Origin: Vicinamibacterales bacterium | GTDB taxonomy: Bacteria; Acidobacteriota; Vicinamibacteria; Vicinamibacterales; CAVVIG01 | NCBI GenBank assembly: GCA_036848175.1 | Contig: DAIUKO010000006.1 | Span: 1-62,284, forward strand | Reading direction: 5' to 3' | DNA: 62,284 nucleotides | Shown here: positions 1-62,284 of the stretch, one piece after another | Position numbering within the stretch: the first letter of the stretch is position 1 | How the letters are laid out: the number at the start of each line of letters is the position of its first letter | Translations under genes and position numbers: made by a program | Notes under the pieces: generated by a model | What the model was told of the DNA's origin: nothing | Database searches by the model: none | The model's input: only the letters and a program-made list of their open reading frames with translations

Positions 1-618
1 CGCGTCCATGGCGCGGCTGCAGTCGGGGACTTCGACGACGACGTAGCCGTTCGGCGCGATCAGGACCTTCAGCGCGTCCATGAATTCGTGCGGCCGGGCC
101 GCGTGCTCGACGATGTGACGCACGAGCAGCAGGTCGGCACGGCCGCGGCGCGCGGCGATCTGATGCGCCGCGTCCGGCGTGAGGCGATCCTGAATCGTCT
201 CGACGCCGAGGCCGGAGTGGGCATCGTTGAGGCCGAGATCCTCGCGGAGATCCAGCCGCCACGTCCGCAGTCCCCTGCGCTCGAGCCGAGCGAGCGTCGT
301 GTCGTCCTTGAAGCTGACCCCGGCCGCCGTGGCGCCCGGCCCGATGCCGGGCAGCGTCATCAGCGTATCGACGAGATCGTCCAGGTGCGCTTCGGGCTCG
401 TTGTACGTCACCCAGTCGAACGGGGGGACGAGCGCGCGCGCCGGAACCGGCGTCTCGATCTGCACGAGCCCGCAGGTTGCGCACTGCTGGAGCGCGATCG
501 GAAACCGCTCCTCCTTCTCGTCCGGCGTCCGCAGGAACCGGTTCGCGATCGGCTGCGGCCCGATGTCGATCAGCGGTTCGAGCTTGTCGCTCGCGCACAG
601 CAGACAGCGTCGCGTCAT
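1..618 (-). CDS. NDP-hexose C-methyltransferase-like SAM methyltransferase (5' part only; gene runs off the left edge)
   Basis: No stop in window, so absent from the ORF track. Hand translation of the minus strand from ATG 618..616 reads MTRRCLLCASDKLEPLIDIGPQPIANRFL...PIALQQCATCGLVQ. That is a CxxC...CxxC zinc ribbon plus GxxPxAN N-terminus, as in TylCIII-type sugar C-methyltransferases. ATGA overlap with upstream stop 615..617. Confidence 0.65.
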   Translation of the reverse strand, partial: MTRRCLLCASDKLEPLIDIGPQPIANRFLRTPDEKEERFPIALQQCATCGLVQIETPVPARALVPPFDWVTYNEPEAHLDDLVDTLMTLPGIGPGATAAGVSFKDDTTLARLERRGLRTWRLDLREDLGLNDAHSGLGVETIQDRLTPDAAHQIAARRGRADLLLVRHIVEHAARPHEFMDALKVLIAPNGYVVVEVPDCSRAMDA

Positions 619-1514
619 GCGCGCGCCTCCGGCGCCGCGATCGCCGCCGCCACCCGCCGGATGCCGTCGGCGAGCGGTGTGAACGCGAAGCCAGGACACA
701 GCTGCTGCAGCCGTCGCGCATCGAACCGGTGATCGACCTTCTCCTTCGTCCGCGCCCGCGTCTGAACGAGCGGGTCGCGGCCGACGACCGCCGCGATTTC
801 CGCGAGCGCCTCGACGTAGGTGTAGCTCGTGCCGCTGACAACGTTGAGCACGCCGCTCGCCTCGCCGAGCGTCAGCCTCACGGTGAGCGCCACCACGTCG
901 TCGACGAAGAGGAACTCACGAAGCTCAGAGCCGTCTCCCCACAACGTGATCGGCGAGTTGTCGATCGCCTTGCCCAGGAATCCGGACGGACCGTAGTAAT
1001 AGCCGGGTTCGTGCGGCCCGTAGACGAGCGCGGGACGCAGCATCAGGAGCGACGTGTCCGGAAGCGCCGCGACCGTACGCGCGAGCAGCCGTTCTGCCGT
1101 GAACTTGCCGATGCCGTAGAACGACGTCGGCTGCACGGCGGTCGCTTCGCTGATGACGCCGTGCTGAACGTCCTCGCCGTAGACGGCGGCGGAACTGAAG
1201 AACACGACACGCCGCAGCGGACGCGCGGCCAGCGCGCCGCAGACGTTCAACACGATCGCGAGGTTCTGCTGAAAAATCTCCGCCGTGTCGCCGAGCTGTT
1301 TCTTGATCGCCGAGCAGACGATCAACGCCGCGTCGGCGTCGACGAGATCGGCAAGCGCCTGCGATGCACCGGGCGTCGTCAAATCGAGCGTCGGCGCCGA
1401 GCGGCCGACGATCGGCACGCCGGGCGCGGCGGCCCGAAACGCCGGCGCCAGCCGGCTGCCGATGTATCCCGTGTGCCCGAGCAGCACGATGCGGCTGAAC
1501 GCCGGCTGCGCCAT
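615..1514 (-). CDS. NAD-dependent sugar epimerase/dehydratase (extended SDR)
   Basis: ORF 615..1535. Rossmann motif LLGHTGYIG and YGIGK (YxxxK). I prefer the internal ATG 1514 (MAQPAF...), which overlaps the upstream stop by 1 nt; ATG 1535 is the alternative. Confidence 0.8.
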   Translation of the reverse strand: MAQPAFSRIVLLGHTGYIGSRLAPAFRAAAPGVPIVGRSAPTLDLTTPGASQALADLVDADAALIVCSAIKKQLGDTAEIFQQNLAIVLNVCGALAARPLRRVVFFSSAAVYGEDVQHGVISEATAVQPTSFYGIGKFTAERLLARTVAALPDTSLLMLRPALVYGPHEPGYYYGPSGFLGKAIDNSPITLWGDGSELREFLFVDDVVALTVRLTLGEASGVLNVVSGTSYTYVEALAEIAAVVGRDPLVQTRARTKEKVDHRFDARRLQQLCPGFAFTPLADGIRRVAAAIAAPEARA

Positions 1515-2191
1515 CAGCTTCGCGCCCCGACGCACAGCGCGAACAGGTAGTGCGCCAGCTTGTGGAAGCCGGTGTGCACGACTTCGTCGTTCATCGAGAA
1601 GATGAACACCTCGTGGAAGTGCCGCTGCATGACCCGCTTCAGATCCGGCGCCGACTTGCAGTTGACGTGCCCCTCTTTACTGCCTGACGACGCGTAAGGC
1701 TGCGACTCCAACGACGGCATCCCGACGATGGCAACGCCCGGGCGCACGAGCGACTCCGCGACGTTGTGGATGAATCGATCTTCGTCGCTCTCGACGATGT
1801 GCTCGAGCACGTCGAGCGCGTAGGCGGCGTCGAACGGCGGGACGATCGGCCCGGCGAGCATGTCGTGCACGCGGCACTCGAATCCCCACGGCTCCTCCAT
1901 CGCCTCGTTCGCGTCGCGGACGAACACGGGATCGATGTCGATCCCCACGAGCGTCTCGACCTCCTGCTTCACGACGCGGCTCGCCCACGCGTCGCCGACG
2001 CCGACTTCGAGGACGCGTTTCTTCCCGCTCAGCATCTTGGCGACGAACTTGTAGCGCGCGAGCACGATGCCGAGCCGCTTCGGATCGGCGTGCCACGCCG
2101 CGTTCGCGCGCAGACCGAGACGGGTGAAGCCTTTCGCATCGCGCAGCGCCACGTGCGCCTGGTACTGCGGCTCGTATGTCTTGTCCGACAT
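1514..2191 (-). CDS. class I SAM-dependent methyltransferase
   Basis: 225-aa ORF with SAM motif I VLEVGVGDAW and LDVLEHI. Non-Arg-biased composition. Confidence 0.85.
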   Translation of the reverse strand: MSDKTYEPQYQAHVALRDAKGFTRLGLRANAAWHADPKRLGIVLARYKFVAKMLSGKKRVLEVGVGDAWASRVVKQEVETLVGIDIDPVFVRDANEAMEEPWGFECRVHDMLAGPIVPPFDAAYALDVLEHIVESDEDRFIHNVAESLVRPGVAIVGMPSLESQPYASSGSKEGHVNCKSAPDLKRVMQRHFHEVFIFSMNDEVVHTGFHKLAHYLFALCVGARS

Positions 2192-2194
2192 CGC

Positions 2195-3229
2195 TCAGTC
2201 CATCTTCAACAAGACACGGCCGGCTTCGCCGCGCCGCACCGTGGCGATCGCCTCGTTCACCTGGTCGAGGGGGAACTCGTGGGTGACAAGGCCGTCGAGG
2301 CTCATTTTGCCGGCGCCGATCAGGCGGATGTAGCGCGGGATGTCGACGTGCGGCTCGGCGCCGCCGCCGTGCGATCCGGTCAGCACCTTCTTGAAATGCA
2401 GCGGCAGCGAGTAGATGGAGATGTTGTCGCCTTTGCGCGGCACGCCGACGAGGATGGTCTTGCCGTCCGCGTGCGTCAGCTCGTAGGCCAGCTCGATCAC
2501 CCGCGCCCGCCCGGTCGTGTCGACGACAACGTCGGCGCCGGCCGCGCCCACCACGTCGCGGATCTCGCGCGCGAGATCCGCGCTCGTCTCCGCATTGAAC
2601 ACGTGCGTCGCGCCGAACCGCTTCGCCCAGTCGAGCTTCGAGTCGACGAGATCGACGGCGACGATCGGATGCGCCGAGACCATCGCCGCCGACTGGACGA
2701 TGTTCACGCCGACGCCGCCGACGCCGAAGACCACGACCGACTGGCCGACCTCGACCGCCGCGTCGCGGTTCACCACGCCCATCGCCGTCGTCACGGCGCA
2801 GCCGAACAGCGGCGCCGTCCGCAGATCGAAGTCGGCCGGAATCGGGGTCACGCGGTTCTCCGACACCACCGCCTGGTCGTTGAACGTCGTCACCCATCCG
2901 GCGTTGACGCGCGTGCCGTTCCACCGATAGGAGGGCGGATCGCACTGCAGACCGGCGCCCGGCCGCCAGTGCATCACGACGCGGTCGCCCTTCTTGACGC
3001 TGCGGACACCAGGTCCGACGTCGAGCACCGTTCCCGATCCTTCGTGCCCGAGCAGATGCGGCAGAAACCTGTCAGGACCCTTGGCCCCTTCGATCTCGTT
3101 GATCTGGGCGCCGCAGATGCCGCTGTAGTGGACGCGCACGAGCACCTGGCCGAACGACAGCGGATCGGGCGGATCGAGATCCGCAACGACGAGCGGCGCG
3201 TTGAGCTCGGTGAGAATGGCGGCTTTCAT
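2195..3229 (-). CDS. zinc-binding medium-chain alcohol/sugar dehydrogenase
   Basis: ORF 2195..3493 trimmed to internal ATG 3229 (MKAAILTEL...), forming ATGA with the upstream stop. GHEGSG zinc-ADH signature and GVGGVG dinucleotide fold. Confidence 0.85.
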   Translation of the reverse strand: MKAAILTELNAPLVVADLDPPDPLSFGQVLVRVHYSGICGAQINEIEGAKGPDRFLPHLLGHEGSGTVLDVGPGVRSVKKGDRVVMHWRPGAGLQCDPPSYRWNGTRVNAGWVTTFNDQAVVSENRVTPIPADFDLRTAPLFGCAVTTAMGVVNRDAAVEVGQSVVVFGVGGVGVNIVQSAAMVSAHPIVAVDLVDSKLDWAKRFGATHVFNAETSADLAREIRDVVGAAGADVVVDTTGRARVIELAYELTHADGKTILVGVPRKGDNISIYSLPLHFKKVLTGSHGGGAEPHVDIPRYIRLIGAGKMSLDGLVTHEFPLDQVNEAIATVRRGEAGRVLLKMD

Positions 3230-3888
3230 TCGAAGTAGATGAACTCGTAGTCGCCGGTGTAGCCGAAGTGGCGGTAGAGCCAGATCCACTCGGCGGTGTC
3301 GAAGAACGCTTCCGCCGTCAGCGCCCAGCACTGCAGATTGAACTGCTCGAGCTCGTTCCGGTAGCTCTCGACCATGACGTATTTCTGCTTGCCGACGCGC
3401 TCGATCTCGCGAATCGCCGTCTCCAGCTCGAACACGCGCAGATTGTGCAGCGCGCCGAACGAGATCACGAGATCGAAGTGCTTGTCGCCCCATGGGTACG
3501 GATCCTGAGCGCGGTAGGAGAACAGATACGGCCGGATCGCTTCGGGCGCGTCGGCGAGACCGTGTTGCGAGATGTCGAATCCGGTGACCTCGGCATCGGG
3601 CAGGAGCAGCTTCAGCTCGTGGAGGAGATGCGCCTTGCCGCAGCCGACGTCGAGAATCCGCGCGCTCGCTCCGAGCTCGTAGTGATCGATCAGGTGCTGG
3701 GCGACGACCTTCCAGCGCCCGTCGTAGCGATACCCGCCGTAGCCGTATCGACGATCGCCATCCCAGTAGTCGAACTCGTATTCCTTCGCCTTCAGCATGC
3801 AGTGAACCTTGTCGTCGACCATCCGGGCGAGGTAGTCGCGCTTGGTTCGCTTGTGCAGCGGCGTCACCACATTCAGCAGTTGTCCCAT
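3226..3888 (-). CDS. class I SAM-dependent methyltransferase
   Basis: 220-aa ORF with ILDVGCGKAH motif I. W/Y-rich composition unlike the spurious Arg-rich frames. Confidence 0.85.
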   Translation of the reverse strand: MGQLLNVVTPLHKRTKRDYLARMVDDKVHCMLKAKEYEFDYWDGDRRYGYGGYRYDGRWKVVAQHLIDHYELGASARILDVGCGKAHLLHELKLLLPDAEVTGFDISQHGLADAPEAIRPYLFSYRAQDPYPWGDKHFDLVISFGALHNLRVFELETAIREIERVGKQKYVMVESYRNELEQFNLQCWALTAEAFFDTAEWIWLYRHFGYTGDYEFIYFE

Positions 3889-3892
3889 ATCC

Positions 3893-4837
3893 TCAGTTCG
3901 TTCGAGCTGGCCGGTTCGCCAGCAGTTCCCGCGCGACCGCGGACGCTCGCTCCGCCGTGATCCCGTACTTCGCCATCATCGACGCCTGCGATCCGTAGCC
4001 GTGCGGGAACAGATCCGGAATGCCGAGACGCTTGAAGCGCTTCGACGGCTCGAAACCGGCTTCGGCGAGGATCTCGGCGGCGGCGCCGCCGAGTCCGCCG
4101 ACCACGCTGTGCTCTTCGATCGAGACGATGGCGTCGACGCGGCGCGCGAAGCTCAGGAACGTCTCGACGTCAAACGGCTTCACCGTGGGCATGTGAAGAA
4201 CAGCGGCATCGATGCCATCGCTTTTCAACGAGGCGGCGGCCTCGAGCGCAATCTTCAGCGTGATCCCGGTGGTCAGCATGAGCACGTCGTCGCCGGTCAG
4301 CATCGGGATCGCGCGGCCGATGCTGAATGGATGCGCGTCGCTCGAGACGATCGGATCGCCGCCTTTTCCGAGGCGGATGTAGATCGGACCGTGATGATCG
4401 ACCGTCCGCGGCATCAGCCGCGCCATCTCGTCGGCGTCGCACGGCGCGACGACGGTCATGTTCGGCACCGCGCGCATGATCGCGATGTCGTCGATCGCGA
4501 GGTGCGTCGGACCGAGCGGCGCGTAGACGACGCCGCCGCCGTTGGCGATGAGTCGGACGTTCACGTTGTGCAGGCCGAGATCGAGGACGACCTGCTCGAA
4601 GCACCGCCGCGTCAGAAACGTCGCGATCGTGTTGACGTAGACGATCTTGCCTTCGAGCGCCAGCCCGGCGGCCAGACCGACGATGTTCGCTTCGCTGACG
4701 CCTTCCATGAAGAAGCGCTCCGGCATCTCCTTGCGGAAGTTGTCGAGGGTGCCGACGCCGAGGTCGGAGCCGATGAAGAAGATGCGCGTGTCCTGCTTCG
4801 CGAGCTCGTAGACCATGTCGAGGGACTTCTTGCGCAT
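3893..4837 (-). CDS. transketolase, C-terminal (pyrimidine-binding) subunit
   Basis: ORF 3893..5488 trimmed to ATG 4837 (MRKKSLDMVYELAK...). FFMEGVSEANIVG and PTHLAIDDIAIMRAVPNM are typical of the TK C-half. 1-nt overlap with the TK-N stop. Confidence 0.9.
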   Translation of the reverse strand: MRKKSLDMVYELAKQDTRIFFIGSDLGVGTLDNFRKEMPERFFMEGVSEANIVGLAAGLALEGKIVYVNTIATFLTRRCFEQVVLDLGLHNVNVRLIANGGGVVYAPLGPTHLAIDDIAIMRAVPNMTVVAPCDADEMARLMPRTVDHHGPIYIRLGKGGDPIVSSDAHPFSIGRAIPMLTGDDVLMLTTGITLKIALEAAASLKSDGIDAAVLHMPTVKPFDVETFLSFARRVDAIVSIEEHSVVGGLGGAAAEILAEAGFEPSKRFKRLGIPDLFPHGYGSQASMMAKYGITAERASAVARELLANRPARTN

Positions 4838-5661
4838 CAGCGCGCCTCCAGCGCGGCGATCAATCGCTCGGCATCCTGCGCGGTCACTTTGTTCTGATGG
4901 TGCCAGGCCATGTTGTTCTCGGCAAACGCGACCCCCTTGCCTTTGACCGTGTGGCAGACGATCGCCGACGGCTTCGAGGGGTCGAGCGGGACGCGGGCCA
5001 GCACCTCGCGAAGCTCGCCGACATCGTGGCCGTTCACGTCGACCGCGGCGAAGCCGAACGCACGCCATTTGTCGGCGAGCGGCTCGAGATTCTGCACGTC
5101 GGCCGTCGCGCCGTACGACTGATGCTTGTTGTAGTCGGTGAGGACCACGAGGTTGTTCAGGCGATGCTTGCCGGCCGACAGTGCCGCTTCCCAGATCGAT
5201 CCCTCGTTCGACTCGCCATCGCCGATGACAACGAAGGTGCGGTATGACGCGCGCTCGTAGCGGGCGTTCAACGCGAAGCCGAGCGCGATCGACAGTCCGT
5301 GTCCGAGGCTGCCGGTGGACGCCTCGACGCCGGGAATATGGTGCTCGGGATGACCGCCGAGGAGCCCGTCGCTCTTGCAGAATTTCCAGAGCTCCGCCTC
5401 GGGGAAGAAGCCCTTGTCGGCGAGGATCGCGTAGAGCGCGAGGCAGCCGTGCCCCTTGCTGAGCAGGAATCGGTCGCGCTCGGGCCATCGCGGGTTCTTC
5501 GCGTCGTAGGTCATCACGTCGTCGTAGAGCACGCGCAGGATCTCGACGAGCGAGAACGCGGCGCCGACGTGCCCGCGCTGGCCGGCCTCGAGCGTCCGGA
5601 TGATCGTCCGGCGGAGCGCCTTCGAGCGCGCATCGAGCGGAATTGTCAGAGGATCGGTCAT
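4837..5661 (-). CDS. transketolase, N-terminal (ThDP-binding) subunit
   Basis: 274-aa ORF with GHVGAAFS and GDGESNEGSIWEA ThDP motifs. Confidence 0.9.
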   Translation of the reverse strand: MTDPLTIPLDARSKALRRTIIRTLEAGQRGHVGAAFSLVEILRVLYDDVMTYDAKNPRWPERDRFLLSKGHGCLALYAILADKGFFPEAELWKFCKSDGLLGGHPEHHIPGVEASTGSLGHGLSIALGFALNARYERASYRTFVVIGDGESNEGSIWEAALSAGKHRLNNLVVLTDYNKHQSYGATADVQNLEPLADKWRAFGFAAVDVNGHDVGELREVLARVPLDPSKPSAIVCHTVKGKGVAFAENNMAWHHQNKVTAQDAERLIAALEAR

Positions 5662-5662
5662 G

Positions 5663-6715
5663 TCAGGACAGAAATGCGTTGTCGGCGTACGCGCCGGCCA
5701 GGCCGGCGACGAACGTGCGCGCTTTCGCGAACTGCGTCGTTCGCCGATCGCCGTCGGACTGCGACGCGCGCTCGGGGAGAAAATCGTTCAACAGAATCGC
5801 CGTCCACTTGAGGCCGAACAGGGGATACACGACGCGGGCTCGCGCGGGGAGCGAGCGCACATCGGCAAACGCCGCGAGTGCCCGCTCGGCGAACCGATGC
5901 TTCAGCCGATCGTCGAGCGCCATGCCGGGGTGAAGCAGGTAGTCGACGATCGTCTTCGCCGGATCGTCCCAGCCGAAGTACTCGAAGTCGACGAAGGCCA
6001 GCGATCCATCGGGCCGGCGGATGACGTTGTGAAAGCCGAAGTCGGACGGGCTCAGCGTTCGCGCCTCTCGATCGATCGGATCGTCGAAGCCAATCCCGCA
6101 CGACCCGGCCGTTCGGGCGCACCATTCGACGATTTCATCTCTGAGCGGCGCGAAGGTGGCATCGATCCAGTCATGGAGCCGTCGGGCGACATCATCGCCT
6201 GCTGACGTCGCGCTCCGCAGGCGAGCGACGCGCTGATCCACGCTCGCCACGATCTCGCCGAGCGTGAAGCACGCCTCGGAAGCCGGCCGCACGGCTTCGC
6301 TTCCCCTCGCGCCGCGCAGCTGCCTGAGCGCGGCAAGAAAGGCGACCGACGCGTCGACGTCCTCCGCGGTGGCGGCGCCCGGCGACACCGGTTCCCCGGC
6401 AATGAATTCGTAGATGGCGCACTCGCGATCGGGAGCGACGGCAATCGGGCGAGGAACCGAGCGCATGCCATTCTGCCACAGAAACTTCAGCGTCCCGAAC
6501 TCGGTGCCGAGCCGATCGCGAACGTCGCCGGCGTCGCGGCGGTAGAACTTCACGACGACCTGCGCAGGCTCGTGGCGCACGCCGTCGCCGAGCTCGACAC
6601 GAAACACACGACTGTTTCGGCCCGTGCCGATCGGCGCCGACGCGGCGACGTCACGGCTGAGCGCGGTGCGACAGATCGCCTGCAGGTCAGGCGCGATGGT
6701 CGAAGAAATATTCAC
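5663..6715 (-). CDS. aminoglycoside-phosphotransferase/choline-kinase-fold kinase
   Basis: 350-aa ORF with kinase-fold catalytic and Mg loops SDFGFHNVI and FVDFEYFGWDDP. Confidence 0.8.
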   Translation of the reverse strand: MNISSTIAPDLQAICRTALSRDVAASAPIGTGRNSRVFRVELGDGVRHEPAQVVVKFYRRDAGDVRDRLGTEFGTLKFLWQNGMRSVPRPIAVAPDRECAIYEFIAGEPVSPGAATAEDVDASVAFLAALRQLRGARGSEAVRPASEACFTLGEIVASVDQRVARLRSATSAGDDVARRLHDWIDATFAPLRDEIVEWCARTAGSCGIGFDDPIDREARTLSPSDFGFHNVIRRPDGSLAFVDFEYFGWDDPAKTIVDYLLHPGMALDDRLKHRFAERALAAFADVRSLPARARVVYPLFGLKWTAILLNDFLPERASQSDGDRRTTQFAKARTFVAGLAGAYADNAFLS

Positions 6716-7322
6716 GAACGTCTTCCCAGCTGCGCATCACGCGCACCGAGGCGGTTGAGACGATCGACGGACCCGGCGCGTAGAGAATCCGGTGCACGGA
6801 AGGCGGAAAAGCCGGCTCGAGAAACACTTCCTCGAGGTCGTCGATGAAATGCGAGCAGCCGATGGCGGCGATGCGCGCGATCTTGCCGGCGCGCGTCGAC
6901 TCGAAAAACACGTCGTCTGTACCGAGGTTCAGTCCGTCGCGGTCGAAGAAGCGGCGCGCCGCCATCCAGTCGAGGGCCGCGGTTCGCAGGTTCGTGCGCG
7001 TCCGATCGTAGTTGGCGTATTCGGTCTTGTGGCTCACGATGCGCACGGCGAATCCGGCCTCGCGGCACCAACGAATGAAGTCTTCGGCGCCGTCGGTCGC
7101 CCGCGCCTGAGACATCAGCGGACCGTAGACGAGCGCCTGCAGCTCCTGCCACGCGATCTCGCCGCCGGGCAGCATGCGAACGCGGTCGCGGACCGCGCGC
7201 TTGGTTTTCGCCACCGCTTCGGCGCCGTCGCCGATCAGCCCGTGATCGACGGCCGCGCGGTACATCAAATCGTCATAGCTGACGATCGTGTTGTCGAAGT
7301 CGATGCCGATCGTGATGCTCAC
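6687..7322 (-). CDS. HAD-superfamily hydrolase (phosphatase-like)
   Basis: 211-aa ORF with a GTG start (GTGA with the upstream stop). HAD motif I GIDFDNTIV. Its 3' end overlaps the kinase gene by 29 nt. Confidence 0.8.
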   Translation of the reverse strand: MSITIGIDFDNTIVSYDDLMYRAAVDHGLIGDGAEAVAKTKRAVRDRVRMLPGGEIAWQELQALVYGPLMSQARATDGAEDFIRWCREAGFAVRIVSHKTEYANYDRTRTNLRTAALDWMAARRFFDRDGLNLGTDDVFFESTRAGKIARIAAIGCSHFIDDLEEVFLEPAFPPSVHRILYAPGPSIVSTASVRVMRSWEDVREYFFDHRA

Positions 7323-7873
7323 ATCGGTCGGGGCGCTGCGGCGGCGCCGTGGCCGTCGGCGACATCGGGCGGTTGCGTCGGCAGACCGAGGATCGTGCGC
7401 CAGGCGTCGAGCGCGCGGGCGAAATGGAGCGTCGAGCGGTTGGCGATATAGCAGCGGCCATCGGCGACGCGAACCTGACCGATTGAGGTCAGCCGCTCGA
7501 GCCGCGCCGCGATCATCCGCTCGGCGCTGTAGCGATCGAGGAGATCATCGAGGTTTACGCCGCCCGACCACGCGAGCTCCAGCAAGAGGTGCATATGGAG
7601 CGACGTTTCGGCGATGTTCACGACGTCGACGTACAGGATGGCCATGCCGGCGTAGACCGCCGCGAGATACGCGAAGCCGCACAGCGACACATCGAGAAAC
7701 CAGGCGGCCGCTGCCACGGGCACGAACGCACACAGCAGCGCGACGAAAGCCGATGAATGCGCCGTCGGTTTCGCAGCGGCGCGGTCGAGCAGGCGGAACG
7801 CGATCGCATGCGCGACGAACATCAGCAGCGGCGACGCGATCAGGATCAGCAGGAGCGGCCCGAGCCAGGACAT
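7319..7873 (-). CDS. membrane protein: 3 predicted TM helices + winged-helix-like C-terminal domain (paralogue A)
   Basis: 184-aa ORF with a hydrophobic N-terminal half. The tail reads LLLELAWSGGVNLDDLL...LERLTSIGQVRVADGR. Paralogous to 7983..8477. Confidence 0.7.
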   Translation of the reverse strand: MSWLGPLLLILIASPLLMFVAHAIAFRLLDRAAAKPTAHSSAFVALLCAFVPVAAAAWFLDVSLCGFAYLAAVYAGMAILYVDVVNIAETSLHMHLLLELAWSGGVNLDDLLDRYSAERMIAARLERLTSIGQVRVADGRCYIANRSTLHFARALDAWRTILGLPTQPPDVADGHGAAAAPRPM

Positions 7874-7932
7874 CTAGTGGACCGTTTGACCTGAAGCAGG
7901 ACCAGCCACAACAAGCGTTGGACCGCGATTTC

Positions 7933-7957
7933 CGGGCCGTTCCAACGGAACGGCCCG
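7933..7957. promoter_or_regulatory. perfect 11-bp stem / 3-nt loop hairpin in the 109-nt spacer between the two paralogous membrane-protein genes
   Basis: cgggccgttcc-aac-ggaacggcccg, read directly. No U-tract follows on the transcribed (minus) strand. Confidence 0.6.
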
Positions 7958-7982
7958 CTTTACGTTTCGAGGAGACACTCCG

Positions 7983-8477
7983 CTAACCGCCCTCCCCATC
8001 GCGGAGGCCGACGGCATGGCGATACAGAAGCACCATCCGCGTCATCGTCACACCGCGAGGCCCCAGCTGCAGCCGGGCGCCGTTCTGCCGCACGAGGCCG
8101 GCGGCCGCCAGGTTGTCGATGCGGTCGCTGGTCAGCGCGCCGGCGAGAAACGGCAGCCGGAGCGACGATGCGGGAATGCCGGCCGGCGTGCGATCCAGCA
8201 GCTTCAACAGCTCGATCGACGGGCTGAACGCCGACACGAGCGTGTAGCCAACCACGTAGACGGCCGCGAACGTTCCGTGCAGCAGAAGCACCGCCGCCCA
8301 CTCCAGCGGCGCCGGCACGATGAGCCATGCCACGGCGGCGCCGACCGGGCCGAAGATCACGACCAGCGTCGGAAGCCATCCGCCGTACGACGCGGGACGA
8401 CGAATCCGCCAGGCGATCGCGTGCAGCGCCAGGCACAGGACGAACACCGCGAAACTGTCGATGACGAGCGCGCACAT
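7983..8477 (-). CDS. membrane protein: 3 predicted TM helices + winged-helix-like C-terminal domain (paralogue B)
   Basis: 164-aa ORF. The tail reads ELLKLLDRTPAGIPASSL...IDNLAAAGLVRQNGARLQLGPRG. Start abuts the upstream stop (8478). Confidence 0.7.
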   Translation of the reverse strand: MCALVIDSFAVFVLCLALHAIAWRIRRPASYGGWLPTLVVIFGPVGAAVAWLIVPAPLEWAAVLLLHGTFAAVYVVGYTLVSAFSPSIELLKLLDRTPAGIPASSLRLPFLAGALTSDRIDNLAAAGLVRQNGARLQLGPRGVTMTRMVLLYRHAVGLRDGEGG

Positions 8478-9476
8478 CTACTTGAGATCGAGCGCCTGCA
8501 TCGTCTTGATGTTGTAGTAGCGGATGTCCGTCATCGGATTCGGAATCCGGCCCGCGTCGAAGCTCTCGACGAGCCCGCGCACAGCGTCTTCGATCGTGCG
8601 CGCCGGCGCGAAGCCGAGCTCGCGGCGGATCTTGTCGGAGGAGATGTGATAGGACCGGTTGTCGTCGCTCGGCGTCGTGACGATCTCGGTCGACCGTCCG
8701 ACCACCGATCGAATCGTCTCCGCGAGCTGCGTCACCGTGTGGTTCTCGTAGCCGGCGTTGAACGTCTGGCCGGCAACCTGCTCGGCCGGCGCGTCGAGCA
8801 CGCGTAGATAGACGTCGGCCATGTCGGCGATGTGGATGTTCGGCCGCTTCTGGCTCCCGCCGAACACGGTGATGCGGCGCGCGTTCACCGCGTAGTTGGT
8901 CAGGATGTTCACGGTCAGGTCGAGCCGCAGCCGCGGCGAGTAGCCGCAGACGGTCGCCGGCCTCAGCACGACGGTCGTGAAGCCGGGCGACTGCTCCTTC
9001 AGCAGCACCTCTTCACAGAGCGCCTTGTACTTCGAGTAGTCGGTCAGCGGCTCGAGCGCGAGCTTTTCAGTGACGCTTTCCTCTGACTTCACGCCGTAGA
9101 CGCTCGATGAAGAGGCGTAGATGAATCGCTGGACGCCGCTGTCCTTCGCGACGGCGACGAGGTCGAAAAACGCATCGTAGTTGATCGACTTGCCGAGCTC
9201 GGGATTCAACTCGAAGCTCGGATCGTTGGAGATGCAGGCGAGGTGAACGACGGCGTCGCAGCCCGGCATCACGCGTTCGAGCAGACGACGATCGCGGATG
9301 TCGCCCTTGACCTGCTCGAGTGCCGGACGATCGGCCACGCTCTTCAGGACGTCGTCGCCGTACAGGTAGAGATCGAGCACGCGAACCTGATAGCCGCGGT
9401 CGAGGAGTTGCGGAACGAGGATGGCGCCGACATAGCCGGCGCCGCCGGTGACGAGAACTCTCTTCAGTAAGGTCAT
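8478..9476 (-). CDS. NAD-dependent sugar epimerase/dehydratase (extended SDR)
   Basis: ORF 8478..9617 trimmed to ATG 9476 (MTLLKRVLVTGGAGYVG...). YSKYK (YxxxK). Confidence 0.9.
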   Translation of the reverse strand: MTLLKRVLVTGGAGYVGAILVPQLLDRGYQVRVLDLYLYGDDVLKSVADRPALEQVKGDIRDRRLLERVMPGCDAVVHLACISNDPSFELNPELGKSINYDAFFDLVAVAKDSGVQRFIYASSSSVYGVKSEESVTEKLALEPLTDYSKYKALCEEVLLKEQSPGFTTVVLRPATVCGYSPRLRLDLTVNILTNYAVNARRITVFGGSQKRPNIHIADMADVYLRVLDAPAEQVAGQTFNAGYENHTVTQLAETIRSVVGRSTEIVTTPSDDNRSYHISSDKIRRELGFAPARTIEDAVRGLVESFDAGRIPNPMTDIRYYNIKTMQALDLK

Positions 9477-9498
9477 GCGTTTCAGGTCGCGCGGGTGT

Positions 9499-10287
9499 TC
9501 AGCCCTGATCGCGCCGGTAAAGACGTTTCTCCGGCGGCTGATACCACTCGTCAAGCGAAGCCGGCACGCGTGCGTTGTAGCCAAGCAGCTGACGAAGCTC
9601 CGGCGCCAGCGAGTCACCGCGCTCGTAGCCGAGCGCGCGCGGATAGTCCAGCTGCTGTTTCACGAACGGTCGTGTGAAGGCCAGGGTCAGCGCGCGACGC
9701 GATCGGTCGGTGCGGTTGACGCCCGCCGCGTGCCACAGATTGGAGTTGAACACGACCACCGAGCCCGCGGATCCGGTCGCGCGCGCCGCATCGCGGAAGA
9801 ACGCATCGTCGGTCGGCGGCGTCGCCAGCCGATGCGATCCGTTCAGGAAGTAGGTCGCGCCGTTCTCCTCCGTGAAGTCGTCGAGCATGACCAGCAGCTG
9901 CACCATCAGGTGGAGATCGTCCGAGAACGTCCGCTGATCGCGATGCACGCGGCCGACGTACGAGACGTTGGTCGGAAGGTTGAGGACGCCGCCGAAGGTA
10001 TTGAGGATGTAGGGGCCGTCGAAATACCGTTCGAGCAGCGCACGCCCCGGAAGCCAGGCGAGCAGCTCGAGAAACGCGCCGCCGGCGCACGGCAGGTGAT
10101 GCACCGTCCCGTCAGCGCCATCACCGACGCCGTTTCGCAGCTGGATGGCGCGCTGCTGCGCGTACGCCGCTTCGAGCTCGCGTGCGAGACGATCGACGAA
10201 ATCTCGCGGCAGCGCAGACGGCAGCAGCGTCCAGCCGCGTTCACAGAGCGCGCGCTCGTGCGCGCTATCGAACGCCGGCTGCGACAA
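9499..10287 (-). CDS. phytanoyl-CoA dioxygenase (PhyH)-family Fe(II)/2-oxoglutarate dioxygenase
   Basis: 262-aa ORF. Facial-triad candidates VHRD and NLWHAAG in a beta-rich protein. Confidence 0.75.
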   Translation of the reverse strand: MSQPAFDSAHERALCERGWTLLPSALPRDFVDRLARELEAAYAQQRAIQLRNGVGDGADGTVHHLPCAGGAFLELLAWLPGRALLERYFDGPYILNTFGGVLNLPTNVSYVGRVHRDQRTFSDDLHLMVQLLVMLDDFTEENGATYFLNGSHRLATPPTDDAFFRDAARATGSAGSVVVFNSNLWHAAGVNRTDRSRRALTLAFTRPFVKQQLDYPRALGYERGDSLAPELRQLLGYNARVPASLDEWYQPPEKRLYRRDQG

Positions 10288-11431
10288 GCGCCTCCGAGAT
10301 CGTGTTCGTCACCAGCTCGATGTCCGCCTCGCTCATCGTCGCCCACAGCGGCAGGCGCAGCAGCCGATCGGCGGTGCGCTCGGTGACCGGCAATGCGCCG
10401 GCCGTCCGCGTGTACTTGCGGCCGGCCGGCGACGAGTGGAGCGGCACGTAGTGGAAGACCGCGTCGATGCCGGCACGCCGTAAAAACGCCTGCACCGCGG
10501 AACGGTGCGAGAGGTCGTCGAACAGCAGATAGTAGAGGTGCCCGTTGTGGCCGCATTCGGCTGGCACGATCGGCCGCCGCACCAGGCCCTTGCGCTCCCA
10601 CTCGGCAAACGCGTCGTGATACGTCGCCCACACCTCGAGCCGCCGATCGGTGATCGCGTGTGCGGCTTCGAGCTGCGCCAGCAGGAAGGCGGCGGTGATT
10701 TCGCTCGGCAGATACGACGATCCGATGTCGACCCATGTGTATTTGTCGACTTCGCCGCGATAGAACTGGGTCCGGTTGGTCCCCTTCTCCCAGAGGATTT
10801 CGGCGCGGGCCGACCAGCGCGCCTCGTTGACGATCAGCGCGCCGCCTTCGCCGGCGACCACGTTCTTGGTCTCGTGAAAACTCAGGGCCGCGAGATCGCC
10901 GAGGCTTCCGAGCGGGCGGCCGCGATACGTGGCGAGCACGCCTTGCGCCGCGTCTTCGACGACGAACAGACCGTGCCGCCGCGCGACCTCGAGAATGCGA
11001 TCCATCTCGCAGGCGATGCCGGCGTAGTGAACGGCGACGATCGCCTTCGTCTGCGGCGTGATGGCCGCCTCGATCAGCGAATCGTCGATATTGCACGTAT
11101 CGTGGCGGATGTCGACGAACACCGGCGTCGCACCGCGCAGGACGAAGGCGTTCGCCGTCGACACGAACGTGAACGACGGCATGATCACTTCGTCGCCGGG
11201 TCCGACGTCGGTGAGAATCGCGGACATCTCCAGCGCCGCGGTGCACGAATGCGTGAGCAGCGCCTTCCCGACCCTCAGCTGCTCCTCCAGCCAGCGATGG
11301 CACTTCGCGGTGAACGGACCGTTGCCGGCGAGATGGTGATTGGCGATCGCATCGCGGACGTATTCCAGCTCGCGGCCGCCGACGAGCGGCCGATTGAACG
11401 GAATGATGGCGCGGCGGATTGGTCCGGTCAT
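10265..11431 (-). CDS. wecE: dTDP-4-keto-6-deoxyhexose 4-aminotransferase (DegT/WecE family)
   Basis: 388-aa ORF, colinear with E. coli WecE as I remember it: IPFNRP, SCTAALEM, MPSFTFVSTANAF, PLP-lysine context SFHETKN, EKGTNRTQF, FHYVPLH. Confidence 0.85.
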   Translation of the reverse strand: MTGPIRRAIIPFNRPLVGGRELEYVRDAIANHHLAGNGPFTAKCHRWLEEQLRVGKALLTHSCTAALEMSAILTDVGPGDEVIMPSFTFVSTANAFVLRGATPVFVDIRHDTCNIDDSLIEAAITPQTKAIVAVHYAGIACEMDRILEVARRHGLFVVEDAAQGVLATYRGRPLGSLGDLAALSFHETKNVVAGEGGALIVNEARWSARAEILWEKGTNRTQFYRGEVDKYTWVDIGSSYLPSEITAAFLLAQLEAAHAITDRRLEVWATYHDAFAEWERKGLVRRPIVPAECGHNGHLYYLLFDDLSHRSAVQAFLRRAGIDAVFHYVPLHSSPAGRKYTRTAGALPVTERTADRLLRLPLWATMSEADIELVTNTISEALVAAGVR

Positions 11432-12423
11432 GCCCAGGCCGAAGGCCGCGGCGACTCGTCGCGCTCCTCGGACGCGGCGAAGACGTTCTTCGTTTCACGG
11501 ACGACGAAGATCGGCCGGTGCTTCACCTGCTCGAACACACGGCCGATGTAGAGCCCGATGACGCCAAGGCCGATCAGAATCAGGCCGCTGAGAAAGAGCT
11601 GGCTGATGGCGAGGCTCGTCCACCCCAGCGCCAACTGACCGACATTGCTGGTGAAGTAGTGGACGATCAGCCACACCCCGAGCACGAACGAAAAGAGCGA
11701 CAGCACGGTGCCGACGTAAATCGACAGATGCAGCGGCTTCTCCGAGTAGGTCAGCGCGATGGTCAAGGCGTGACCGAGCAGGCGCCACGTCGTGTACGAG
11801 CTCTTCCCGCCTGGCCGTTCGTGGTGCTCCACGTCCACGTAGCCGCGCGAGAATCCAAGCCACTGCAGCACGACGACGTAGCCGCGGCGGTAGTCGCCGA
11901 AGTGGAGAAACGCCTCCACCACCTTGCGCGAGACGATTGAATACGATCCGATCTTCGGGTCGTAATCGATGTCCGCCAGCCAGCGGAACAAGGCGTAGTA
12001 GGTCCGCGCCGTCAGATTCTTCCACCAGCTGTATCGCCGCACCCGTCGGCGCGCGAAGACGATGTCGAAGCCGTCGCGGCACTTCGCGTAGAGATCGGGG
12101 ATATGCGCCGGATCGTCCTGCAGGTCGCAGTCGAGGACGACCACGTAGTCGCCGCGCGCGTGATGCAGCGCGGCAGTGATCGCCGGATGCTGGCCGAAAT
12201 TCCGGCTGAGTCGAACGCCTTTGACGCGCGGATTGCGATCGCACTCGCGCGCGATTGCCGTCCACGAATCGTCCGGGCTGCCGTCTTCGACGAGCAGCAC
12301 CTCGTAGTTGTCGGTGATGCGCCGCGCCGCGGCGCAGATGCGATTCACGAGCTCGCCGACGAGCGGCGCGGTCCCGTAGACGGGACTCGCGATCGAGAGC
12401 AATGGACGCTCCGGTTCGCTCAT
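11428..12423 (-). CDS. GT2 polyprenyl-phosphate sugar synthase (GtrB/ArnC architecture)
   Basis: ORF 11428..12501 trimmed to ATG 12423 (MSEPERPLLSIASPVYG...). VEDGSPDDSW, DCDLQDDP, and two C-terminal TM helices. ATGA junctions at both ends. Confidence 0.85.
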   Translation of the reverse strand: MSEPERPLLSIASPVYGTAPLVGELVNRICAAARRITDNYEVLLVEDGSPDDSWTAIARECDRNPRVKGVRLSRNFGQHPAITAALHHARGDYVVVLDCDLQDDPAHIPDLYAKCRDGFDIVFARRRVRRYSWWKNLTARTYYALFRWLADIDYDPKIGSYSIVSRKVVEAFLHFGDYRRGYVVVLQWLGFSRGYVDVEHHERPGGKSSYTTWRLLGHALTIALTYSEKPLHLSIYVGTVLSLFSFVLGVWLIVHYFTSNVGQLALGWTSLAISQLFLSGLILIGLGVIGLYIGRVFEQVKHRPIFVVRETKNVFAASEERDESPRPSAWA

Positions 12424-13343
12424 CGCGTCAGCACCGCGAGGCCCAGGCCGTCGCGGCCGTAGTGATTGCCGCAATAGAGCATGTAGAGCGCGTCCTTCCA
12501 CCGAAAGACGTGGCTATAGCAGATCGATTCGCTGTCCCAGCCGCTCGCCGAGACGTCGATGCCGGCCAGATCGTCGCGGCGGATCCAGTCGATGCCGTTC
12601 TCGGACCAGGCGTAGCCGATGCGGTACGCCTCGCCGCGATGGCTGAACCACATGTGATAGACGCCGTCGTCGAACAACACCGACGGCCGGCTGATCGAAT
12701 ACTCCGACGGTGACGCCGCGTCGATACACACGCGGTTGGGCCGCGTCCAGTGGATCCCGTCCGACGATTCCGCGAACTTGATGACGTAGACGTGCTTCGG
12801 ATCGGCGGCGGTTCGACCCCAGCGCCGAAACGAGGTGTACCACATCCGCCATCGATCCGCCCTGTGCATCACCGCCGTCGAACCGATTGAGAGAAAATCG
12901 TCGTCGGTCCGCTCGAGAATCGGCGCCCGCGACCACCGCTGCCACGCGCCGCCGCCGTTTCGCACCGCGAGGCCGACGTGATTCTGGAACGGCGTGAGGA
13001 CCGATGGCATCCACCCGACGTAATACATGAACTCCACGCCGCCAGCGGTGACGATCCAGGGATACGAGACGCCGTTCTCGTCGAACGCGCCCAGCTCACC
13101 GATGTCGAACACCGGCGCCGCCGAGATCGCAACCGGTGTCGCCGGCCGATCGGGATCGATCGTGATCGTGCCGATGCGCGAACGATTCTGCGAATCGCGT
13201 CCGGTCACGTAGATCTCAACGACGCCTGCGTCGTCGCGCGGCACGGCGAACGATGGGCCGGTGTAGGTCGCCATCCATTCGCGCGCGGCGTCGGGCTCGA
13301 GGATCCGGCCGAGCTTCTTCCACCCGCCTCTGGCATTGCGCAT
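12420..13343 (-). CDS. five-bladed beta-propeller, glycoside-hydrolase/phosphorylase-like (GH43/GH32/GH130 clan look)
   Basis: 307-aa ORF with repeated aromatic blades MYYVGW, WRMWYTS, YHMWFSH, YMLYCGN. The exact family cannot be assigned by eye. Confidence 0.65.
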   Translation of the reverse strand: MRNARGGWKKLGRILEPDAAREWMATYTGPSFAVPRDDAGVVEIYVTGRDSQNRSRIGTITIDPDRPATPVAISAAPVFDIGELGAFDENGVSYPWIVTAGGVEFMYYVGWMPSVLTPFQNHVGLAVRNGGGAWQRWSRAPILERTDDDFLSIGSTAVMHRADRWRMWYTSFRRWGRTAADPKHVYVIKFAESSDGIHWTRPNRVCIDAASPSEYSISRPSVLFDDGVYHMWFSHRGEAYRIGYAWSENGIDWIRRDDLAGIDVSASGWDSESICYSHVFRWKDALYMLYCGNHYGRDGLGLAVLTR

Positions 13344-14326
13344 CAGCCTCGACGCCGCTCGGACGCGACCGGGCTCGCGTCGAGCGCGTGCGCGATGATC
13401 CCGCGGACGTAGTCCACGCGCTCACGGTCGGCGGCATCGAGCGGTTCGTGCTTGAATCGTCCTCGACCGTCGGCGACGCCGAAGATCATCGTCGGCCGTC
13501 GAATGTCGTCGACGATCACCGCTCCCGACGGCGCCAGGAGACCGCCGGCGACGACGTCCACGTCGCGGAGACGGACACGCCCCATGTGCTGCGTCACCAT
13601 GTTGTCGGTTTCGAGCATCCGGACGATTCCACTCGAAATCCCGGCGCGGTTGTCGAGCCGATAGAGCGAGAATCCACGCGTGCGCGCCAGATCGGCGGCG
13701 TCGGCGGTGAGATTCCCGATGCCGAGGTCGTAGATCGACGCACCTGGCGGCAGCCGCCCGACGAGCGAGGCGTCGACGCTTTCCCGCTTCTGCGACGTGC
13801 CGAGGACGATCGACGCGTCGAGGCGCGACGCGCGGGGATCGGCCTCGACCATCGACGCCCCGATTCGTGGAAGGACCGATGCGAACGTGTCCGCAAGCGG
13901 ACCGTCGCCGCACAGGACGACGCGTTTGTCGCTGAGCCCGTGTTCCAGCCGCTGGACCATGTCGAGCGCGGAGTCGAACCACACCTGGTTGTCGCTGAAG
14001 AACAGCAGACGTTCTGGCGCGACCGACGACCGCGCCGTCCTCACGATCGCCGCCGATTCGGGCAGCTTGCGATCGCAGTCGACGGCGATCCAATTGAACG
14101 GCCCGGCCGCGTCGAGAACCGACTCCAGATCGCGCGCGGCGCCGAGCTCGACGAAGGCCAGGACGTTGGCGATGCTCTCGCGGACCGGCGGAAACGAGAC
14201 GCCGGAGTCGGCCGGCACCGGAAACTGCTGCACGACCAGCACCGTCGCCTTGTTCGTCCGCGCGGCGAGGCTGGCCACGTCGTCGAATCGTGCTCGCAGC
14301 GCCGCGGCCTGCTCGGCCGGCCACAT
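13343..14326 (-). CDS. hypothetical protein with central nucleotide-binding-like stretch
   Basis: ORF 13343..15523 trimmed to ATG 14326 (MWPAEQ...), 5 nt after the aldolase stop. KRVVLCGDGPLADTF. No family recognised. Confidence 0.65.
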   Translation of the reverse strand: MWPAEQAAALRARFDDVASLAARTNKATVLVVQQFPVPADSGVSFPPVRESIANVLAFVELGAARDLESVLDAAGPFNWIAVDCDRKLPESAAIVRTARSSVAPERLLFFSDNQVWFDSALDMVQRLEHGLSDKRVVLCGDGPLADTFASVLPRIGASMVEADPRASRLDASIVLGTSQKRESVDASLVGRLPPGASIYDLGIGNLTADAADLARTRGFSLYRLDNRAGISSGIVRMLETDNMVTQHMGRVRLRDVDVVAGGLLAPSGAVIVDDIRRPTMIFGVADGRGRFKHEPLDAADRERVDYVRGIIAHALDASPVASERRRG

Positions 14327-14331
14327 GAACG

Positions 14332-15366
14332 TCAGCTCCAGGTCTTGTGAAAGAACTTCGGAAAATGAATCTCGACGCGGCCGTTCTGCTTCAACTGCGC
14401 GGCGACTTCTTCGACGAGCGCCTGCGACGGGTTCTCCTTCGCGTAGCGGCTGACTTCGAGAATCAGATCCTGATAGGGCACGCCGTACGCGGCGGCGACG
14501 TCCTGCACGCGCTTGGTGAATCCGCTGTGAAACAGCGCGAAGCCGTAGATCAGCTCGAGCTCGTTGGCGCCTTTCAATCGCGTCGGCTTGGGGCTCACGA
14601 AGCGCTCGGCGATTTTCGCGACATCGAGCGGACTGATCCCTGTCGGGTAGCCCGCCTTCTCGAGAATCACGAGCATCGTTTCGGTCTGCGCATTGCCGCC
14701 GCCCCGTCCCATGCCGAGCAGCGTCGTGTCGATGACCGTCGCCCCCGCCTCGACCGCCGCGAGGCTGTTCGCGTTTGCGAGCAGCAGGTTGTTGTGGCCA
14801 TGAAATCCGACAGCGGCGTGAAGACCGGCTTTCAGCACTTCGACGTACGCCGCCACCTGGTTCGGCAGCATCCCACCCGCGCTGTCGACGACGGTCACCG
14901 CGGTCGCGCCGCGGTCGACAATCGGTATGGCACGGTGCAGCAGCTCGAACGGCGCCGCCGCGTACGACTTCATGAAGTTGTAGAACACTTCGAAGCCGAG
15001 CGACGAGGCGAGCTCGACGAATGCCCACGCCGACTCGCTCTTCGACACGTCGGTGCCGACGCGGACGAAGTCGCCGCCGCCGTCGCGAAAGCGCCGCAGG
15101 TCGTCGGCCTCTCCGACGCCAGGAATGAAGAACGCGCCGATGCGCGCGCGACCCTTCGCCGCGGATGCGAGCGCCGCCATCTCGTCGTCCGAGCAGCGCG
15201 CCGGCGTCGACGTCTTCGAGGCGCCGAGACCGAGTCCGTGGCCGATCTCGATGTACTCGAAGCCGGCGTTCGCGAGCCCGCGTACGATTTCGGTGATCTC
15301 GTCCGGCGGCCATTGGAAATCGATCGCGTATCCGCCGTCTCGAATCGTGCACTCGAGAATCTTCAT
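14332..15366 (-). CDS. HMGL-like / DmpG-like aldolase (pyruvate-carboxyltransferase TIM barrel)
   Basis: ORF 14332..15492 trimmed to ATG 15366 (MKILECTIRDGGY...). CTIRDG and GFHGHNN motifs. Confidence 0.8.
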   Translation of the reverse strand: MKILECTIRDGGYAIDFQWPPDEITEIVRGLANAGFEYIEIGHGLGLGASKTSTPARCSDDEMAALASAAKGRARIGAFFIPGVGEADDLRRFRDGGGDFVRVGTDVSKSESAWAFVELASSLGFEVFYNFMKSYAAAPFELLHRAIPIVDRGATAVTVVDSAGGMLPNQVAAYVEVLKAGLHAAVGFHGHNNLLLANANSLAAVEAGATVIDTTLLGMGRGGGNAQTETMLVILEKAGYPTGISPLDVAKIAERFVSPKPTRLKGANELELIYGFALFHSGFTKRVQDVAAAYGVPYQDLILEVSRYAKENPSQALVEEVAAQLKQNGRVEIHFPKFFHKTWS

Positions 15367-16658
15367 CGGGCCGCTTCGCTCCGCTCGAGCGGCGCGACGG
15401 GCGCGACGTCGCGCGCATGCTCGTAGTCGAGCCTGATCGATCCGCGGACCTCCGCGAGCGTGCGCTGAACAGCCTCGCGATCCGCTCCCCACGCCAGCAC
15501 GTGACCCGGACGGCTGCGGCCATCGCGCACCTCGTCGATCGTGTCGCCGGGCACGCGCTCCACGCAGACGTCGATGACGCCGGGCAGCCGCTTTGCCGTG
15601 TCGACGCCTCTGACGGCGACGATGCGGCCGCGAGGAAACATCAGAAAGTGCAGGGCGCCGTCGAGCGCGCGCGACGGCTGAATCCGCGTCGTCAACCCGA
15701 ACGCCTGGCGGATGACCGCGCGGACCACGTCGACGCCGGTCAGCACCGGCATCAGGTGCGTCGCCACCTTGCTGCCGCAGCCGCGGACTGCGAACTCGAT
15801 CAGGTAGACCGTTTGCGTGTCACGAGAGACGAGAAACTCGATGTGAAGGATCCCGTTGACGACCTCGAACCCGCCGGCGATCCGTCGCACGAGCGTATCG
15901 ATGTCGCGACGAATCGATTGGTTGTACGCACCTGGGTAGCGCAGCTCGAGGTCGTAGCGATCGGGGAGCGGCGACTTCGTCTTGTCGCAGACGCCGAGAA
16001 TGCTCACCTCGCCGTTCTGCACGAGCGCTTCGATCGATCCTTCGTCGCCGACGAGAAACTGCTCGACGAGCGCCTCCCCGCAGCGCGACGCGGCAATCGC
16101 CGACGCGGCGGCCGGCGCCACGTCCGACAGCCGCTCGACCCAGCGCACGGCCCGGCTCGAACAGTTGTCCACCGGCTTGACGATGACCGGCAGCGAACGT
16201 CGATCGACCGCTTGCCGCGCCTCGTTCGCGGAGCGCACGCGGCGATACCAGGGACAGGCAATGCCGAGCCGTTCGCTTCGCTGCCGCATCAGGAACTTGT
16301 TCGTCGCATGCGCGGCGAGCGTGGTCGAGTGGCCGGGAAGGCCGAGCTGCTCGACGACGAAGGCTGCGGTTGGCACACCGATGTCGGCGGAGGTCAGCAC
16401 GCCGTCGACGCGGGCGCGGCGGGCCAACGCCAGCGTCGCTTCGCGATCCTTCAAATCGATCGCTTCGAAATGATCGGCGTCTGCGGCCGCGTTCGCATCG
16501 GCCGACCAGTCGGTGACCCACGTCTCGAGCCCCAGCGCACGCGCGCGCCGCACGTATTCGAGCTGCCACAAGCCGCCGCCGAGAATGAGCAGCCGCTTGC
16601 CGGCAAGCTCCGGATCGCGGTCCGTCGACAGCTTCACGGGATTGACGTCAATCGCCAT
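15363..16658 (-). CDS. ATP-grasp domain ligase
   Basis: ORF 15363..17282 trimmed to ATG 16658 (MAIDVNPVKL...). PVIVKPVDNCSSRAV, LVEQFLVGDEGSIE, YLIEFAVRG. Confidence 0.8.
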   Translation of the reverse strand: MAIDVNPVKLSTDRDPELAGKRLLILGGGLWQLEYVRRARALGLETWVTDWSADANAAADADHFEAIDLKDREATLALARRARVDGVLTSADIGVPTAAFVVEQLGLPGHSTTLAAHATNKFLMRQRSERLGIACPWYRRVRSANEARQAVDRRSLPVIVKPVDNCSSRAVRWVERLSDVAPAAASAIAASRCGEALVEQFLVGDEGSIEALVQNGEVSILGVCDKTKSPLPDRYDLELRYPGAYNQSIRRDIDTLVRRIAGGFEVVNGILHIEFLVSRDTQTVYLIEFAVRGCGSKVATHLMPVLTGVDVVRAVIRQAFGLTTRIQPSRALDGALHFLMFPRGRIVAVRGVDTAKRLPGVIDVCVERVPGDTIDEVRDGRSRPGHVLAWGADREAVQRTLAEVRGSIRLDYEHARDVAPVAPLERSEAAR

Positions 16659-17449
16659 CACGCCGGTGAGCCGGTGGTGATCGGAAACATCCGGTCGAGA
16701 TTTCGATGCGCGATGTTGGCCCATTTCTCCGGCGCCAGACCATCGGCGAGCTGTTCCGCGCGGTGAAATGTCTCGGCGGGCGTGTACTCGGGCATGTCCG
16801 ATCCAATGACGATCCGCTGATCGAGCCGTCCCATCACCCAGCGCAGGTCCGCATCGAGGGAGCTGCCCGCGTAGCGAAGCAGCGTGAACGATAGATCGAG
16901 CGTCAGCGCGCCATGCAGCCTGACGACTTCGGCCACGTCGAGCAGTGCCGCGCCGCCGCCGTGCAGCAGCACCATCGACGCGCCCGCGCACCGGTGCGCG
17001 ATGCTGTCGATGATGTCGGCCGCGTAGCCGGTCGATCGGGACGGTTGGCGGAACAGCGTGTCCAGAAACACGATCAATCCCTGCTCTGCTGACGCGGCGA
17101 TAGCCCGCAGGCACTGCGCGCCGAGCGGATCGTAGCCGTTCAACCGCGGATGAAGCTTGATCCCGGCGAAGCCGTCGCGCCGCGCGCGCGCAACCTGATC
17201 GGCGATGCCGCTCTCGTCTCTGGCGCTCGAGGGATCGATCCCGGCGATCGGGACGAGGCGTCCGTTCGCGGTGCGGGCGCACTGCAGCACGTAGTCATTG
17301 TCGACGACACCGGCCAGTCCGACGAGGCAGGCGCGTGAAACGAGGGCACGATCCAGCTCCGCGATCAGCCGCGCGTAGCTCGCATCGTCGCGGCCGTTGA
17401 TCCACGTCCCGTCGCGGGTTACGTGCACGAGGGAATCGAACCGCGTCAC
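16658..17449 (-). CDS. amidohydrolase-2-type metal-dependent hydrolase (TIM barrel)
   Basis: ORF 16658..17926 trimmed to GTG 17449 (VTRFDSLVHV...; GTGA with the upstream stop). SLVHV, IKLHP, VLLHGGG, IGSDMP. Confidence 0.7.
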   Translation of the reverse strand: MTRFDSLVHVTRDGTWINGRDDASYARLIAELDRALVSRACLVGLAGVVDNDYVLQCARTANGRLVPIAGIDPSSARDESGIADQVARARRDGFAGIKLHPRLNGYDPLGAQCLRAIAASAEQGLIVFLDTLFRQPSRSTGYAADIIDSIAHRCAGASMVLLHGGGAALLDVAEVVRLHGALTLDLSFTLLRYAGSSLDADLRWVMGRLDQRIVIGSDMPEYTPAETFHRAEQLADGLAPEKWANIAHRNLDRMFPITTGSPA

Positions 17450-18240
17450 GCCGGCAGGGTCACGGCGTTGCCAATCGCCGTGTTGCCGGCGACGCGGTTC
17501 ACCGCGAACAACATCATCCAGCGGCCCGCGAACGTCGTCCATTTCATCGGCGCGTCGGGATCGATGGCCGCGACGCCGTGCGGACACGCCGCGTTGAAGT
17601 AGACGACGTCGCCGGGCTCGGCGAGATCGTCGATGACCAGGTCGCGTCCGTCGGCCATCTGCACGAACAAGCCGCCAGACTGGAAGTCGACGCCCTTGCG
17701 CGTCATCTGCATGATCGGCACCGTCAGCTGGTGGTAGTCCACCGGGTCGGCATGCCGCGCGAGAAAGCCGCCGCCGCGCGGGTACACCTGGAACGCGATG
17801 CGGGCGGTGCAGCCGTCCTGCGGCGCGAGACTGAGAAAGCTGTCGGCTGGCAGCCCGCTCAACCGATTCTTCATGTGGTAGATCGGCGCGCACAGCGTGA
17901 ACAGATCGAACGGGTCCTGATTCCACGGGAAGAACACGAACTGATGGAAACTGCCGGGCACGTAGGCGCGGCTGTCGTTCCGGTTCATCCGATGGAAGTT
18001 CGGCGCGCCCGCCTGGATTGGCGCGTAGTTGGGCAGCGATCCGCGGCCGACGCCCTCGAGGTAGCCACGGATCTCCTGCAGCAGCGCCGCGTCGAACTGG
18101 CGCCGCGCGATGTAGATGTCGCCGGCGGCGATGTCCGCTCTCACCTGCTGCAGCCGCGCATCATCTGAGAGGAGTGCACCGGCATCGTCGATCCACTGCA
18201 GATGCCGGCCGGCCAGCGTGATCGGAGTCGAGGGGCTCAT
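17446..18240 (-). CDS. putative Fe(II)/2-oxoglutarate oxygenase (cupin/DSBH-like)
   Basis: 264-aa ORF with HxD...H candidates ARHADPVD and ACPHGV. ATGA with the upstream stop. Confidence 0.6.
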   Translation of the reverse strand: MSPSTPITLAGRHLQWIDDAGALLSDDARLQQVRADIAAGDIYIARRQFDAALLQEIRGYLEGVGRGSLPNYAPIQAGAPNFHRMNRNDSRAYVPGSFHQFVFFPWNQDPFDLFTLCAPIYHMKNRLSGLPADSFLSLAPQDGCTARIAFQVYPRGGGFLARHADPVDYHQLTVPIMQMTRKGVDFQSGGLFVQMADGRDLVIDDLAEPGDVVYFNAACPHGVAAIDPDAPMKWTTFAGRWMMLFAVNRVAGNTAIGNAVTLPA

Positions 18241-19949
18241 CGGTAGTGCGCGAGGCGCCGTTCGGGATCCATGCTGCGGTCCAGCGATCGCGAGAATTCA
18301 TCGGCGAGCTCGACGCGGAACACATGAATCCGTCCGAGGTACGTGTGCGGAGAGACGTACGACGTCGCCTCCACGATTCGAATCTCGGGGTCGGTCGTCG
18401 GGAACGACTTCACGAAGCGCATGTAGTCGTACAAATCCGAGTAGTCGCCGTCCCAGGTGACGATCCATCGCGGATTGAGAAACACGATCTTCTTGAGATA
18501 GGCCAGCGACGAAGGATTCGGGGCGACGGCGCGCTTCGCCGCCAGCGCCGCATCGAACGATGCCGGCCACATCCCGGCGAAGTAGCGCTCGCCGCCGTAG
18601 GTGACGACGTGATACGGCGGGCTCAGGTAGGTTCCGAACGGGCTCGGGCAGTAGACGCGGTCGGCGGGTTTGGCGCCGGCCGACAGCATCGCGCCGTTCA
18701 GCTCCGCGCGAAATCTGCCGTATTCCGCGAACTTGAACCCGTTGTGCAGTCGCTCGGCGGCAACCGTCGTGTCGTGGGCGGCGATGAACATCGCCACCGC
18801 GAGCGCGACCGCGCCGGCCGTCAACGGCGTCGAGTGCTGGACCTCGAACCACGCGCGGACTGGGAATAGCAGCATCGACACCGACAGCGCCAACGCCAGG
18901 TACCAAGCCGATCGATAGATGACCGTGTAGCTGCCGACGAAATTCTTCAGGAACAGCCAGTCCATGATGAACGACAGCGCGAACGCGACGGACAGAACGA
19001 TGACCCCGTGGAGATACACTCGGAGCGTTGGCCACGAGGGCAGCCGATCGCGCATGGCCGCCGCGACGAGGCCGACCATCACACCGGGCAGCGCGTAGGC
19101 GAAATGGACGTTGGCAAAGTGCTCCCAGACCGGCTGCGCCGACGACAGCAACTCGCCAACGCGTCCGGCCGCCGCCATCTCGTACCGCTGCGGCCACGCG
19201 ACGTTGCCGGTCGCCGCGTTGCCGAGCATCTGCACCACGATGTTCCGCCAGTCATCCGTCGCAGCGAAGTATCCGTAGAGAAGCGCCGGGATCGCACAGG
19301 GCGCGAGGAACGCAGCGGCATGCCGCACATCGAGCAGGTCACGAAAATGGATGGCCACGAACAGCACGAAAATCGGCAACAGCACGATCGCCGCAGCGGG
19401 ATGCGTCAACGCGCAGACGATCGCGCCGGCGCTCGCCGCGGCGAGCACGACAGGCCGGTGGTTGCGCCATACGTGCCACTCCAGCAGCATGACCGTGGCG
19501 GCGAAGTATCCGAACGCGGCGGTCATTTCCGGCCGGCCCGCGAGCGCGGCGGCAATCACCAACCGATCGGAGACAAACGCCGCGACGAAGACGAGTCCGA
19601 TCACGAGGTCGCCACGGTAGACCGCGTAAGCCATCGCCGACGCGATCAACAAGGCGAAATGAAAAATGTTGGCCAGCGCGATCGACTCGGAACGTTCACC
19701 GTACAGCCGGATCAAGGCGGCGTGAACGGTCGCGTAGTAGTACATCGTGAAGTTGTAGGTGCGGTGCGCGATGTTCAGGCCGGATCCCATCAGCGGCGAC
19801 CCGAAGTCGCCGGCGCGGACGAGACTGAACGACGGATAGGTGTATTCGTAATCGTCGTGCATGAACAGCGGGACGACGCCAAGGCTGGTGATGCCGCCGA
19901 ATACGATCACGAAGGACAACAATCCAGCCGCAGTGGCGCGCGCCCTCAT
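18237..19949 (-). CDS. GT-C-like polytopic membrane glycosyltransferase (ArnT/PMT-like)
   Basis: ORF 18237..20201 trimmed to ATG 19949 (MRARATAAGLL...; ATGA). Many TM helices, acidic HDDYEY in the first loop, and a soluble C-terminal domain. Lies directly downstream of a polyprenyl-P-sugar GT2. Confidence 0.75.
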   Translation of the reverse strand: MRARATAAGLLSFVIVFGGITSLGVVPLFMHDDYEYTYPSFSLVRAGDFGSPLMGSGLNIAHRTYNFTMYYYATVHAALIRLYGERSESIALANIFHFALLIASAMAYAVYRGDLVIGLVFVAAFVSDRLVIAAALAGRPEMTAAFGYFAATVMLLEWHVWRNHRPVVLAAASAGAIVCALTHPAAAIVLLPIFVLFVAIHFRDLLDVRHAAAFLAPCAIPALLYGYFAATDDWRNIVVQMLGNAATGNVAWPQRYEMAAAGRVGELLSSAQPVWEHFANVHFAYALPGVMVGLVAAAMRDRLPSWPTLRVYLHGVIVLSVAFALSFIMDWLFLKNFVGSYTVIYRSAWYLALALSVSMLLFPVRAWFEVQHSTPLTAGAVALAVAMFIAAHDTTVAAERLHNGFKFAEYGRFRAELNGAMLSAGAKPADRVYCPSPFGTYLSPPYHVVTYGGERYFAGMWPASFDAALAAKRAVAPNPSSLAYLKKIVFLNPRWIVTWDGDYSDLYDYMRFVKSFPTTDPEIRIVEATSYVSPHTYLGRIHVFRVELADEFSRSLDRSMDPERRLAHYR

Positions 19950-20908
19950 ACCACGCGGGCATCCGACGCGACGGCCGGCAAGCCGACGCTCTCCCAGACG
20001 ATCGACGACGGGCGCAGCCGCACTTCGTCGTAAATGCGGCCGACGTATTCGCCGAGGATGCCGAGGAACATCAGCTGCACGCCGCCGAAGAACACGAGCG
20101 CGGCCGCGAGAACGAGCCGCGAATCGGCGACGGCGGCGATGCCGATCACCCGAGCCATCAACAGCGCCAGCGATGCCACCGACGTCGCCACGCCGACCCA
20201 TGCCGCCAGTCGAAGCGGAAACATCGAGAACGAGAGCAGCCCGTCAATCGCCAGTTGCACCAGCTGGCGGAGCGTGAACTTCGGCTCGCCCGCGGCACGA
20301 TTGGCGCGCGCGTAGGGCACGCCGATCTGTTGAAAGCCGACCCAGGCTCTGAGGCCGCGGAGGAACCGGTTCCGTTCCGGAAGTGCGTTCAGCAGATCCG
20401 CGACCTTCCGATCGACGAGGCAAAAATCGCCCGAGTCGAGCGGAATGCGAATCTCGGCGATGTGCGCGAGCAGACGGTAGAACGTATCGTAGGCGAGGCG
20501 CTTGGCGCGGCCTTCTTTGCGGTGACACCGGATCGCGTAGACGATCTCGAATCCTTTGCGCCACTCGGCGATGAACGTCGCGATGAGCTCTGGCGGATCC
20601 TGGAGATCCGAATCCATGATCACGACCGCCGAACCGGTGGTGTGCTTCAGCCCGGCGGAGATCGCCGCCTGGTGGCCGAAGTTTCGCGACAATCGAAGGC
20701 CGCGCCATCGTGGATCCCGTCGATGCTGATCCCGAATCATCTGCCATGTCTCGTCGACCGATCCGTCGTCGACGAGAAGGATCTCCCACGGCATATCCCA
20801 TGCTGCGGCCGATCGCTCGAGCCGCTCGATGAACAGCGGCAGGACCACCGCTTCGTTGTAGCAGGGTGCGACAACCGACAACGTATCCAGACCGTTACCT
20901 GACCACAT
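19946..20908 (-). CDS. GT2 polyprenyl-phosphate sugar synthase (ArnC/GtrB architecture)
   Basis: 320-aa ORF with APCYNE, VDDGSVDETW, DSDLQDPP and two C-terminal TM helices. Confidence 0.9.
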   Translation of the reverse strand: MWSGNGLDTLSVVAPCYNEAVVLPLFIERLERSAAAWDMPWEILLVDDGSVDETWQMIRDQHRRDPRWRGLRLSRNFGHQAAISAGLKHTTGSAVVIMDSDLQDPPELIATFIAEWRKGFEIVYAIRCHRKEGRAKRLAYDTFYRLLAHIAEIRIPLDSGDFCLVDRKVADLLNALPERNRFLRGLRAWVGFQQIGVPYARANRAAGEPKFTLRQLVQLAIDGLLSFSMFPLRLAAWVGVATSVASLALLMARVIGIAAVADSRLVLAAALVFFGGVQLMFLGILGEYVGRIYDEVRLRPSSIVWESVGLPAVASDARVV

Positions 20909-21560
20909 ACAGCTTCAGGTCGTCCAACGCCGCCGCGGACTCGCCGGCAGGATTGCAGTTCGCGACGACGATGTCGAGCGAGGAGGCGCCGGCGAGCCGG
21001 CCGGTCACGAGATCCTCGAACGGGCCGGGGCTCTGAAACGATCGGAACCCCAGCCACTTGCCGCCGGCCATGAGACCGATGGTGATACCGCCCTTCCCGA
21101 CGTACCCGCGAACCGTGAGATGCGCGATGGCGGCGCGGTCGACCGGCACGCGGGCCACCGCATCGTACAGATACGGTCCGTCGCCGGTGAGAATCTCGAG
21201 ACGTCCCTGCGTCACCGACACCGTGCGAGCGTCGAGCGTGGACCAGTGCAGCGTCGACACGTCGTAGTTCGCAGCGACCCGTCCATTCCGAACGTCGTCG
21301 GCGGACGCGGATGCACGCGAGAGCGCGACCACGTCTCGATACACCAGGCCCAGCCACGTCGCGACCGTCACGATCGCGATGCCGATCAACACGCGCCCCA
21401 CCGATGCCGCCCTACGCGCGCTCAACCGCGTGCGCGCGACGAGCCGGATCTTCTCGTAGACGCGCATGAAGATCTCACCGAACAGCACGGCCCAGACCCG
21501 CTCCATCGCATCGACGACGAGACAGAGCATCACGTAGGCGATCAAGAGCGCGAACTTCAT
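20895..21560 (-). CDS. membrane-anchored protein with C-terminal beta-rich domain (paralogue 1)
   Basis: ORF 20895..21719 trimmed to ATG 21560 (MKFALLIAYV...; ATGA). Hydrophobic N-terminal segments, then a ~125-aa domain ending ...GGITIGLMAGGKWLG...SPGPF...VVANCNPAGES...LKLYVVR. Paralogous to 25471..26049. Confidence 0.7.
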   Translation of the reverse strand: MKFALLIAYVMLCLVVDAMERVWAVLFGEIFMRVYEKIRLVARTRLSARRAASVGRVLIGIAIVTVATWLGLVYRDVVALSRASASADDVRNGRVAANYDVSTLHWSTLDARTVSVTQGRLEILTGDGPYLYDAVARVPVDRAAIAHLTVRGYVGKGGITIGLMAGGKWLGFRSFQSPGPFEDLVTGRLAGASSLDIVVANCNPAGESAAALDDLKLYVVR

Positions 21561-22366
21561 TTCGACGGAGCCGCCGTCTTGCGAAAATCGCCGCGGCTGA
21601 AATATTTCTCCAGCCACACGTAGAGCACGATGAACATATAGCGCGCGCCCATCTCCTTGATCTGGAGCTTGGCAATCCCGGTGCGGCGGTTGCGCCACGT
21701 AATCGGAATCACGGTCCACGAATAGCCACGGACGATCGTCTTCAGCGGCAGCTCGACGGTCAGGTTGAAATGCGGCGACAGGAACGGCCGTAGACCCTCC
21801 AGCGTCGTTCTGCGGTAGGCCTTGAACGCGTTCGTCGTGTCGTTCAGTTTCAGACCGAAGAGAATCCGGATGAACCAGTTGAACGCGCGGTTGAGCACGA
21901 GCTTCGGGAACGGATAGTCGATCGTGCCGCCGCCGGGCATGAACCGGCTGCCGAAGACCGCGTCGTACCCCTCGTGCAGCTTGTGCCAGTAGCGCACCAC
22001 GTCGCGGCAGTCATCGGACTCGTCGCCCATGACGATGGCGACCGCGTCGCCTCTGGCCGCGTCGATCCCGCGGACGACGGCACGGCCGAAGCCGTGCGAT
22101 CCGTTGTTCTTGACGGCGCGCAGCTCGGGAACCGACTGCTGGAGCTCAGTCAGCGCCTCCCACGTTCCATCGCTGCTGCCGTCGTCGACGACGACGATCT
22201 CGTGCGGCACGCGGTGGTGCGCCAGCTCGATGTGCAGATGTTGAACGGTGGTCGCGATGGCTGCCTCTTCGTCGCGGGCCGGAATCACGATGCTGAAGCA
22301 GCGAAGCGACTCATCGCGCGCAGGCGCGTCAGCCATCGTCAGAACGGTTCCGTGAGCGACAGCCAT
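21557..22366 (-). CDS. GT2 glycosyltransferase (DPM1-like)
   Basis: 269-aa ORF with VDDGSSDGTW and MGDESDD. The alternative ATG 22336 (MADAPARD...) leaves a 2-nt gap instead of a 28-nt overlap with the upstream gene. Confidence 0.85.
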   Translation of the reverse strand: MAVAHGTVLTMADAPARDESLRCFSIVIPARDEEAAIATTVQHLHIELAHHRVPHEIVVVDDGSSDGTWEALTELQQSVPELRAVKNNGSHGFGRAVVRGIDAARGDAVAIVMGDESDDCRDVVRYWHKLHEGYDAVFGSRFMPGGGTIDYPFPKLVLNRAFNWFIRILFGLKLNDTTNAFKAYRRTTLEGLRPFLSPHFNLTVELPLKTIVRGYSWTVIPITWRNRRTGIAKLQIKEMGARYMFIVLYVWLEKYFSRGDFRKTAAPSK

Positions 22367-23406
22367 TCCGGATTCAGTCGGGCGTGGTCGGCGATCTCGT
22401 CGAGAACGCCGGCCACGCCGCGCGCTGGACGCCAGCCGAACGTCTCAGTGGCGCGCGCGTGATCCATCGCCAGCCACGGCACGTCGTACTTGCGCGCGCT
22501 TCCGTCGGTCCGCACCGTCCGCGGACCGAATCGCCCGGCGCACCACTCGCTCAGCTGCGCCAGCGACATCGCGTTGGCGACGCCGCCGCCGACGTTCCAC
22601 GTTCCCCCCGCCGCCGATCCCGATGCGATTTGCCGCTCGATCAGCGCGCAGAGATCCGCGGGATGCAGCGCGTCGCGGACCTGGCGACCGGTGCCGTCGA
22701 AGCCGAGATACGTGAGCGAGCGACCGGACGCCCAGGCGCGGACCCAGTAGGAAAAAATGCCTTGTTCGGCCGTTCCGAACTGGCCGCCGCCGGCGAGCAC
22801 GCCGCATCGGTCGATGACGATCGGCAGACCAAATGCCGTTCCATATTCGCGCGCCATGACTTCGGAGGCGACTTTCGTCGCGCCGTACAACGACACGGGC
22901 GCCGACGTCGAAAACTCCTCGGCGACTCCCATGGGCGACGCGCCGCATGGCCACGCCGCGGATCGATCGGGCACGAAGGCGTTGCCGTCCACCAGGAGCG
23001 GCAGCGTGTTGAGCGAGTTGATGCTGTAGACGCGACTGGTCGACAGCAGCACGAGACCGGCGCCACGCTGCTTGCAGAACTCCAGGACGTTCAGCGTACC
23101 GGCCAGGTTGTGCTCGACGGTTTGACGGCTGCTCGTGCGGCCGTCGATGCCGGCAAGCACGCTCGGCTGCGCCGCGGCGTCGATCACCCAGTCGGCACTT
23201 CCGAGCACGTCGAGATCGCTCGCACATCTGATGTCGCCGTACTTGACCACGATGCCCGCGGCCTTGAGCCGGCCGCGCGTCGTCTCGCTGCCCGGTCTGC
23301 TGAAGTTGTCGACGCCGGCCACTCGTGCGCCGTCGATGCGATGAGCCAGCTGCAGCGCGAGCTCGCTGCCAACGAACCCGCAGATTCCGGTGACGGCGAT
23401 GTTCAT
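22339..23406 (-). CDS. NAD-dependent sugar epimerase (CDP-paratose 2-epimerase-like extended SDR)
   Basis: 355-aa ORF with VTGICGFVGS and YGATK. Overall layout resembles tyvelose/paratose epimerases as I remember them. Confidence 0.8.
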   Translation of the reverse strand: MNIAVTGICGFVGSELALQLAHRIDGARVAGVDNFSRPGSETTRGRLKAAGIVVKYGDIRCASDLDVLGSADWVIDAAAQPSVLAGIDGRTSSRQTVEHNLAGTLNVLEFCKQRGAGLVLLSTSRVYSINSLNTLPLLVDGNAFVPDRSAAWPCGASPMGVAEEFSTSAPVSLYGATKVASEVMAREYGTAFGLPIVIDRCGVLAGGGQFGTAEQGIFSYWVRAWASGRSLTYLGFDGTGRQVRDALHPADLCALIERQIASGSAAGGTWNVGGGVANAMSLAQLSEWCAGRFGPRTVRTDGSARKYDVPWLAMDHARATETFGWRPARGVAGVLDEIADHARLNPEWLSLTEPF

Positions 23407-23422
23407 CGACGAACGGCGTCAG

Positions 23423-25474
23423 CTACCTGACGACACCCCAGGACGAACGGGACGCGTCGAGAAAGGGCGTCCAGTAGTGAAACGCGTCGTTTCGCAGCAG
23501 CCAGTCATGAAGCGGCCACGCGCCGATGGCGAGAACCGAGACGCCGACCAGTACCGCGGCCGTCGCGCGATGGCGTTCGAGGAGCGCTCGATAGAAATCT
23601 GGATCGAAGAGCAGCGGCACGGCGGCAACGAGAATCGCCACGCCAACCGCACCGTAGTACCGGCCTTCGCTCGTTTGCATGATCCAGAACAGCGGCGCGT
23701 TGAGGAACAGCGGCCAAGCGAGGAGCAGCGTGCGCGCCCGCTGATATCCGGTCGCCGCGGCCAGCGCAATCGTCGTCAGGAACAGCAGAATCAGCGATCC
23801 TCGTCCCACGATCTGAAACACCGACTGCTGCAGATCGGTGGGGATGCCGGGCCACAGGTCGCCGCCCACGCATCGCATCAGCTTGTTGTAGACCATGACG
23901 ATGACGTGGCCCGGATACGTCAGCCAGAACTTGAACACTTCGCGCACGACGACGTTGCTGGCGGCCTGCGATTTCTGCTCGAACGGTGTGTGCGCCGACA
24001 CCCATGCGAAATACGATTCGTCCGAACAGACCCACGGAAAACGGCTCGGCACTTCCCATAGCCCGCACAGCAGCGACGCACCGGTCGTCGACGTCGTCGG
24101 CACGAACTCTCCGGTGTAGCGCATCTTGTAGCCCGCCCAGCCGATGCCGATCGCCGCGGCCAGCGCGATCGGGATCAGCAGGCGGCGCGGATCGCGCGCG
24201 TGCAGGATCAGCGAGACGATCGCCCATCCGGGCAGCACGTCGGGCCGCATCAGGAACCACACGGCAAAGAGCAGATGCAGGACCAGATCGATCCGCGCGA
24301 CCGGCCGGTCCTCCTCACGTGCGGCAAGCCGCAGGCACAGCGTCGCGAGAATCAGCAGTGCGATCGGCGCGATGATCGAATCGACCTGCGTGTAGCCGAG
24401 TTGTTTGGGCAACATCGCGAGCAGCAGGCCGAGCGTCCAGACGACCGGCGGTCGCCAGAGCCGGCCCGCCGCCCATGTGAAGAAGCCGAGCGCACCGCTG
24501 TAGAACAACACCTGCAGCAAGACAGTGGCGGTGGCGAGATCGACGAAGGTCCGCGCGCCGAACAACAGCGCGGCGGCCGAGGCGAAGAGACCGTAGCCAG
24601 GCATCTTCGCCCATGACACCAGGCCGTCTGCCACCGTGAGGCCCTGGCCGTGGAGGAGACGCGTCGCTTCCCACAGCGCGCCGTTCAGGTTGCTGCCGGC
24701 GATTTCCTGCATCGGTCCGCTCGCGTAGGACGCGCGAAGATCCCGGGCCGTGTACGGCGAGTACAGCACTGCCAGATCGAGCAGGCACAGCGAGAAACAG
24801 ACGACCGCCAGGATGAACGGATTGAATCTCCTGAGCAGCGAAGCCGGCACGAAGAACGCCGCGATGATCGTGAAGAAACAGAGTCGCATCACCGCTCTTG
24901 GAACCAGAGTCCCGTGATATCTCTGAGGCGGGATGAATTGAAAGAGCGGACGCTCGTCCGACAGCAACCCTCGAGTGTCCTCGAACAATCCCAGCTCGGC
25001 GACGACGATCGGCGCCGGCGTTGCCGGCGCGAACGAGATCGCCGTGATGGCGTCGTGAGCAGGAAGCGGGATCGCGGTCCGAGCGAAACTGCCTGGCAGC
25101 TTGATCGGTTCGATGGCCGCCGCGTTGCCGTGCGACGCATGGTGCCACTGGAGCGTGGTCGGCGACGGCACGCTGACGAGGAGATGGTGCGCCTTCGTCA
25201 TCACCGCCGGCGCCTCGAATGCGACCGTCAGCAGCGTCGCTGGCGCGTCAGTGGCCACGCGATATCGTCCCTGCGAGAGTTCCGTGACCGTCACATGGCA
25301 GGTCGATTCCGATTCAGCGGCCTCACAGGTGCCGGCGACATGCGCGGCGAGTCCAGGAGGCGCGCCGACAAACACGCCTTTCACGTCGTGCATTCCCGCA
25401 TAGATGATGACCGCGACGGCGAGCACGAACTCGCCGGCGATCGCCGTCCGGCCGATCCGCGACAGCGAGGTCAT
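23423..25474 (-). CDS. large polytopic membrane protein with N-terminal extracytoplasmic domain (GT-C/O-antigen-ligase-like, unassigned)
   Basis: ORF 23423..25822 trimmed to ATG 25474 (MTSLSRIG...; ATGA). One TM, a ~200-aa soluble region, then many TM helices. Confidence 0.7.
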   Translation of the reverse strand: MTSLSRIGRTAIAGEFVLAVAVIIYAGMHDVKGVFVGAPPGLAAHVAGTCEAAESESTCHVTVTELSQGRYRVATDAPATLLTVAFEAPAVMTKAHHLLVSVPSPTTLQWHHASHGNAAAIEPIKLPGSFARTAIPLPAHDAITAISFAPATPAPIVVAELGLFEDTRGLLSDERPLFQFIPPQRYHGTLVPRAVMRLCFFTIIAAFFVPASLLRRFNPFILAVVCFSLCLLDLAVLYSPYTARDLRASYASGPMQEIAGSNLNGALWEATRLLHGQGLTVADGLVSWAKMPGYGLFASAAALLFGARTFVDLATATVLLQVLFYSGALGFFTWAAGRLWRPPVVWTLGLLLAMLPKQLGYTQVDSIIAPIALLILATLCLRLAAREEDRPVARIDLVLHLLFAVWFLMRPDVLPGWAIVSLILHARDPRRLLIPIALAAAIGIGWAGYKMRYTGEFVPTTSTTGASLLCGLWEVPSRFPWVCSDESYFAWVSAHTPFEQKSQAASNVVVREVFKFWLTYPGHVIVMVYNKLMRCVGGDLWPGIPTDLQQSVFQIVGRGSLILLFLTTIALAAATGYQRARTLLLAWPLFLNAPLFWIMQTSEGRYYGAVGVAILVAAVPLLFDPDFYRALLERHRATAAVLVGVSVLAIGAWPLHDWLLRNDAFHYWTPFLDASRSSWGVVR

Positions 25475-26049
25475 CGGCGCAAGTACAGGCGCAGTGACTT
25501 GATGGTGACGCGCGACTCGCCCGCCGCGTTCCTGTTCGCGATCGTCACCATCAGCGACCGGCGGAATCCGAGGAGGGCCGAGTTCAACCCCGAAAACGGG
25601 CCCGTGCTCTGTGACGAGTTGATCGCGATCCACTCGCCGCCTTGTTGAATCCCGATCGTCACGCCGCCCCGCTCGACGTCGGCGTCGAACTTGATCCCGG
25701 CCGTATGTGCGCCGTTGGCGCGGATCGTGGCGAAGGCCTGATATCCATACGGCTCGTCGCTGGTCGTGAGCGTGAGCGCGCCTTCGCGGAGTTCGAAGAT
25801 TCGTGGATGGACCGTCTGCCACGGCAGCGTGGTGAGGTCGTAATCAGGATTCACCGGCGCAGCCTGAAGAACGTTGGTGCTGTTGTACCACCACGACAAG
25901 CGCGCCAAATCCAGGTATTGCGACCACAGCAGCCAGAGTCCGGCGGCGGCGATGGCGAGCGTCGCGAACCCGCGCAGCCGGCTCAAAAGCAGTCTTCCCG
26001 TCCTTCCAGCCACGACGCGTGCCACAGCACTGCGTTCAACACGGTCCAC
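25471..26049 (-). CDS. membrane-anchored protein with C-terminal beta-rich domain (paralogue 2)
   Basis: 192-aa ORF with a single TM (ATLAIAAAGLWLLW), then ...GGVTIGIQQGGEWIA...STGPF...TIANRNAAGES...LRLYLRR. The alternative TTG start at 25986 would form a TTGA overlap with the asnB-like stop. Confidence 0.7.
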   Translation of the reverse strand: MDRVERSAVARVVAGRTGRLLLSRLRGFATLAIAAAGLWLLWSQYLDLARLSWWYNSTNVLQAAPVNPDYDLTTLPWQTVHPRIFELREGALTLTTSDEPYGYQAFATIRANGAHTAGIKFDADVERGGVTIGIQQGGEWIAINSSQSTGPFSGLNSALLGFRRSLMVTIANRNAAGESRVTIKSLRLYLRR

Positions 26050-27983
26050 AACTGGAAACTGTGGCCGCCCGATCCGTCGATCTGCGCCGTGAGCAATCGG
26101 CGGAAGTAGTCGTTGTCGAAGAAGCCGTCCTTCTTCAGCTCCGACCGATCGAAGGCCGCGAGACTTCGCCGCCCGAAGTCGCCTTCGCGGAACCAGTCTT
26201 CCATCGGCGCGCCGAAGCCCTGTTTGCGGCGGTAGATCATGTCGTGATCGAGATACGGCTCCGCCGCTTTCTTGAGCAGTCGCTTGCCGACGCCGTCGCG
26301 CAGTTTGTAGGAGGGCGGCAGCCGCATCGCGAAGTCGACCACGTCGTGATCGAGAAACGGCACACGCGCCTCGACGGCGTGGGCCATCGTCAATTTGTCG
26401 ACCCGCATCAGCAGATGCTCGGGCAGACGAAGCTTCATCTCGAGATAGGGAATCTTGTACAGGACCTCGGGTTCACAGACGCGCCCGTCCAGCGGCGCGA
26501 CGTAGTGGCGAACGACGTCGTGGCTGTCGAGCGTCGTCAATGACTCAGGCAGCAAGTCCGCGACCGGACAGCTGATCGACTGGACGAATGGATCGCGCCT
26601 CGGCGTGAGGCGTGCGCGCGCCTCTCCCCACCAGCAGACGGCGCCGCCCCAGAACATCTCGCGTCCTGCTTCGCCGCGGCGCCGGATTTCGAGATCCTCG
26701 CCGCTGAAGCCGGGCGTGCGCGCCTTCACGGCCGGCATCCAGCGACGCCAGCCGTTGGCGCCGTTGCGGGCGGGGCGGTACACCGACTCGTATTTCTGAC
26801 GGTAGTGTTCGCACCACCAGTAGCCGAGGAAATTCTCGTCGGCGCCTTCGCCCACCTGCACCACCGTCGTCCCGCGTTCTTTCACCAGACGGGCGAGGAA
26901 GTAGAGCGGGATGCACACGTTGTCGGCGATCGGCTCGTCCTGCAGCCGGACGAGCAGCGGCAGGAAGTTCTGCGCCTCTTCGCCGTTGATGAACGTCTCG
27001 TGGTGATCGGTGCGATAGCGCTCGCTCACCCGGCGGGCGAACTGAAACTCGTTGTAGTCCTCTTTGCCTTCGTAGCCGATCGTGAACGTCGTCACCGGAC
27101 GCGTCATCAGTTCGCTCATCAGCGCGACGTTCAACGACGAATCGACGCCGCCCGACAGCAGCACGCCGAACGGCACGTCGGACACCATGCGTCTCGCAAT
27201 CGACTGCTTGAGGAGGCGCGTCACCTCGCCGACGGCCTCGGACTCGCTGAGGTCGCGCTCGGAGAGGAACCGCGATCGATCGGGCTGGCAGTCCCACCAC
27301 TGGGTCGTGCGCGCCTCGCCGCGCCCGTCGATCGTGATGCGGTGCCCCGCCGGAATCTTGAAGATGCCGCGGAACATCGTCAGCGGCGCCGGGGCGACGA
27401 TGAAGGTCAGGTAGTGCCAGAACGCGGTGCGATCCATCTCCGGCGACACGTCCGGATGCGCGAGCAGCGCGCGAATCTCCGACGCGAACAGCCACTCACC
27501 CGACGCCGTCCTGGTGACGTAGAGCGGCTTGATGCCGACGCGATCGCGCACGAGGTGGACGACCGGACGGTCGCGGTCGCGGCAGTCGTAGAGCGCGAAC
27601 GCGAACATCCCGTAAAGCTTGTGCAGGCAGTCGAGCCCCCACTCTTCGTACGCGTGCAGGAGCATCTCGGTGTCGGAGTGGTCGGTGCGCCAGCGGTACT
27701 TGCCGAGCGCTTCGAGCTCTTTGCGGATCTCGGCGTGGTTGTAGATCTCGCCGTTGAACACCAGCGACACGGTCTCGTCGTCGTTGCTCATCGGCTGCGA
27801 CGCGTTGGTCGAGACGTCGATGATCGACAGCCGGCGATGACCGAGCGTGCAGCGGCGATCGCGCGCGCACCAGATGCCGACGCCGTCCGGGCCGCGATGG
27901 GCCATCCGATCGCGCATCTGCACTACCACATCCGGTCCGCCGCTGGCGCCGCCCGGCTTGAACGCTCCGACAATGCCGCACAT
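25983..27983 (-). CDS. asparagine synthase-family glutamine amidotransferase (AsnB-like, copy 1)
   Basis: 666-aa ORF with an MCGIVG Ntn-amidotransferase start and PP-loop LLSGGVDSS. Confidence 0.9.
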   Translation of the reverse strand: MCGIVGAFKPGGASGGPDVVVQMRDRMAHRGPDGVGIWCARDRRCTLGHRRLSIIDVSTNASQPMSNDDETVSLVFNGEIYNHAEIRKELEALGKYRWRTDHSDTEMLLHAYEEWGLDCLHKLYGMFAFALYDCRDRDRPVVHLVRDRVGIKPLYVTRTASGEWLFASEIRALLAHPDVSPEMDRTAFWHYLTFIVAPAPLTMFRGIFKIPAGHRITIDGRGEARTTQWWDCQPDRSRFLSERDLSESEAVGEVTRLLKQSIARRMVSDVPFGVLLSGGVDSSLNVALMSELMTRPVTTFTIGYEGKEDYNEFQFARRVSERYRTDHHETFINGEEAQNFLPLLVRLQDEPIADNVCIPLYFLARLVKERGTTVVQVGEGADENFLGYWWCEHYRQKYESVYRPARNGANGWRRWMPAVKARTPGFSGEDLEIRRRGEAGREMFWGGAVCWWGEARARLTPRRDPFVQSISCPVADLLPESLTTLDSHDVVRHYVAPLDGRVCEPEVLYKIPYLEMKLRLPEHLLMRVDKLTMAHAVEARVPFLDHDVVDFAMRLPPSYKLRDGVGKRLLKKAAEPYLDHDMIYRRKQGFGAPMEDWFREGDFGRRSLAAFDRSELKKDGFFDNDYFRRLLTAQIDGSGGHSFQLWTVLNAVLWHASWLEGREDCF

Positions 27984-28007
27984 ATATGGATCCTGAGAAC
28001 GGAGTCG

Positions 28008-28035
28008 CGGCGCGGGGCTTTCAGGCCCCGCGTCG
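28008..28035. promoter_or_regulatory. GC-rich hairpin in the 78-nt spacer upstream of asnB-like copy 1
   Basis: cgcggggc (28011-18) pairs with gccccgcg (28025-32), loop tttcag, plus 2 more flanking pairs. An alternative pairing is ctttcagg (28018-25) with cctgaaag (28041-48). Confidence 0.5.
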
Positions 28036-28061
28036 GCGACCCTGAAAGGGCCGCCCCACAG

Positions 28062-29285
28062 TTACCGTGACGGCCGGATCATCCGGATAATCCAGCGCTG
28101 CCAGCCGCTGCGCATCCAGTCCTGCTCGCGCCGCAGCTCGTCGATGGTGTCGTCGCGGCGCTGCACCTCGCGCACCATGCGATCGTGGATTTCGCGGATG
28201 ATGTCGTCGCGGCGGTTGACTTCCTGCTGGACCGCCGCCCGTTCGAGGTCGCGCCTGTTGATCTCGTCCTGCATCTTGACGAGCTGCAGTTCGCGATCGA
28301 CGTCGACGCCCGCCGGCTGAGTGGTCATCACCTCCGGCAGCGATCGCCGCCACGATTGCTCCGGATCTTCGATCAGCGTGCGCCAGTTGGCCGCATCGCC
28401 GCTGTCGGCCGGCGCGGCGCCGGCGGCGGGTTTGACCGACAACGTCATCAAGTACTCGCGCATCGTCGGATCCCGAACCATGTTCCAGTGGTTGTGGACG
28501 TCGCGGGACGAGAGCGTGCCGAGCGCGTACGAGCTGTAGTTGAACGCCTCGACTGAAATCTGCCGGTGGCCGATCCGGTGCAGCATCCACACCAGCTCGG
28601 GGATCGTGTACTCGCGGTGATGTCCTTCGAACGGCAGCTCCGTCTCGTATTGCGCGTCGATGCCGGCGAGCACCGTCTCGCCGCGCGCGAACTTCTGGCG
28701 GTTGTAGAGGTGGACGAGGTTCGGCGTGTCGAGGACGAGGACGCCGCCGCCGGCGAGCACGCGATTGAGCGTCTCGAGCAGCGGCCGCGGCGAGCTCGGG
28801 ATGTGCTCGATGACGCCCATGCACAAGACGACGTCGTACGCGCCGCCGACGCTGGCGAGCTCGTATCCGACATCGCCGAAATCGAGCACGCGAACGCCGG
28901 CGTGCGCCAACAGTGGTGTGACGCGATCGAATGCCGGCTGATAGGTGCGATACGAATCGACGGCGTCGACCGAGAACCCGGCGCGCGCGAACATCAACGC
29001 GAAGTTGCCGAAATACGATCCGTAGTCGAGCATCCGCCCGGACGTGATCCCGCGTCGCCGCAGCGCGGCCGCCGCGTGGACCATGCGCGCGATGCTGCAG
29101 CGGAGATAGGCCGGCCAGTCGAAGCCGGCGAGCGCCGGCGACCGCCGCGCGAGCGGGCTGAAGTCAACGCCGGCGATCGCCGCCGCGATCGAGTCGAACG
29201 CCGACCGCGCGCCCGGCAGATCGTCCGGAAAATCCGCCTCGAGGCATTCCGGAAAGTTCAAGGCGAGCCGTTCCTGAACTTCCAT
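28062..29285 (-). CDS. SAM-dependent methyltransferase with C-terminal coiled coil and amphipathic tail (WbdD-like architecture)
   Basis: ORF 28062..30041 trimmed to ATG 29285 (MEVQERL...). MLDYGSYFGNF, VVLCMGVIEHI, GGVLVLDTPN. The last ~90 aa are a charged heptad-like stretch (…QDEINRRDLERAAVQQEVNRRDDIIREIHDRMVREVQRRDDTIDELRREQ) ending WMRSGWQRWIIRMI. Confidence 0.8.
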   Translation of the reverse strand: MEVQERLALNFPECLEADFPDDLPGARSAFDSIAAAIAGVDFSPLARRSPALAGFDWPAYLRCSIARMVHAAAALRRRGITSGRMLDYGSYFGNFALMFARAGFSVDAVDSYRTYQPAFDRVTPLLAHAGVRVLDFGDVGYELASVGGAYDVVLCMGVIEHIPSSPRPLLETLNRVLAGGGVLVLDTPNLVHLYNRQKFARGETVLAGIDAQYETELPFEGHHREYTIPELVWMLHRIGHRQISVEAFNYSSYALGTLSSRDVHNHWNMVRDPTMREYLMTLSVKPAAGAAPADSGDAANWRTLIEDPEQSWRRSLPEVMTTQPAGVDVDRELQLVKMQDEINRRDLERAAVQQEVNRRDDIIREIHDRMVREVQRRDDTIDELRREQDWMRSGWQRWIIRMIRPSR

Positions 29286-31105
29286 CACTCGAGACTCCAC
29301 ACCCCTTCGAGCACGTGTCGTGTGCCGCTGCCGATCAGACCGGACCCGACGACCGACACGTCGAACAGACGCGACACGCAGGAATACACCGACGGGTTGA
29401 TCGAGTAGAACACCACTTGCTCGGTGTCGTAATAGCCTTCCCTGGCGATCATCACGGTCACCGAGTACGACCCGTTGGTCAGCGTCAACTGCGGAATCGT
29501 CAGCCGCACGGTGCCGCGCTGCCGCCTCGATGCATCGAACAGCAGGTCGCGCGTGATGTAGCGGCACACGTCCTCGATGCCGTCCTTGTGCAGCGCGATG
29601 ACCACCTGACACCGCTCGCGCAAATCGGGTTGAAAGATCGCGTAATCGATGTCGAGCCGCGCCCGCTCGCCGTGCTCGAGGATGTGCAGTTCGCCGCCGT
29701 CGGCGGACACGAACCTCGCGCCGGTGACGACGACGGCGCCGGTGCCGTGGACGCCGGAGACGTTCAGCGTGCGCATGGCCGCCTCGCTGCCGCTCGATGA
29801 CGCCATGGCACGATGCGTCGTCCAGTCCGCGGCGGTATCGGCGATGCGGCCGAGCGAGAGCTCGCTGCCGCGGACGTAGAGGCGAACGCTCACATCGCAC
29901 CGCTCGGGCGACGCGTAGTCGATTGAACACGCGAGCGGCTCGTCCGAGTCGAGCAGATCGGCCGGCACGGCGAACACGCCGGCGACCTTGTGGAACGGGC
30001 TGCCGTAGTTCAGCATCGGCCAGCAGACCCGCCCCTGCCACGTCGTCAGATCACCCCAGCTGGTGCCTTCGCGCTCGAGATGCGTGCCGCGATCCGGGTT
30101 GAATGCATCGGGATCGAGCGGCCACGCGGCCACGCGCTCGCCGCCCACGAGCAGAGACACGTCGCTGAGGTAGATCAGCCCGGGCTGCGGCCGGCCATCG
30201 GCGCTCGCGATTTCGAGGACGATGTGATCGACCGTGCGCGCTTTCGGATTCGCGGCAGCGAGCTCCTCCAGCTTCTGCTGTTTTTTCAGCCGCAGGCGAT
30301 GTTCTTCCTGGCGGCGGATGGAGTCCTCGTACGCCTTGACGACGGTCGGTCCGTCGCCGTCCATCAGCACGCGGCCGCGATCGAACCAGATGACGCGGTC
30401 GCACATGCGCACCGCCGAATACACGTCGTGCGTCACCAGCAGCAGCGTCGCGTCGTGCCGTTCGCACAGATCGCGCATGCGGTCGTAGCTTTTCTGCGCG
30501 AAGTAGGCGTCGCCGACGCCGAGCACTTCGTCGAGGACGAGCAGGTCGGGCGAGATTGCCGTCGACGCGGAGAACATCAGCCGCATCGCCATCCCCGTCG
30601 AGTAGGTCTTCACCGGCTGGTCGATGTACTCCTCGAGTTCGGCAAAGGCGATGGCGTCGGCACAGCGCCGCTCGGCGTCGCGGCCGGTCACACCAAGCTG
30701 CGCGAGGTACGCCTCGACGTTCTGCCGGCCGGTGAAATCGGGATGGAAACCGGTGCCGATCTGCAGGAGCGCGTGCACGTCGCCCTTCACCTCGAGCGTG
30801 CCCGACGTCGGTTCGATCACCCTGGTGACGAGCTTGAGGAACGTGCTCTTGCCGGCGCCGTTGCGGCCGATCACCGCAATCTTCTCGCGGCGGCGGATCT
30901 CGAGCGTGATGCCGTCGAGCGCCGCGTGCTCCGTGTACGCGCCCGGCCGGTCGCCGAGCATCCCGAACATGTCGAGAAATCGATACGACGGCTTCGCGTA
31001 GAGCCGGTAGACCTTCTTCAAGTCCGTCGCCCGGATCACGACCTCGCCGACGTCAGCGGCATCGACGCGACTGACCACCGCCGCGGCGTTGACGGCCTCG
31101 CTCAT
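29285..31105 (-). CDS. Wzt-like ABC transporter ATP-binding protein with ~340-aa C-terminal extension (no adjacent permease)
   Basis: ORF 29285..31936 trimmed to ATG 31105 (MSEAVNAAA...; ATGA). Walker A GRNGAGKST, signature YSTGM, Walker B LLVLDE. These are followed by a short coiled coil and two beta-rich modules. Confidence 0.85.
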   Translation of the reverse strand: MSEAVNAAAVVSRVDAADVGEVVIRATDLKKVYRLYAKPSYRFLDMFGMLGDRPGAYTEHAALDGITLEIRRREKIAVIGRNGAGKSTFLKLVTRVIEPTSGTLEVKGDVHALLQIGTGFHPDFTGRQNVEAYLAQLGVTGRDAERRCADAIAFAELEEYIDQPVKTYSTGMAMRLMFSASTAISPDLLVLDEVLGVGDAYFAQKSYDRMRDLCERHDATLLLVTHDVYSAVRMCDRVIWFDRGRVLMDGDGPTVVKAYEDSIRRQEEHRLRLKKQQKLEELAAANPKARTVDHIVLEIASADGRPQPGLIYLSDVSLLVGGERVAAWPLDPDAFNPDRGTHLEREGTSWGDLTTWQGRVCWPMLNYGSPFHKVAGVFAVPADLLDSDEPLACSIDYASPERCDVSVRLYVRGSELSLGRIADTAADWTTHRAMASSSGSEAAMRTLNVSGVHGTGAVVVTGARFVSADGGELHILEHGERARLDIDYAIFQPDLRERCQVVIALHKDGIEDVCRYITRDLLFDASRRQRGTVRLTIPQLTLTNGSYSVTVMIAREGYYDTEQVVFYSINPSVYSCVSRLFDVSVVGSGLIGSGTRHVLEGVWSLE

Positions 31106-32241
31106 CGCCTTCCTGCCGCAGCGCGCGACCGTTCGACAATGCCGCGAAGCGTGGCGGCGAGCGTCGGCGCGTGCACACGCAGCGAATAGCGCTCGTCGAT
31201 CGTCCGGCGGCCCGCCTCGCCCATCCGGAGGCGCAACTCGCGATCGGTGAGCAGCCGTTCGAGCTTCCCCACCCATTCGTCTTCGCTGGAGGCGAGAAAT
31301 CCGTTGACGCCTTCGGCGATGATCTCGCGATTGACGCCAATCGCCGACGCCACGACCGGCACGCCGCACGCCATGAATTCGATGGCCTTGAACCCGCACT
31401 TCCCTTTCGACCACTCGTCGTCGGCGAGCGGGTAGACGCCGATGTCGCAGGTGTTGAACAGCTCGACCTCGCGATCGAGCTTCCACGGCGGCTGATCGGT
31501 GGTGAGGCCGGGAATGGTCAGCGGTTCGTTCGGGCCGCTGACGCGCAGGATGAATCGATGCCGCTCGGCGACGCGCTGCAGCACTCCGGTCAGGCCCTGC
31601 ACGTACGATGCGGTCGTCGGACTGCCGATCCAGCCGACAATCAGGTCGCGATCGCCGCTCGATCCGTTCGCCGAGAACGCGTCGGGGCGCGGCACGAACC
31701 TCGTCGTGTCGACGCAGGTCGGGATGACGGTGACCGCGTCGTTGAAGCGGCGCGCGTAGGCCGCCAGGTACTCGTTGCCGGCGATGATGTGATCGCTGTG
31801 GCGGATGGTCGTAGCGACCTTGCCCGGCGATTTGAGCGGCAGGATCGGACGATTCGCGTCGCTGACGCTCGGCAGAAAAATCGCGTCGTCGAAATCGAAG
31901 ACGACCGGCGGCGTTTCGCGGCGGCCGAGCAGCCACTCGACCAGCGCCGGTCCGATCGGAAAAATCTCGCGATAGATGAGAATGGCGTCGAAACTGGCGG
32001 CATCGTGCAGCGCGCTCAGATGCCGCAGCGACAGCGAGGCGAACGTCGAGGCCTTGCGGATGTATTGACCCGGCTTGTAGACGAGATGGAAGAAGTCGGC
32101 GTCGAACAGCGATCGCAGCGTCACGTCGATGCCCACCGAGCGCAGGTACGGAATGTACTGCGCGATGCGGAACCGGCAGCCCGCACCTTCCTCAGGGATG
32201 GGCGACAGCGCCAGGACGCGAAGGCGATCGTTCACGTTCAT
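31102..32241 (-). CDS. GT4 (GT-B fold) glycosyltransferase
   Basis: ORF 31102..32292 trimmed to ATG 32241 (MNVNDRLRVLAL...; ATGA). KCGFKAIEFMACGVPVVAS. Confidence 0.85.
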   Translation of the reverse strand: MNVNDRLRVLALSPIPEEGAGCRFRIAQYIPYLRSVGIDVTLRSLFDADFFHLVYKPGQYIRKASTFASLSLRHLSALHDAASFDAILIYREIFPIGPALVEWLLGRRETPPVVFDFDDAIFLPSVSDANRPILPLKSPGKVATTIRHSDHIIAGNEYLAAYARRFNDAVTVIPTCVDTTRFVPRPDAFSANGSSGDRDLIVGWIGSPTTASYVQGLTGVLQRVAERHRFILRVSGPNEPLTIPGLTTDQPPWKLDREVELFNTCDIGVYPLADDEWSKGKCGFKAIEFMACGVPVVASAIGVNREIIAEGVNGFLASSEDEWVGKLERLLTDRELRLRMGEAGRRTIDERYSLRVHAPTLAATLRGIVERSRAAAGRR

Positions 32242-32456
32242 TCGATCGAAACAGCGCGGCGGAGCAGCGAGCGGCAGACGGAGTCGAGCCACGCGGCGTG
32301 AAGCCTCGCGGCCAACGATTCACCGGTTGAGACGATCCAGCTTCCGCGCAGCAGGGCTTCGATGTCGCGGTCCGAGGCCGCCACGTCGGTCCGAGGCTCG
32401 AAGATCGATTCGCACGCCCGTCCGGCCACCGACCACCATTCGGAAAGGTGCTTCAT
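32238..32456 (-). CDS. small hypothetical protein (72 aa)
   Basis: Internal ATG 32456 of ORF 32238..32609 (MKHLSEWWSV...). It lies 4 nt after the upstream stop and is ATGA-coupled to the next gene. Support is positional and compositional only. Confidence 0.45.
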   Translation of the reverse strand: MKHLSEWWSVAGRACESIFEPRTDVAASDRDIEALLRGSWIVSTGESLAARLHAAWLDSVCRSLLRRAVSIE

Positions 32457-32460
32457 CGGA

Positions 32461-33243
32461 TCATCGACTCTCTGTCGCAGCCGGTTTCGGCGCATGCGCC
32501 GTCGCGATTTGAAAGAACACCGGACCGCCGCTCGTCGGTAGGGTGAGCAGTACCCCGGGTGCGATGGCGACCGGCTGGTCCGGACCCGGGAACATGCAGC
32601 GCGGCGCACCGTCGACGATTCGGATCGAGGAACATCGAATGCGCAGCGTCGCCGAAAGATCCTGCTGACGAAGCGGAACGACGACGGTGCCCTCTCCGAC
32701 GCGCACGCCCAGCTCGCCCGGCACGTGCGGACCCACGGCGACGACTTCCGCGATGTGCGGCGCAGCCGGCGGGAACTTGTCGCCCACCTTCAGTTGCAGC
32801 GTCGAGCCCTCAGGCGGCGACTTGAGCGTGCCGGTCACCTCGAGCTCGACGTCAGTTGACGTCGGCGACACGGTCAAGGCCTTCGGCAGGCGCGCGATCT
32901 CCTGCATGTAGTCGTAGAGGACGACGTCGTACACGCCGGGCTTCAGATCGGGGACGTCGACGATCGCGTATTTCGTGCTGCCGAGCAGAAACGAGTTGGC
33001 CGGGATCGTGTTGAACGACACGCGCATGAACGGCCGGAAATTCGTGCCGTCGATCTCGAGCCGCTGGTTTGGTCCCTGGACGAGCGTCTTCGGCACGATG
33101 TTGACGAGCGTCGGCGTCGGCGGGCGGAACACCAGGTAGAGACCGATCGCGAATGGAATCAACCCGAGAAGCACGATCGCCGCCGCGACGTCGACGACGT
33201 TGAGGCGGCCCGCGACGCGGCCACGTTCGTCGAGCAGTGTCAC
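32461..33243 (-). CDS. single-pass membrane protein, DUF4330-like N-terminus + IPT/TIG-like beta domains
   Basis: ORF 32461..33294 trimmed to GTG 33243 (VTLLDERGRVAGRLNVVDVAAAIVLLGL...; GTGA). The DUF4330 resemblance is from memory. Confidence 0.65.
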   Translation of the reverse strand: MTLLDERGRVAGRLNVVDVAAAIVLLGLIPFAIGLYLVFRPPTPTLVNIVPKTLVQGPNQRLEIDGTNFRPFMRVSFNTIPANSFLLGSTKYAIVDVPDLKPGVYDVVLYDYMQEIARLPKALTVSPTSTDVELEVTGTLKSPPEGSTLQLKVGDKFPPAAPHIAEVVAVGPHVPGELGVRVGEGTVVVPLRQQDLSATLRIRCSSIRIVDGAPRCMFPGPDQPVAIAPGVLLTLPTSGGPVFFQIATAHAPKPAATESR

Positions 33244-34622
33244 GCCGGCCTCATGCGAAGACCGGGTGGAAACTCGTTCGGAGGCGTCGACCACCGTCGA
33301 TGAAGCGCGCCGAGCAGTTCACAGGCGCCGACTCCGCTCAGCCACACGAGGTACGGCAGCGCGAGCGAGCGGTGGCGGACGAGCGTGCCGACGTTGCCAT
33401 CGGTGAACGCGGCGGCCGCCGCGATCAGCACCGTACTCGTCACGAGCAACCCGGTCATCGCCGCGTCGCGCCGCAATCCGGATCGCGTGCCGACGACCGC
33501 GAGGATGACCAGGACGTACCAGACGATCTGTTCAGGAATATACGCGGCGGCGGCTGGCGATGGAGAATCCCACGGCCGCGGCACCGTCAGGAACGCCGCG
33601 GCACCGCGCCCGAGAAAACGCATCGTCTCCTTGAATTCGAGGCTGGAGACCTGATTGATGTCGGGATAGAACCGGTCGTCGAGCAGGCGATACCGGTAGC
33701 CGCTCGAGACGACGACCGCTCCCCAGTGCTGGCGGGCCGCGCGTTGGACGGCGACGTAGAGCCGCAGTTGAACCGCCGGGATGCGCACGAGCGCGCCGAA
33801 CAGAATCGGAGCGGCGACGAGCGTCGCGATCATCAGCCGACGTCGCGACGCGAGCAAGCCGGTCACCAGGCCGCCAGCCGCGGCCAACGCCAGAAACGAT
33901 GCGCCGCCGGCGCGAATCGTCTGCAGGATCGCCGCGACTCCGACGAGCGCGATCGCGATGGACGCGCGCCGCAGTAATGAGTCGGCGCGTGCCAGCCCGG
34001 AGGCGAGCACAATGCCGAGCGCGCTGACGAACACGAACAGCGGCTCCTTCAGCACCGACACCGACCACGCGAAGAGACTCGGGAGATACAACAGGACCGC
34101 GAGACCGAAGAGCGCCGGCATGCGGCCGAGCGTGACGCGCACGGCTCGATACAACAGCAGCACAGCGGCGATGTAGAGCGCGATGCTGAGGAGATGCAGG
34201 CCGTACGGCGACGGCCCGACGATCATTTGGATGAAGGCGAGCAGGTCGACGAAGCTCGAGCTGGCGTTCGGCTCGAACGCGTACTCGATGTCGAAGTTGT
34301 ACATCGAGATGCCGAGCGTGACGTTGCGCAGCCACAGCGACCGCTTGATGTAGTACTCCTCGTCGGCGAAGAAGCGCCCGAACGCGACCTGATCGTGATT
34401 GGTGACGAGAAACAGCGCCGCGATGGCCAGCACGCGCAGGGCGATCGCCAAGACGACGAGCGTCGTCGCCCAGCGTCGCTCGTCGCCGTCCAGATCGCGC
34501 ATGCCGAGCCGCACGATCCCGACGATCGCCAACGCGAACAAGACCGTCAGCGGCGACAGCGCCCACGCGATGCCGATGGCCATCAGCGCGAGCGTGGCCA
34601 CAAGGATGGGTTTCGAGCTCAC
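33240..34622 (-). CDS. polytopic membrane protein (polymerase/GT-C-like, unassigned)
   Basis: 460-aa ORF with a GTG start (GTGA with the upstream stop). Many TM helices and a loop with FFADEEYYIKR. Confidence 0.7.
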   Translation of the reverse strand: MSSKPILVATLALMAIGIAWALSPLTVLFALAIVGIVRLGMRDLDGDERRWATTLVVLAIALRVLAIAALFLVTNHDQVAFGRFFADEEYYIKRSLWLRNVTLGISMYNFDIEYAFEPNASSSFVDLLAFIQMIVGPSPYGLHLLSIALYIAAVLLLYRAVRVTLGRMPALFGLAVLLYLPSLFAWSVSVLKEPLFVFVSALGIVLASGLARADSLLRRASIAIALVGVAAILQTIRAGGASFLALAAAGGLVTGLLASRRRLMIATLVAAPILFGALVRIPAVQLRLYVAVQRAARQHWGAVVVSSGYRYRLLDDRFYPDINQVSSLEFKETMRFLGRGAAAFLTVPRPWDSPSPAAAAYIPEQIVWYVLVILAVVGTRSGLRRDAAMTGLLVTSTVLIAAAAAFTDGNVGTLVRHRSLALPYLVWLSGVGACELLGALHRRWSTPPNEFPPGLRMRPA

Positions 34623-35770
34623 GCCAGCGCCTCGGTGAGCACGCGGTCGTAGACGAGCGCGATCGACTCGGTCCGGTACTGCTCGGCGTGTCGCCGCGCA
34701 CCATCGGCCATCTTCTGGCGGAGCGCGGCGTCGTGCAGGAGCGACGCGAGCGCCGCGGCAAAGGCAGCGGGGTCGTGATCGTCGACCAGCAACCCGTTCG
34801 CGCCCGACGTCACGATTTCACGCGTGCCCGGCGAGCTGGTGGCGACGACCGGGACGCCGCACGCCATCGCCTCGACGATCACGTTGCCGAATCCTTCGTA
34901 TCGCGACGTCAACGCGAACACGTCGGCGCGAGCGATGTAGCTCCAGGGGTTGGTCCGAAAACCGCACAGGTGAACGCTGTCGTCGAGACCGCGATCGTGA
35001 ATCAGCCGCCGCAGCTCCGCTTCCTGATCGCCTTCGCCGAGGATGAACAGCGACGCCGGCATCTCGTGTCGCAGGATCGCGACGGCTTCGACGAGGAGCG
35101 GAAAGTTCTTCACGGCCGCAAGGCGGCCCGCGGCGACGATCACGGGACGACGCCACCGCGCGGCGTCGGCGGCATCGAGCGGCTCTCGCGCCGCGGCGGC
35201 GACCGAGGCGAGATCGACTGGATTGTTGACCACGCGGACGCGCGCCGACTGGCCGCGAAACGATTCGATCAGATCGTCGGCGACGCCTTGTGAGGTCGCG
35301 AGCACGAGATCGGTCACCGTGCAGCCGATGCGCATCGCCGTCGCCAGCATCCAGCGATTCCACGGACGCGACCATCGAAAGTCGGCGTCGGTCAGAAACG
35401 CGGACATCGGCGTTCCGACGGCGAAGACCACCTTGGCGCCGACGCCGGCCGCACGTGCCGCAGTCAGGACGGTCAGATAGCTGAGAAACGCGACGATCAC
35501 GTCAGGCCGGGTGCGGCGGATGAACTGACGCAGCGCATTCCAGCGTCCCACCCGGCCCAGAGAAGCGGTCGGCACCGCGGCTTCGAGGCGAATCGACGGT
35601 GCGACGTCGGCGAGGTATGGTCCGCGGCGCTCGAACAGGAACATCGATCGATCCCATCGCGCCGCATCGAGTGCGTTCAGGACCTGCACCGCGACGCGCT
35701 CGGCGCCGCCGCCGGAGAGCGACGGCACGACGAAGCAGACTTTCAGGCGAGGCTCGGTCGTGTGCTTCAT
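34619..35770 (-). CDS. GT4 (GT-B fold) glycosyltransferase
   Basis: 383-aa ORF with SLSGGGAERV and EGFGNVIVEAMACGVPVVAT. Confidence 0.9.
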   Translation of the reverse strand: MKHTTEPRLKVCFVVPSLSGGGAERVAVQVLNALDAARWDRSMFLFERRGPYLADVAPSIRLEAAVPTASLGRVGRWNALRQFIRRTRPDVIVAFLSYLTVLTAARAAGVGAKVVFAVGTPMSAFLTDADFRWSRPWNRWMLATAMRIGCTVTDLVLATSQGVADDLIESFRGQSARVRVVNNPVDLASVAAAAREPLDAADAARWRRPVIVAAGRLAAVKNFPLLVEAVAILRHEMPASLFILGEGDQEAELRRLIHDRGLDDSVHLCGFRTNPWSYIARADVFALTSRYEGFGNVIVEAMACGVPVVATSSPGTREIVTSGANGLLVDDHDPAAFAAALASLLHDAALRQKMADGARRHAEQYRTESIALVYDRVLTEALA

Positions 35771-37926
35771 CCGGCCGGCTGCGCGGCAGGCTGGCGGAGT
35801 GCGACGTGCAGCTGGCTCGACACCATTGCCGCAATCCGCGCCGCCTGCGTCTCGAGCGTGTACGTCCGTGCCGTTCGGTAGCCGTTCGCAATCAGGGCGC
35901 GCCGGAGATCGGCGTCACGAATGATTCGTGCGACGGCGCCAGCGATCTCCTCCGGTAATGCCTGGTACTCGTAGGGCGGCCCGTTTGGGGCCGCCGCCGT
36001 TTCGACGAGCAGCCCGTTCGCTTCGTGTGTGATCAGACTCGGAATTCCCGCGACGCGCGTCGTCACGATCGGCACTCCCGCGCTCATCGCCTCGAGCAGG
36101 ACGCGCGGCACACCTTCGCCGGGCAGCGTCGGCAGCACGAACAGATCGTAGTCGGCGTACATCGGCAGCAGCCGATCGAGCGGCACGATGCCCACCAGCC
36201 GGACACGGTCGGCCACAGCGAAGCGCTCGGCGTCGGCGACGATCGCGGTCTGCTCGTCGCGGCCCGGCGATCCGACCACCGGACCGACGATGTCGAGTGT
36301 CACATCGAGGCCGGCATCAACGAGGAGCCGCACCGCCTGCGGAAGCACACGCAGCCCCTTGCGCGGATCGATGCGGCTGACCGACATCAGGCGCACAGCC
36401 CGATTGAGGCAGGTATCCTCGCGTGTCGCGATGTCGCGCTCGCCGATCGTCGTCGTGATCGTCTCGATGACCGGGCGATCGGCGCGCGTGTGCTTCGCCG
36501 TCAGCGCTGCGCCGTTGGCAAATGTCAGCGCGCGATCCGCCATCCATTGAATGTTTCGTTCCTCGAATGCCGTATACCAGCGCCAGAGGGCCCGCTTGAT
36601 CCCCCGATAGGGCAGCGTCGGCAGCAGCGCGCGGAGATCCCCGACGATCAGGATGAATGCCGGCCGATCGAGCAGACGGCCGATCGCAAAGGCGAACGCG
36701 GCCGCCGGGCTCGGAACGCGGCAATGCACGACATCGATTCGGCGCGCCCAGCGGACCAGTCTCGGCAACACGGTCGCGAGACGGCGGTAGAACTGCAGCG
36801 GACCGTCGAAGGCCGGAAGCGGCGCCACGGTCACGTTGGTCGATCGAATCGGGGTTCCTTCTCCGGCCGGCGACTCGAGGAGCGGCACGCACAGGGAGAT
36901 CTCGTCGAAGTACGGCGCGAGCGAATCGACGTATCGCGCGAACGATCCCTCGGGCTCGCGCAGCGTGCCATCGGCTCCGCGCCAGAACGGCATGTGGTAG
37001 ACGATGCCAAGGTGGATTCCCGTCGGGATTTGGGATTCGGGATTTGGGATTCGGTCGGGATTCGGGGTTTGGGACTTGGGATTCGGGATTCGGTCGGGAC
37101 TCGGGATTTGGGACTCGGGATTCGGGATTCGGTCGGGATTTGGAGTTTGGGATTCGGGACTCGGGATTCGGTCGAGATTCGGGATTCGGTCCGCATTCGG
37201 AATGCGATGGTCGCGCTTTCGGGCCACCGCGAGCACGTGGAGATGCACGTCCGACCGGAATCGCTCGATCGATTCGACGTCGAGATCGACCGCTGCAAGA
37301 ACCTCCTCCACGCGCTGCTCGTCGGCGTAGAGCCCGCCGCTCATCAACCGCGCGCGCAGCCGGCGCCGCAGTCCCTCCGGCGCAATTCGCAGCAGCCTTT
37401 CGCCGATGCGCCGGCTCACCGTTCTCGGCACCGAGAAGGACATCGGATGCACGGTCGTGAACGCGAAGCGCCCGCCCGGCCGGAGCCATCGCTTCACTCT
37501 CGACGCCATCGTGTCGTCGAACGGCGAATGCTCGGCGAGGACGCCGATCGAGTACACGAGATCGAACTCGCCGTCCGGGAACTCGTGTTTCAGAAAATCG
37601 CCTTCGACCAGCGTGAGACACTCCGCGGGAATCGACACCTCGCCGACGGGATGCCGCGCCCGCTCGAGCATCGGCTGCGAGACGTCGATGCCGACGAGCC
37701 GCCGCACATGAGGGAGGGCCTGGAAATATCGTCCCGTGCCGCAGCCGAGATCGAGGACGTCGATCGGCCGCATGAACCGGTTGCAGACCTCGCGCAGCCA
37801 CGCGCAGAAGTGACCGTAGGCTTCGCCGCTGCGGATCGTCTCGTCATGCGCGCGATACTGCTCGGCATACGCGTCGGTGTACAACGCCGCGGCTCGTGCT
37901 CCCCACCGCGTCCGGACATCGATCAA
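35767..37926 (-). CDS. fusion protein: SAM methyltransferase - Pro-rich tandem-repeat linker - GT4 glycosyltransferase
   Basis: ORF 35767..38370 trimmed to TTG 37926 (LIDVRTRWGARAAALYTDAY...; TTGA with the carbamoyltransferase stop). MT motif VLDLGCGTGRYF, a linker of DRIPNPESQIPSP-type 13-aa repeats, and GT4 motif EGVPRVLLEAMSAGVPIVTT. Confidence 0.8.
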   Translation of the reverse strand: MIDVRTRWGARAAALYTDAYAEQYRAHDETIRSGEAYGHFCAWLREVCNRFMRPIDVLDLGCGTGRYFQALPHVRRLVGIDVSQPMLERARHPVGEVSIPAECLTLVEGDFLKHEFPDGEFDLVYSIGVLAEHSPFDDTMASRVKRWLRPGGRFAFTTVHPMSFSVPRTVSRRIGERLLRIAPEGLRRRLRARLMSGGLYADEQRVEEVLAAVDLDVESIERFRSDVHLHVLAVARKRDHRIPNADRIPNLDRIPSPESQTPNPDRIPNPESQIPSPDRIPNPKSQTPNPDRIPNPESQIPTGIHLGIVYHMPFWRGADGTLREPEGSFARYVDSLAPYFDEISLCVPLLESPAGEGTPIRSTNVTVAPLPAFDGPLQFYRRLATVLPRLVRWARRIDVVHCRVPSPAAAFAFAIGRLLDRPAFILIVGDLRALLPTLPYRGIKRALWRWYTAFEERNIQWMADRALTFANGAALTAKHTRADRPVIETITTTIGERDIATREDTCLNRAVRLMSVSRIDPRKGLRVLPQAVRLLVDAGLDVTLDIVGPVVGSPGRDEQTAIVADAERFAVADRVRLVGIVPLDRLLPMYADYDLFVLPTLPGEGVPRVLLEAMSAGVPIVTTRVAGIPSLITHEANGLLVETAAAPNGPPYEYQALPEEIAGAVARIIRDADLRRALIANGYRTARTYTLETQAARIAAMVSSQLHVALRQPAAQPAG
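37011..37208. repeat. imperfect GGGATT[CT]/GGGACTC heptamer satellite organised in 39-nt (5x7+GGTC) higher-order units, inside the fusion CDS
   Basis: Read directly: gggattt gggattc gggattt gggattc ggtc / gggattc ggggttt gggactt gggattc gggattc ggtc / ... At least 21 recognisable heptamers lie between 37025 and 37187, followed by two 18-nt units. Confidence 0.9.
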
Positions 37927-39863
37927 TCGAGGACGAACTCCTGTCGCCACGATTCGTCCTTCATCTCCGGCGTCATCGTCTGGTCGGTCTTGAGCAGCAG
38001 ATGGTGTTCGAGCACGAGCGCGTCGATGTTGGTCCGCATGAAGCACCGGTACGCGTCTGCCGGCGTGCAGACGATGGGCTCGCCGCGAACGTTGAAGGAC
38101 GTATTGACGATGACCGGACAGCCGGTCAGCCGAAAGAAGGCGTCGATGACGTCGTAGTAGAGCGGGTTCGTCTCGCGCCTGACCGTCTGAATGCGCGCCG
38201 AGTAGTCGACATGGGTGACCGCGGGAATCGTCGAACGTGGCACGTTCAGCCGCTCGATGCCCCAGAGCGGCGCGGCCTCGTCGAGCGCCGGCTGTTCGGG
38301 CAGCCGCCGCGTTTCGTCGACGTCGGCGACGAGGAGCATGTACGGACTGTCGCGATCGAGCTCGAACCATGAGGCGACATGCTCGCGCAGGACGGCTGGC
38401 GCGAACGGACGGAACGACTCGCGGAACTTGATCTTGAGGTTCATCATCGACTGCATGCGCGGCGATCGCGCGTCACCGATGATCGAACGGGCGCCGAGCG
38501 CGCGCGGTCCGAACTCCATGCGGCCGTGCAGCAGGGCGACGACTTTTTCCTGCGCGAGGAGCGCCGCGATTTCCCCGGCCAGCGCCGACGGATCGACGCG
38601 CCTGGCCGCGCCGCCCTGAGCGTCGAGGAACGCCTGAATCTCGTCGTCGGTGAACCGCGGACCGAGCAGCGATCCCTGCATGAGGTCGGCGTACTTCGGC
38701 GGAATCGACGGTCGCGCGGCGTGAAGCGGCCGGCCAGCCTCCGCCAACGCCTTTGCCGGCTCGCGCCGCGGACGCTCCCACGTCCCGTCCGCCTCGCAAC
38801 TCACGCGCGGTTTGCCGAGATGACGATGCCACAGGCTCAACGCCACGCCGAGAGCGCCGCCGGCATCGCCGGCTGCCGGTTGAATCCAGATCTCGTCGAA
38901 TGCCCCGTCGCGAAGAATGCGGCCGTTCGCGACGCAGTTGAGCGCGACGCCGCCCGCCATGCAGAGATCGCGCATGCCGGTCTCGCGGCGCGCGAACTGC
39001 GCCATCTTCAGCATCACCTCCTCGGTGATGTCCTGAACGGAACGCGCGAGATCCATTTCCCGCTGCGTCAACGGAGTCTCAGGCTCGCGGGCCGGGCCGT
39101 CGAACAACTGCTCGAACCCGCGGCCGGTCATCGTCAGTCCGTGCGGGTACGTGAAGTAATCCATGTTCATCCACACGGTCCCGTCGTCGCCGATCTCGAG
39201 AAGATGGTCTTTGATCGCCTTGACGTACTTCGGCGTGCCGTACGGCGCGAGGCCCATCACCTTGTATTCGCCCGAGTTCACACGGAAGCCGGTGAAGTAG
39301 GTGAACGCCGAATAGAGCAGGCCGAGTGAATGCGGAAATCGCAGCTCGTGCATCAGCTCGAGATCGCTGCCGCGGCCGATGCCGATTGACGAGGTCGCCC
39401 ACTCGCCAACGCCGTCGATGGTGAGGACCGCCGCCTGCTCGAACGGCGAGGGATAGAACGCGGAGGCCGCGTGCGACTCGTGGTGCTCCCCGAACAGCAC
39501 CTCGCCTTTGTAGCCCTCGAGGTGGCCTTGGATGTCGTCGGCCATCCAGAGACGCTCGCCGATCCACAGCGGCATCGCCTTCAAGTACGACTTCAACCCC
39601 TTCGGTGCACACGCGACGTAGGTCTCGAGCAGCCGTTCGAACTTGACCAGCGGCTTCTCGTAGAAGCCGACGAGGTCGAGGCTGCGTGCGTCGACGCCCG
39701 CCTCACGAAGGCAGTACTCAATCGCCCGCGACGGAAAGCCGGCGTCGTGCTTCTTGCGCGTGAAGCGCTCCTCCTGCGCCGCCGCGATGACGCGGCCGTC
39801 CTCGACGAGACACGCCGCTGAGTCGTGGTAGTACGCGGAGATTCCGAGGATACGTATCGACAA
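37923..39863 (-). CDS. carbamoyltransferase (NodU/CmcH/SxtI family)
   Basis: ORF 37923..39965. The conserved N-terminus begins at TTG 39863 (LSIRILGISAYYHDSAACLVEDGRVIAAAQEERFTRKKHD). ATG 39965 would add 34 low-complexity residues read through a tandem repeat. Confidence 0.9.
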   Translation of the reverse strand: MSIRILGISAYYHDSAACLVEDGRVIAAAQEERFTRKKHDAGFPSRAIEYCLREAGVDARSLDLVGFYEKPLVKFERLLETYVACAPKGLKSYLKAMPLWIGERLWMADDIQGHLEGYKGEVLFGEHHESHAASAFYPSPFEQAAVLTIDGVGEWATSSIGIGRGSDLELMHELRFPHSLGLLYSAFTYFTGFRVNSGEYKVMGLAPYGTPKYVKAIKDHLLEIGDDGTVWMNMDYFTYPHGLTMTGRGFEQLFDGPAREPETPLTQREMDLARSVQDITEEVMLKMAQFARRETGMRDLCMAGGVALNCVANGRILRDGAFDEIWIQPAAGDAGGALGVALSLWHRHLGKPRVSCEADGTWERPRREPAKALAEAGRPLHAARPSIPPKYADLMQGSLLGPRFTDDEIQAFLDAQGGAARRVDPSALAGEIAALLAQEKVVALLHGRMEFGPRALGARSIIGDARSPRMQSMMNLKIKFRESFRPFAPAVLREHVASWFELDRDSPYMLLVADVDETRRLPEQPALDEAAPLWGIERLNVPRSTIPAVTHVDYSARIQTVRRETNPLYYDVIDAFFRLTGCPVIVNTSFNVRGEPIVCTPADAYRCFMRTNIDALVLEHHLLLKTDQTMTPEMKDESWRQEFVLD

Positions 39864-39897
39864 TGGAGTTATTAGCGGCGCTGAATCAACATGATAT

Positions 39898-39933
39898 TTC
39901 TCTGTGTTCTTTGTGTTCTTTGTGTCCTTTGTG
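39898..39933. repeat. 4 tandem copies of a 9-bp unit (TTCTTTGTG-like) in a low-GC spacer
   Basis: ttctctgtg ttctttgtg ttctttgtg tcctttgtg, read directly between the SxtK-like stop (39937) and the carbamoyltransferase TTG (39863). Confidence 0.9.
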
Positions 39934-39936
39934 CTG

Positions 39937-40095
39937 TTAGAACAGCGTGTAGATGAAGGGTGCAACGGCGCTCGACTGTGAGAACACGATCAGCAAGCCG
40001 AACAGCACGAAGACGACGACGATCGGCACGAGCCAGTATTTTTTTTCCTGGCGCAGGAACATCCAGAACTCCGACAGGACTCGACCCTTGCTCAT
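39937..40095 (-). CDS. small single-TM peptide, DUF5989/SxtK-like
   Basis: Internal ATG 40095 of ORF 39937..40224: MSKGRVLSEFWMFLRQEKKYWLVPIVVVFVLFGLLIVFSQSSAVAPFIYTLF. Family resemblance is from memory. Confidence 0.7.
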   Translation of the reverse strand: MSKGRVLSEFWMFLRQEKKYWLVPIVVVFVLFGLLIVFSQSSAVAPFIYTLF

Positions 40096-40102
40096 AACAT
40101 CC

Positions 40103-40516
40103 TCAATACATGCGCGAGTAATGCTGTCGATCGCGATAGCGGTCCGGGTACGGCACCCAGCGAGGGCCTGGCGTCCGGCGCAGCGCCAGCGGATCCTTGC
40201 CGGCGAGCCGCCAGACGATTCCAAACGGCACGAAGACGACGATGAAGAGGAACGTCAGCAGGAGGCGCGCGTTGAAATCGCCGACGACGCGCGCAACGCG
40301 CCACCACCAGATCCGCGGCCACTTCAGCACCGATGGCGCGACGGCGCCGAAGAAGATCAGCGCGACACCGATCGCGCCGACGACCTCGGCGCGCAGCGGG
40401 TGGCGGCGCCAGATCAACGCGGCGGCAATCACGCACAGGACCGCGCCAACCGAAAGGCCGAACGATCGATCGGTTCCCGGAAGCGCCGCCGATCTCGACG
40501 TGTTGTTCATCGACAT
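40103..40516 (-). CDS. SxtJ-like small membrane protein
   Basis: 137-aa ORF with several TM helices. Its position next to the small peptide and carbamoyltransferase matches the SxtJ/SxtK/SxtI arrangement (from memory). Confidence 0.65.
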   Translation of the reverse strand: MSMNNTSRSAALPGTDRSFGLSVGAVLCVIAAALIWRRHPLRAEVVGAIGVALIFFGAVAPSVLKWPRIWWWRVARVVGDFNARLLLTFLFIVVFVPFGIVWRLAGKDPLALRRTPGPRWVPYPDRYRDRQHYSRMY

Positions 40517-40523
40517 CGATCGA

Positions 40524-42668
40524 TTACCGATCTCTCACGCCCGCATTGGCGACCGTGTACTCGTGGGGCGATCGTTTCAGCGCCGCCGCAATCACCCGGC
40601 GAGAGTGGAACAGCTGCGCGGCCGCGCACGCCGACATCCCGACCGCGAAGGGCACCACGTGCACCGACATCCGGCCGGGGTAATCATGCGTGTGCGCGAA
40701 GAACGATCCGGCGATCGTTCCCACCGTGACCAGAGCGAGAGACGCTGGCAAGCGTCTGAAATACGGCAATTGCGCCAGCGCCAGCACCGACAGAACGGCG
40801 CCGGCGGCAACCAGCGTCGAACGCGGATCGATCGCGGCCGGCTCCCGCATCGACAGTTGCGCCGCGAACGCCTCGCCGATTCTCGTCCACACGGCAGGCG
40901 ACGCGATCGTCGCCCATCGCAATCCGGTCTGCTGCGCGCCGAAGCTCGTCCCGTAAATCACGCTGAAGTGACCCGCGTACCACCACGTGTGCGCGGCGAA
41001 GAGCACCACGCCGGCCACGATCGCCGCTGCGTAGGCCAGTGCCGGCCTGAGGCGCGTCCGGCCGATGGCCGCCAGCATCTCGCGCGCGGCGGCCGGCGTC
41101 CGCGTCGGCATGAGGCAGGCGAGCAGGAACCAGGCGAGCAGCAGATGGTTCAGCCGCGTGTAGAACATCAGCACCGCGAAGAGCGCCGCCGCGAGCGCCG
41201 ACCGCGCGTCGCCGAGCCGCGCGTGCATCAGAAACATCATCGCCGCCGACATCCAGCCGAGGGCGGAGATCTCCGACAGGCCGCGGCCGATCAAGTACCA
41301 GATCGGGCTCATCGTGAAGGTCGCGAGCGTCATCGCTGCGGCGGCGATGCCCCATCGGAACCCGGACACGTGCTTCACGATCCCAAAACAGGTGAGCGCC
41401 GCGACCAGCAGGCACCCGGCATCCCAGTACACTTCGCCGACGCTCGAGTCGCCGAACAGGACGTGGAGCGCTCCGGCAATCCACCGATAGAGCGGCTGGA
41501 ACAGAAACGTCGGACTGCCGCCTTGGATCCAGTAGCCGTGCATGAAGATTCGGTACGCCGCCGCTTGGTACATCTGCCAGTCGTCGCCGAGCGAATACAC
41601 CGTCACGCGGCCGATCTGAGTCCACGACGCGGCGACGAACAACGCCAGCCAGGGAATGCCGATCAGAAAGAATGCGCCGCGGACATTCTGGTGGCGCCGC
41701 GCGACTGGAACCAGCACGCTCGCGGCGAGCAGCAGCGTGACGCCGCGTTCGAATCGCCCGGACGCGCCGGCGATCGCAAAGAGCGCGGTCACCGCCATCG
41801 TCCACACGAGCGCGGGCCCGGGCGCATAGCGCACGACGGACGACATCACCCATGCGGCCAGCAAGAGCAGCACGAGTGCCGGCGTCGCGATCGATACGGC
41901 TCGCCACGCGGCCCGATCGAGCCAACCGGAGGGAGATACCGTCAGCCGCGCGGCCGACCACGCGTCGTCGCCGTTCCACAGCGGCACGAACCTCCAGTCC
42001 TCGCCGGTGAACGTCGCGCGCAGGCTGATCGGATGTGAACCTTCCGCGAGCGGCACGGCGATCGCGCGTCCGCCTTCGGCCGTCACAAGGTCGCCGCCGA
42101 CGTGACCGGCGACGACCATGTCGCGCCCGGTTTCGATGACGAGCCTGCCGGCATCGCCGACGCTGACATAGCCGTCGACGTCGAGCGCGACGCTCGTCGC
42201 GTCGGGCCGAAGCGCGTTGAGCAGGTTGACGAACCACGACGGGAACTCCGGCCTCGAGCGGTACGGTCCATCGAGAATGGCCGTGCAGCGGGGTGCGGTC
42301 GCACGCGAATCGGCCCTGACATCCCAGCTGCGAAGCGTCCCGCGTGGTTCATCGATGGTGATCGTGCTGATCGTGCCGTTGAACGGCGCCGGCGTCGAGA
42401 ACCGCGCGCACAGTCCATGTTGAGGAATCGTCAGATGCACGGCGAGCTTCAGCGCGAGCAGCGCGATGATCGCGGTCCGTGCGACCCGGCGCAGCAGAAA
42501 CTCGCGATCCAGCCACCACAGCGCCGGCAGCACCACTCCGATGAGCAGCGCTTCGGCGCGTCCGTTCAGCGGTGCGCCGTCGAGCGGCGACAAGACGCGC
42601 GCCGGCCAGAGAACCGCGATCGCCAATGCGATGGTCCACAGTGCGACGAGCACCGGCGAACGTTTCAC
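40524..42668 (-). CDS. large polytopic membrane protein with N-terminal PA14-like beta-sandwich (GT-C-like, unassigned)
   Basis: 714-aa ORF with a GTG start (GTGA with the regulator stop). One TM pair, then a ~170-aa domain (...VALDVDGYVSVGDAGRLVIE...VPLAEGSHPISLRATFTGEDWRFVPLWNG), then many TM helices. Confidence 0.75.
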   Translation of the reverse strand: MKRSPVLVALWTIALAIAVLWPARVLSPLDGAPLNGRAEALLIGVVLPALWWLDREFLLRRVARTAIIALLALKLAVHLTIPQHGLCARFSTPAPFNGTISTITIDEPRGTLRSWDVRADSRATAPRCTAILDGPYRSRPEFPSWFVNLLNALRPDATSVALDVDGYVSVGDAGRLVIETGRDMVVAGHVGGDLVTAEGGRAIAVPLAEGSHPISLRATFTGEDWRFVPLWNGDDAWSAARLTVSPSGWLDRAAWRAVSIATPALVLLLLAAWVMSSVVRYAPGPALVWTMAVTALFAIAGASGRFERGVTLLLAASVLVPVARRHQNVRGAFFLIGIPWLALFVAASWTQIGRVTVYSLGDDWQMYQAAAYRIFMHGYWIQGGSPTFLFQPLYRWIAGALHVLFGDSSVGEVYWDAGCLLVAALTCFGIVKHVSGFRWGIAAAAMTLATFTMSPIWYLIGRGLSEISALGWMSAAMMFLMHARLGDARSALAAALFAVLMFYTRLNHLLLAWFLLACLMPTRTPAAAREMLAAIGRTRLRPALAYAAAIVAGVVLFAAHTWWYAGHFSVIYGTSFGAQQTGLRWATIASPAVWTRIGEAFAAQLSMREPAAIDPRSTLVAAGAVLSVLALAQLPYFRRLPASLALVTVGTIAGSFFAHTHDYPGRMSVHVVPFAVGMSACAAAQLFHSRRVIAAALKRSPHEYTVANAGVRDR

Positions 42669-43306
42669 CGGATCGGCCCCGCCGACGCGACGGGAGACGA
42701 CTTGCGTCCATTCGTCGGCATCTGACGAAGCGTGAACAGCTTGTCGCGGGGGACACCATCACGAATCAGACTCGACCACTGCTGCCCCGAGCTCTCGAGC
42801 GTCGCGACGATCATCAAGTCGTACGCCACCTGGTCGTGCTCCGCGATCGGCCGGACCGGCATGCCGAGGAAGTCGTGACCGCCTTCCTGATCGAAAATCG
42901 CGATCGGCTCGAGACGATACTCCTTGAGCGACAGGTAGGCGAGCTCCGCCGCCTCGCCGCGTCCGAAGATCGCGATCCGGCAGCCCGACACCGCGTGCTC
43001 GGACAGCATCGCGCGCAGGTGCTGGCGGACCTCGCCGTAGAGGTGCAGCGAATAGTCGATGAACTCGTAGGTCAGGCGCGCCTTCTCGGCGATGCCCCGC
43101 GGCGTGATCAAGTAGGTGAGCCGGTTCGGCTGCACGTTCACGCACTTGATGTAGCCCTTGCGCACCAGACGCTTCAAGTAGATGTTGGTCAGCCCGAGCG
43201 CGATTCCCAGTTTGACCGCGAGTCCCCGCTGGGTGACGCGCGAGTCCTGTTCAACCGCTTCGAGCAGCCGTAGATCCCGCCGGGCCTCGTTATCCATGAT
43301 GAGCAA
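42665..43306 (-). CDS. winged-helix (MarR-like, EPS-locus type) regulator with C-terminal Rossmann/CoA-binding-like domain
   Basis: 213-aa ORF with LLEAVEQDSRVTQRGLAVKLGIALGLTNIYLKRLVRKGYIKC, then RIAIFGRGEAAELAY. Confidence 0.75.
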   Translation of the reverse strand: MLIMDNEARRDLRLLEAVEQDSRVTQRGLAVKLGIALGLTNIYLKRLVRKGYIKCVNVQPNRLTYLITPRGIAEKARLTYEFIDYSLHLYGEVRQHLRAMLSEHAVSGCRIAIFGRGEAAELAYLSLKEYRLEPIAIFDQEGGHDFLGMPVRPIAEHDQVAYDLMIVATLESSGQQWSSLIRDGVPRDKLFTLRQMPTNGRKSSPVASAGPIR

Positions 43307-43314
43307 TCACTCCA

Positions 43315-44127
43315 TCACGCGAACAGTTCTTCGACTGGAACGAATCGGACACGCGGCTGCCGCGCCGCGAATTCGAGAAACGCGTCCATCACCCGCTTGA
43401 GCGCGGCGTCCACTTCCCAGTAGTGCGTGGCGAGGCAGAAGTCGCCGCCGAAGCGCTGCGCCTCGTCGAACTGCCGGACCAGCGCGTCGGTCGTCGTGCC
43501 GGGCACGAGGCTGTGGCAGCCGAACTCGGCGTGGGTCGCGTACTTCAGCGCCCGCGGATAGACGAGCGGGTCGCGCCGCGTTCGTCCCGTCGCGCGGCGG
43601 TACTTGTGGATCGCCCACCAGTTCGCCGGCGTGCGCCAGTCCCACGGACGCATCGACGGGCGAAAGGAGAGAAACGATCCGAGCACGTGGAGCCCGGCCG
43701 CCGACACCGCTTCGAGCCCGCGCTTCGACAGCGCGTTGTGCGGCGGCACGAACACCGACACCCGGCAGCCCAGCAGCGACTCGAGGTAGGCGCGCCCGCG
43801 CGCGATGCGATCGGACGGATCCGGCGCCGACTGAAACTCGAAGCCGTCGGGAAAATCCTGATGCGTGTAGCCGTGCAGCGCGATCGTCGCGCGCCGCGAC
43901 CGAATCAAGTCGCGCAGAAACGAGACGAGCGGCAGATTGCAGTGAAGCGGCATCGATTCGCCGGAGTGCCAGTGCGTTTCGGGAATGCCCGGCTGCTCGT
44001 AGCCGATCGCGAACGGAACGATCGCCAGACAGATGGGCACGCGATCCCAGACGTCGCCGTAGATGCGCGTCAGCGCGTCGGGCGTCGTGAAGTAGCTCGT
44101 ATCGTCATCGCGGATGGCGACCTTCAT
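43315..44127 (-). CDS. DUF2334 / polysaccharide-deacetylase-like protein
   Basis: ORF 43315..44223 trimmed to ATG 44127 (MKVAIRDDDTSYF...; ATGA). RDDD and HGYTH. Family call is from memory. Confidence 0.7.
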   Translation of the reverse strand: MKVAIRDDDTSYFTTPDALTRIYGDVWDRVPICLAIVPFAIGYEQPGIPETHWHSGESMPLHCNLPLVSFLRDLIRSRRATIALHGYTHQDFPDGFEFQSAPDPSDRIARGRAYLESLLGCRVSVFVPPHNALSKRGLEAVSAAGLHVLGSFLSFRPSMRPWDWRTPANWWAIHKYRRATGRTRRDPLVYPRALKYATHAEFGCHSLVPGTTTDALVRQFDEAQRFGGDFCLATHYWEVDAALKRVMDAFLEFAARQPRVRFVPVEELFA

Positions 44128-45296
44128 GCCTTCGCGGCCAGGAAGCGCTCGTCGGGCCGGCGCGCGGCAATCGCTCGGCGGTAGACGGCGAGCAGCTGGG
44201 AGGCGCTGGCACGCCACGAGCACTCGGACGACGCCTTTGCCCGGTTGTGCATCCCGGCCGCGCGCGCGGCGTCCGGCTGCACGAGAAACCGCTCGATCGC
44301 GTAGGCGAGCGCCGCCGCATCGCCGCGCGGCACGACGGCGCCGCCCATCGGATCCTTGACGAAATGCCGCACGCCGCCGACGTCGGTCGCGACGACGGGA
44401 AGGCCGCTCGCCATGGCCTCGAGGACCGCGTTCGGCGAATTGTCGAAATCCGATGACAGCGCGAACACGTCCGCACTCCGATAGAACGGCGGCGTGTCCT
44501 CGTGCGGGATCGCGCCGGCAAAGGTCACCGATTCGGCGAGGCCGAGCTGCGCGGCGCGCGCGCGCAGCGCCGGACCCTCGGGACCGTCGCCGACGATGAC
44601 CAGGTGGACGTCGGGAACGTGGGTGCGGACGCGGGCGACGGCGTCGACGAGCAGCGCGACGTTCTTGATCGGTACCAGACGCGCGACGCCGAGCACCACG
44701 CGCTTGCGATCCAGCCGCAGCGGCTTGCGCAGCGCGGCGCCGTCGGGATGGAACGCGGCGGCGTCAACGCCTTTCGAGACGCGCTCGATCGGCCGGCCGA
44801 TCTTCGCGGGCAGATGGTCCGCGGCCCATCCGTCGGCGACGAGCGCATCGGCGAGCTGCAGATCGGCGCGATACCGCGGGTTCGGCTCGCCGGGCAGGTT
44901 GATCACCACGGGGATGTCGCCGATGCGAAGGCGCGCGGCCTGATGCAGCGCGTGCGCGTGCACGATGTCGGGCGGCTCGGCGCCGGCGGCGATGTGGCGC
45001 CATGCCGCGCGGCAGAACCATTCTTCGTCCGCATGCAGCGCCGTCATCGTCAAGCGCCCGAAGCCGCGCCGATGCTGATGGCGGTAGACGAAGTCGCGCG
45101 TGTACGGCGATCGCAGCAGCGTCACCCGTCGCGCCGGGACGTCGCGGGTGCGATAGCGCGGACCGCCGAAGAGGAGCGGCCGGCCGGCGATGATCTCGAC
45201 CTCGACACCGAGCGCGCCCAGTTCGCGCGCCCAGGCGAGGTGACGCGTCTCGCCACCGCCTCGCATCATCGCGAGGCAGCGGACGAGCATTGTCAC
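44124..45296 (-). CDS. GT4 (GT-B fold) glycosyltransferase
   Basis: ORF 44124..45632 trimmed to GTG 45296 (VTMLVRCLAMMRGGGE...; GTGA; ATG 45290 is the alternative). DNSPNAVLEAMASGLPVVAT. Confidence 0.85.
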   Translation of the reverse strand: MTMLVRCLAMMRGGGETRHLAWARELGALGVEVEIIAGRPLLFGGPRYRTRDVPARRVTLLRSPYTRDFVYRHQHRRGFGRLTMTALHADEEWFCRAAWRHIAAGAEPPDIVHAHALHQAARLRIGDIPVVINLPGEPNPRYRADLQLADALVADGWAADHLPAKIGRPIERVSKGVDAAAFHPDGAALRKPLRLDRKRVVLGVARLVPIKNVALLVDAVARVRTHVPDVHLVIVGDGPEGPALRARAAQLGLAESVTFAGAIPHEDTPPFYRSADVFALSSDFDNSPNAVLEAMASGLPVVATDVGGVRHFVKDPMGGAVVPRGDAAALAYAIERFLVQPDAARAAGMHNRAKASSECSWRASASQLLAVYRRAIAARRPDERFLAAKA

Positions 45297-47173
45297 GCGC
45301 ACGCGCGCTCGCGGCTCCCCGCGCGATCGACGTGCTGTCGCGCCCACAATTCCAGACAGACGAGCGTCCAGATGCGCTTGGCATGATCGCGCGCGCCAAT
45401 CTCGTGCTGGTGCAGCAGACGCGCCGCCTCGCGGCGATCCGTCCAGCCGCGCTCGGCGGTCCGTCGATCGAGCAGGATCTCGCGCGCCCAGCCAATCAGC
45501 CCGTCGGCAAACCATCGCCGCAGCGGCACGCCGAACCCTTTTTTGGGACGCAAGAGCGTCTCGGGCGGCAGCCAGGGTGCGACGAGACGTTTGAACAGCT
45601 CTTTCGTCGTCGTCGCGCTGCCATGCCGCCATGACGGCTGCTGCGCGGCGAGCTCCACGACGCGGTGATCGAGCAGCGGACAGCGCGCCTCGAGGCTGTG
45701 CGCCATCGTGGCGCGATCGACTTTCACGAGAATGTCGCCGGGAAGGTAATGCTGCTGATCCCAGCGTTGGAGGCGCGACAGGAGCGGGCCGTCGGCCGAG
45801 GCCAGCTGCCGCACCGCGTCGGTTTCAGGCATGCTCGATGCCGAGCGCAGCAGATCGCGCTGCGCGATCCGGCGCAGGAGGTATTCGGGAAAGACCGTGC
45901 GGCGCCACACGAACCACGCTTCCGGTCCGAGCGCCAGCGTCGTGAGGCGCCCTTTGCCGCGCGCGTGCGCCGGCAGCCATTTCGCGCCGAGGCCCGCCAG
46001 CGCGCGCATGCCTCGCGCCGCCACCGCCGTCGATCGACCGAGCGCCTGTGAGTAGGGCAGGTATCCAGCGAACAATTCGTCGCCGCCGTCGCCGGTCAGA
46101 CAGACGGTCACGTGACGGCGCGCGAGCTCTGCGACGAAGAACGTCGGAATCGCCGATGCGTCGGCGAACGGCTCGTCGTAGTGCGTCGCCAGCTTGTCCG
46201 CGATGGCGACGCAGTCCGGCGTCACCGTCCATTCATGATGATCGGCGCCGAACGCGCGCGCGGTCGCGCGCGCGGCCGCCAGCTCGTCGTACTCCGGATC
46301 CTCGAAACCGATCGAGAAGGTCTGCACACGGCGCGACGAGTGCTTCGCCATCAACGCCAGCACCGCCGCCGAATCGAGCCCGCCGCTCAGGAACGCGCCG
46401 AGCGGTACGTCCGAACGCAGCCGGATGCGAACCGCTTCGTCGAGCTCCGCGCCGAGCCGCTCGAGGTACTCGGCTTCGGGAATGCCGGCGTCGGTGTCGC
46501 GCGGCCACGTCCAATAGCGGCGCACGCGCGGCGCCTGACCGCGATCGAGCGTGAGCACGCAGCCCGGCGGCAGCCGCGACATCCCCTCGAAGATCGCCTC
46601 GTCGCCGGCGACGTACCCGAACGTGAGGAATTCGACGAGCGGTCCCGCGGCGACGTCCGGAGTCCGCGGCAGCACGGCGAGGATCGCTTTCGTCTCGGAT
46701 GCGAACACGAACCGATCGGCGGTTTGTGTGTAGTAGAGCGGCTTCTTGCCGACGCGATCTCTCGCCAGCACGAGACGGCCGCGCGGCGCATCCCAGACCG
46801 CGATCGCAAACATGCCGCGCAGCCGCTCGAACGCTGCCTCTCCGTCCTCGGCGTACAGCGCGGCAATCACTTCGGTATCGGATGCGGTGGAAAAGCTGCG
46901 CCCGCGACGCTCCAGTTCGCAGCGCAACTCCACGTAGTTGTAGATCTCGCCGTTCTGAACCACGGTGATTCGCCCCGCGTCGACCGCGATCGGCTGATGA
47001 CCGCCGGCAAGATCGATGATGCTCAGCCGCGCGGCCGCGAGCGCCGCGGGACCTTCGGCCCGTACGCCGGTATCGTCCGGTCCGCGATGCCGAAGGGTCG
47101 CAATCATTCCGGCCGCGACGCCGGCGTCCGCTGATGCGCTTCCGGTCTCGACGTATCCCGCGATGCCGCACAT
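45293..47173 (-). CDS. asparagine synthase-family glutamine amidotransferase (AsnB-like, copy 2)
   Basis: 626-aa ORF with an MCGIAG start and PP-loop FLSGGLDSA. Confidence 0.9.
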   Translation of the reverse strand: MCGIAGYVETGSASADAGVAAGMIATLRHRGPDDTGVRAEGPAALAAARLSIIDLAGGHQPIAVDAGRITVVQNGEIYNYVELRCELERRGRSFSTASDTEVIAALYAEDGEAAFERLRGMFAIAVWDAPRGRLVLARDRVGKKPLYYTQTADRFVFASETKAILAVLPRTPDVAAGPLVEFLTFGYVAGDEAIFEGMSRLPPGCVLTLDRGQAPRVRRYWTWPRDTDAGIPEAEYLERLGAELDEAVRIRLRSDVPLGAFLSGGLDSAAVLALMAKHSSRRVQTFSIGFEDPEYDELAAARATARAFGADHHEWTVTPDCVAIADKLATHYDEPFADASAIPTFFVAELARRHVTVCLTGDGGDELFAGYLPYSQALGRSTAVAARGMRALAGLGAKWLPAHARGKGRLTTLALGPEAWFVWRRTVFPEYLLRRIAQRDLLRSASSMPETDAVRQLASADGPLLSRLQRWDQQHYLPGDILVKVDRATMAHSLEARCPLLDHRVVELAAQQPSWRHGSATTTKELFKRLVAPWLPPETLLRPKKGFGVPLRRWFADGLIGWAREILLDRRTAERGWTDRREAARLLHQHEIGARDHAKRIWTLVCLELWARQHVDRAGSRERACA

Positions 47174-47174
47174 A

Positions 47175-48452
47175 TCAGGACGGCACTCGGACGTGGTGCT
47201 CGAAGCGGAACGGCAGCGTCACGACGCCGTCTCCATCGTCGCCCGATTGGCTCCCCGAACCGTCGGCGCCGACGACGGCGAATCGCGGTCCGGCCGTGAC
47301 GACGTCGTACGACACCAGCTGCAATGCGTCGGTGATCGTCAACCGAAGCACGTACTGGCGCGCCCGAAGCGGCAGCGACTCGAAGGTGCAGTCCACGACG
47401 CCGGCGGTGTCGAGCGCGGCCGGGCCGTCGCCGGGCCGCGACGTCGCGGTCGCGACGATGAGTCCGGTGTCGACGTCGACGATCGCGATCTGAAACACCG
47501 GAGCCGCGATGCGCGTGGATACCTCGTAGGCGGCCCGGACGACCAGTGATCCGCCTTCGCGAACGGCGCGCGCCGCGCGGCCGCTGCGATCGACGACCTC
47601 GATATCGGTGTAGCGGATCTCTCCCGTGCCGCCGCGATGGCTTTGCAGGGCGTTGCCCTGATTCGCGAGGGCCCGGAGGTTCACCTCGTCGAGGTAACGA
47701 TCGACGATCGAGGCGGCGTCGCCGATCGCGCGGATGCGACCCTCGTCCATCCAGATGATCTGGTCGCACAGCCGCCGCACGTTCCACATGTCGTGCGAGA
47801 TGAAGAGAACCGTCTTCCCCTCGGCGATGAGCCGCCTCAGGCTTTCGAGCGCGCGGCGGCGGAACGCGGCGTCGCCGACCGCGAGCACTTCGTCGACGAG
47901 CACGATGTCGGGATGGCTGTGAATCGCGACGCTGAAGCCGAGCCGGGCGTAGAGGCCCGACGAATACCGCTTCATCGGCATGTCGATCAGCCGCTCGACC
48001 TCCGCGAACCGGACGATGTCGTCGAACCGCCCGGCGATCTCGCGGCGCGTCAACCCGAAGAGGCCGGCGCCGAGATAGACGTTCTCGCGGCCGGTCAGCT
48101 CGGGATGGAAGCCGGCGCCGAGCTCGATCAGCGACACGACACGGCCGGCCACCTGCACGCGTCCGCTCGTCGGCCACGTGACGCGCGAAATCAGCTTGAG
48201 GAGCGACGTCTTGCCGGCGCCGTTCGGCCCGATGATGCCGAGGCCGGCCCCTTCAGCGACGTCGAAGCTGACGTCGCGCAGCGCGAACACGTCGGCGTCG
48301 ACGCGGCCGCGCGCGGCGCTGTAGACATCGTGCTTGCGGCCGCGCAGACGATCGAACGCCGATGCGGCGAGATCGACAATCGTCCGCGACCGTCCGGCAC
48401 GATATCGCTTCGACACGTGCTCGAGGCGAATCGCGACTGCGCTAGATGACAT
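47175..48452 (-). CDS. wzt: O-antigen/polysaccharide ABC transporter ATP-binding protein with Wzt-C-like domain
   Basis: 425-aa ORF with Walker A GPNGAGKTS, signature YSSGL, Walker B IVLVDE and a ~150-aa beta-rich tail. Confidence 0.9.
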   Translation of the reverse strand: MSSSAVAIRLEHVSKRYRAGRSRTIVDLAASAFDRLRGRKHDVYSAARGRVDADVFALRDVSFDVAEGAGLGIIGPNGAGKTSLLKLISRVTWPTSGRVQVAGRVVSLIELGAGFHPELTGRENVYLGAGLFGLTRREIAGRFDDIVRFAEVERLIDMPMKRYSSGLYARLGFSVAIHSHPDIVLVDEVLAVGDAAFRRRALESLRRLIAEGKTVLFISHDMWNVRRLCDQIIWMDEGRIRAIGDAASIVDRYLDEVNLRALANQGNALQSHRGGTGEIRYTDIEVVDRSGRAARAVREGGSLVVRAAYEVSTRIAAPVFQIAIVDVDTGLIVATATSRPGDGPAALDTAGVVDCTFESLPLRARQYVLRLTITDALQLVSYDVVTAGPRFAVVGADGSGSQSGDDGDGVVTLPFRFEHHVRVPS

Positions 48453-49248
48453 CCGCGAAGTATTTGTCCAGACGTTTGAACAGGACGAACGACGCGACGA
48501 GCATGATCGCGGTCGTTGTGGCAGACAGCGCGAGCAGCGGCCAGTCGGGCTCGCGGCCGTAGACGACCGCCGATCGGAACCCTTCGATCACCCCACTCAG
48601 CGGATTCAACGCGATCCATCCGCGCCATGCCGGCGGCACCTTCGCCAACGGGTAGGCGATCGGCGTCACGAAGAGCCACAGCTGCAGGCCAATCTGCACG
48701 ACCGGGTTCACATCGCGATAAAACACGTTGACGGCTGACGTGAGCAGCGTGACGGCGATCGTGAAGGCGACGAGGAGCGCGAACAGCGGAACGACGAGGA
48801 GCACCCAACCGGTCAGGTTCACCCGGTAGTACGCGATGAGGACGGCGACGAGCGTGGCGGCCGCGGCGAGATCCAGCAGCCGCGAGCAGATCTGCGCGAG
48901 CGGGATGATCTCGCGCGGAAAGTACGTCTTGGTGACGATGTTGCGGTACTGGATCAGGCTCATCGTGCCGGAGTTCACACTGTTGAGAAAGAAGAACCAC
49001 GGCACCAGACCCGCGTAGGCGAATACCGGATACGGGGCGTCGGACTCGATATTCGCCAGCCGCGAAAAGACGAGCGTGAACACGATCATCGTCGCGAGCG
49101 GCTGCGCGATCGCCCAGCCGACGCCGAACAGCGACTGGCTGTAACGCCCCATCACTTCCCGCCGCGTCAGATTCATCAGCAGCTCGAAGTACGCTGCTGG
49201 GTCCACCCGCTCCGCGCGGTCGGAGAGCGTCCGCGACGCGACCGTCAT
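48442..49248 (-). CDS. wzm: ABC-2 type polysaccharide export permease
   Basis: ORF 48442..49437 trimmed to ATG 49248 (MTVASRTL...; ATGA). Six-TM ABC-2 layout. Its 3' end overlaps the wzt start by 11 nt. Confidence 0.9.
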   Translation of the reverse strand: MTVASRTLSDRAERVDPAAYFELLMNLTRREVMGRYSQSLFGVGWAIAQPLATMIVFTLVFSRLANIESDAPYPVFAYAGLVPWFFFLNSVNSGTMSLIQYRNIVTKTYFPREIIPLAQICSRLLDLAAAATLVAVLIAYYRVNLTGWVLLVVPLFALLVAFTIAVTLLTSAVNVFYRDVNPVVQIGLQLWLFVTPIAYPLAKVPPAWRGWIALNPLSGVIEGFRSAVVYGREPDWPLLALSATTTAIMLVASFVLFKRLDKYFADVI

Positions 49249-50468
49249 CGATACGTCAGCGTAGGCTGGGCCGCCGCTGCCGGTCGCTCGGCAACCGGGT
49301 GGTACTCGAGCAGCGCGCCGTTGTGGATCTCGTGCAGATACAACCCCCACGCGCCGAGCGCGATCAGCCACTGCGAGTAGTTTGCGAGAAGCGTGATGTT
49401 CTCCGGCCTCGTCACCCAGCTGTAGACCGGCAGACACGCGATGATGAGAAGCGGCAATGCCCGCGGCAGCCGCGTGGATCGCGTCGCGATGTAGAACGTC
49501 GGCACGATCAGCAGCATGTAGCTGTAGTTCTTGAAGCGAGGCATCGCGAGCGCGTAGGCCAGGAACACGACGTAGGCGATGACCTCGACGCGATTGGCAG
49601 CGGAGGTGGCGGCGACGCGTTTCGTCACGACGATGGTCGGCACGGCAACCGCGGCAGCGAGCGCCGCGTAAACCGCGATCTCAATCACCGGTGACACCGT
49701 CACACCGTAGGCGTTTCTCGCCACCGCGCTCAAGTCCTGCACCAGCGTCAACGACGAAGGATTGAGCCTGCCGAACTCGCCAACGTTCTTTGGAATCGAC
49801 TGGAAGAACTCGATCGTGAGTCGCGGCGCGACCACGTACGTGATCAGAAAAATCGACGCGAAGGCCGCGACGCCGCCGGCGATGTACGCGTAGCCGCGCC
49901 GCTCGGGAGCGACGAGGCAGACGAGTAACAACGGCATCAAGGTGAGGCGGAGCAGCGACGCGACGACGACAGCCGCGACGTAGAGCCAATACCGTTTCTC
50001 GAGGAGCGCGCCGACGCCGACCCAGAACACGAGCTGTTCGAAGGTCGTAACGTTGCCGGCCGCGCAGTCGATGAAGATCGCGCTCGAGTACGCGAAAACC
50101 AGGAACAACAGCCACACCGGATCGAGGATGCTGGTTCGCAACAGCCGCCCCCAGACGTGGACGAGGCCGCCGAGCGCGATCAGCTTGAACGCGAGGTAAA
50201 TCGCCAGCGCGCGCGGCAGCGAGAGCCACGCAAACGGCGCGAACAGGCCGAGCGCGTACGGCGGATAGTTCCATTTGAAGCCGTCGCGGCTGAGCGACAG
50301 CGGAAGCGACGCGGTGTCGTACGGATCGAGGCCCGCGCGCCACGCCTGCACCGAGTGGTAGTAGACGGTGAAGTCCCACTGGTTTCCGGGATTCGACCAC
50401 AGCTTCTGCACCCACCAGAGGAGGCAGAGCGCGGCGAATCCGATGCGCCACCATTTCCCGCCCGCCAA
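49245..50468 (-). CDS. DUF2029/GT87-like polytopic membrane glycosyltransferase
   Basis: ORF 49245..51131. The only canonical in-frame start after the upstream stop is TTG 50468 (LAGGKWWRIGF...). NQWDFTVYYHSVQAWRAGLDPY...WNYPPY matches the GT87 signature as I remember it. Confidence 0.7.
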   Translation of the reverse strand: MAGGKWWRIGFAALCLLWWVQKLWSNPGNQWDFTVYYHSVQAWRAGLDPYDTASLPLSLSRDGFKWNYPPYALGLFAPFAWLSLPRALAIYLAFKLIALGGLVHVWGRLLRTSILDPVWLLFLVFAYSSAIFIDCAAGNVTTFEQLVFWVGVGALLEKRYWLYVAAVVVASLLRLTLMPLLLVCLVAPERRGYAYIAGGVAAFASIFLITYVVAPRLTIEFFQSIPKNVGEFGRLNPSSLTLVQDLSAVARNAYGVTVSPVIEIAVYAALAAAVAVPTIVVTKRVAATSAANRVEVIAYVVFLAYALAMPRFKNYSYMLLIVPTFYIATRSTRLPRALPLLIIACLPVYSWVTRPENITLLANYSQWLIALGAWGLYLHEIHNGALLEYHPVAERPAAAAQPTLTYR

Positions 50469-50545
50469 AACTAGTCGGACCCACGCCGCGAAGCGGCGCC
50501 CACCTGATCCACGCGCCGAAGGCGCCCACGCCGCGCGAAGCGCGG

Positions 50546-52009
50546 CTAGCGGGCGCTCGTGGCGGTCGCGCGCGGCGCCACCGCCAGGCCAGCCGACTCG
50601 ATGCGCCGTCCCGCCAACTCTCGCGTGATGAGGCCGGCCAGGCGTTCCGCAGAACGGCCGTCGGTGAACTCGCACTGCTCGGCGACGACGCGCCGGCGTC
50701 CTGCCGCGTCTCGCGACGGATCGAGGAGATAGGCATTCACCTCGTCGATCATCTCGCGCGGCGATTTGGCGATGCGCACCGCGCCGGCCCGGACGATCTG
50801 CTGATAGTGCGTGTACGAGTAGTAGCGAAGCGGCGAGGTCAGGAACGGCCGCGCCTCGGCGTCGTCCTGATCGAACGCGATGTTCACGACCGGCGTGTCG
50901 AAGATCGAGGCTTCGATCGAGATCGTCGACGCGACGTTGAGCACGACGTCGCTGTGATACATGGTGTCGGCGAGATGGCGCGTGTTCTCGGCCGTCACGT
51001 CGACGTTGTGGCCGTCGCCGGACCGCGCCGTCTCGCGAAACGGCTTCTCGACCGACACGTGCGGCGTGCCGGCGAAACGCTGATACTGCCCCACGTCGTC
51101 GCGTGGATGCACGCGGACGAGCACGTCGCACGGAGCGGCCAGCGCACCCGATCGAATCGCCTCGACGAGGTGATCGATGACGATGTCGTGGCGCGGATAC
51201 GATTCGGCCGGGATCGTCGTCAGCGTGAGGATGCGCCGCGCCGGGTCGAGACCGATCCGGCGGCAGAATTCCGCACGGCTGCAGCGCGGCTCGCCGTTGA
51301 AATAACAGTCGAACTGCGGCGGTCCGGCGACGTCGATGTCGGCCGGCGGATAGCGGTGAAACTCGTGCGCCTCGCGCCGCATCGTCGAATTCCAGACGAC
51401 CAGACGATCGACCTTGCGGATCGGAAACAGCTTGTTCGTCAGGTTGTCCCAGCTCAGATCGACCGCCATCGATCGCACGCGCCGCCGCACAGCCGTTCGC
51501 AGGACCGGAATCTCAGCGAAGATGAGGCCGGGCGTGGCGACGGCGACGAGCGTCGGGCGGTGCCGCGCGAACACCGCATCCATGTGCTGATCGGCAACGA
51601 AACGATCCGAGAGGTCGTACCAGCGGCCGCTGTCGGCGCGCCGCGCAAAGCCGCGGCCGAGGAGCGCCTTCAATCGGCGCAATCGCTGGATCGTCCCGGC
51701 GTGGCCTGCGGCCAGCTTGATTCGAATGGTCTCCGTCGATCGCGATTCGAGGTAATGCGCCTGCAGCACGCTGAGAAAACGTCGTTCGAGACCCGCCGGC
51801 ACGTGCGGCGGGAGCAGCTCGAAGCTGACGCGCGGATGCGCGAACTCGGACGTGAAGCTCGGATCTGCCACGAGCGGCGACACGAGCACGACGCGCGCGT
51901 CGCCGATCGACTCGAGCACCCGCGCCAGCACACCGGTGCGCAGCACGTTGCCGGCGCTGCTGCCGTGAGGAATCGTCCACAGGAGACAGGGATTCGCGGG
52001 ACCCGGCAT
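50546..52009 (-). CDS. GT-B-fold glycosyltransferase-like protein, family unassigned
   Basis: 487-aa ORF with a two-Rossmann layout. C-terminal pattern VRVHPRD...MYHSDVVLNVASTISIEASIFDTPVVNI. Sits between neuA and the exporter block. Confidence 0.6.
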   Translation of the reverse strand: MPGPANPCLLWTIPHGSSAGNVLRTGVLARVLESIGDARVVLVSPLVADPSFTSEFAHPRVSFELLPPHVPAGLERRFLSVLQAHYLESRSTETIRIKLAAGHAGTIQRLRRLKALLGRGFARRADSGRWYDLSDRFVADQHMDAVFARHRPTLVAVATPGLIFAEIPVLRTAVRRRVRSMAVDLSWDNLTNKLFPIRKVDRLVVWNSTMRREAHEFHRYPPADIDVAGPPQFDCYFNGEPRCSRAEFCRRIGLDPARRILTLTTIPAESYPRHDIVIDHLVEAIRSGALAAPCDVLVRVHPRDDVGQYQRFAGTPHVSVEKPFRETARSGDGHNVDVTAENTRHLADTMYHSDVVLNVASTISIEASIFDTPVVNIAFDQDDAEARPFLTSPLRYYSYTHYQQIVRAGAVRIAKSPREMIDEVNAYLLDPSRDAAGRRRVVAEQCEFTDGRSAERLAGLITRELAGRRIESAGLAVAPRATATSAR

Positions 52010-52058
52010 TAGCTCGGCATCTCTTCGTGGCGCCCGTTCAGGGCGGCCGGAGTGTTCT

Positions 52059-52781
52059 TCAGCGCGCCGCCGCCGCGTTCAGCGCACGCTCGGCGATCGC
52101 CCAATCCTCCGGGTCGTCGATGTTCAACCCGTACGGCGGCGACATCTTGTACGCAGCCACTTTGTCGCCGTAGAGGCTCGGCTCGATCGGATCGAACAGC
52201 ACGGAGGTTCGGAACAAATACACCGCGCCGTTGAGCACCCAGGCCTTCGGCATGTCCTGGCGCCGTCCCGGCCGCCGCTTGACCGGCTGCCCGCCGACGA
52301 ACAATCGCGCCCAGCCGTCATCGTCGATGCGGACGACGCGCATCGGGTTGTAGTGGGGCGGGAGCTCGTCGACGCTGACGACGGAGTCGGCGCCGGAGGT
52401 GGACGCGAGATCGACCGCCTCCTGAATATGGATTGGCTGACGCAGCGGCGACGTCGGCAGCAGGATCATCACCCAGTCCGGCGTGTAGCGCTCGTGCTCT
52501 CGCAGCCACGTCAACGCGTGGTGCATGACCGGCAGGTGCGGCGTGTCGTCCGCGGCGAGATGCCCCGGCCGCATGAACGGCACATCGCAGCCGCGCGCGC
52601 GCGCGATCGCCGCCGCCTGCTCGTCGTCGGTCGAGAGAATCAGGCGATCGAAGACGCCCGAATCGCGCGCGCAGTCGATGGTGTGGGCGATGAGCGGCTT
52701 ACCGCCGAGCAGTTTCGTGTTCTTGCCCGGAATCGCTTTCGATCCGGCGCGCGCCGTGACGACGCCGAGCACACGACTCAC
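52059..52781 (-). CDS. neuA: acylneuraminate (nonulosonate) cytidylyltransferase
   Basis: ORF 52059..52895 trimmed to GTG 52781 (VSRVLGVVTARAGSKAIPGKNTKLLGGKPLI...; GTGA with the neuB stop). Confidence 0.85.
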   Translation of the reverse strand: MSRVLGVVTARAGSKAIPGKNTKLLGGKPLIAHTIDCARDSGVFDRLILSTDDEQAAAIARARGCDVPFMRPGHLAADDTPHLPVMHHALTWLREHERYTPDWVMILLPTSPLRQPIHIQEAVDLASTSGADSVVSVDELPPHYNPMRVVRIDDDGWARLFVGGQPVKRRPGRRQDMPKAWVLNGAVYLFRTSVLFDPIEPSLYGDKVAAYKMSPPYGLNIDDPEDWAIAERALNAAAAR

Positions 52782-53809
52782 CGGAGGTCGTCCCACTGCA
52801 GGAGGCGGCCGCTCGCAATCGGGTGCTTCGCGACGCGGCCAATCACCTCGCCGAGCTGCCGCGCTGGAATGCCGGTGCCCGGCCGCTTCGGCCACACGTC
52901 GTCCCTGCCGATGGTCGCGCCGGCGGCGATGTCGCGCAGCGACACGACGCTATGGAGCGCCATGTCGCGCACCTCCTGCTCGCCCGGTTGAATCGTCTTC
53001 GTCGCGCCGCGCGCCTGCTCGATCGCGCGGATGCCCTTCACGATCTCGGTCAATTCGGCCGGCTCGATCGAGCCCTGTTGATCGGGTCCCGGGAGCGATC
53101 GCGACGTCGTGAAGTGCTTCTCGAACAGGTTCGCGCCGAGCGTGACCGCCGCCAGCGCGACGGAGCCGCCGACGGTGTGATCGGAGAAGCCGACCGGCAC
53201 GCCGTGCTTGCGCTGCAGCGTGGGGATGCAATCGATCTGCACGTGCTCGTACGGCGTCGGGTACGTCGACGTGCAGTGCATCAGCGCGAACGGCGTGCCG
53301 ATCGCCCGGATCGCTTCGACCGTCCGGTCGATCTCTTCCGGCGTCGACATCCCGGTCGAGACGATCATCGGCTTGCCCTTGCGCGCGATGTGCTGCTGCA
53401 GCGGCAGGTTGGTCAGCTCGCCTGATCCGGTCTTGTACGCCGGCACGCCGACAGTCTCGAGGAAGTCCGCGGCCTCACGGGAGAACGGCGTCGACAGAAA
53501 CACGATGCCGCGCTTCGCGGCGAGGTCGCGCAGCGTGAAGTGATCGTCACGCGACAACGCCGTCCGCGTCAGCAGATCGAACAGCGACTCGCCGACGTAG
53601 GCCGCCGTCGCTCCGCCGCGCAGCATCTCGTGCTCGGGAAAGTGCGTCTGAAACTTGATGGCGTCGGCGCCAGCGTCGGCCGCCGCCTGCACGAGCTCCG
53701 ACGCCAGCGACACGTCGCCGTTGTGGTTGATGCCGGCCTCCGCGATGACGAAGCACGGATGCCCGGCGCCGATCGCTCGCCCGCCGATCGTGATTTCGGT
53801 TGCGACCAT
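52778..53809 (-). CDS. neuB: N-acetylneuraminate (nonulosonate) synthase
   Basis: 343-aa ORF with FVIAEAGINHNG, KFQT, SDHT and a C-terminal SAF-like domain. NeuB, PseI and LegI cannot be told apart by eye. Confidence 0.85.
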   Translation of the reverse strand: MVATEITIGGRAIGAGHPCFVIAEAGINHNGDVSLASELVQAAADAGADAIKFQTHFPEHEMLRGGATAAYVGESLFDLLTRTALSRDDHFTLRDLAAKRGIVFLSTPFSREAADFLETVGVPAYKTGSGELTNLPLQQHIARKGKPMIVSTGMSTPEEIDRTVEAIRAIGTPFALMHCTSTYPTPYEHVQIDCIPTLQRKHGVPVGFSDHTVGGSVALAAVTLGANLFEKHFTTSRSLPGPDQQGSIEPAELTEIVKGIRAIEQARGATKTIQPGEQEVRDMALHSVVSLRDIAAGATIGRDDVWPKRPGTGIPARQLGEVIGRVAKHPIASGRLLQWDDLR

Positions 53810-53829
53810 GAGTAGTCTCGTTCAACTCG

Positions 53830-53906
53830 CTCGTCCTGAGCTTGTCCTGAGCTCGTCGAAGGACGAGTCGAACCGCTGCTCACCCTTCGACAGGCTCAGG
53901 GTGAGC
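53830..53906. repeat. two REP-like GC-rich palindromic hairpins between neuC and neuB
   Basis: Hairpin 1: ctcgtcct (53830-37) pairs with aggacgag (53860-67), with an inner gagct/agctc stem. Hairpin 2: gctcaccct (53878-86) pairs with agggtgagc (53898-906) and contains the neuC stop codon. Confidence 0.75.
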
Positions 53907-55106
53907 GTGTAAATCGAAGAAACACTTCTGCGTGTACAGCTCGGCGGTCGCCAGACGATCGGTGATCTGCTGGCTCGCGTCGGGCCGGTAGTAGATGTGC
54001 GACGCCGGATAGCGGCCGTGCCGCACCTGACGATCGACGGCAGCGCGGATGGCCTCGATCTCGTAGTCGACGTGCACGACGTTGTCGGCGGTGAGCCGTC
54101 CCTGCTGGCGGCGGCCGATGTTCACGACCGGCGTGCCGAGGTACGAGCACTCCTTGATGCCGGCCGATGAATTGCCGACCAGACACGCCGCCGACTTCAG
54201 CATCGCGACGAATTCATCGGCCGGCACGTTGGTGATGAACCGCGTCTTCGCCGCCGCCGCTTCGTGATGCTCGCGGACGTGCCGAATCGCCTCGGCCATC
54301 TCGCCGGTTCCGGCATCGGGGTTCGGCCAGAACCAGATCGTCTGCAGCCCGAGCGCGCCGATCGCGTGCATCGTGGTTTCGAGATGCTGGCGATTGTCGC
54401 GCTCGGTCGTCACCGGGTGCTGGACGACCATCAGGAACGGCTTCGTCACGTCGACGTCGTAGCCGACGCCGGCGGCGTTGACCTGCTCGCTCGTCACGGC
54501 GCGATCGATCTGCGACGCCAGCTCCACGTCGAGCGAGCCGGTGTTGAACACGTAGTTCGGGTCCTCCCCCATCGCCAGCACACGGCGATGGGCATCGTCG
54601 TTGGTGACGAAATGGATGTGGGCCAGCTTGGTGATCGCGTGGCGAACGCTCTCGTCGATGTTGCCGCTGCGGTCGCCGCCCTCGATGTGGGCGATGGTCG
54701 TGTTCAGATAGGCCGCCGACATCGCGATCGCGAGCTGCTCGAAGCGATCGCCGCAGATGACGACCACGTCGGGGTCGATCGCGTGCAGGCCGTTGGTGAA
54801 TTCGAGCGCCGTCAGACACGCCGTCTTCGCCATCGCGACGTGATTGCCGCCCTCGATGACGTTGAGGAGCGACGCGGCAATCGTGAAGCCGGCGGCCTCG
54901 ATGTCGTCGGCGATGTGATGGCTGTACTTGTCGAGCAGAATCGATCCGCCGAGCATGACCTCGAGATCGATGCCGGGATGCTGATGCAGCTTCCTGATCA
55001 ACAGCTGGCTGCGCCCGTAGTAGGCGCGGCTGGTGATCGGAAAGCAGATGCGGCGTCTGCCGCTCCGCGGCTTCATCCGGCTGCCCGACGCCAGCAGCGT
55101 GTTCAT
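53880..55106 (-). CDS. neuC: UDP-N-acetylglucosamine 2-epimerase (hydrolysing)
   Basis: ORF 53880..55397 trimmed to ATG 55106 (ATGA; ATG 55076 is the alternative). HIEGGDRSGNIDESVRHAITKLAHIHF. Confidence 0.85.
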   Translation of the reverse strand: MNTLLASGSRMKPRSGRRRICFPITSRAYYGRSQLLIRKLHQHPGIDLEVMLGGSILLDKYSHHIADDIEAAGFTIAASLLNVIEGGNHVAMAKTACLTALEFTNGLHAIDPDVVVICGDRFEQLAIAMSAAYLNTTIAHIEGGDRSGNIDESVRHAITKLAHIHFVTNDDAHRRVLAMGEDPNYVFNTGSLDVELASQIDRAVTSEQVNAAGVGYDVDVTKPFLMVVQHPVTTERDNRQHLETTMHAIGALGLQTIWFWPNPDAGTGEMAEAIRHVREHHEAAAAKTRFITNVPADEFVAMLKSAACLVGNSSAGIKECSYLGTPVVNIGRRQQGRLTADNVVHVDYEIEAIRAAVDRQVRHGRYPASHIYYRPDASQQITDRLATAELYTQKCFFDLHAHPEPVEG

Positions 55107-56563
55107 ACGCGCGCCGGATCGTGGTTGACGACGATGGTCTTCCATTCGCAGTAGACGTCGAGCGCCTCGGTGCCCGGTTCGCGGAAGCCGTTGCCCGAAT
55201 TCTTGACGCCGCCGAACGGCATGTGCGGGCCGGCGCCGTAGGTCGGGCCGTTGATCGAGACCAGGCCGGCGCGATAGCGCGCGATGAACTGCTCGATGCG
55301 ATTGCTGTTGAAGGTGTGAATCGCGCCGGTGAGGCCGTAGGCGGTTGCGTTGGCGAGCTGAATCGCTTCGTCGAAGCTCGCGACCCGGTAGAGACACGTC
55401 ACCGGACCGAACAGCTCCTGCTGCGAGATCGGGTCGTCGTGCGCGACGTTCTCGACGATGGTCGGCGCCATGTAGTAGCCGGGCGCGAGCGCGTCAATCG
55501 CGTGACCTCCGGTCAGCACACGCGCGCCGCGGCTGACCGCGCACTCGACCGCGCGCAGCAGGCGATCGAGACTCGCACGCGAGATCACGGGACCGCAGTC
55601 GTCCTGTTCAGCCGATCCCACTTTGACCGCATTCGCGCGCGCGACCATCGCGTCGCGGAACCCGTCGTAGATGCGGTCGAAGACGATGATCCGGCTGCCG
55701 GCGGCGCAGCGCTGACCGGCGTCGATGAACGCGGACGCGATGGCATGCTCCGCGGCGAGCTGCAGATCGGCGTCGTCGCACACGACCAGTGGGTTCTTGC
55801 CGCCCATTTCCAGGCAGACTTTCGCGAGGACCGCGCGACCGCTGACACGCTGCTGAATCGACTTTCCGGTCGCCGCCGATCCGGTGAAGCTGACCAGACC
55901 GACGCGCGCGTCCTCGACGAGCGGCGTGCCGACTTCGCCGCCCAATCCCTGCACGGCGGAATAGACGCCCTTGGGCAGCCCCGCGTCGCGCAGCAGCTTG
56001 CCGAGCGCAACCGCCGTGTACGGCGTCAGCTCGTGCGACTTGGCGACGACGGCGTTGCCGCAGACGAGCGCGGGAAAGGTCTTCCACGCGACGCCGGCGA
56101 GCGGGCTGTTGAACGGCATGATCGCCGCGCACACGCCAATCGGCGCGCGCTCGGTGCGCACGCTGCGGTTCGGAATCGGGCTCGTCATCGTCTTGCCGTA
56201 GAAGCGGCTGCCTTCGCTCTCCATGAAGACGGCGAGATCGGCCGACGAGGCGACCTCGGCGGCCGCGTTCTTCCACGGTTTCCCCGTTTCCGTGTGCACG
56301 ATGCCGGCGAAGTGGCGCTCCGCGGCGCGGAGCAGCGACGCGGCGCGGCCGAGGATCTCGCCGCGTCTTGGCGCGGGCAGACGGCTCCATCCGTCCGCGG
56401 CGCGCGATGCGGTCTCGATCGCCGTGCGCACGTCCGCGTCGTTTCCACGCGCGACCTGCGCGACGACCGCGTCGTCCATCGGGCAACGTTTTTCGAACGT
56501 CGCGCCGCTCGAGGCGGGCACCTCCGCGTCGTCTATCCAGTGGTTGACCGACTCAGGGTACAT
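55103..56563 (-). CDS. NAD(P)-dependent aldehyde dehydrogenase
   Basis: ORF 55103..56704 trimmed to ATG 56563 (MYPESVNHWI...). LEMGGKNP and catalytic-Cys context AGQRCAAGSR. Confidence 0.9.
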   Translation of the reverse strand: MYPESVNHWIDDAEVPASSGATFEKRCPMDDAVVAQVARGNDADVRTAIETASRAADGWSRLPAPRRGEILGRAASLLRAAERHFAGIVHTETGKPWKNAAAEVASSADLAVFMESEGSRFYGKTMTSPIPNRSVRTERAPIGVCAAIMPFNSPLAGVAWKTFPALVCGNAVVAKSHELTPYTAVALGKLLRDAGLPKGVYSAVQGLGGEVGTPLVEDARVGLVSFTGSAATGKSIQQRVSGRAVLAKVCLEMGGKNPLVVCDDADLQLAAEHAIASAFIDAGQRCAAGSRIIVFDRIYDGFRDAMVARANAVKVGSAEQDDCGPVISRASLDRLLRAVECAVSRGARVLTGGHAIDALAPGYYMAPTIVENVAHDDPISQQELFGPVTCLYRVASFDEAIQLANATAYGLTGAIHTFNSNRIEQFIARYRAGLVSINGPTYGAGPHMPFGGVKNSGNGFREPGTEALDVYCEWKTIVVNHDPARV

Positions 56564-58544
56564 GCTGCTCGGACGCGACGGTCGTCGAGTGAGCCGGTGA
56601 ACGCGGGGTGAGGCGATGGAACTGCTGAACGGCGCGCACGATTCCGGCGGCATCGAGGCCGTGGTGCGCCAGGACTTCGGCGTTGCCGCCGCACGCCGGG
56701 ACATCGGTGAGGCCGAGCGATCGGACGTCGACGTGCACGCCGCGGCGCGCGAGCGCGGCGGCGACCATCACGCCCTGCCCGAGCGTGACGTAGTGATTGT
56801 CGAGCGTCAGCACCGCTCCGACGCGAGAGAAGGTGTGCCAGATCCAGTCTTCGTCGACGCGATTGAGCCAGGGAAGATTGATGACCGCCGCGCTGATCCC
56901 CTGCGCGGCGAGCGCGTCGGCGGCGAGCCACGCATTGGTCATCAGCAGCGGTCCGTAGCCGACGAGTGCGACATCGCGTCCCTCTCGCAGCGTCACGCCC
57001 CGGCCGACGGACAACGCGTACGAGGCCGGCAGCGTGTACGGCAGGTCCATCGGGACGTTGACGAATCGGAGGTAGGTGCTGCCCTGGTGCTCGTCGATCG
57101 CCCACCGGATCGCGAGCCGCGCTTCACGCTCCGAGCACGGCTCGATCGCCACGAGTCCCGGCACGGATCCGATCGCCGAGATGTCGCGGACCGATTGATG
57201 CGAATGGCCGGGTCCCGCCGGGACGAGGCCGGCGAGCGTCGCCGTGTAGATGATCTTCGTGCCTTCAGTCGCGTTGTTGTAAATCTGCTCGTTCGCGCGC
57301 GTCGAGAGAAAGCAGGCGAACGAGTGCGCGATCGGCAGCAGTCCCGCCAGCGCCATCCCGCCCGCCGCGGAGACCATGTGCTGTTCGGCGATGCCGCATT
57401 CGATGAAGCGGTACGGCAGTTCCTCTTTGAACGCTTCGATGCCGCAATCGGATAGCAGATCGGCGTCGAGGACGACGATCTCCGGTCGCGTCCGTGCGAT
57501 CTGCAACAGTTCATCGCCGTAGGCGACGACGAGCCGTTCGGGCTGCGACGGCGCGACGCGGACCGGCTGCGGCGCGGACGTGAATTCGAGCGGCGCGTGG
57601 CCAAGCGCCGCCAGACGACCGTTGATCCGCCCGGTCAGTTCGCGCACGGCCGCCAGATAGTCGTCGAGCGACGGCGCGCCGGCGTGGAAGCGGTAGGTCC
57701 CGTCGCCGCACGCGACCCCTTCCATGAACGAGACCCCTCTGCCCTTGATGGTGTCGGCGACGAGCGCCTTCGGCTTGTCGGCGACCTGCGCGAACCGCTC
57801 GAACGCCGCGCTGATGGCGCGGAAGTCGTGGCCGTCGACGCGCTCCACGTGCCATCCAAACGCCCGGAACTTGTCGTCGATCGCACCGAGATCGCTGACC
57901 GCGGCCACGGTCGAGTCCGACTGATATTTGTTGTGATCGACGATGGCAATCATGTCGCCGCGGCCTTCGTTGGCGACCGGCTGCAGCGCCTCCCAGATCT
58001 GCCCCTCCTGCAGCTCGCCGTCGCCGGTCATCAGCACGACGCGGCCGCCCTTGCCGCTGCGGCGGCGCCCCTGCAGGATGCCGAACGCCTTCGAGATGCC
58101 CATCCCCAGCGAGCCGGTGTTCGTCGCGATGAACGGCACGGTGACGTCGGGGTGGCCCGGCAGCCCGCCGAGACGGCGAAGCCGATGCAGGAGATCGAAA
58201 TCGAGCTTGCCGAGCGCGATGAGGAGCGAGTACAGCGCCGGCGCGTCGTGCCCCTTCGACGAGAAGTACGTGTCCGCGCCCGCGGTGCCGCTGTTCGGAT
58301 CGACGAGCTCCTCGGTCCAGAGCCAGGTGATCAGATCCATCGAGCTGAAACTGGATCCGATGTGACCCGAACCGGCCTGCATGATCATGTAAAGCGTGTT
58401 CAGCCGGCAGAGATCCGCCAGCAGCGCGGCGCGCTCGTACGGATCCGATGTCGCGGCGCGAGCCGCGGCGATCGCGCCGCTCGCGGCGTAGGTCAGCGCG
58501 CCCTGACCGCGTAGTGCTTCGTCGGAACGATCCTTTTCACTCAT
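56553..58544 (-). CDS. transketolase-family ThDP enzyme (fused N+C halves)
   Basis: 663-aa ORF with GSGHIGSSFS, GDGELQEGQIWEA, FIECGIAEQHMV. Confidence 0.9.
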   Translation of the reverse strand: MSEKDRSDEALRGQGALTYAASGAIAAARAATSDPYERAALLADLCRLNTLYMIMQAGSGHIGSSFSSMDLITWLWTEELVDPNSGTAGADTYFSSKGHDAPALYSLLIALGKLDFDLLHRLRRLGGLPGHPDVTVPFIATNTGSLGMGISKAFGILQGRRRSGKGGRVVLMTGDGELQEGQIWEALQPVANEGRGDMIAIVDHNKYQSDSTVAAVSDLGAIDDKFRAFGWHVERVDGHDFRAISAAFERFAQVADKPKALVADTIKGRGVSFMEGVACGDGTYRFHAGAPSLDDYLAAVRELTGRINGRLAALGHAPLEFTSAPQPVRVAPSQPERLVVAYGDELLQIARTRPEIVVLDADLLSDCGIEAFKEELPYRFIECGIAEQHMVSAAGGMALAGLLPIAHSFACFLSTRANEQIYNNATEGTKIIYTATLAGLVPAGPGHSHQSVRDISAIGSVPGLVAIEPCSEREARLAIRWAIDEHQGSTYLRFVNVPMDLPYTLPASYALSVGRGVTLREGRDVALVGYGPLLMTNAWLAADALAAQGISAAVINLPWLNRVDEDWIWHTFSRVGAVLTLDNHYVTLGQGVMVAAALARRGVHVDVRSLGLTDVPACGGNAEVLAHHGLDAAGIVRAVQQFHRLTPRSPAHSTTVASEQHVP

Positions 58545-58547
58545 CAG

Positions 58548-59387
58548 CTATCGGGCCGTCCACCCGCCGTCGATCACGAGCGTCGCGCCGGTCATGTACG
58601 CCGACGCCTTCGAGGCCAGAAACAGAATCGCGCCGTTGTACTCGTCTTCGCGCGCCATGCGTCCGAGCGGCGTCCGCTTCTCGTACTCGGCGACGAACTC
58701 CGGCGAGTGGTTCGCTTCGCGCACGCCGCCCGGCACCAGCGAGTTGACGCGAACGCCGAGCCGTCGATGTCCGCAGTACTCGGCGAGCCATCGCGTGAAG
58801 TTCAGCATGCCGGACTTCGCGACGCTGTAGCCGACCGGCTTGAACCATTCACGTCCGTCGCGGCGCTGGAACTCGTACATCGACTGATCGGGCGACACGA
58901 CGCCGTAGGTCGACGAGACGTTGATGATGCTGCCGCGCTCGCGCTTCGACGCGACGAAGGCCGCGAGGAACGACTGGGACGCCACCAGCGCACTGGTGAG
59001 GTGCGACCGCAGCATCGCCTCCCACGCCGATTCGGGATAGCACTCGAAGCGTCCGCTCTCGAGGGTCGCGTCGGCCGGCGACGACCCGAGACCGGCGTTG
59101 TTGATCAGAATCGTCGGCGCGCCGAACCGCGCGACGACGTCGGCGATGCCGCGGTCGACAGCCGCCCGGTCGGTCGTATCGACGGCATGCGTCGACACGC
59201 GCGCGTCCGACGCCAGCAGCGCCTGCAGGCGGTCACCCGGCGGCGACACGTCGAACAGCGCCACTGCGGCTCCCGCCGATGACAGCGCGTGCGCGTACTG
59301 GCTGCCCAGCCGCCCGGTGCCGCCGGTGACGATCGCGACGTCGCCTTCGAGCGAGAACAGGTCCGCCGAAGCGCCTCGCGTCGTCAT
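58548..59387 (-). CDS. short-chain dehydrogenase/reductase (classical SDR)
   Basis: ORF 58548..59432 trimmed to ATG 59387 (MTTRGASADLFSLEGDVAIVTGGTGRLG...). YSVAK. Confidence 0.85.
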   Translation of the reverse strand: MTTRGASADLFSLEGDVAIVTGGTGRLGSQYAHALSSAGAAVALFDVSPPGDRLQALLASDARVSTHAVDTTDRAAVDRGIADVVARFGAPTILINNAGLGSSPADATLESGRFECYPESAWEAMLRSHLTSALVASQSFLAAFVASKRERGSIINVSSTYGVVSPDQSMYEFQRRDGREWFKPVGYSVAKSGMLNFTRWLAEYCGHRRLGVRVNSLVPGGVREANHSPEFVAEYEKRTPLGRMAREDEYNGAILFLASKASAYMTGATLVIDGGWTAR

Positions 59388-59404
59388 AGTAGAGTAGCGC
59401 TCGC

Positions 59405-60619
59405 GTGCCGAACGTCGACACCGCGAGCCCACCCATCCGCATCGCGCGCATCATCACGCGTCTGAACGTCGGCGGACCGGCGATCCAGGCGATCGAGATG
59501 AGCGCGCGGCTGGAATCGATCGGGTACCACACGCTGCTCGTCCACGGCCGTCTCGGAACAGGCGAGGGCGACATGCGCTATCTCGTCCCGTCGCCGCACC
59601 CCTTCGAGATGGAATACGTGCGGGCGCTTCGACGCGAGCCGGCGCCGCTGGCCGACGCCGCCGCCGTCGCGCAGGTGTTTCGCCTGCTGCGCCGCTTTCG
59701 GCCGGACATCGTCCACACGCACATGGCGAAGGCGGGCTCGGTCGGCCGCACGGCGGCGATGTTGTACAACGTTTCCAGAGCGACGACCGGCCATCGCGCG
59801 CGCCTCGTCCACACGTACCACGGACATGTGCTGGACGGATATTTCTCCGCAGGAACGGCAACCGTGTTCACCGGCATCGAACGCACGCTGGCTCGACGCT
59901 CGGACGCGTTGATCGCCGTCTCGCCGTCGGTGCTGCACGATCTGCGCGATCGACACCGCATCGGCGCCGCGGATCGGTTCCGCGTCATCCCGCTCGGCTT
60001 CGATCTGTCGCGGTTCGCGGCCATCGGTCCCGACGATCGCGTGGCGGCGCGCCGCGAGCTCGCGCTCGACGCCAACGCCCACGTCGCCGCCTTCGTCGGG
60101 CGGCTGACGGCGATCAAGCAGCCGGACTTGTTCGTCGAGGGCGCGGATCGAATCGCCCGCGTCGACGAGGGCGCGCGTTTTCTCATTGCCGGCGGCGGGG
60201 AGCTCGACGCGTCGCTGCGCGCCGCCGTCGCTCAACGCGGCCTCTCTGATCGTGTCCGCTTCCTCGGCTGGCAGCGCCACCTCGAGACGGTTTACGCGGC
60301 GAGCGATCTCATCGCCGTCACGTCGCGCAACGAAGGCACGCCGGTCGCGCTGATCGAGAGCATGGCGGCGGGAGTGCCCGGCGTTTCCTTCGACGTCGGC
60401 GGCGTGTCGGATGTGATCACCTCCGCCGATCTCGGCGCGCTCGTAGCGGACGGCGATGTAGAGGCGCTGGTCGCGGCGATGCGACGGCTGTTCGACGACG
60501 AGCGCCGGCGGCAGGAGATCGGCGCGCGGGCGCGCGCGTCGGTGCTCGCCCGATTCGGGATCGATCGCCTCGTGCACGATCTCACCGGGCTCTATCGCGA
60601 CCTCCTCTCGCTCCACTAA
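59405..60619 (+). CDS. GT4 (GT-B fold) glycosyltransferase
   Basis: 404-aa ORF with a GTG start. RLNVGGPAIQ and EGTPVALIESMAAGVPGVS. Confidence 0.85.
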   Translation: MPNVDTASPPIRIARIITRLNVGGPAIQAIEMSARLESIGYHTLLVHGRLGTGEGDMRYLVPSPHPFEMEYVRALRREPAPLADAAAVAQVFRLLRRFRPDIVHTHMAKAGSVGRTAAMLYNVSRATTGHRARLVHTYHGHVLDGYFSAGTATVFTGIERTLARRSDALIAVSPSVLHDLRDRHRIGAADRFRVIPLGFDLSRFAAIGPDDRVAARRELALDANAHVAAFVGRLTAIKQPDLFVEGADRIARVDEGARFLIAGGGELDASLRAAVAQRGLSDRVRFLGWQRHLETVYAASDLIAVTSRNEGTPVALIESMAAGVPGVSFDVGGVSDVITSADLGALVADGDVEALVAAMRRLFDDERRRQEIGARARASVLARFGIDRLVHDLTGLYRDLLSLH

Positions 60620-60628
60620 GATTCGCCA

Positions 60629-62026
60629 ATGTCGCCGCGTCTCGCGCGCATCGCAATCGCCTCGGTGGCGATCGCGCACGCCGCGCTGTTCATCGTCTAC
60701 CAACGGCCCGACTGGGACACGCAATGGACCGATCAGAACGGGTACATGATGCTCGGCCGGAACCTCGCCGAAACGGGACGCTACACGCGATTCGCGGCGG
60801 CGCAGGACTACGTACCCGAAGCCATTCGCACGCCGATGTACCCGGCGTTCGTCGCGCTGCTCGATCTCGTCTTCGGTGAAAGCCGTGTGGCCATTGCGTC
60901 GGTGCAGGCAGTTCTGTTCGCGATCATCTGCCTGCTCGTCTACGAAATCGCTCGAGCCGCGACGACTGAGCGCATCGCGTCCGCCGCCGGCCTTCTGACG
61001 GCGATGTACCCGCCGCTGCCGTATTTCGGCGCGCTCGTGCTCACCGAGGTCTTCACAACGGGTCTCGTGACCGCGGGCATGGCAGTCTGGCTCGCGGGCC
61101 TTCGCAGAAACTCGACGGGACTCTTCGTCGGGAGCGGCGCGATCTTTGGAGCGACCGCGCTGACGCGGCCGGCATTCGAGTACCTGCCGCTGTTCCTCGT
61201 TGCCGCCGCCGTCGTCGCCGCGCGCGAGAACCGGCGCCTCCGATGGCGTGCCGGCGCGATCATGCTCGCCACCTTCTGTGCCGTCATCGCGCCGTGGCTG
61301 GCGTACAACGCGGTGTATTTCAAGACGCTGACGTTCACGCCCGCGGGTGGTCCAGGACGGCAGCTGTTCGAGGGGTCGTGGCAGGCGGAATTGCCGGGCC
61401 GTGTCGAAGCCGAGCTGACGACGCTGGCCGACTCGAACTCCAATCGACAGGAGCTCGACGATAAGGTCCGAGCCGTAGCGGCACGAACCGGAATGCCGGC
61501 CGAGCCGATGCTGCGCTACGTGCATCAGCATCAGGACATCCGGAAGATCTGGGTCGACCCGGTCGAACCATGGGAGCGGATGCGCTCGCGTATCGAAGCC
61601 GACCACGAATACTTCCGCGTCGGCATGGAAAACATCCGTCTGCATCCGGTCCGTTACATGTGGCGGCGCGCCACACGCGGAACCTTCCTGCTCTGGGCGG
61701 CTGAAATTCCAGTGCGCTACTCCGACATCAACCGGCTATCGCCGCTGACGATCCGCGCCATCTGGTTCGTGCAGGTCGTGCTCATGGTGCTGGCGCTGTG
61801 CGGCGGCGTCGTGCTGGCGCGGCAGGGCGCGGTCACGGAGGCGTTCGCGATGGCCGCGCTCATCCTTTACGTCTCGGCCGTACACGTGCCGCTATATTCG
61901 GAAGCGCGCTATTCACTGCCGGCAAAGCCGATGGTCCTGCTGCTCGCCGCAGCGGCAATCGTGGTCGCGGCTGAACGATGGGTGGCGAGGCGCACAAGCT
62001 ACCGCCCTCTCAGTCACAGGTCGTGA
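60629..62026 (+). CDS. GT-C-like polytopic membrane glycosyltransferase (ArnT/PMT-like)
   Basis: 465-aa ORF with many TM helices and an acidic first loop YQRPDWDTQWTDQNGY. Starts 9 nt after the GT4 stop. Confidence 0.75.
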   Translation: MSPRLARIAIASVAIAHAALFIVYQRPDWDTQWTDQNGYMMLGRNLAETGRYTRFAAAQDYVPEAIRTPMYPAFVALLDLVFGESRVAIASVQAVLFAIICLLVYEIARAATTERIASAAGLLTAMYPPLPYFGALVLTEVFTTGLVTAGMAVWLAGLRRNSTGLFVGSGAIFGATALTRPAFEYLPLFLVAAAVVAARENRRLRWRAGAIMLATFCAVIAPWLAYNAVYFKTLTFTPAGGPGRQLFEGSWQAELPGRVEAELTTLADSNSNRQELDDKVRAVAARTGMPAEPMLRYVHQHQDIRKIWVDPVEPWERMRSRIEADHEYFRVGMENIRLHPVRYMWRRATRGTFLLWAAEIPVRYSDINRLSPLTIRAIWFVQVVLMVLALCGGVVLARQGAVTEAFAMAALILYVSAVHVPLYSEARYSLPAKPMVLLLAAAAIVVAAERWVARRTSYRPLSHRS

Positions 62027-62200
62027 GACTGCGGCGTGCGCGGGCGAGGGATTATCCGCGAGGACGCGGGAGCCGCTGGGAAGTGACCGGCCGTTTCTCG
62101 CGTTCACGCATTGAACGTCTTAGTACACCGCGTTGTCAAGCGGCAATTTGCGCCCGCTCGGCTTGGCGAGCCGGGCCGTTTGTGCCAGACTCTCGCCATT

Positions 62201-62282
62201 GCGGATTGAGGATTGCGGATTGCGGATTTATTGGCGATTGGATCCGTCAGGTTGAACGCTTGAATCCCTCAATCAATCCGCT
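62201..62282. repeat. GCGGATT heptamer array with a partial inverted copy, at the window edge
   Basis: gcggatt gaggatt gcggatt gcggatt (62201-62228). The reverse complement of tcaatccgc (62274-82) is gcggattga, which equals 62201-09. Confidence 0.8.
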
Positions 62283-62284
62283 AA

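Follow-up and report, generated by a model that had tools for sequence, protein, structure and literature searches.

Which chemical group do five tightly coupled genes in a glycan locus of a Vicinamibacterales bacterium make, and to what is it attached? The window, the whole stretch of 62,284 nucleotides that was analyzed, carries at 13343-18240 what the first-pass annotation described as a five-gene tailoring cassette, and all five genes are found there on the minus strand. They belong to the following series, given in the direction of transcription.

19946..20908, minus strand: second ArnC/PgfS-like GT2, 320 aa; context
18237..19949, minus strand: polytopic membrane protein, possible GT-C, 570 aa from the likely start at 19949; context
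17446..18240, minus strand: Fe(II)/2-oxoglutarate-oxygenase-fold protein, 264 aa; accessory module member
16658..17449, minus strand: Amidohydro_2 (PF04909) TIM-barrel protein, 263 aa, GTG start; core member
15363..16658, minus strand: ATP-grasp ligase of the L-amino-acid-ligase (LAL) type, 431 aa; core member
14332..15366, minus strand: DmpG/BphI-like class II pyruvate aldolase, 344 aa; core member
13343..14326, minus strand: two-domain Rossmann dehydrogenase-like protein, the aldolase partner, 327 aa; core member
12420..13343, minus strand: GH130-like five-bladed β-propeller, 307 aa, cytoplasmic; near-core member
11428..12429, minus strand: ArnC/PgfS-like polyprenyl-phosphate glycosyltransferase (GT2), 333 aa
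10265..11431, minus strand: WecE, dTDP-4-keto-6-deoxyhexose 4-aminotransferase, 388 aa

The junctions within the five-gene set are, as first reported, GTGA, TGATG (a 1-nt overlap), ATGA, and a 5-nt gap. Upstream, the oxygenase gene shares an ATGA overlap with the GT-C-like gene; downstream, the propeller start overlaps the stop of the 327-aa gene (TGATG), followed by ATGA couplings to the GT2 gene and to wecE, so that unbroken translational coupling spans at least nine genes. Codon-position GC contents (GC3 of 0.82 to 0.88 and GC2 of 0.45 to 0.50 for the five genes), together with homologues numbering in the hundreds, identify the cassette genes as real rather than chance open reading frames.

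Co-occurrence in genome neighborhoods, set beforehand as a refuting test, finds the genes co-conserved in 15/15 long loci, that is, those with ∼5 kb or more of flank on both sides. The ATP-grasp, amidohydrolase, aldolase, and WecE-type aminotransferase genes are each present in all 15, the propeller in 13, and the oxygenase in 11, with 4 lacking it. The ATP-grasp, aldolase, and partner genes are contiguous wherever flanking sequence exists (71 loci), the ATP-grasp gene always adjoining that of the aldolase. The 15 long loci represent widely separated lineages (Acidobacteria-type, Verrucomicrobia, and Bacteroidales-type), and the gene set is kept in many uncultured bacteria. The invariant core comprises four genes, encoding the LAL-type ATP-grasp, the Amidohydro_2 protein, the aldolase, and its dehydrogenase-like partner, and always sits in glycan loci; the oxygenase is accessory. 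The cassette stands as a co-conserved tailoring set, but its boundary at five genes does not, since the module also takes in the propeller, the ArnC-like GT2, and WecE. L063, L064, and the fusion-type loci described below have no propeller gene.

The four families named at the outset all hold, the oxygenase call being confirmed by structure prediction. The aldolase contains the motifs CTIRDG and HGHNN and matches the HMGL-like family PF00682 (109 bits; 4e-31) and the 4-hydroxy-2-oxovalerate aldolase subfamily PRK08195 (265 bits; cut-off, 229), while the TIGR03217 equivalog gives 227 bits, below its cut-off of 286. The solved structures 4jn6, 4lrs, and 1nvm are matched at 1e-40 to 1e-49. The Asp/His/His metal site and the enolate-stabilizing arginine are kept, with R9, D10, H189, and H191 invariant in 44/44 sequences. 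The catalytic residues of the known enzymes, a histidine (H21 in DmpG, H20 in BphI) and a tyrosine (Y291 and Y290, respectively), are exchanged: Tyr13 replaces DmpG His21 and His280 replaces DmpG Tyr291 in all 44 cassette aldolases, and the swapped motifs recur in 42/42 aldolase-partner fusions. The locus contains no homologue of the DmpF-type acylating aldehyde dehydrogenase, and a new-family partner occupies its place; neither a hydratase nor a ring-cleavage gene is found with the cassette.

This 327-aa partner was initially assigned to no recognizable family. Sequence searches indeed give no match in Pfam, NCBIfam, or PDB sequences, but the predicted fold is dehydrogenase-like and of the Rossmann type. 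The AlphaFold model (pLDDT of 90) resembles the folds of FolD, glutamate dehydrogenase, DpaA, and shikimate dehydrogenase (Foldseek E values of ∼1e-5, with TM scores of only 0.3 to 0.45), and the protein represents a new family of dehydrogenase-like Rossmann proteins with two domains, which comprises at least 736 clusters at 50% identity. The glycine-rich loop reads GDGPLA in the window and GxGxxG in remote relatives; in Bacteroidales-type members the loop is degenerate, and family members may therefore differ in whether they bind NAD(P). The GxGxxG-bearing relatives align with the partner at an hhalign probability of 99.9% and match the Shikimate_DH and AlaDh NAD-binding domains. Aldolase-partner fusions account for 42 of the best 150 cluster representatives, hence at least 42 clusters, in which the partner forms the C-terminal part, behind an aldolase of the same subtype; these fusion genes too lie in glycan loci, again together with genes for a LAL-type ATP-grasp and an Amidohydro_2 protein. 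By analogy with DmpG-DmpF, aldolase and partner probably form a physical complex. Remote full-length partner homologues follow NeuB, sitting between NeuB fusions and CMP-sugar synthetases. NeuB is another enzyme that makes a 4-hydroxy-2-oxo acid.

The ATP-grasp protein matches LAL_C2 with 73.7 bits (cut-off, 29.4; 1.5e-20) and ATP-grasp_4 with 49.8 bits, and ATPgrasp_N is also matched. Among solved structures it comes closest to the L-amino acid ligase BL00235 (3vot; E value of 9e-14), and it scores far under the cut-offs of all named LAL equivalog models. A housekeeping enzyme of the PurK or carboxylase type had been raised as a refuting outcome; the protein is LAL-like and comes nowhere near the cut-offs of the PurK, PurT, and carboxylase models. 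It is the sole candidate for forming an amide bond in the module.

The Amidohydro_2 protein matches PF04909 with 42.2 bits (cut-off, 26.4; E value of 1e-10), and its profile search retrieves only the uncharacterized amidohydrolase 3irs (3e-7). The usual strand-1 metal motif of Amidohydro_2 is HxH; here FDSLxH (D5-x3-H9) is found instead in 10/10 aligned members, with K98, H100, H163, D185, and D218 invariant and the strand-8 aspartate lying in a GSD218 motif. In one related locus the amidohydrolase gene has an RraA-like (LigK-fold) neighbor. By sequence, the oxygenase shows just a subthreshold Cupin_2 match and falls in no Pfam 2OG family. The top Foldseek matches of its AlphaFold model (pLDDT of 94) are IPNS, P4H, DAOCS, and HSL1 (E values of 6e-8 to 1e-6; TMq of ∼0.5), of which IPNS does not use 2OG. 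The facial triad of the double-stranded β-helix, H163-x-D165...H221, and R240, a candidate for the residue that binds the C5 carboxylate of 2OG, are invariant in 25 homologues. Fold and triad fit the putative Fe/2OG oxygenase first suggested, an activity predicted from the model and these residues. The propeller profile finds the β-1,2-mannoside phosphorylases 9fj8 (8e-12) and 7fip (1e-10) in the PDB over an alignment of ∼120 residues, and NF052550 is matched at 1.8e-8, far under its cut-off.

The link of the cassette to a 4-amino sugar made by WecE, proposed in the first-pass annotation, is strong. WecE scores 590 bits against the NF008687 equivalog (cut-off, 375), its cassette-linked homologues in divergent loci score 509 to 565 bits (n = 5 to 6; all tested pass), and WecE-equivalog aminotransferases occur in 15/15 long loci, with RmlA/RmlB and WecF-like proteins in some. 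The window has no bona fide RmlA or RmlB. In some other loci the cassette lies between RmlA/RmlB and a WecF-like transferase without WecD, and in L064 RmlA is directly upstream of the ATP-grasp. A distant clade (partner 28 to 33% identical) contains RmlA, RmlC, RmlB, propeller, ATP-grasp, aldolase, partner, and amidohydrolase, followed by WecE, a WecF-like GT56, Wzx, and EpsG, again without WecD. As first noted, the window shows no acetyltransferase of the GNAT or hexapeptide type among the subset of open reading frames scanned; in L002, a hexapeptide acetyltransferase lies 6 kb away. In the fusion-type locus L079 the amine acceptor may differ, because DegT is absent within 10 kb. The ArnC-like GT2, which comes after the propeller in most related loci, matches Glycos_transf_2 (8.5e-26) and, below cut-off, PgfS (186 bits) and ArnC (156 bits); the second GT2 matches Glycos_transf_2 at 6.6e-30 and PgfS with 236 bits. 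The membrane protein between the second GT2 and the oxygenase has at least seven hydrophobic segments, ATGA overlaps at both ends, and no Pfam match even at E≤1, and is co-conserved in L048 alone. SAM or radical-SAM methyltransferases occur in relatives of the cassette, and AsnS-like amidotransferases and UDP-sugar dehydrogenases lie near several cassette loci, which gives some weight to a uronate-linked alternative.

The module most likely builds an unusual pyruvate-derived acid that is amide-joined to the 4-amino sugar of a surface polysaccharide. We infer its substrates, order of steps, and product as follows, with the five genes forming part of one operon-encoded nucleotide-sugar tailoring module. 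WecE would make dTDP-4-amino-4,6-dideoxyhexose, while the aldolase and its Rossmann partner would build from pyruvate an acid derived from a 4-hydroxy-2-oxo acid. The Amidohydro_2 enzyme, which could be a lactonase, hydratase, decarboxylase, or cyclase, would process this acid. The ATP-grasp would then activate the carboxylate and join it to the sugar 4-amino group, standing in for WecD-type N-acetylation. Hydroxylation by the 2OG oxygenase would be optional, as would methyl groups added in relatives by the SAM or radical-SAM enzymes. Finally, the ArnC-like GT2 may load the sugar on undecaprenyl phosphate, from which it would be added in the periplasm to a polysaccharide that an ABC transporter exports; in relatives of the Wzy type, the WecF-like GT56 would use the dTDP-sugar directly. 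That the acyl group comes from the aldolase-dehydrogenase pair and is linked by the ATP-grasp to dTDP-4-amino-4,6-dideoxyhexose in place of WecD-type acetylation has, in our estimate, an even chance of being correct. No published description of such a pathway was found, nor any cassette member tied to a cultured organism or to a solved glycan structure.

Three other explanations have to be weighed against this one. The cassette might make an amine or amino acid, through reductive amination of the aldolase product by the partner, which the ATP-grasp would join to a uronate carboxyl, with WecE only providing a different sugar within the same repeat. The predicted amino-acid-dehydrogenase-like fold of the partner and the normal use of amino acids by L-amino acid ligases fit this explanation, as do UDP-glucose/GDP-mannose dehydrogenase family genes adjoining the cassette in L001, L007, and L064. 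Amino-acid amides of uronic acids are, moreover, common in O-antigens (PMC10609480). It is nevertheless unlikely: unlike a uronate dehydrogenase, WecE is adjacent in 15/15 long loci, no gene for a UDP-sugar 6-dehydrogenase lies close to the cassette in the window, L064 has a separate TupA-like gene of its own, and the characterized uronamide ligase Cj1438C is TupA-like, from a different subfamily (PMC11800379).

Still less probable is a higher-carbon sugar acid, formed in an aldolase-based analogue of the NeuB pathways by condensation of pyruvate with a free deoxy-amino aldose that the GH130-like propeller has released from its nucleotide; the partner would tailor the resulting 3-deoxy-2-ulosonic acid. 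DmpG-type aldol products are formally such acids, sugar 1-phosphates are substrates of GH130 relatives, and remote partner homologues do lie between NeuB fusions and CMP-sugar synthetases. This scheme leaves the ATP-grasp without an obvious role, however; the genes conserved together with the cassette include no cytidylyltransferase, the co-conserved ArnC-like and WecF-like transferases are NDP-hexose users, and some loci, as noted above, lack the propeller. A chance grouping, inside a glycan locus, of a housekeeping ATP-grasp with a hydrolase and a catabolic aldolase of the meta-cleavage type is very improbable. The aldolase does pass the PRK08195 cut-off, but it falls short of the TIGR03217 equivalog, its catalytic His and Tyr are swapped, and DmpF, hydratase, and ring-cleavage genes are absent. 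Gene order and coupling kept across phyla, always in glycan loci, and the aldolase-partner fusions contradict a chance assembly.

Compared with known systems, the cassette aldolase shares with DmpG-DmpF, BphI-BphJ, and HsaF-HsaG the HMGL-like TIM barrel, the DmpG communication domain, the Asp/His/His metal ligands, and the enolate-stabilizing arginine, at ∼35 to 40% identity to the solved members. Like DmpG in its complexes, it never occurs without a Rossmann protein of predicted NAD(P) type, either as a separate partner or in a fusion. In contrast to DmpG, every member carries Tyr for the catalytic His and His for the catalytic Tyr; in contrast to DmpF, the partner comes from an unrelated family with a predicted amino-acid-dehydrogenase-like fold. 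The known complexes serve aromatic or steroid catabolism (meta-cleavage), whereas the cassette has a glycan biosynthesis context. The combination of a PF04909 enzyme with a pyruvate aldolase recalls LigJ/LigK of protocatechuate 4,5-cleavage (an Amidohydro_2 hydratase with an HMG/CHA aldolase), but the similarity stops at family membership, as the first-strand motif differs and the context is biosynthetic.

The ligase has the ATP-grasp core and LAL_C2 C-terminal domain of the L-amino acid ligases BacD/YwfE, BL00235, RizA, and DdaF, among which its closest solved and NCBIfam relatives fall; unlike in these enzymes, the nucleophile suggested by the neighboring genes is the amine of a nucleotide sugar and not a second amino acid. 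The glucuronamide ligase of the Campylobacter jejuni capsule, the C-terminal domain of Cj1438, was earlier put forward as an example. It resembles the function proposed here in that an ATP-grasp decorates a surface polysaccharide through an amide bond, but it is TupA-like (PF14305) and belongs to another subfamily (PMC11800379). Cj1438C activates a sugar carboxylate, whereas the cassette ligase is LAL-type and linked to an amino sugar.

With the Arn system (Ara4N; ArnB, ArnC, and ArnT), the module shares a DegT-family aminotransferase, an N-acylated amino sugar in the proposed logic, an ArnC-like GT2 predicted to act on undecaprenyl phosphate, and a candidate GT-C nearby. It differs in having no formyltransferase or deformylase, in its dTDP-6-deoxyhexose sugar, and in a GT2 below the ArnC cut-off. 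The Fuc4NAc branch of ECA likewise has a WecE equivalog, and Bacteroidales-type relatives add RmlA, RmlB, and a WecF-like GT56, which differs from ECA WecF in scoring 132 bits against a cut-off of 457. Where that branch has the acetyltransferase WecD, the module has in its place the four-gene core, with or without the propeller.

The cassette comprises five minus-strand genes at 13343-18240, precisely as the first-pass annotation placed them:

17446-18240, minus strand, putative oxygenase of 264 aa
16658-17449, minus strand, PF04909 protein (Amidohydro_2) of 263 aa with a GTG start
15363-16658, minus strand, ATP-grasp protein of 431 aa
14332-15366, minus strand, HMGL/DmpG-like aldolase of 344 aa
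13343-14326, minus strand, partner protein of 327 aa, formerly "unknown"

The junctions are, in order, GTGA, TGATG, ATGA, and a 5-nt gap. The GC content of 0.82-0.88 at third and 0.45-0.50 at second codon positions, together with the many homologues found for every one of the five proteins, identifies the genes as genuine. Upstream, the cassette shares an ATGA overlap with the gene of a polytopic membrane protein; downstream, TGATG, ATGA, and ATGA couplings lead to a 307-aa propeller, an ArnC/PgfS-like GT2, and WecE. These start/stop overlaps on both flanks make the cassette part of an operon of at least nine coupled genes. The window contains no tRNA genes. The membrane protein is listed at 18237-20201 (minus strand, 654 aa), overlapping the upstream GT2 by 255 nt; its start is likely the ATG at 19949, which forms the ATGA overlap and leaves 570 aa with at least seven hydrophobic segments. 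The earlier GT-C label for this protein finds no family support, as no Pfam match is obtained even at E≤1.

Related loci from other genomes (prefix L), 80 in number, were obtained by gene look-up and pattern scans; the window proteins were mapped onto 71 of them, and L072 was added afterwards. The ATP-grasp, aldolase, and partner genes stand side by side in every locus with sufficient flank. Presence was counted in those 15 loci whose flanks extend for ∼5 kb or more in each direction: the ATP-grasp protein, the aldolase, the amidohydrolase, and a WecE-type aminotransferase occur in all 15, the propeller in 13 of 15, and the oxygenase in 11 of 15. In the clade close to the window, the amidohydrolase gene precedes the ligase, being upstream of it, and in the distant, Bacteroidales-type clade, it comes downstream of the partner; in L072, the set is divided between two divergent operons. 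This clade-specific order and the split arrangement indicate selection on the gene set instead of synteny from recent descent, and a chance grouping of catabolic or housekeeping genes is effectively excluded. Most close relatives carry two genes missing from the window, a SAM methyltransferase of 220-235 aa between partner and propeller and, beyond the GT2, a second oxygenase paralogue (∼244 aa, 33% identical), as at L001:10960-11622 and L001:13529-14263, with equivalents in L008, L009, and L020. In L001, the ATP-grasp gene (7688-8964) and a UDP-sugar dehydrogenase gene (1915-3307) are each broken into two ORFs, probably through assembly frameshift errors and not as real pseudogenes.

The MAGs named as sources carry assignments to Acidobacteria gp6, "Chloroflexia," Spartobacteria, and Paludibacteraceae. 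A scan of representative genomes returned three MAGs only, and neither a cultured carrier nor a known glycan was found for the module. Plasmids gave no match to the partner protein of either clade and E. coli genomes no DNA-level match. The module occurs only in uncultured bacteria of the soil, gut, and rumen type.

The best-supported reading is that WecE, the aldolase and its partner, the amidohydrolase, and the ATP-grasp protein build an N-acyl amino sugar. The amine would come from WecE and the acid from pyruvate, through the aldolase-partner pair and the amidohydrolase, and the LAL-type ATP-grasp protein would form the amide bond; the oxygenase, and in relatives also the methyltransferases, may decorate the product. 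Directly observed are the family membership of the enzymes, the coupling of their genes, and the unfailing presence of a WecE-type aminotransferase. We infer the aldol acceptor, the amidohydrolase reaction, and the order of ligation and tailoring.

The aldolase aligns over its full length with solved 4-hydroxy-2-oxovalerate aldolases (E values of 1e-40 to 1e-49); it clears the PRK08195 subfamily model and fails the TIGR03217 equivalog. The arginine and the Asp/His/His metal site of these enzymes are retained, but Tyr13 occupies the position of DmpG His21 and His280 that of DmpG Tyr291. This Tyr/His exchange is invariant across 44 cassette-linked homologues, and the Bacteroides "putative aldolase" 3dxi shares it at the first position. 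A phosphonate pathway with an HMGL-like synthase was rejected, with no PEP mutase among the ORFs scanned.

The partner was described earlier as lacking a recognizable family, and sequence searches of Pfam, NCBIfam, and the PDB indeed return no match. Its structural model (pLDDT of 90) shows a two-domain fold resembling that of FolD, glutamate dehydrogenase, dipicolinate synthase A, and shikimate dehydrogenase, with modest TM scores of 0.3 to 0.45. A family profile run against 1.84 billion representative proteins retrieved 736 clusters at E≤1e-3, 131 of them at E≤1e-30, and the family size is given as at least 736 clusters at 50% identity. Fusions of 655-708 aa, joining a full-length Tyr/His-swapped aldolase to a complete copy of the partner domain, account for 42 of the best 150 relatives. 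Distant full-length relatives (hhalign probability of 99.9%) display a canonical GxGxxG loop and weak Shikimate_DH, NAD_binding_2, or 2-Hacid_dh_C matches, and one fusion protein shows a weak AlaDh_PNT_C match. Such GxGxxG-bearing relatives, at L073:8001-9062, L074:8001-9062, and L075:8001-9128, lie straight after an amine-oxidase/NeuB/SAF fusion and ahead of a CMP-sugar synthetase. A class III aminotransferase and an SDR are found upstream in these three loci, a context that looks like an uncharacterized nonulosonic-acid-type pathway. Adjacency or fusion to the aldolase and the NeuB neighborhood thus tie the partner family repeatedly to enzymes making 4-hydroxy-2-oxo acids. The partner is concluded to be a probable dehydrogenase-like companion of the aldolase, comparable to DmpF in role but unrelated in family. 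It may reduce or aminate C2, oxidize C4, or supply the aldehyde. The loop position reads GDGPLA in the window protein and is degenerate in the Bacteroidales-type clade, so NAD(P) may not be a cofactor throughout the family. Two homologous proteins of ∼800 aa, P0384 and P0403, have an N-terminal B12-binding/radical-SAM-like domain (CxxxCxxC) fused to the same dehydrogenase-like domain.

The ATP-grasp protein contains a LAL_C2 domain, and among solved relatives the L-amino acid ligase BL00235 comes closest; scores on PurK, PurT, Ddl, and carbamoyl-phosphate synthase models are all far under the cut-offs. A pyruvate-carboxylase-like pairing, with the ATP-grasp protein as biotin carboxylase and the HMGL protein as carboxyltransferase, was discarded given the LAL type of the former, the DmpG type of the latter, and the lack of a biotin carrier. 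The amidohydrolase scores above the Pfam threshold for Amidohydro_2, and a profile of ten family members has the solved uncharacterized amidohydrolase 3irs as its sole match. The family carries D-x3-H in place of the usual HxH of the superfamily, with later His, Lys, and Asp positions invariant. The putative oxygenase yields just a sub-threshold Cupin_2 match by sequence; its AlphaFold model (25 homologues, pLDDT of 94) matches isopenicillin N synthase, prolyl 4-hydroxylase, DAOCS, and plant 2OG dioxygenases, and H163-x-D165, H221, and R240 are invariant. A 2OG/IPNS-superfamily fold and an iron triad are supported for this protein, with 2OG as a putative cosubstrate. A cupin-fold sugar isomerase or epimerase of the FdtA or RmlC type was dismissed, as the fold search returns the 2OG/IPNS superfamily only. 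The propeller is GH130-like by profile search.

Against the WecE equivalog (cut-off of 375), the window aminotransferase reaches 590 bits and five others, from divergent loci, reach 509 to 565 bits. Two loci of the distant clade, L002 and L007, show the order RmlA, RmlC, RmlB, propeller, ligase, aldolase, partner, amidohydrolase, WecE, WecF-like GT56, Wzx, and EpsG-type polymerase, which corresponds to the Fuc4NAc branch in enterobacterial common antigen synthesis, except that the cassette stands at the place of WecD. In L064, RmlA immediately precedes the ligase. Of the rival readings, amide formation to a uronate is judged improbable, and production of an ulosonic acid by the aldolase somewhat more so. 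Returning to the N-acyl amino sugar, the gene after the propeller encodes an ArnC-like GT2, both in the window and in its close relatives; in the window, a second ArnC-like GT2 and the polytopic membrane protein lie upstream, within a Wzm/Wzt-type polysaccharide locus. This context is consistent with loading of the completed sugar onto undecaprenyl phosphate and its use for decoration in the periplasm.

A PhyH-family 2OG oxygenase (9499-10287) and an SDR epimerase/dehydratase (8478-9617), both on the minus strand and together covering 8478-10287, immediately follow WecE and are kept there in L004, L013, L015, L020, L022, L028, and L048, so the module may reach further downstream. The minus-strand region 2195-6715 is another putative sugar-tailoring block, with a split transketolase (3893-5661), an APH-family kinase (5663-6715), a zinc alcohol dehydrogenase (2195-3493), and two methyltransferases. 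The window also holds a carbamoyltransferase (NodU/CmcH type) beside a small SxtJ-family protein (37923-40534, minus strand) and two AsnS-like amidotransferases (25983-27983 and 45293-47173). ABC-transporter ATPases with Wzt C-terminal carbohydrate-binding domains occur at two separate places (29285-31936 and 47175-49437, minus strand), one of them adjoining Wzm, which suggests that the 62-kb window either serves two ABC-exported glycans or has its export system duplicated. Three further genes together (52059-55397) indicate that the locus also encodes a sialic-acid-like sugar:

52778-53809, minus strand, NeuB
53880-55397, minus strand, NeuC-like UDP-GlcNAc 2-epimerase
52059-52895, minus strand, CMP-sugar synthetase

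An aldehyde dehydrogenase, a transketolase, and an SDR come after this block (55103-59432).

The loci with fused aldolase and partner (L077, L079, and L080) also carry a LAL-type ATP-grasp gene and an Amidohydro_2 gene, with neighbors that are radical-SAM enzymes, methyltransferases, or an RraA-like or AsnS-like gene. The RraA-like gene (HMG/CHA aldolase, oxaloacetate decarboxylase fold) at L077:6041-6715 lies between ligase and amidohydrolase, with a class IV aminotransferase fragment upstream; the radical-SAM genes of L079 and L080 are of the B12 type. An AsnS-like gene stands immediately upstream of the cassette in L008, L034, L065, and L080. These neighbors make the pyroglutamoyl class an attractive candidate product. 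Among the many N-acyl groups reviewed on 4-amino-4,6-dideoxyhexoses, substituted pyroglutamoyl groups are included; the viosamine of Vibrio anguillarum V-123, for example, is reported to bear 2,4-dihydroxy-3,3,4-trimethylpyroglutamoyl, and both Vibrio cholerae O5 and Plesiomonas O74 to have 3-hydroxy-methyl-5-oxoprolyl groups (PMC10609480). No description of biosynthetic genes for such groups was found in the literature. It is a speculative and rather unlikely proposal that aldolase and partner form a new aldolase-dehydrogenase machine which, with the ligase, the amidohydrolase, and C-methyltransferases and amidotransferases encoded nearby, equips amino sugars with N-acyl groups of the branched hydroxy-oxo-diacid or the substituted 5-oxoprolyl (pyroglutamoyl) kind.

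The module brings to light a sizeable unannotated protein family, defines a subfamily of DmpG-type aldolases whose acid/base pair is swapped, and offers a natural aldolase-dehydrogenase fusion of use in enzymology and biocatalysis. No published description of the module was found in the literature searched, and papers on the O-antigens of Plesiomonas and Tenacibaculum make no mention of genes of this sort. Every component is a member of a known superfamily or similar to one, and glycan tailoring cassettes and ATP-grasp amide decorations are already known. New are the gene combination, the partner family with its fusions, the swapped aldolase active site, and, by implication, N-acylation of a dTDP-amino sugar without CoA. 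Non-acetyl N-acyl groups on amino sugars affect antigenicity and the phage and immune recognition of bacterial surfaces, and the known routes to them use acyl-CoA or acyl-ACP transferases. The module would represent a CoA-independent ATP-grasp route, with the acyl group made in place by carbon-carbon bond formation from pyruvate.

Follow-up and report, generated by a model that had tools for sequence, protein, structure and literature searches.

What is understood of glycan chain termination coupled to recognition of the terminal cap comes nearly all from Aquifex and a small number of enterobacterial O antigens. The hallmark of a chain terminator is a catalytic domain joined through an extended helical spacer to a C-terminus near the membrane, encoded beside a Wzt that carries a carbohydrate-binding module (PMC11231755; PMC9445017). 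A 3-O-methyl cap, for example, is bound by a Wzt carbohydrate-binding domain, and in the Wzt of A. aeolicus a hinge helix (residues 226-240) is followed by a 9-residue linker (PMC9445017). The parts need not lie on one chain. For K. pneumoniae O7 ORF6 and O12 WbbB, the terminator head, the coiled-coil ruler and the polymerase modules are variously split among polypeptides (PMC11231755).

The window considered here, a 62,284-nucleotide stretch of DNA from an uncultured Vicinamibacterales bacterium of soil, encodes an ATPase and a methyltransferase, Wzt2 and MT1 (Table 1), whose architecture matches this hallmark and partly supports a reading as cap reader and chain terminator. Reading frames and Pfam domains (ABC_tran and Wzt_C; Methyltransf_23) identify the two as the 606-aa ATPase and 407-aa SAM methyltransferase of the preliminary description, all five of whose observations were borne out. 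The genes meet at GAG TGA TGG, so that the TGA stop of Wzt2 and the ATG start of MT1 have one base in common, the 1-nt overlap noted earlier. On the other side, a GT4 gene 5' of Wzt2 overlaps its start by 4 nt (ATGA) and is translationally coupled to it. Orthologues of this glycosyltransferase are found 5' of the long Wzt (the family of Wzt2) in other acidobacterial loci, directly in L008 and L010 and at a distance of 2-6 kb in L001, L011, L012, L014 and L023. The window also encodes several further methyltransferases, including an MT-GT4 fusion at 35767-37884.

Table 1. Positions of Wzt2, MT1, their neighbours and comparators, and the segments of the two proteins
Feature	Position	Strand	Description	Basis
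Wzt2	29285-31105	minus	606 aa, Wzt-type ABC ATPase with extended tail	ORF and coding signal
Wzt2 nucleotide-binding domain, residues 22-251	30353-31042	minus		AlphaFold2; alignment to 6amx/7k2t over residues 24-261
Wzt2 helix, residues 252-285	30251-30352	minus	34 residues	AlphaFold2 model
Wzt2 β-module 1, residues 292-434	29804-30232	minus		β-rich in model, pLDDT mostly 77-96
Wzt2 β-module 2, residues 458-605	29291-29734	minus		Pfam Wzt_C; β-rich model
MT1	28062-29285	minus	407 aa, class I SAM-dependent methyltransferase with helical stalk	Pfam, AlphaFold2, homologues
MT1 catalytic core, residues 1-285	28431-29285	minus		family alignments
MT1 continuous helix, residues 329-403	28077-28301	minus		model, pLDDT 80-96 up to residue 400
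MT1 basic, Trp-rich C-terminal tip DWMRSGWQRWIIRMIR	28074-28121	minus	candidate membrane-interface anchor	
GT4 glycosyltransferase	31102-32241	minus	candidate polymerising or priming enzyme	Pfam Glycos_transf_1
AsnB1	25983-27983	minus	666 aa glutamine-dependent amidotransferase, asparagine-synthase family	Pfam Asn_synthase and GATase_7
Wzt1 (comparator)	47175-48452	minus	425 aa Wzt with single Wzt_C module	Pfam
Wzm (comparator, different lineage)	48442-49248	minus		Pfam ABC2_membrane

In Wzt2, Pfam places ABC_tran at residues 63-194 and Wzt_C (PF14524) at residues 453-567 (37.6 bits against a cut-off of 30.4). The nucleotide-binding domain and two β-rich modules described earlier are found again in the AlphaFold2 model (mean pLDDT 82.9), with a helix between the first of these and the modules; both modules and the helix are taken as real because they are seen in that model. 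The ATPase domain is 37% identical to the A. aeolicus Wzt over residues 24-261 (E = 3e-49), and the similarity takes in the Wzt-specific N-terminal segment. Full-length A. aeolicus Wzt (8dne, 7k2t, 8dku) also provides the best Foldseek matches (E ~1e-26), with an alignment that covers the entire query. The Walker A motif (GRNGAGKST), Q115, YSTGM (YSxGM in the family), LDE and H226 do not vary among 50 homologues, nor do Y259, E260, S262, R264, Q266, E267, E268, R270, L271 and R272 of the helix, which is an extended counterpart of the Wzt hinge helix.

The two β-modules are of different kinds. Module 2 is predicted, from its domain match and the model, to be a Wzt_C-type carbohydrate-binding module. 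Module 1 has no match in Pfam at E <= 1 or, searched with a family profile, in the PDB at E <= 10, and profile similarity to module 2 is absent (hhalign probability 0.5%). It occurs in only 62 clusters among 1.84 billion representatives; full-length matches carry it at about residues 250-420 of proteins of 520-1058 aa, and roughly half of the matches are shorter proteins, probably fragments. Module 1 thus appears to be an inserted domain specific to this family, without known relatives.

MT1 matches Methyltransf_23 at residues 63-241, and in its AlphaFold2 model (pLDDT 91.5) the core is followed by short helices (residues 301-321) and then by one unbroken helix. A kinase domain was not found; Pfam and the model give a methyltransferase core alone. 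There are 463 homologues of about 400 aa each, and alignments of the core define the family motifs FPxCL, YLRCSIARMVHA and PFEGHHREY. Foldseek finds the nearest neighbours of MT1 among generic class I methyltransferases (4htf, 4kdc, 8joz), and in its core the enzyme is similar to UbiG and other small-molecule O-methyltransferases. The enzyme had been called 'WbdD-like', a term that can be kept only as an analogy: no WbdD chain is among the PDB matches of the single sequence at E <= 1, the best 60 of 115 PDB profile matches at E <= 10, or the top 50 Foldseek matches.

The C-terminal helix of MT1, 75 residues in the model and about 11 nm long if straight, is built from E(V/I)xxRD repeats and is a candidate coiled-coil spacer. 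The protein itself ends in DWMRSGWQRWIIRMIRPSR. The heptad character of the helix, judged from the sequence, seems only modest: at period 3.5 the power of the hydrophobicity signal reaches z = 2.1 (p = 0.04), there is one 7-residue seam (L-I-R-V-I-M-R-L), half of the d positions are polar and 50% of the residues are charged, so that the stalk may be a single stable helix. In 88 homologues, one fused outlier being left out, the tail is between 94 and 201 residues long. The best 14-residue window of the tip has a median net charge of +3 (at least +3 in 58% of homologues), and the helix preceding it is acidic across the family (-1 per 14 aa). Of the charged, heptad-like helix with an amphipathic end that had been reported, the helix and a basic tip are present; the heptad likeness is modest, and the amphipathicity marginal (hydrophobic moment, p = 0.05).

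By comparison of loci, Wzt2 and MT1 form the core of an uncharacterised conserved cassette of Wzm, long Wzt, MT1, a second methyltransferase (MT2) and two amidotransferases (AsnB1, AsnB2), found in Acidobacteriota, cyanobacteria, Pseudomonas, Myxococcaceae, Nitrospinaceae and others. The long Wzt is the immediate 5' neighbour of MT1 in 23 of 29 non-redundant loci, which span Acidobacteriota, cyanobacteria, Gemmataceae, Nitrospiraceae, Nitrospinaceae, Pseudomonas, Burkholderiales, Hyphomicrobiaceae and Humidesulfovibrio. It is present elsewhere in the locus in four more, Myxococcaceae and Xanthobacteraceae among them. AsnB1, which adjoins MT1 in the cassette, occurs in 25 of the 29, and its orthologues are 63-85% identical across phyla; its nearest NCBIfam model is the XrtA/PEP-CTERM amidotransferase TIGR03108 (485 bits, below the cut-off of 816.9). 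The arrangement of long Wzt, MT1 and AsnB1 is thus conserved across phyla, with AsnB1 as the third member of the triad. This enzyme probably has a part in the conserved end structure or in a precursor of it, and might, for example, amidate a uronic acid. Two culturable strains, Pseudomonas putida 31800 and P. fuscovaginae SE-1, carry the same cassette, which makes predictions drawn from it directly testable.

The position of the stalk varies within the cassette. MT1 carries a tail of 90-152 aa in 10 non-redundant loci, and MT2 is absent from all 10. In 19 loci MT1 has no stalk (18 at -4 to +4 residues, and L020 with 24 non-helical residues), and 17 of these have an MT2 match. Outside the clade of the present locus MT1 is stalk-less, and in most phyla it is MT2 that bears the tail. 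The MT2 tail of L023 ('...DRTLDARLRRLARKVLGR') matches the MT1 tail of L001 ('...DRTFDARLRRLARKLLRR'), and in L027 MT2 and MT1 are fused in a single reading frame. The stalk-and-anchor module is therefore portable, with homologous tails on the two enzymes and MT1 bearing one only where MT2 is missing. That the tail moves to MT1 exactly there suggests that the MT1 head can fill the stalk position and that the system needs the stalk. Four loci (L015, L017, L030 and L042) have no stalk on either methyltransferase, so it is not universal.

There is about an even chance that, at the core of this cassette, MT1 writes and Wzt2 reads a terminal cap in an ABC-transporter-dependent polysaccharide pathway. 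Synthesis of the glycan would take place on a lipid carrier, on the cytoplasmic side of the membrane, and be carried out by the coupled GT4 enzyme together with other transferases. The basic, Trp-rich tip would hold MT1 at the membrane with its catalytic head some 11 nm away on the helical stalk, and for this reason only chains of a certain length are proposed to be methylated. Methylation of the non-reducing end would stop growth. Wzt2 would then bind the capped end through its Wzt_C module, possibly aided by the inserted β-module, and drive export through a Wzm channel. For the terminator and reader pair proposed in the preliminary description, the architecture, the variable tail, the basic tip and the adjacency in 23 of 29 loci speak in favour; homology to WbdD is not supported, and the sharing of a Wzm is unlikely.

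A somewhat unlikely alternative is that MT1 is a decorating enzyme, one that methylates internal residues of the repeat, a lipid-linked intermediate or a precursor. Its tail would serve oligomerisation and membrane localisation only. Control of chain length would fall to some other protein or to the kinetics of export, and what the tail of Wzt2 recognises would be a different feature. The UbiG-like core and the weak heptad signal are in keeping with such a role, as are the tail-less MT1 of most phyla, where MT2 carries the tail, the four loci tail-less on both enzymes, and the several other methyltransferases of the window with their MT-GT4 fusion. A decorating enzyme would, however, not account well for the shift of the tail to MT1 exactly where MT2 is missing, for the 23 of 29 loci that couple MT1 tightly to a Wzt carrying a carbohydrate-binding module, or for the MT2-MT1 fusion of L027.

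No permease gene adjoins the pair, as described before. The sole ABC-2 permease in the 62-kb window is 17.3 kb away and overlaps the start of its own wzt, Wzt1. BLASTP aligns Wzt1 and Wzt2 at 41% identity in the ATPase domain only; the tail modules are unrelated. A cognate Wzm is found directly 5' of the long Wzt in L007, L019, L022, L025, L029, L030, L031, L032 and L042. Its members are 40-59% identical to each other across phyla and 21-29% identical to the Wzm of the window. Neither the 62-kb window nor 13 acidobacterial loci, these within 10 kb, contain a Wzm of this cognate type. In two acidobacterial relatives, one with a long Wzt that is a 79%-identical orthologue of Wzt2, the cognate-type wzm is an orphan gene on the contig bearing the long Wzt; in the other, the one case with a measurable distance, the orphan is 52.5 kb from the long Wzt. 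From these relatives we infer that Wzt2 works with the cassette's own Wzm lineage, encoded outside the window, and the Wzm near 48 kb is probably not its partner.

The preliminary description had instead seen Wzt2 and MT1 as a second terminator and reader set feeding that same Wzm, for a second polymer or a second cap chemistry. The permease would then be shared by alternating homodimers of Wzt1 and Wzt2 or by a Wzt1/Wzt2 heterodimer. Such sharing is decidedly unlikely. It would suit the single permease of the window, the 13 acidobacterial loci without a nearby cognate and the unrelated Wzt1 and Wzt2 tails, which could serve two different caps; yet the long-Wzt family owns a well-conserved Wzm lineage to which the window Wzm has little identity, close relatives keep the cognate as an orphan elsewhere on the same contig, and the window Wzm is coupled to Wzt1 through a start/stop overlap. 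It is extremely improbable that Wzt2 is no transporter subunit but a soluble or peripheral ATPase whose β-modules hold or deliver glycan or regulate synthesis without docking on Wzm, as the missing neighbouring permease in its clade and the unusual long tail with its family-only domain might suggest, given its resemblance to the A. aeolicus ATPase including the Wzt-specific segment, the orthologues directly after a cognate wzm in nine loci, and the invariant catalytic motifs.

The reader and writer reading can be extended to the cassette as a whole, although in this broad form it is unlikely to hold in full. The six genes would be an undescribed termination-and-export unit, spread across at least eight phyla and attachable to different glycan backbones. 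They would write a composite cap, such as a methylated and amidated terminal uronic acid, and the two-module tail would read it, with the inserted β-module as a second binding domain or a ruler-docking domain. The stalk and anchor would have moved between methyltransferases, and in Vicinamibacteria-like Acidobacteriota the transporter genes would have been split tens of kb apart. 

On the main reading of MT1 as writer and Wzt2 as reader, the cassette would extend the coupling of termination to cap recognition to soil Acidobacteriota, cyanobacteria, myxobacteria and pseudomonads. If confirmed, it would provide glycoengineering with a portable 'measure, cap and export' unit and help in interpreting the very large glycan islands that uncultured soil bacteria carry.

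Compared with the described systems, the cassette differs in the extra Wzt domain between ATPase and binding module, in a ruler module moved between two enzymes and in a tightly linked amidotransferase. WzmWzt of A. aeolicus (7k2t, 8dku, 8dne), an O-antigen transporter of defined structure whose ligand is a terminal sugar with a 3-O-methyl cap (PMC9445017), shares with Wzt2 the related ATPase domain and a C-terminal Wzt_C β-sandwich. In the A. aeolicus Wzt, of about 400 aa, the hinge helix has 15 residues and the linker is short, whereas Wzt2 has a 34-residue helix and, as a feature of its own, an additional 143-residue β-module between the ATPase domain and Wzt_C. The cap pocket of A. aeolicus has been described where these two domains meet; since about 190 residues rather than 9 separate them in Wzt2, it may not form there in the same way. 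Unlike in A. aeolicus WzmWzt, wzm is not adjacent in the Wzt2 clade.

WbdD (E. coli O8/O9a, K. pneumoniae O3/O5), a methyltransferase with or without a kinase, and MT1 have in common a SAM-dependent methyltransferase head at the N-terminus, followed by an extended helix, in MT1 a candidate spacer, whose length varies among homologues, and by a basic/hydrophobic C-terminal segment that would suit the membrane interface. Both are encoded with a Wzt bearing a carbohydrate-binding module. In contrast to WbdD, MT1 has no kinase domain and no detectable sequence or top-ranking structural relationship to it. The O8-type WbdD also lacks the kinase. The MT1 stalk is much shorter, at 75 residues, and weakly heptad-like, its module is on a different methyltransferase in other phyla, and the gene overlaps wzt.

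AsnB1 shares the GATase and Asn_synthase architecture of AsnB/TIGR03108-type amidotransferases, and it may be comparable to the WbpS-type amidotransferases of O-antigen clusters. The cassette's two AsnB-type enzymes set it apart from the O7 ORF6 and O12 WbbB systems, which are without them; MT1 also has no fused glycosyltransferase modules, and the heads are not homologous. What the cassette has in common with O7 ORF6 and O12 WbbB is the shuffling of modules, seen here in the swap of the stalk between MT1 and MT2 and in the fusion of L027.

Nearly all of the approximately 53 genes in the window (G+C ~66%) are on the minus strand, and the whole set makes up a single, very large glycan-biosynthesis island. 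The gene for Wzt2, the long Wzt of the window, ends at a junction (GAG-TGA-TGG) in which one base is common to its stop codon and the start codon of MT1, a methyltransferase. This overlap and its coordinates, claimed in the preliminary description, are borne out by the junction sequence and the open reading frames. Acidobacteriota, chiefly Vicinamibacterales and 'gp6', supply the named homologues of both proteins, so that the window most likely derives from an uncultured member of that group. A search of NCBIfam returned no specific family for Wzt2, MT1 or the neighboring unannotated proteins. A consensus scan of 25.5-35 kb of the window detected no promoter or terminator above shuffled expectation. 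The 78-nt spacer between MT1 and the amidotransferase gene AsnB1 (27984-28061, minus) has two GC-rich hairpins (-47.9 kcal/mol, z = -3.3 vs shuffles) with no T-run after them; they may not be conserved, since the spacer appears shorter in two relatives (~24-42 nt in L009 and L008).

Genes of the window (nucleotide positions) and parts of the Wzt2 model (residues)
Feature	Position	Strand	Length	Remark
Wzt2	29285-31105	minus	606 aa	
MT1, methyltransferase	28062-29285	minus	407 aa	
GT4 glycosyltransferase	31102-32241			5' of Wzt2; ATGA overlap with Wzt2 start
Wzm, sole ABC-2 permease	48442-49248			overlaps start of its own Wzt1
Wzt1	47175-48452			start overlapped by its own Wzm
CMP-transferase	52059-52772			nonulosonic-acid set
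NeuB	52778-53809			nonulosonic-acid set
NeuC-like epimerase	53880-55106			nonulosonic-acid set
Wzt2 ATPase domain	residues 22-251			AlphaFold2 model
Wzt2 single helix	residues 252-285		34 residues	AlphaFold2 model
Wzt2 beta-module 1	residues 292-434			AlphaFold2 model
Wzt2 beta-module 2	residues 458-605			AlphaFold2 model

The pair is found in a cassette that recurs across phyla. Loci were taken from metagenome contigs and one genome per species and scored with the window's proteins; counts refer to the 29 loci, redundancy removed, in which MT1 has an orthologue. A long Wzt is directly upstream of MT1 on the same strand in 23 of these, elsewhere in the locus in 4, and absent in 2. AsnB1, the gene downstream of MT1 in the window, has an orthologue in 25/29 loci, with 63-85% identity across phyla. 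Sources include Acidobacteriota, cyanobacteria (Microcoleus, Symploca), Gemmataceae, Nitrospiraceae, Nitrospinaceae, Myxococcaceae, Pseudomonas putida 31800, P. fuscovaginae SE-1, Burkholderiales, Hyphomicrobiaceae, Xanthobacteraceae, and Humidesulfovibrio. The cassette runs Wzm, long Wzt, MT1, MT2, AsnB1, AsnB2 in P. putida and Microcoleus. The literature searches turned up nothing published on acidobacterial Wzm/Wzt, on clusters of the Wzt/AsnB/methyltransferase/heparinase type, or on any relevant glycan from P. fuscovaginae. Heparinase II/III-like proteins adjoin the cassette in several phyla, e.g., in P. putida 31800 (L029) and in loci L007 and L044; Pseudomonas also has a 912-aa radical SAM/SPASM protein there (genes of interest in L029 at 4660-7398 and 2369-4663). 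Two MAG contigs labelled uncultured Chloroflexia (L010) and Bifidobacteriaceae (L014) have the acidobacterial-type arrangement, with 52-82% identity to the window, and these labels may be binning errors.

Wzt2 matches the Pfam families ABC_tran (residues 63-194) and Wzt_C (residues 453-567). Over its ATPase domain it aligns with Aquifex aeolicus Wzt (E = 3e-49), and none of the catalytic motifs varies among 50 homologues. The AlphaFold2 model (pLDDT 82.9) has four parts; together with the Wzt_C match it confirms the two beta-rich modules that had been described after the ATPase domain and helix. Full-length A. aeolicus Wzt chains rank best in a Foldseek search with this model. Beta-module 1 is a new domain. 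It has no Pfam match at E <= 1, and its family profile has no PDB match at E <= 10. When 1.84 billion representative proteins were searched exhaustively with HMMER, it turned up in just 62 clusters; in full-length matches it occupies approximately residues 250-420 of proteins of ~520-1,060 residues, directly after an ATPase domain. Its origin as a duplicate of the Wzt_C module was considered and rejected (profile-profile comparison probability 0.5%).

MT1 has a class I methyltransferase domain (Pfam Methyltransf_23, residues 63-241). In its model (pLDDT 91.5) a Rossmann-type core extends to residue 285 and is followed by three short helices and a single unbroken helix (residues 329-403); the C-terminal sequence, DWMRSGWQRWIIRMIRPSR, is basic and Trp-rich. 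The closest solved structures are generic methyltransferases, e.g., CmoM/SmtA and UbiG. WbdD, the E. coli O8/O9a chain terminator to which MT1 had been likened, was not found in a single-sequence PDB search, among the best 60 of 115 profile matches, or in the top 50 from Foldseek. 'WbdD-like' therefore describes the architecture of MT1 and not family membership. Repeats of the form E(V/I)xxRD make up the long helix. Its best heptad register places L-I-R-V-I-M-R-L at a, but polar residues take half of the d positions, and charged residues account for half of the helix. The signal at a period of 3.5 exceeds that of shuffles only modestly (z = 2.1, p = 0.04; the median z across the family is 1.8). 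What had been called a heptad-like charged helix is charged, and continuous in the model, with only a modest heptad character. Across 88 homologues, 94-201 residues follow the core (a fused outlier of 315 was set aside), and this tail usually ends basic: net charge in its best window of 14 residues has a median of +3 and is at least +3 in 58% of homologues. The helix before the basic tip is acidic. The hydrophobic moment of the MT1 tip is not significant on the Kyte-Doolittle scale and has p = 0.05 on an interfacial scale.

The presence of this tail, or stalk, on MT1 and the presence of MT2 are mutually exclusive patterns. In 10 non-redundant loci, all Acidobacteriota-like, the MT1 tail is 90-152 residues long, and MT2 is absent in all of them. 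In 19 loci MT1 has no stalk (in 18 it ends <=4 residues from the core; in L020 the core is followed by 24 residues that are not helical), and 17 of these have an MT2 match. A helical tail ending basic is found on MT2 of P. putida, Microcoleus, Nitrospinaceae, and several Acidobacteriota. The tail of MT2 in locus L023 ends '...DRTLDARLRRLARKVLGR', that of MT1 in L001 '...DRTFDARLRRLARKLLRR', and the Microcoleus MT2 tail has the same EVxKRDEML repeats. The MT1 and MT2 tails are homologous. The stalk is a portable module; no MT2 homologue was found in the window, and in its clade MT1 has taken the stalk over. Neither enzyme is tailed in four loci (L015, L017, L030, L042), so the tail is common but not universal. 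An uncultured alphaproteobacterium (L027, ~6897-9035) has MT2 and MT1 fused in one reading frame, which suggests that the two types of enzyme act together. Tandem MT1 paralogues follow the long Wzt in L005 (10001-12507, GCA_964359505) and L006, both stalked (~108 vs ~146 residues beyond the core); if stalks are rulers, these paralogues could give two chain-length classes.

Published terminators have a coiled-coil ruler between their catalytic head and their membrane-proximal end (PMC11231755), and the Wzt binding module recognizes the cap, e.g., a 3-O-methyl sugar in Aquifex (PMC9445017). The favoured reading, about as likely as not, is that MT1 writes and Wzt2 reads a cap as members of a conserved cassette that is as yet uncharacterised. 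Of the cap interpretation first offered, the parts that fit the terminator signature, MT1 architecture and the pairing with a Wzt, are retained; kinship with WbdD and sharing of the window's Wzm are not. The main rival, that MT1 merely decorates the glycan and that its tail serves for localisation, is rather unlikely. The glycosyltransferases around the cassette vary by phylum and the cassette itself is constant, the pattern that would be expected of an export and termination unit, not of backbone synthesis. AsnB1 is suspected, speculatively, of helping to make the conserved end structure, because it is strongly conserved and linked to the Wzt2/MT1 pair.

Wzt1 and Wzt2 are 41% identical, in the ATPase domain only. 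Outside Acidobacteriota, and in the acidobacterial locus L030, a distinct Wzm lineage usually precedes the long Wzt. Its members share 40-59% identity across phyla but only 21-29% with the window's Wzm, which was rejected as cognate partner of Wzt2 on these values. The earlier proposal that Wzt2 and MT1 are a second terminator/reader set feeding the window's Wzm is disfavoured by the same comparison and, ranking after the decorating enzyme, is improbable. Thirteen other acidobacterial loci have no cognate-type Wzm within 10 kb. With the L030 protein as query, members of the lineage were found on the very contigs carrying a long Wzt or a tailed MT1. One of these, P0258 from an acidobacterial relative, has no Wzt adjacent and is 56% identical to Microcoleus Wzm, 53% to P. 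putida Wzm, and 27% to that of the window; its contig (145,941 bp) also has orthologues of Wzt2 (79% identity) and MT1 (75% identity). On a 141,642-bp contig, 52.5 kb separates the cognate Wzm from the long Wzt, both on one strand. The most economical explanation is that the transporter genes have been split in the window's clade, and the cognate wzm of the window would then lie outside the 62 kb.

Beside Wzm/Wzt1 (47175-55106) are a GT87-like protein, a TagF-like glycerophosphotransferase-family protein, and the nonulosonic-acid set. This neighborhood suggests a second, separate ABC-transporter-dependent pathway, in which a sialic-acid-like residue may be a cap or building block. A methyltransferase-GT4 fusion (705 aa) adjoins a NodU/CmcH-type carbamoyltransferase (646 aa) at 35767-39863; similar GT-plus-methyltransferase fusions flank the cassette or an orphan cognate Wzm in Microcoleus and acidobacterial relatives (L007, L044). 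A sugar-tailoring block (8478-17449) contains an epimerase/dehydratase, PhyH-like dioxygenase, DegT aminotransferase, GT2, HMGL-like lyase, ATP-grasp amino-acid ligase, and amidohydrolase, and suggests amino-acid-decorated amino sugars. Proteins of 683, 709, 561 and 192 aa (23423-25474, 40524-42653, 18237-19922 and 25471-26049) have no Pfam match at E <= 1, and the first has no NCBIfam match either. Large unannotated proteins are likewise positioned after AsnB1 in the close relative L008.

The underlying principle of capping and recognition is already established; of note beyond it are a cassette shared across phyla, a new domain in Wzt, and a stalk that migrates between enzymes. By analogy, MT1 and Wzt2 would fit the published terminator/cap-reader signature functionally, with differences. 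In A. aeolicus Wzt, a 15-residue hinge helix and a 9-residue linker precede the binding module, and the cap pocket is at the interface between that module and the ATPase domain (PMC9445017). In Wzt2, by contrast, ~190 residues separate the ATPase domain from the binding module, and the geometry must therefore differ from that of the A. aeolicus protein.

What the first reader, a model, noticed from the sequence alone, without database searches (positions are those of the whole stretch)
35767..37926. Methyltransferase-GT4 fusion joined by a proline-rich linker built from a GGGATTY heptamer satellite: possible tunable ruler or phase switch
Seen:
- One reading frame (TTG 37926, TTGA-coupled to the carbamoyltransferase stop) encodes a class I SAM methyltransferase (VLDLGCGTG).
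- The linker follows: DRIPNA-DRIPNL-DRIPSPESQTPNP-DRIPNPESQIPSP-DRIPNPKSQTPNP-DRIPNPESQIPTG.
- A complete GT4 follows the linker (EGVPRVLLEAMSAGVPIVTT).
- At DNA level (37011-37208) the linker is at least 21 imperfect GGGATT[CT]/GGGACTC heptamers. They are arranged as five heptamers plus GGTC, which is 39 nt or 13 codons. The higher-order unit therefore keeps frame although the 7-nt unit does not.
- GC drops visibly here.
Established: in ABC-transporter-dependent O-antigen synthesis, chain length is set by terminator-spacer-polymerase geometry, as with the WbdD coiled coil and with WbbB (terminator-coiled coil-GT).
Inference, two options:
(a) This is a capping-enzyme/rigid Pro-rich spacer/GT protein whose spacer length can change in 39-nt steps.
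(b) A 7-nt slippage frameshifts the gene and uncouples or abolishes the GT, giving phase variation.
The linker also looks like a domesticated copy of the intergenic heptamer repeat seen at 62201-62228.
Basis: partly seen in the sequence, partly recalled or inferred. Interest (0 to 1): 0.8.

Follow-up and report, generated by a model that had tools for sequence, protein, structure and literature searches.

The report
Repeat-made linker fusing two sugar-coat enzymes
In one species of uncultured soil Acidobacteria, a block of 7-base repeats sits exactly where a methyltransferase gene and a glycosyltransferase gene used to overlap, so the two enzymes are now made as one protein joined by a floppy, proline-rich tether whose length differs between strains; this is a clear snapshot of gene fusion, but nothing shows that it acts as a ruler or an on/off switch.

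Summary
A minus-strand ORF (35767-37950, or 37926) encodes a class I methyltransferase, a 65-residue Pro-rich repeat and a complete GT4. The repeat (37018-37213) is a 22-nt lead, one 18-nt unit and four 39-nt units. Each unit is GACC plus two or five GAATCCC-type heptamers.

New evidence:
- The fusion is confined to one clade with 98-100% protein identity (Vicinamibacterales).
- Every other relative found has separate genes. The four closest loci overlap by ATGA/GTGA.
- The net 196-nt insertion (1 mod 3) erased both the stop and the start and joined the two frames.
- Seven contigs carry seven different linker alleles (100-196 nt). All differ by whole 18/39-nt units and all are in frame.
- Both enzyme halves are under purifying selection.
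- The linker has foreign codon usage, is predicted disordered and has no coiled coil.
- Intergenic heptamer arrays, usually inverted hairpin pairs, occur in relatives, once directly upstream of the orthologous GT.

Verdict: this is a recent, functional gene fusion through an in-frame minisatellite derived from a heptamer repeat. Variation in 39-nt steps is supported. Ruler function is untested and not favoured. A 7-nt phase switch is not supported. It is a new variant of known multidomain MT-GT enzymes, of moderate interest.

The parts
35767..37950 (-). Fused MT-linker-GT4 ORF (727 aa from GTG 37950; 719 aa if TTG 37926 is used)
   Evidence: Seven gene calls that I read at the DNA level start at the GTG. 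The stop TGA overlaps the ATG of the next GT4 gene (ATGA) at 35767-35770.
37213..37950 (-). Class I SAM methyltransferase domain (aa 1-246)
   Evidence: Pfam Methyltransf_11/25. AF2 pLDDT is above 90 across the domain. The best 120 homologues listed are standalone proteins of 228-269 aa. pN/pS = 0 within the fused clade.
37018..37213 (-). Linker array of 196 nt (65 aa). Lead 37192-37213. 18-nt unit 37174-37191. 39-nt units 37135-37173, 37096-37134, 37057-37095 and 37018-37056.
   Evidence: Pro is 26% of residues; GC3 is 0.60 against 0.81 in the rest of the gene. The RNA is unstructured (z = +1.5). AF2 gives mean pLDDT mostly 30-58 over the linker and no secondary structure apart from one 4-residue helical turn.
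37009..37017 (-). Former GT start region, now ATC CAC CTT (I-H-L). All relatives have ATG/GTG/TTG here.
35767..37017 (-). Complete GT4 (GT-B) domain with EX7E motif, plus stop codon
   Evidence: Pfam. 66-83% identical to standalone GTs, typically 404 aa, whose N-terminus is M/V-x-LGIVYHMPFW. pN/pS 0-0.24 within the fused clade.
37923..39863 (-). Upstream O-carbamoyltransferase (SxtI/NodU type). Its stop overlaps the 5' end of the fused ORF.
   Evidence: Pfam Carbam_trans_N/C. A 646-aa gene call in L001. Start region read.
34619..35770 (-). Downstream GT4, translationally coupled by ATGA. In another lineage this gene is fused directly to the GT (P0117).
29285..31936 (-). Wzt-type ABC ATPase with a C-terminal Wzt_C carbohydrate-binding domain. 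The listed ORF is over-long at its 5' end.
   Evidence: Pfam ABC_tran and Wzt_C, 36.7 bits against a cutoff of 30.4. NCBIfam Wzt/TagH-like. Synteny.
62198..62284 (+). Intergenic heptamer array (GGATTGC x 4.4), followed by the start of an inverted arm that is cut by the window end

Best explanation
This is a recent gene fusion, confined to one species-level lineage, made by a repeat array.

Ancestral state: the methyltransferase (MT) and GT4 genes were separate and translationally coupled through a 4-nt ATGA stop/start overlap.

The event: in one lineage of Vicinamibacterales (Acidobacteriota), a one-armed array of GAATCCC-type heptamers arose or landed exactly in that overlap. It destroyed both the MT stop and the GT start. 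Its net length is 1 mod 3, which compensates the -1 offset between the two frames. The two enzymes are therefore now made as one polypeptide of about 80 kDa, joined by a disordered Pro-rich tether (inferred).

Later evolution: the array has reorganised into 18-nt and 39-nt higher-order units (GACC + 2 or 5 heptamers), both multiples of 3. It now behaves as an in-frame minisatellite. Unequal recombination or slippage between whole units makes tethers of 33-65 residues, and does so faster than point substitutions accumulate in the flanks.

Likely role (inferred): the tether replaces translational coupling as the way to keep the two enzymes together in 1:1 ratio. Its exact length is probably of little or no consequence.

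Shown: the architecture, the ancestral state, the allele series, purifying selection on both halves, and the absence of predicted structure in the linker.
Inferred: a single polypeptide in vivo, the mechanism that generates alleles, and the neutrality of length.
For: 1. Fusion restricted to one clade. After the window's own cluster, the best GT hits (66-83% identity) are standalone proteins, typically 404 aa; the single exception among the 120 listed is the GT-GT4 fusion P0117. The best 120 MT hits are standalone proteins of 228-269 aa. None of the best 150 hits among 1.84 billion representative proteins matches both halves.
2. Ancestral junction. L002, L003 and L035 read AAGCG-ATGA-GATTGGGGATCGTC, and L036 has GTGA. 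The contig carrying P0006 also shows a 4-nt overlap. In 25 of the 26 relatives with a usable junction the GT starts with its own ATG, GTG or TTG; the approximate start position fell on a non-start codon in L023, and the window clade (window, L001) has ATC.
3. Frame arithmetic. The net insertion is 196 nt (1 mod 3). All alleles, at 100, 157, 178 and 196 nt, are 1 mod 3.
4. Allele series. There are 9 full-length proteins of 98-100% identity, with lengths 727 x4, 721, 714 x3 and 695. Seven DNA alleles from at least 3 projects all differ by whole units with mosaic order; for example, L033 is the window allele minus unit d. Two alleles recur in independent assemblies: P0122 matches the window, and P0129 matches P0125.
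5. Selection. pN/pS is 0 for the MT and 0-0.24 for the GT, at pS 0-5%. The SAM motif and the EX7E motif are intact.
6. DNA-driven origin. GC3 is 0.60 in the linker against 0.81 elsewhere. Asn is AAT in 7 of 7 codons (1 of 8 elsewhere) and Gln is CAA in 4 of 4 (1 of 13 elsewhere). Heptamer arrays occur in intergenic DNA of relatives, including directly 5' of the orthologous GT in L004.
7. Precedent within this operon. P0117 (766 aa, cluster of 29 sequences) is the same GT fused to its downstream GT4 neighbour.
Against: - There is no protein-level evidence for a single polypeptide.
- The alleles come mostly from short-read metagenome assemblies. Collapse of repeats during assembly would also remove whole units, so part of the copy-number variation could be artefactual.
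- Alleles were found through protein clustering, which could under-sample frameshifted variants. Against this, a 209-aa fragment was clustered, so short products are not excluded.
- The MT-only search did not return the window's own cluster, so it was not exhaustive for near-identical variants.
- The intergenic arrays differ from the linker in unit sequence, and they are inverted pairs, whereas the linker has one arm. The origin of the array is therefore not demonstrated.
Confidence: 0.7

Rival explanations
1. Tunable tether or ruler. The MT is the chain terminator and the GT is a polymerising enzyme. Linker length, changed in 18/39-nt steps, sets how readily the cap is added and so tunes the glycan chain-length distribution between strains.
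For: - The cluster has a Wzt with a Wzt_C domain. In known systems this domain reads a terminal cap (PMC2943079).
- Known terminators sit in proteins with a spacer, sometimes fused to polymerase GTs: K. pneumoniae O7 ORF6, WbbB and WsaE (PMC11231755, PMC2943079).
- Linker length is hypervariable while the flanks are conserved.
Against: - Every relative outside the clade works with no tether at all.
- Known rulers are coiled coils. Here AF2 gives mean pLDDT mostly 30-58 over the linker, with no helix beyond one 4-residue turn.
- The MT is a generic class I fold with no specific match to WbdD.
- The carbamoyltransferase is an equally good candidate for the capping enzyme.
- The role of the GT is unknown.
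Confidence: 0.12
2. Phase-variable contingency locus. Slippage by one heptamer shifts the frame and switches the GT off, leaving an MT with a junk tail.
For: - The base unit is 7 nt, which is not a multiple of 3.
- All three frames are open through the array.
- The GT has lost its own start codon, so a frameshift would abolish it.
Against: - 9 of 9 full-length alleles are in frame, and every length difference is a whole 18/39-nt unit.
- Heptamers are degenerate. The longest perfect run is 2-3 copies, well below the tracts typical of phase-variable loci (my own knowledge).
- No near-identical GT-only product appeared among the best 120 listed hits, and none of the 10 members of the window's cluster is an MT-only or GT-only product.
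Confidence: 0.04
3. The open frame is incidental. The GT is still translated independently, from ATG at codon 8 or from a non-canonical ATC, and the repeat is in effect an intergenic spacer that happens to lack stop codons.
For: - GAATCCC arrays contain no stop codon in any frame on this strand, so openness through the array is automatic.
- An in-frame ATG lies 8 codons into the GT.
Against: - All alleles keep the 1 mod 3 length that joins the two frames.
- By my reading of the sequence, no Shine-Dalgarno-like motif precedes the ATC or the internal ATG.
- Starting at the internal ATG would remove the conserved LGIVYH first strand.
- The MT has no stop codon before the end of the GT.
Confidence: 0.08
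4. The copy-number polymorphism (not the fusion itself) is an artefact of assembling a tandem repeat from short reads.
For: - Most contigs are MEGAHIT-type metagenome assemblies, judged from names such as k141_.
- Collapse of repeats removes whole units and so preserves the frame.
Against: - Units differ from each other at several positions, and alleles differ in unit sequence as well as in number.
- Two alleles recur in independent assemblies.
- The array (100-196 nt) is about the length of a read.
Confidence: 0.06

Closest known systems
WsaE of Geobacillus stearothermophilus NRS 2004/3a (S-layer glycan; N-terminal 2-O-methyltransferase plus two rhamnosyltransferase domains)
   Same: An N-terminal methyltransferase is fused to glycosyltransferase module(s) in an ABC-transporter-dependent glycan pathway. 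In that pathway Wzt is predicted to bind the methylated chain end (PMC2943079).
   Different: WsaE is an established trifunctional enzyme with a shown capping role. Here the fusion is confined to one species-level clade, it has one GT4 module, and the MT's substrate is unknown. Sequence homology to WsaE was not tested.
Coiled-coil ruler terminators: WbdD (E. coli O9a / K. pneumoniae O3, O5), WbbB (O12) and K. pneumoniae O7 ORF6 (MT-kinase, coiled coil, two GT2 modules)
   Same: The layout is a terminator-type enzyme, then a spacer, then GT modules in one protein. The transporter has a Wzt carbohydrate-binding domain. Length-dependent geometry is conceivable (PMC11231755).
   Different: The spacer here is a disordered Pro-rich repeat, not a coiled coil. 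No kinase domain is present. No sequence or fold match specific to WbdD was found. Orthologues have no spacer at all.
In-frame coding minisatellites (variable-number tandem repeats) and Pro/Thr-rich interdomain linkers (my own knowledge)
   Same: The repeat unit is a multiple of 3. Copy number varies between strains. The product is a low-complexity, flexible interdomain segment.
   Different: The units here are higher-order repeats built from a 7-nt satellite. The array created the fusion by replacing a stop/start overlap, rather than expanding inside a pre-existing linker.
Intergenic heptanucleotide repeat arrays in bacteria (for example TAACTGA repeats in Beggiatoaceae and cyanobacteria; heptamers as the commonest long simple repeats)
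   Same: These are 7-nt tandem arrays concentrated between genes and close to start codons (PMC4679880). Arrays in Vicinamibacterales sit at stop/start junctions.
   Different: TAACTGA arrays carry stop codons in the forward orientation and stay non-coding. The GAATCCC array has no stop codon in any frame and has been taken into an ORF. The Vicinamibacterales intergenic arrays are mostly inverted pairs that fold into hairpins.

Membership tests
Class I SAM-dependent methyltransferase (Pfam Methyltransf_11/25) | Profile match above the curated cutoff, with the glycine-rich SAM motif I | tested here: met
   67 bits against cutoffs of 21-27. The motif VLDLGCGTG is present.
Class I SAM-dependent methyltransferase (Pfam Methyltransf_11/25) | Rossmann-like seven-strand fold | tested here: met
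   The AF2 model has pLDDT above 90 across the domain. Foldseek finds class I MTs at E down to 7e-14.
GT4 retaining glycosyltransferase (GT-B; Pfam Glycos_transf_1) | Profile match above the cutoff, the EX7E motif, and a full-length two-domain body | tested here: met
   80-89 bits. The motif EGVPRVLLE is present. The domain aligns end to end with standalone orthologues, typically 404 aa.
Coiled-coil molecular-ruler terminator proteins (WbdD / WbbB / KpO7 ORF6 type) | An extended coiled-coil spacer between the terminator and the polymerase or membrane end | tested here: not met
   The linker is 26% Pro. AF2 gives mean pLDDT mostly 30-58 over the linker and no helix beyond one 4-residue turn.
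Coiled-coil molecular-ruler terminator proteins (WbdD / WbbB / KpO7 ORF6 type) | The catalytic domain adds a chain-terminating cap | not testable with these tools
   Only generic MT similarity was found. This needs biochemistry.
Coiled-coil molecular-ruler terminator proteins (WbdD / WbbB / KpO7 ORF6 type) | Works with a Wzm/Wzt exporter whose Wzt carries a cap-binding C-terminal domain | tested here: met
   ABC_tran plus Wzt_C at 36.7 bits in the same operon.
Simple-repeat phase-variable (contingency) gene | A long, near-perfect tract inside the ORF whose unit is not a multiple of 3 | tested here: not met
   The heptamers are degenerate, and the longest perfect run is 2-3 copies.
Simple-repeat phase-variable (contingency) gene | Alleles in the population that differ by units which toggle the reading frame | tested here: not met
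   9 of 9 alleles are in frame, and all differences are 18/39-nt units. Deep population data were not available.
In-frame coding minisatellite (VNTR) | A tandem unit that is a multiple of 3, with copy-number differences between otherwise near-identical strains | tested here: met
   Units are 18 and 39 nt, present in 0-1 and 2-4 copies. Flanks are 98-100% identical.
WsaE-like MT-GT multidomain glycan enzymes | An N-terminal MT and C-terminal GT module(s) in one polypeptide within an ABC-transporter glycan cluster | tested here: met
   Architecture and genomic context. This shows resemblance in layout only.
WsaE-like MT-GT multidomain glycan enzymes | Sequence homology to WsaE | not tested

The most novel reading that the evidence does not exclude
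The strain-to-strain differences in tether length (33-65 residues, in 6- or 13-residue steps) change how often the tethered methyltransferase caps the chain made with the GT. Under this reading, a heptamer-derived minisatellite would act as a heritable, stepwise tuner of surface-glycan length or capping. That would be a disordered-tether counterpart of the coiled-coil ruler, and it would have arisen from intergenic repeat DNA.
Probability: 0.12. Interest if true: 0.75.

Novelty: new variant of a known kind. Interest (0 to 1): 0.45.

Why it matters
- It catches a gene fusion shortly after it happened, with the ancestral state (ATGA-coupled genes), the agent (a heptamer-derived array) and the frame arithmetic all readable.
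- It shows how non-coding simple repeats can become a protein linker.
- It offers a natural series of tether lengths between two glycan-assembly enzymes. This series could be used to test whether proximity between a methyltransferase and a glycosyltransferase matters for chain length or capping in ABC-transporter pathways.
- It points to heptamer-array hairpins as a recurrent intergenic feature of a major but poorly studied group of soil bacteria.

Tried and rejected
- Plasmid collection, near-identity DNA search of the ORF: no match.
- Exact look-up of the window's own protein P0001 in the contig index: not on record.
- Metagenome scan with a 24-nt junction pattern, intended as a frame-unbiased census of alleles: only one contig was returned. 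Alleles therefore had to be gathered through protein-cluster members, which is a possible bias.
- Search with the linker peptide alone: 673 word candidates, none scored. This says nothing about reuse of the repeat elsewhere.
- MT-only search for frameshifted near-identical variants: the best hit was 82% identical. The window's own cluster was not returned either, so the search is not exhaustive for close variants.
- Combined MAFFT alignment of the fusion with MT and GT homologues: the MT sequences were misaligned (A2). I therefore modelled only MT + linker (A3). The full-length model was not made.
- Rfam on the whole window: no family.
- NCBIfam: only sub-threshold generic GT4, MT and ABC matches.
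- Representative hits carrying an N-terminal extension before the GT (P0264, P0288, P0303 and others): on reading, they are noisy or frameshifted read-throughs from the upstream GT-like gene, not MT-GT fusions.
- Literature searches for heptamer or tandem repeats in Acidobacteria or Vicinamibacter: nothing found.


Full report
**1. What is in the sequence**

On the minus strand one frame is open from 38370 to the stop at 35767-35769. From TTG 37926 it encodes 719 aa.

Pfam places two domains, both above their curated cutoffs:
- Methyltransf_11/25 at aa 57-156, with motif VLDLGCGTG.
- Glycos_transf_1 / Glyco_trans_1_4 at aa 512-684, with the EX7E motif EGVPRVLLE.

Between the domains lies DHRIPNA-DRIPNL-(DRIPxPxSQxPxP)x4.

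At the DNA level:
- TRF reports period 39 (4.2 copies, 86% matches, no indels) and period 7 (25.6 copies) at about 37023-37189.
- Parsing the coding strand gives 37018-37213 = 22-nt lead + GACC(GAATCCC)2-type 18-nt unit + four GACC(heptamer)5 39-nt units.
- The heptamer pair GGGATTCGGGATTC (up to 2 mismatches) occurs 13 times, all inside the linker, against 0.64 expected.
- GC drops to 0.58 and GC skew reaches +0.54.

There are two corrections:
- Start codon. GTG 37950 gives 727 aa. It has AAGGA 6 nt upstream, it is used in the seven gene calls I read at the DNA level, and the residues it adds upstream of the TTG are near-conserved in the closest unfused orthologue. It is at least as likely as TTG 37926.
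- Intergenic heptamer. The unit at 62198-62228 is GGATTGC, so it is related to the linker unit but not identical.

**2. Organism and context**

Related loci in reference genomes all come from uncultured Acidobacteriota, mostly labelled Vicinamibacterales or gp6.

Gene order is conserved: a 714-aa protein of unknown function, SxtJ, DUF5989, carbamoyltransferase, MT, GT, GT4, 460-aa, 260-aa and 72-aa proteins, another GT, and an ABC ATPase with a Wzt_C domain. This is an ABC-transporter-type glycan cluster. Its Wzt carries the domain that binds a terminal cap in studied systems (PMC2943079, PMC11231755).

**3. The fusion is derived and young**

- A search of 5.8 billion protein clusters returned the window's own cluster. 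After it, the listed hits were standalone GTs, typically 404 aa, at 66-83% identity, all beginning M/V-x-LGIVYHMPFW. The one exception was P0117, a GT-GT4 fusion.
- The best 120 MT homologues are standalone proteins of 228-269 aa.
- In the four closest unfused loci the MT stop and the GT start overlap by 4 nt. L002, L003 and L035 read AAGCG-ATGA-GATTGGGGATCGTC, and L036 has GTGA. The gene table of the contig carrying P0006 shows the same 4-nt overlap.
- In more distant species the MT lies about 2 kb upstream of the GT.
- In 25 of the 26 relatives with a usable junction the GT starts with its own ATG, GTG or TTG. In L023 the approximate start position fell on a non-start codon. The window clade (window, L001) has ATC there.
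- Relative to the ancestral junction the window has a net insertion of 196 nt, which is 1 mod 3. That is exactly what is needed to bring the GT frame, offset by -1, into the MT frame.
- In a full HMMER scan of 1.84 billion representative proteins, none of the best 150 hits matched both halves. Hits carrying an N-terminal extension before the GT turned out to be noisy read-throughs from a different upstream gene.
- Fusion across 4-nt overlaps has happened elsewhere in this operon. P0117 (766 aa, cluster of 29 sequences) is this same GT joined directly to the downstream GT4.

**4. The linker is a hypervariable, in-frame minisatellite**

The window's 90% cluster holds 9 full-length proteins that are 98-100% identical. 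Their lengths are 727 (x4), 721, 714 (x3) and 695 aa.

Seven DNA alleles were read: the window plus L001 and L030-L034, from at least three projects. Their structure is as follows:
- Each has the 22-nt lead, 0-1 copies of the 18-nt unit and 2-4 copies of the 39-nt unit.
- Total lengths are 100, 157, 157, 178, 196, 196 and 196 nt.
- All seven differ from one another.
- Unit order is mosaic. For example, L033 is the window allele minus unit d.
- Every difference is a whole unit.

Two alleles recur in independent assemblies.

The flanks are conserved by comparison. The MT has 0 nonsynonymous and at most 4 synonymous differences. The GT has pN/pS of 0-0.24. Both enzymes have therefore stayed under purifying selection since the fusion, while the linker changes faster than the flanks.

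Perfect heptamer runs are only 2-3 copies long. The repeat that is now active is the 39-nt unit, not the heptamer.

**5. Nature and origin of the linker**

Evidence that the repeat DNA dictates the peptide:
- Codon use is foreign to the gene. GC3 is 0.60 against 0.81. Asn is AAT in 7 of 7 codons, against 1 of 8 elsewhere. Gln is CAA in 4 of 4, against 1 of 13 elsewhere.
- GAATCCC arrays have no stop codon in any frame on this strand.

Structure:
- AF2 on MT + linker gives a confident MT (pLDDT above 90).
- The linker has mean pLDDT mostly 30-58 and no secondary structure apart from one 4-residue helical turn; there is no coiled coil.
- The MT model matches only generic class I enzymes.

Heptamer arrays in relatives:
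- L004 has (AGATTGA/C)n plus an inverted (AATCTTC/AATCTGC)n arm. The pair lies exactly between the upstream stop and the orthologous GT start, and it folds as a hairpin (z = -5.6).
- L008 has (AGATTGC)6 plus an inverted arm directly upstream of the orthologous MT (z = -5.3).
- L007 carries further arrays, and L009 has a short repeat hairpin upstream of the GT.
- The array at the window's 3' end is of the same kind.
- Arrays in L004 and L008 begin at ...ATGAGATTG, the same string as the ancestral MT/GT junction.

The linker differs from these arrays. It has only one arm and is unstructured as RNA (z = +1.5), and its unit sequence is different. An origin from this class of intergenic array is therefore plausible but not shown. 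Intergenic heptamer arrays as such are known in other phyla (PMC4679880). I found nothing on Acidobacteria.

**6. Interpretation**

Best explanation (confidence about 0.7): an array formed in the ATGA overlap and removed both the stop and the start. Only lengths that joined the frames preserved GT expression. The result is a bifunctional MT-GT4 enzyme with a disordered tether. The tether now evolves by gain and loss of whole 18/39-nt units.

- The fact of 39-nt steps is right.
- The ruler function has no support. All other lineages manage without a tether, known rulers are coiled coils (PMC11231755), and the MT cannot be identified as a terminator.
- I keep it as the novel case at about 0.12.

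- It is not supported. No allele is out of frame, and the heptamers are degenerate.
- Low-frequency variants within populations cannot be excluded.

**7. Caveats**

- There are no protein data.
- Alleles come mainly from short-read metagenome assemblies, and they were gathered through protein clustering.
- The frame-unbiased DNA census returned only one contig.
- The MT-only search missed the window's own cluster.

**8. Verdict**

This is a real and well-resolved example of a recent gene fusion through a repeat-derived linker. It is a new variant of known multidomain MT-GT glycan enzymes and of coding minisatellites. Interest is 0.45.

Noticed in passing
L004:1541-1660; L008:9830-9924; L007:811-1121 and 9229-9306; L009:~9500-9570; window 62198-62284: Intergenic arrays of 7-nt repeats arranged as inverted pairs, for example (AGATTGA)n...(TCAATCT)n and (GGTCCTT)13...(GGACTAA)24. 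They fold into long hairpins (z about -5 for L004 and L008). They often start right at a stop codon with ...ATGAGATTG and end just before the next start codon. They may be an undescribed repeat class in Vicinamibacterales. There is no Rfam family in the window, and no literature was found.
   Followed up: partly
window 39898-39933 (coding strand is minus): Four tandem copies of a purine-rich 9-mer (CACAAAGAA/CACAAAGGA) lie in the short low-GC spacer between DUF5989 and the carbamoyltransferase. They are followed by a 6-codon mini-ORF (MLIQRR*) just before the likely TTG start at 39863.
   Followed up: no
P0117 (766 aa; 29 sequences in its cluster); compare window 34619-37017: In another lineage (66% identity) the same GT is fused, with no linker, to the downstream GT4 neighbour. 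This is a second, independent fusion across a 4-nt overlap in this operon.
   Followed up: partly
window 37923-40516 (minus strand); L001:3450-6028: A conserved trio of SxtJ-like, DUF5989 (52 aa) and SxtI/NodU-type carbamoyltransferase is embedded in a polysaccharide cluster. This suggests an O-carbamoylated glycan, and the carbamoyl group is an alternative candidate for the chain-end cap.
   Followed up: no
window 40524-42668, 33240-34622 and 28021-28824 (minus strand): Three ORFs (714 aa, 460 aa, 267 aa) have no Pfam or NCBIfam match. The first two keep their place in the conserved gene order. The 267-aa ORF sits where a Wzm permease would be expected.
   Followed up: no
window 25983-27983 and 45293-47173 (minus strand): Two asparagine-synthase-like (GATase_7 + Asn_synthase) paralogues flank the glycan cluster. 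This echoes the asparagine synthase homologue (wsfA) listed in S-layer glycan clusters (PMC2943079).
   Followed up: no
Searches with the MT part alone and with the linker alone did not return the window's own protein cluster (P0001), although the full-length query did. The word-index search can therefore miss even identical matches for sub-sequences or low-complexity queries.
   Followed up: no
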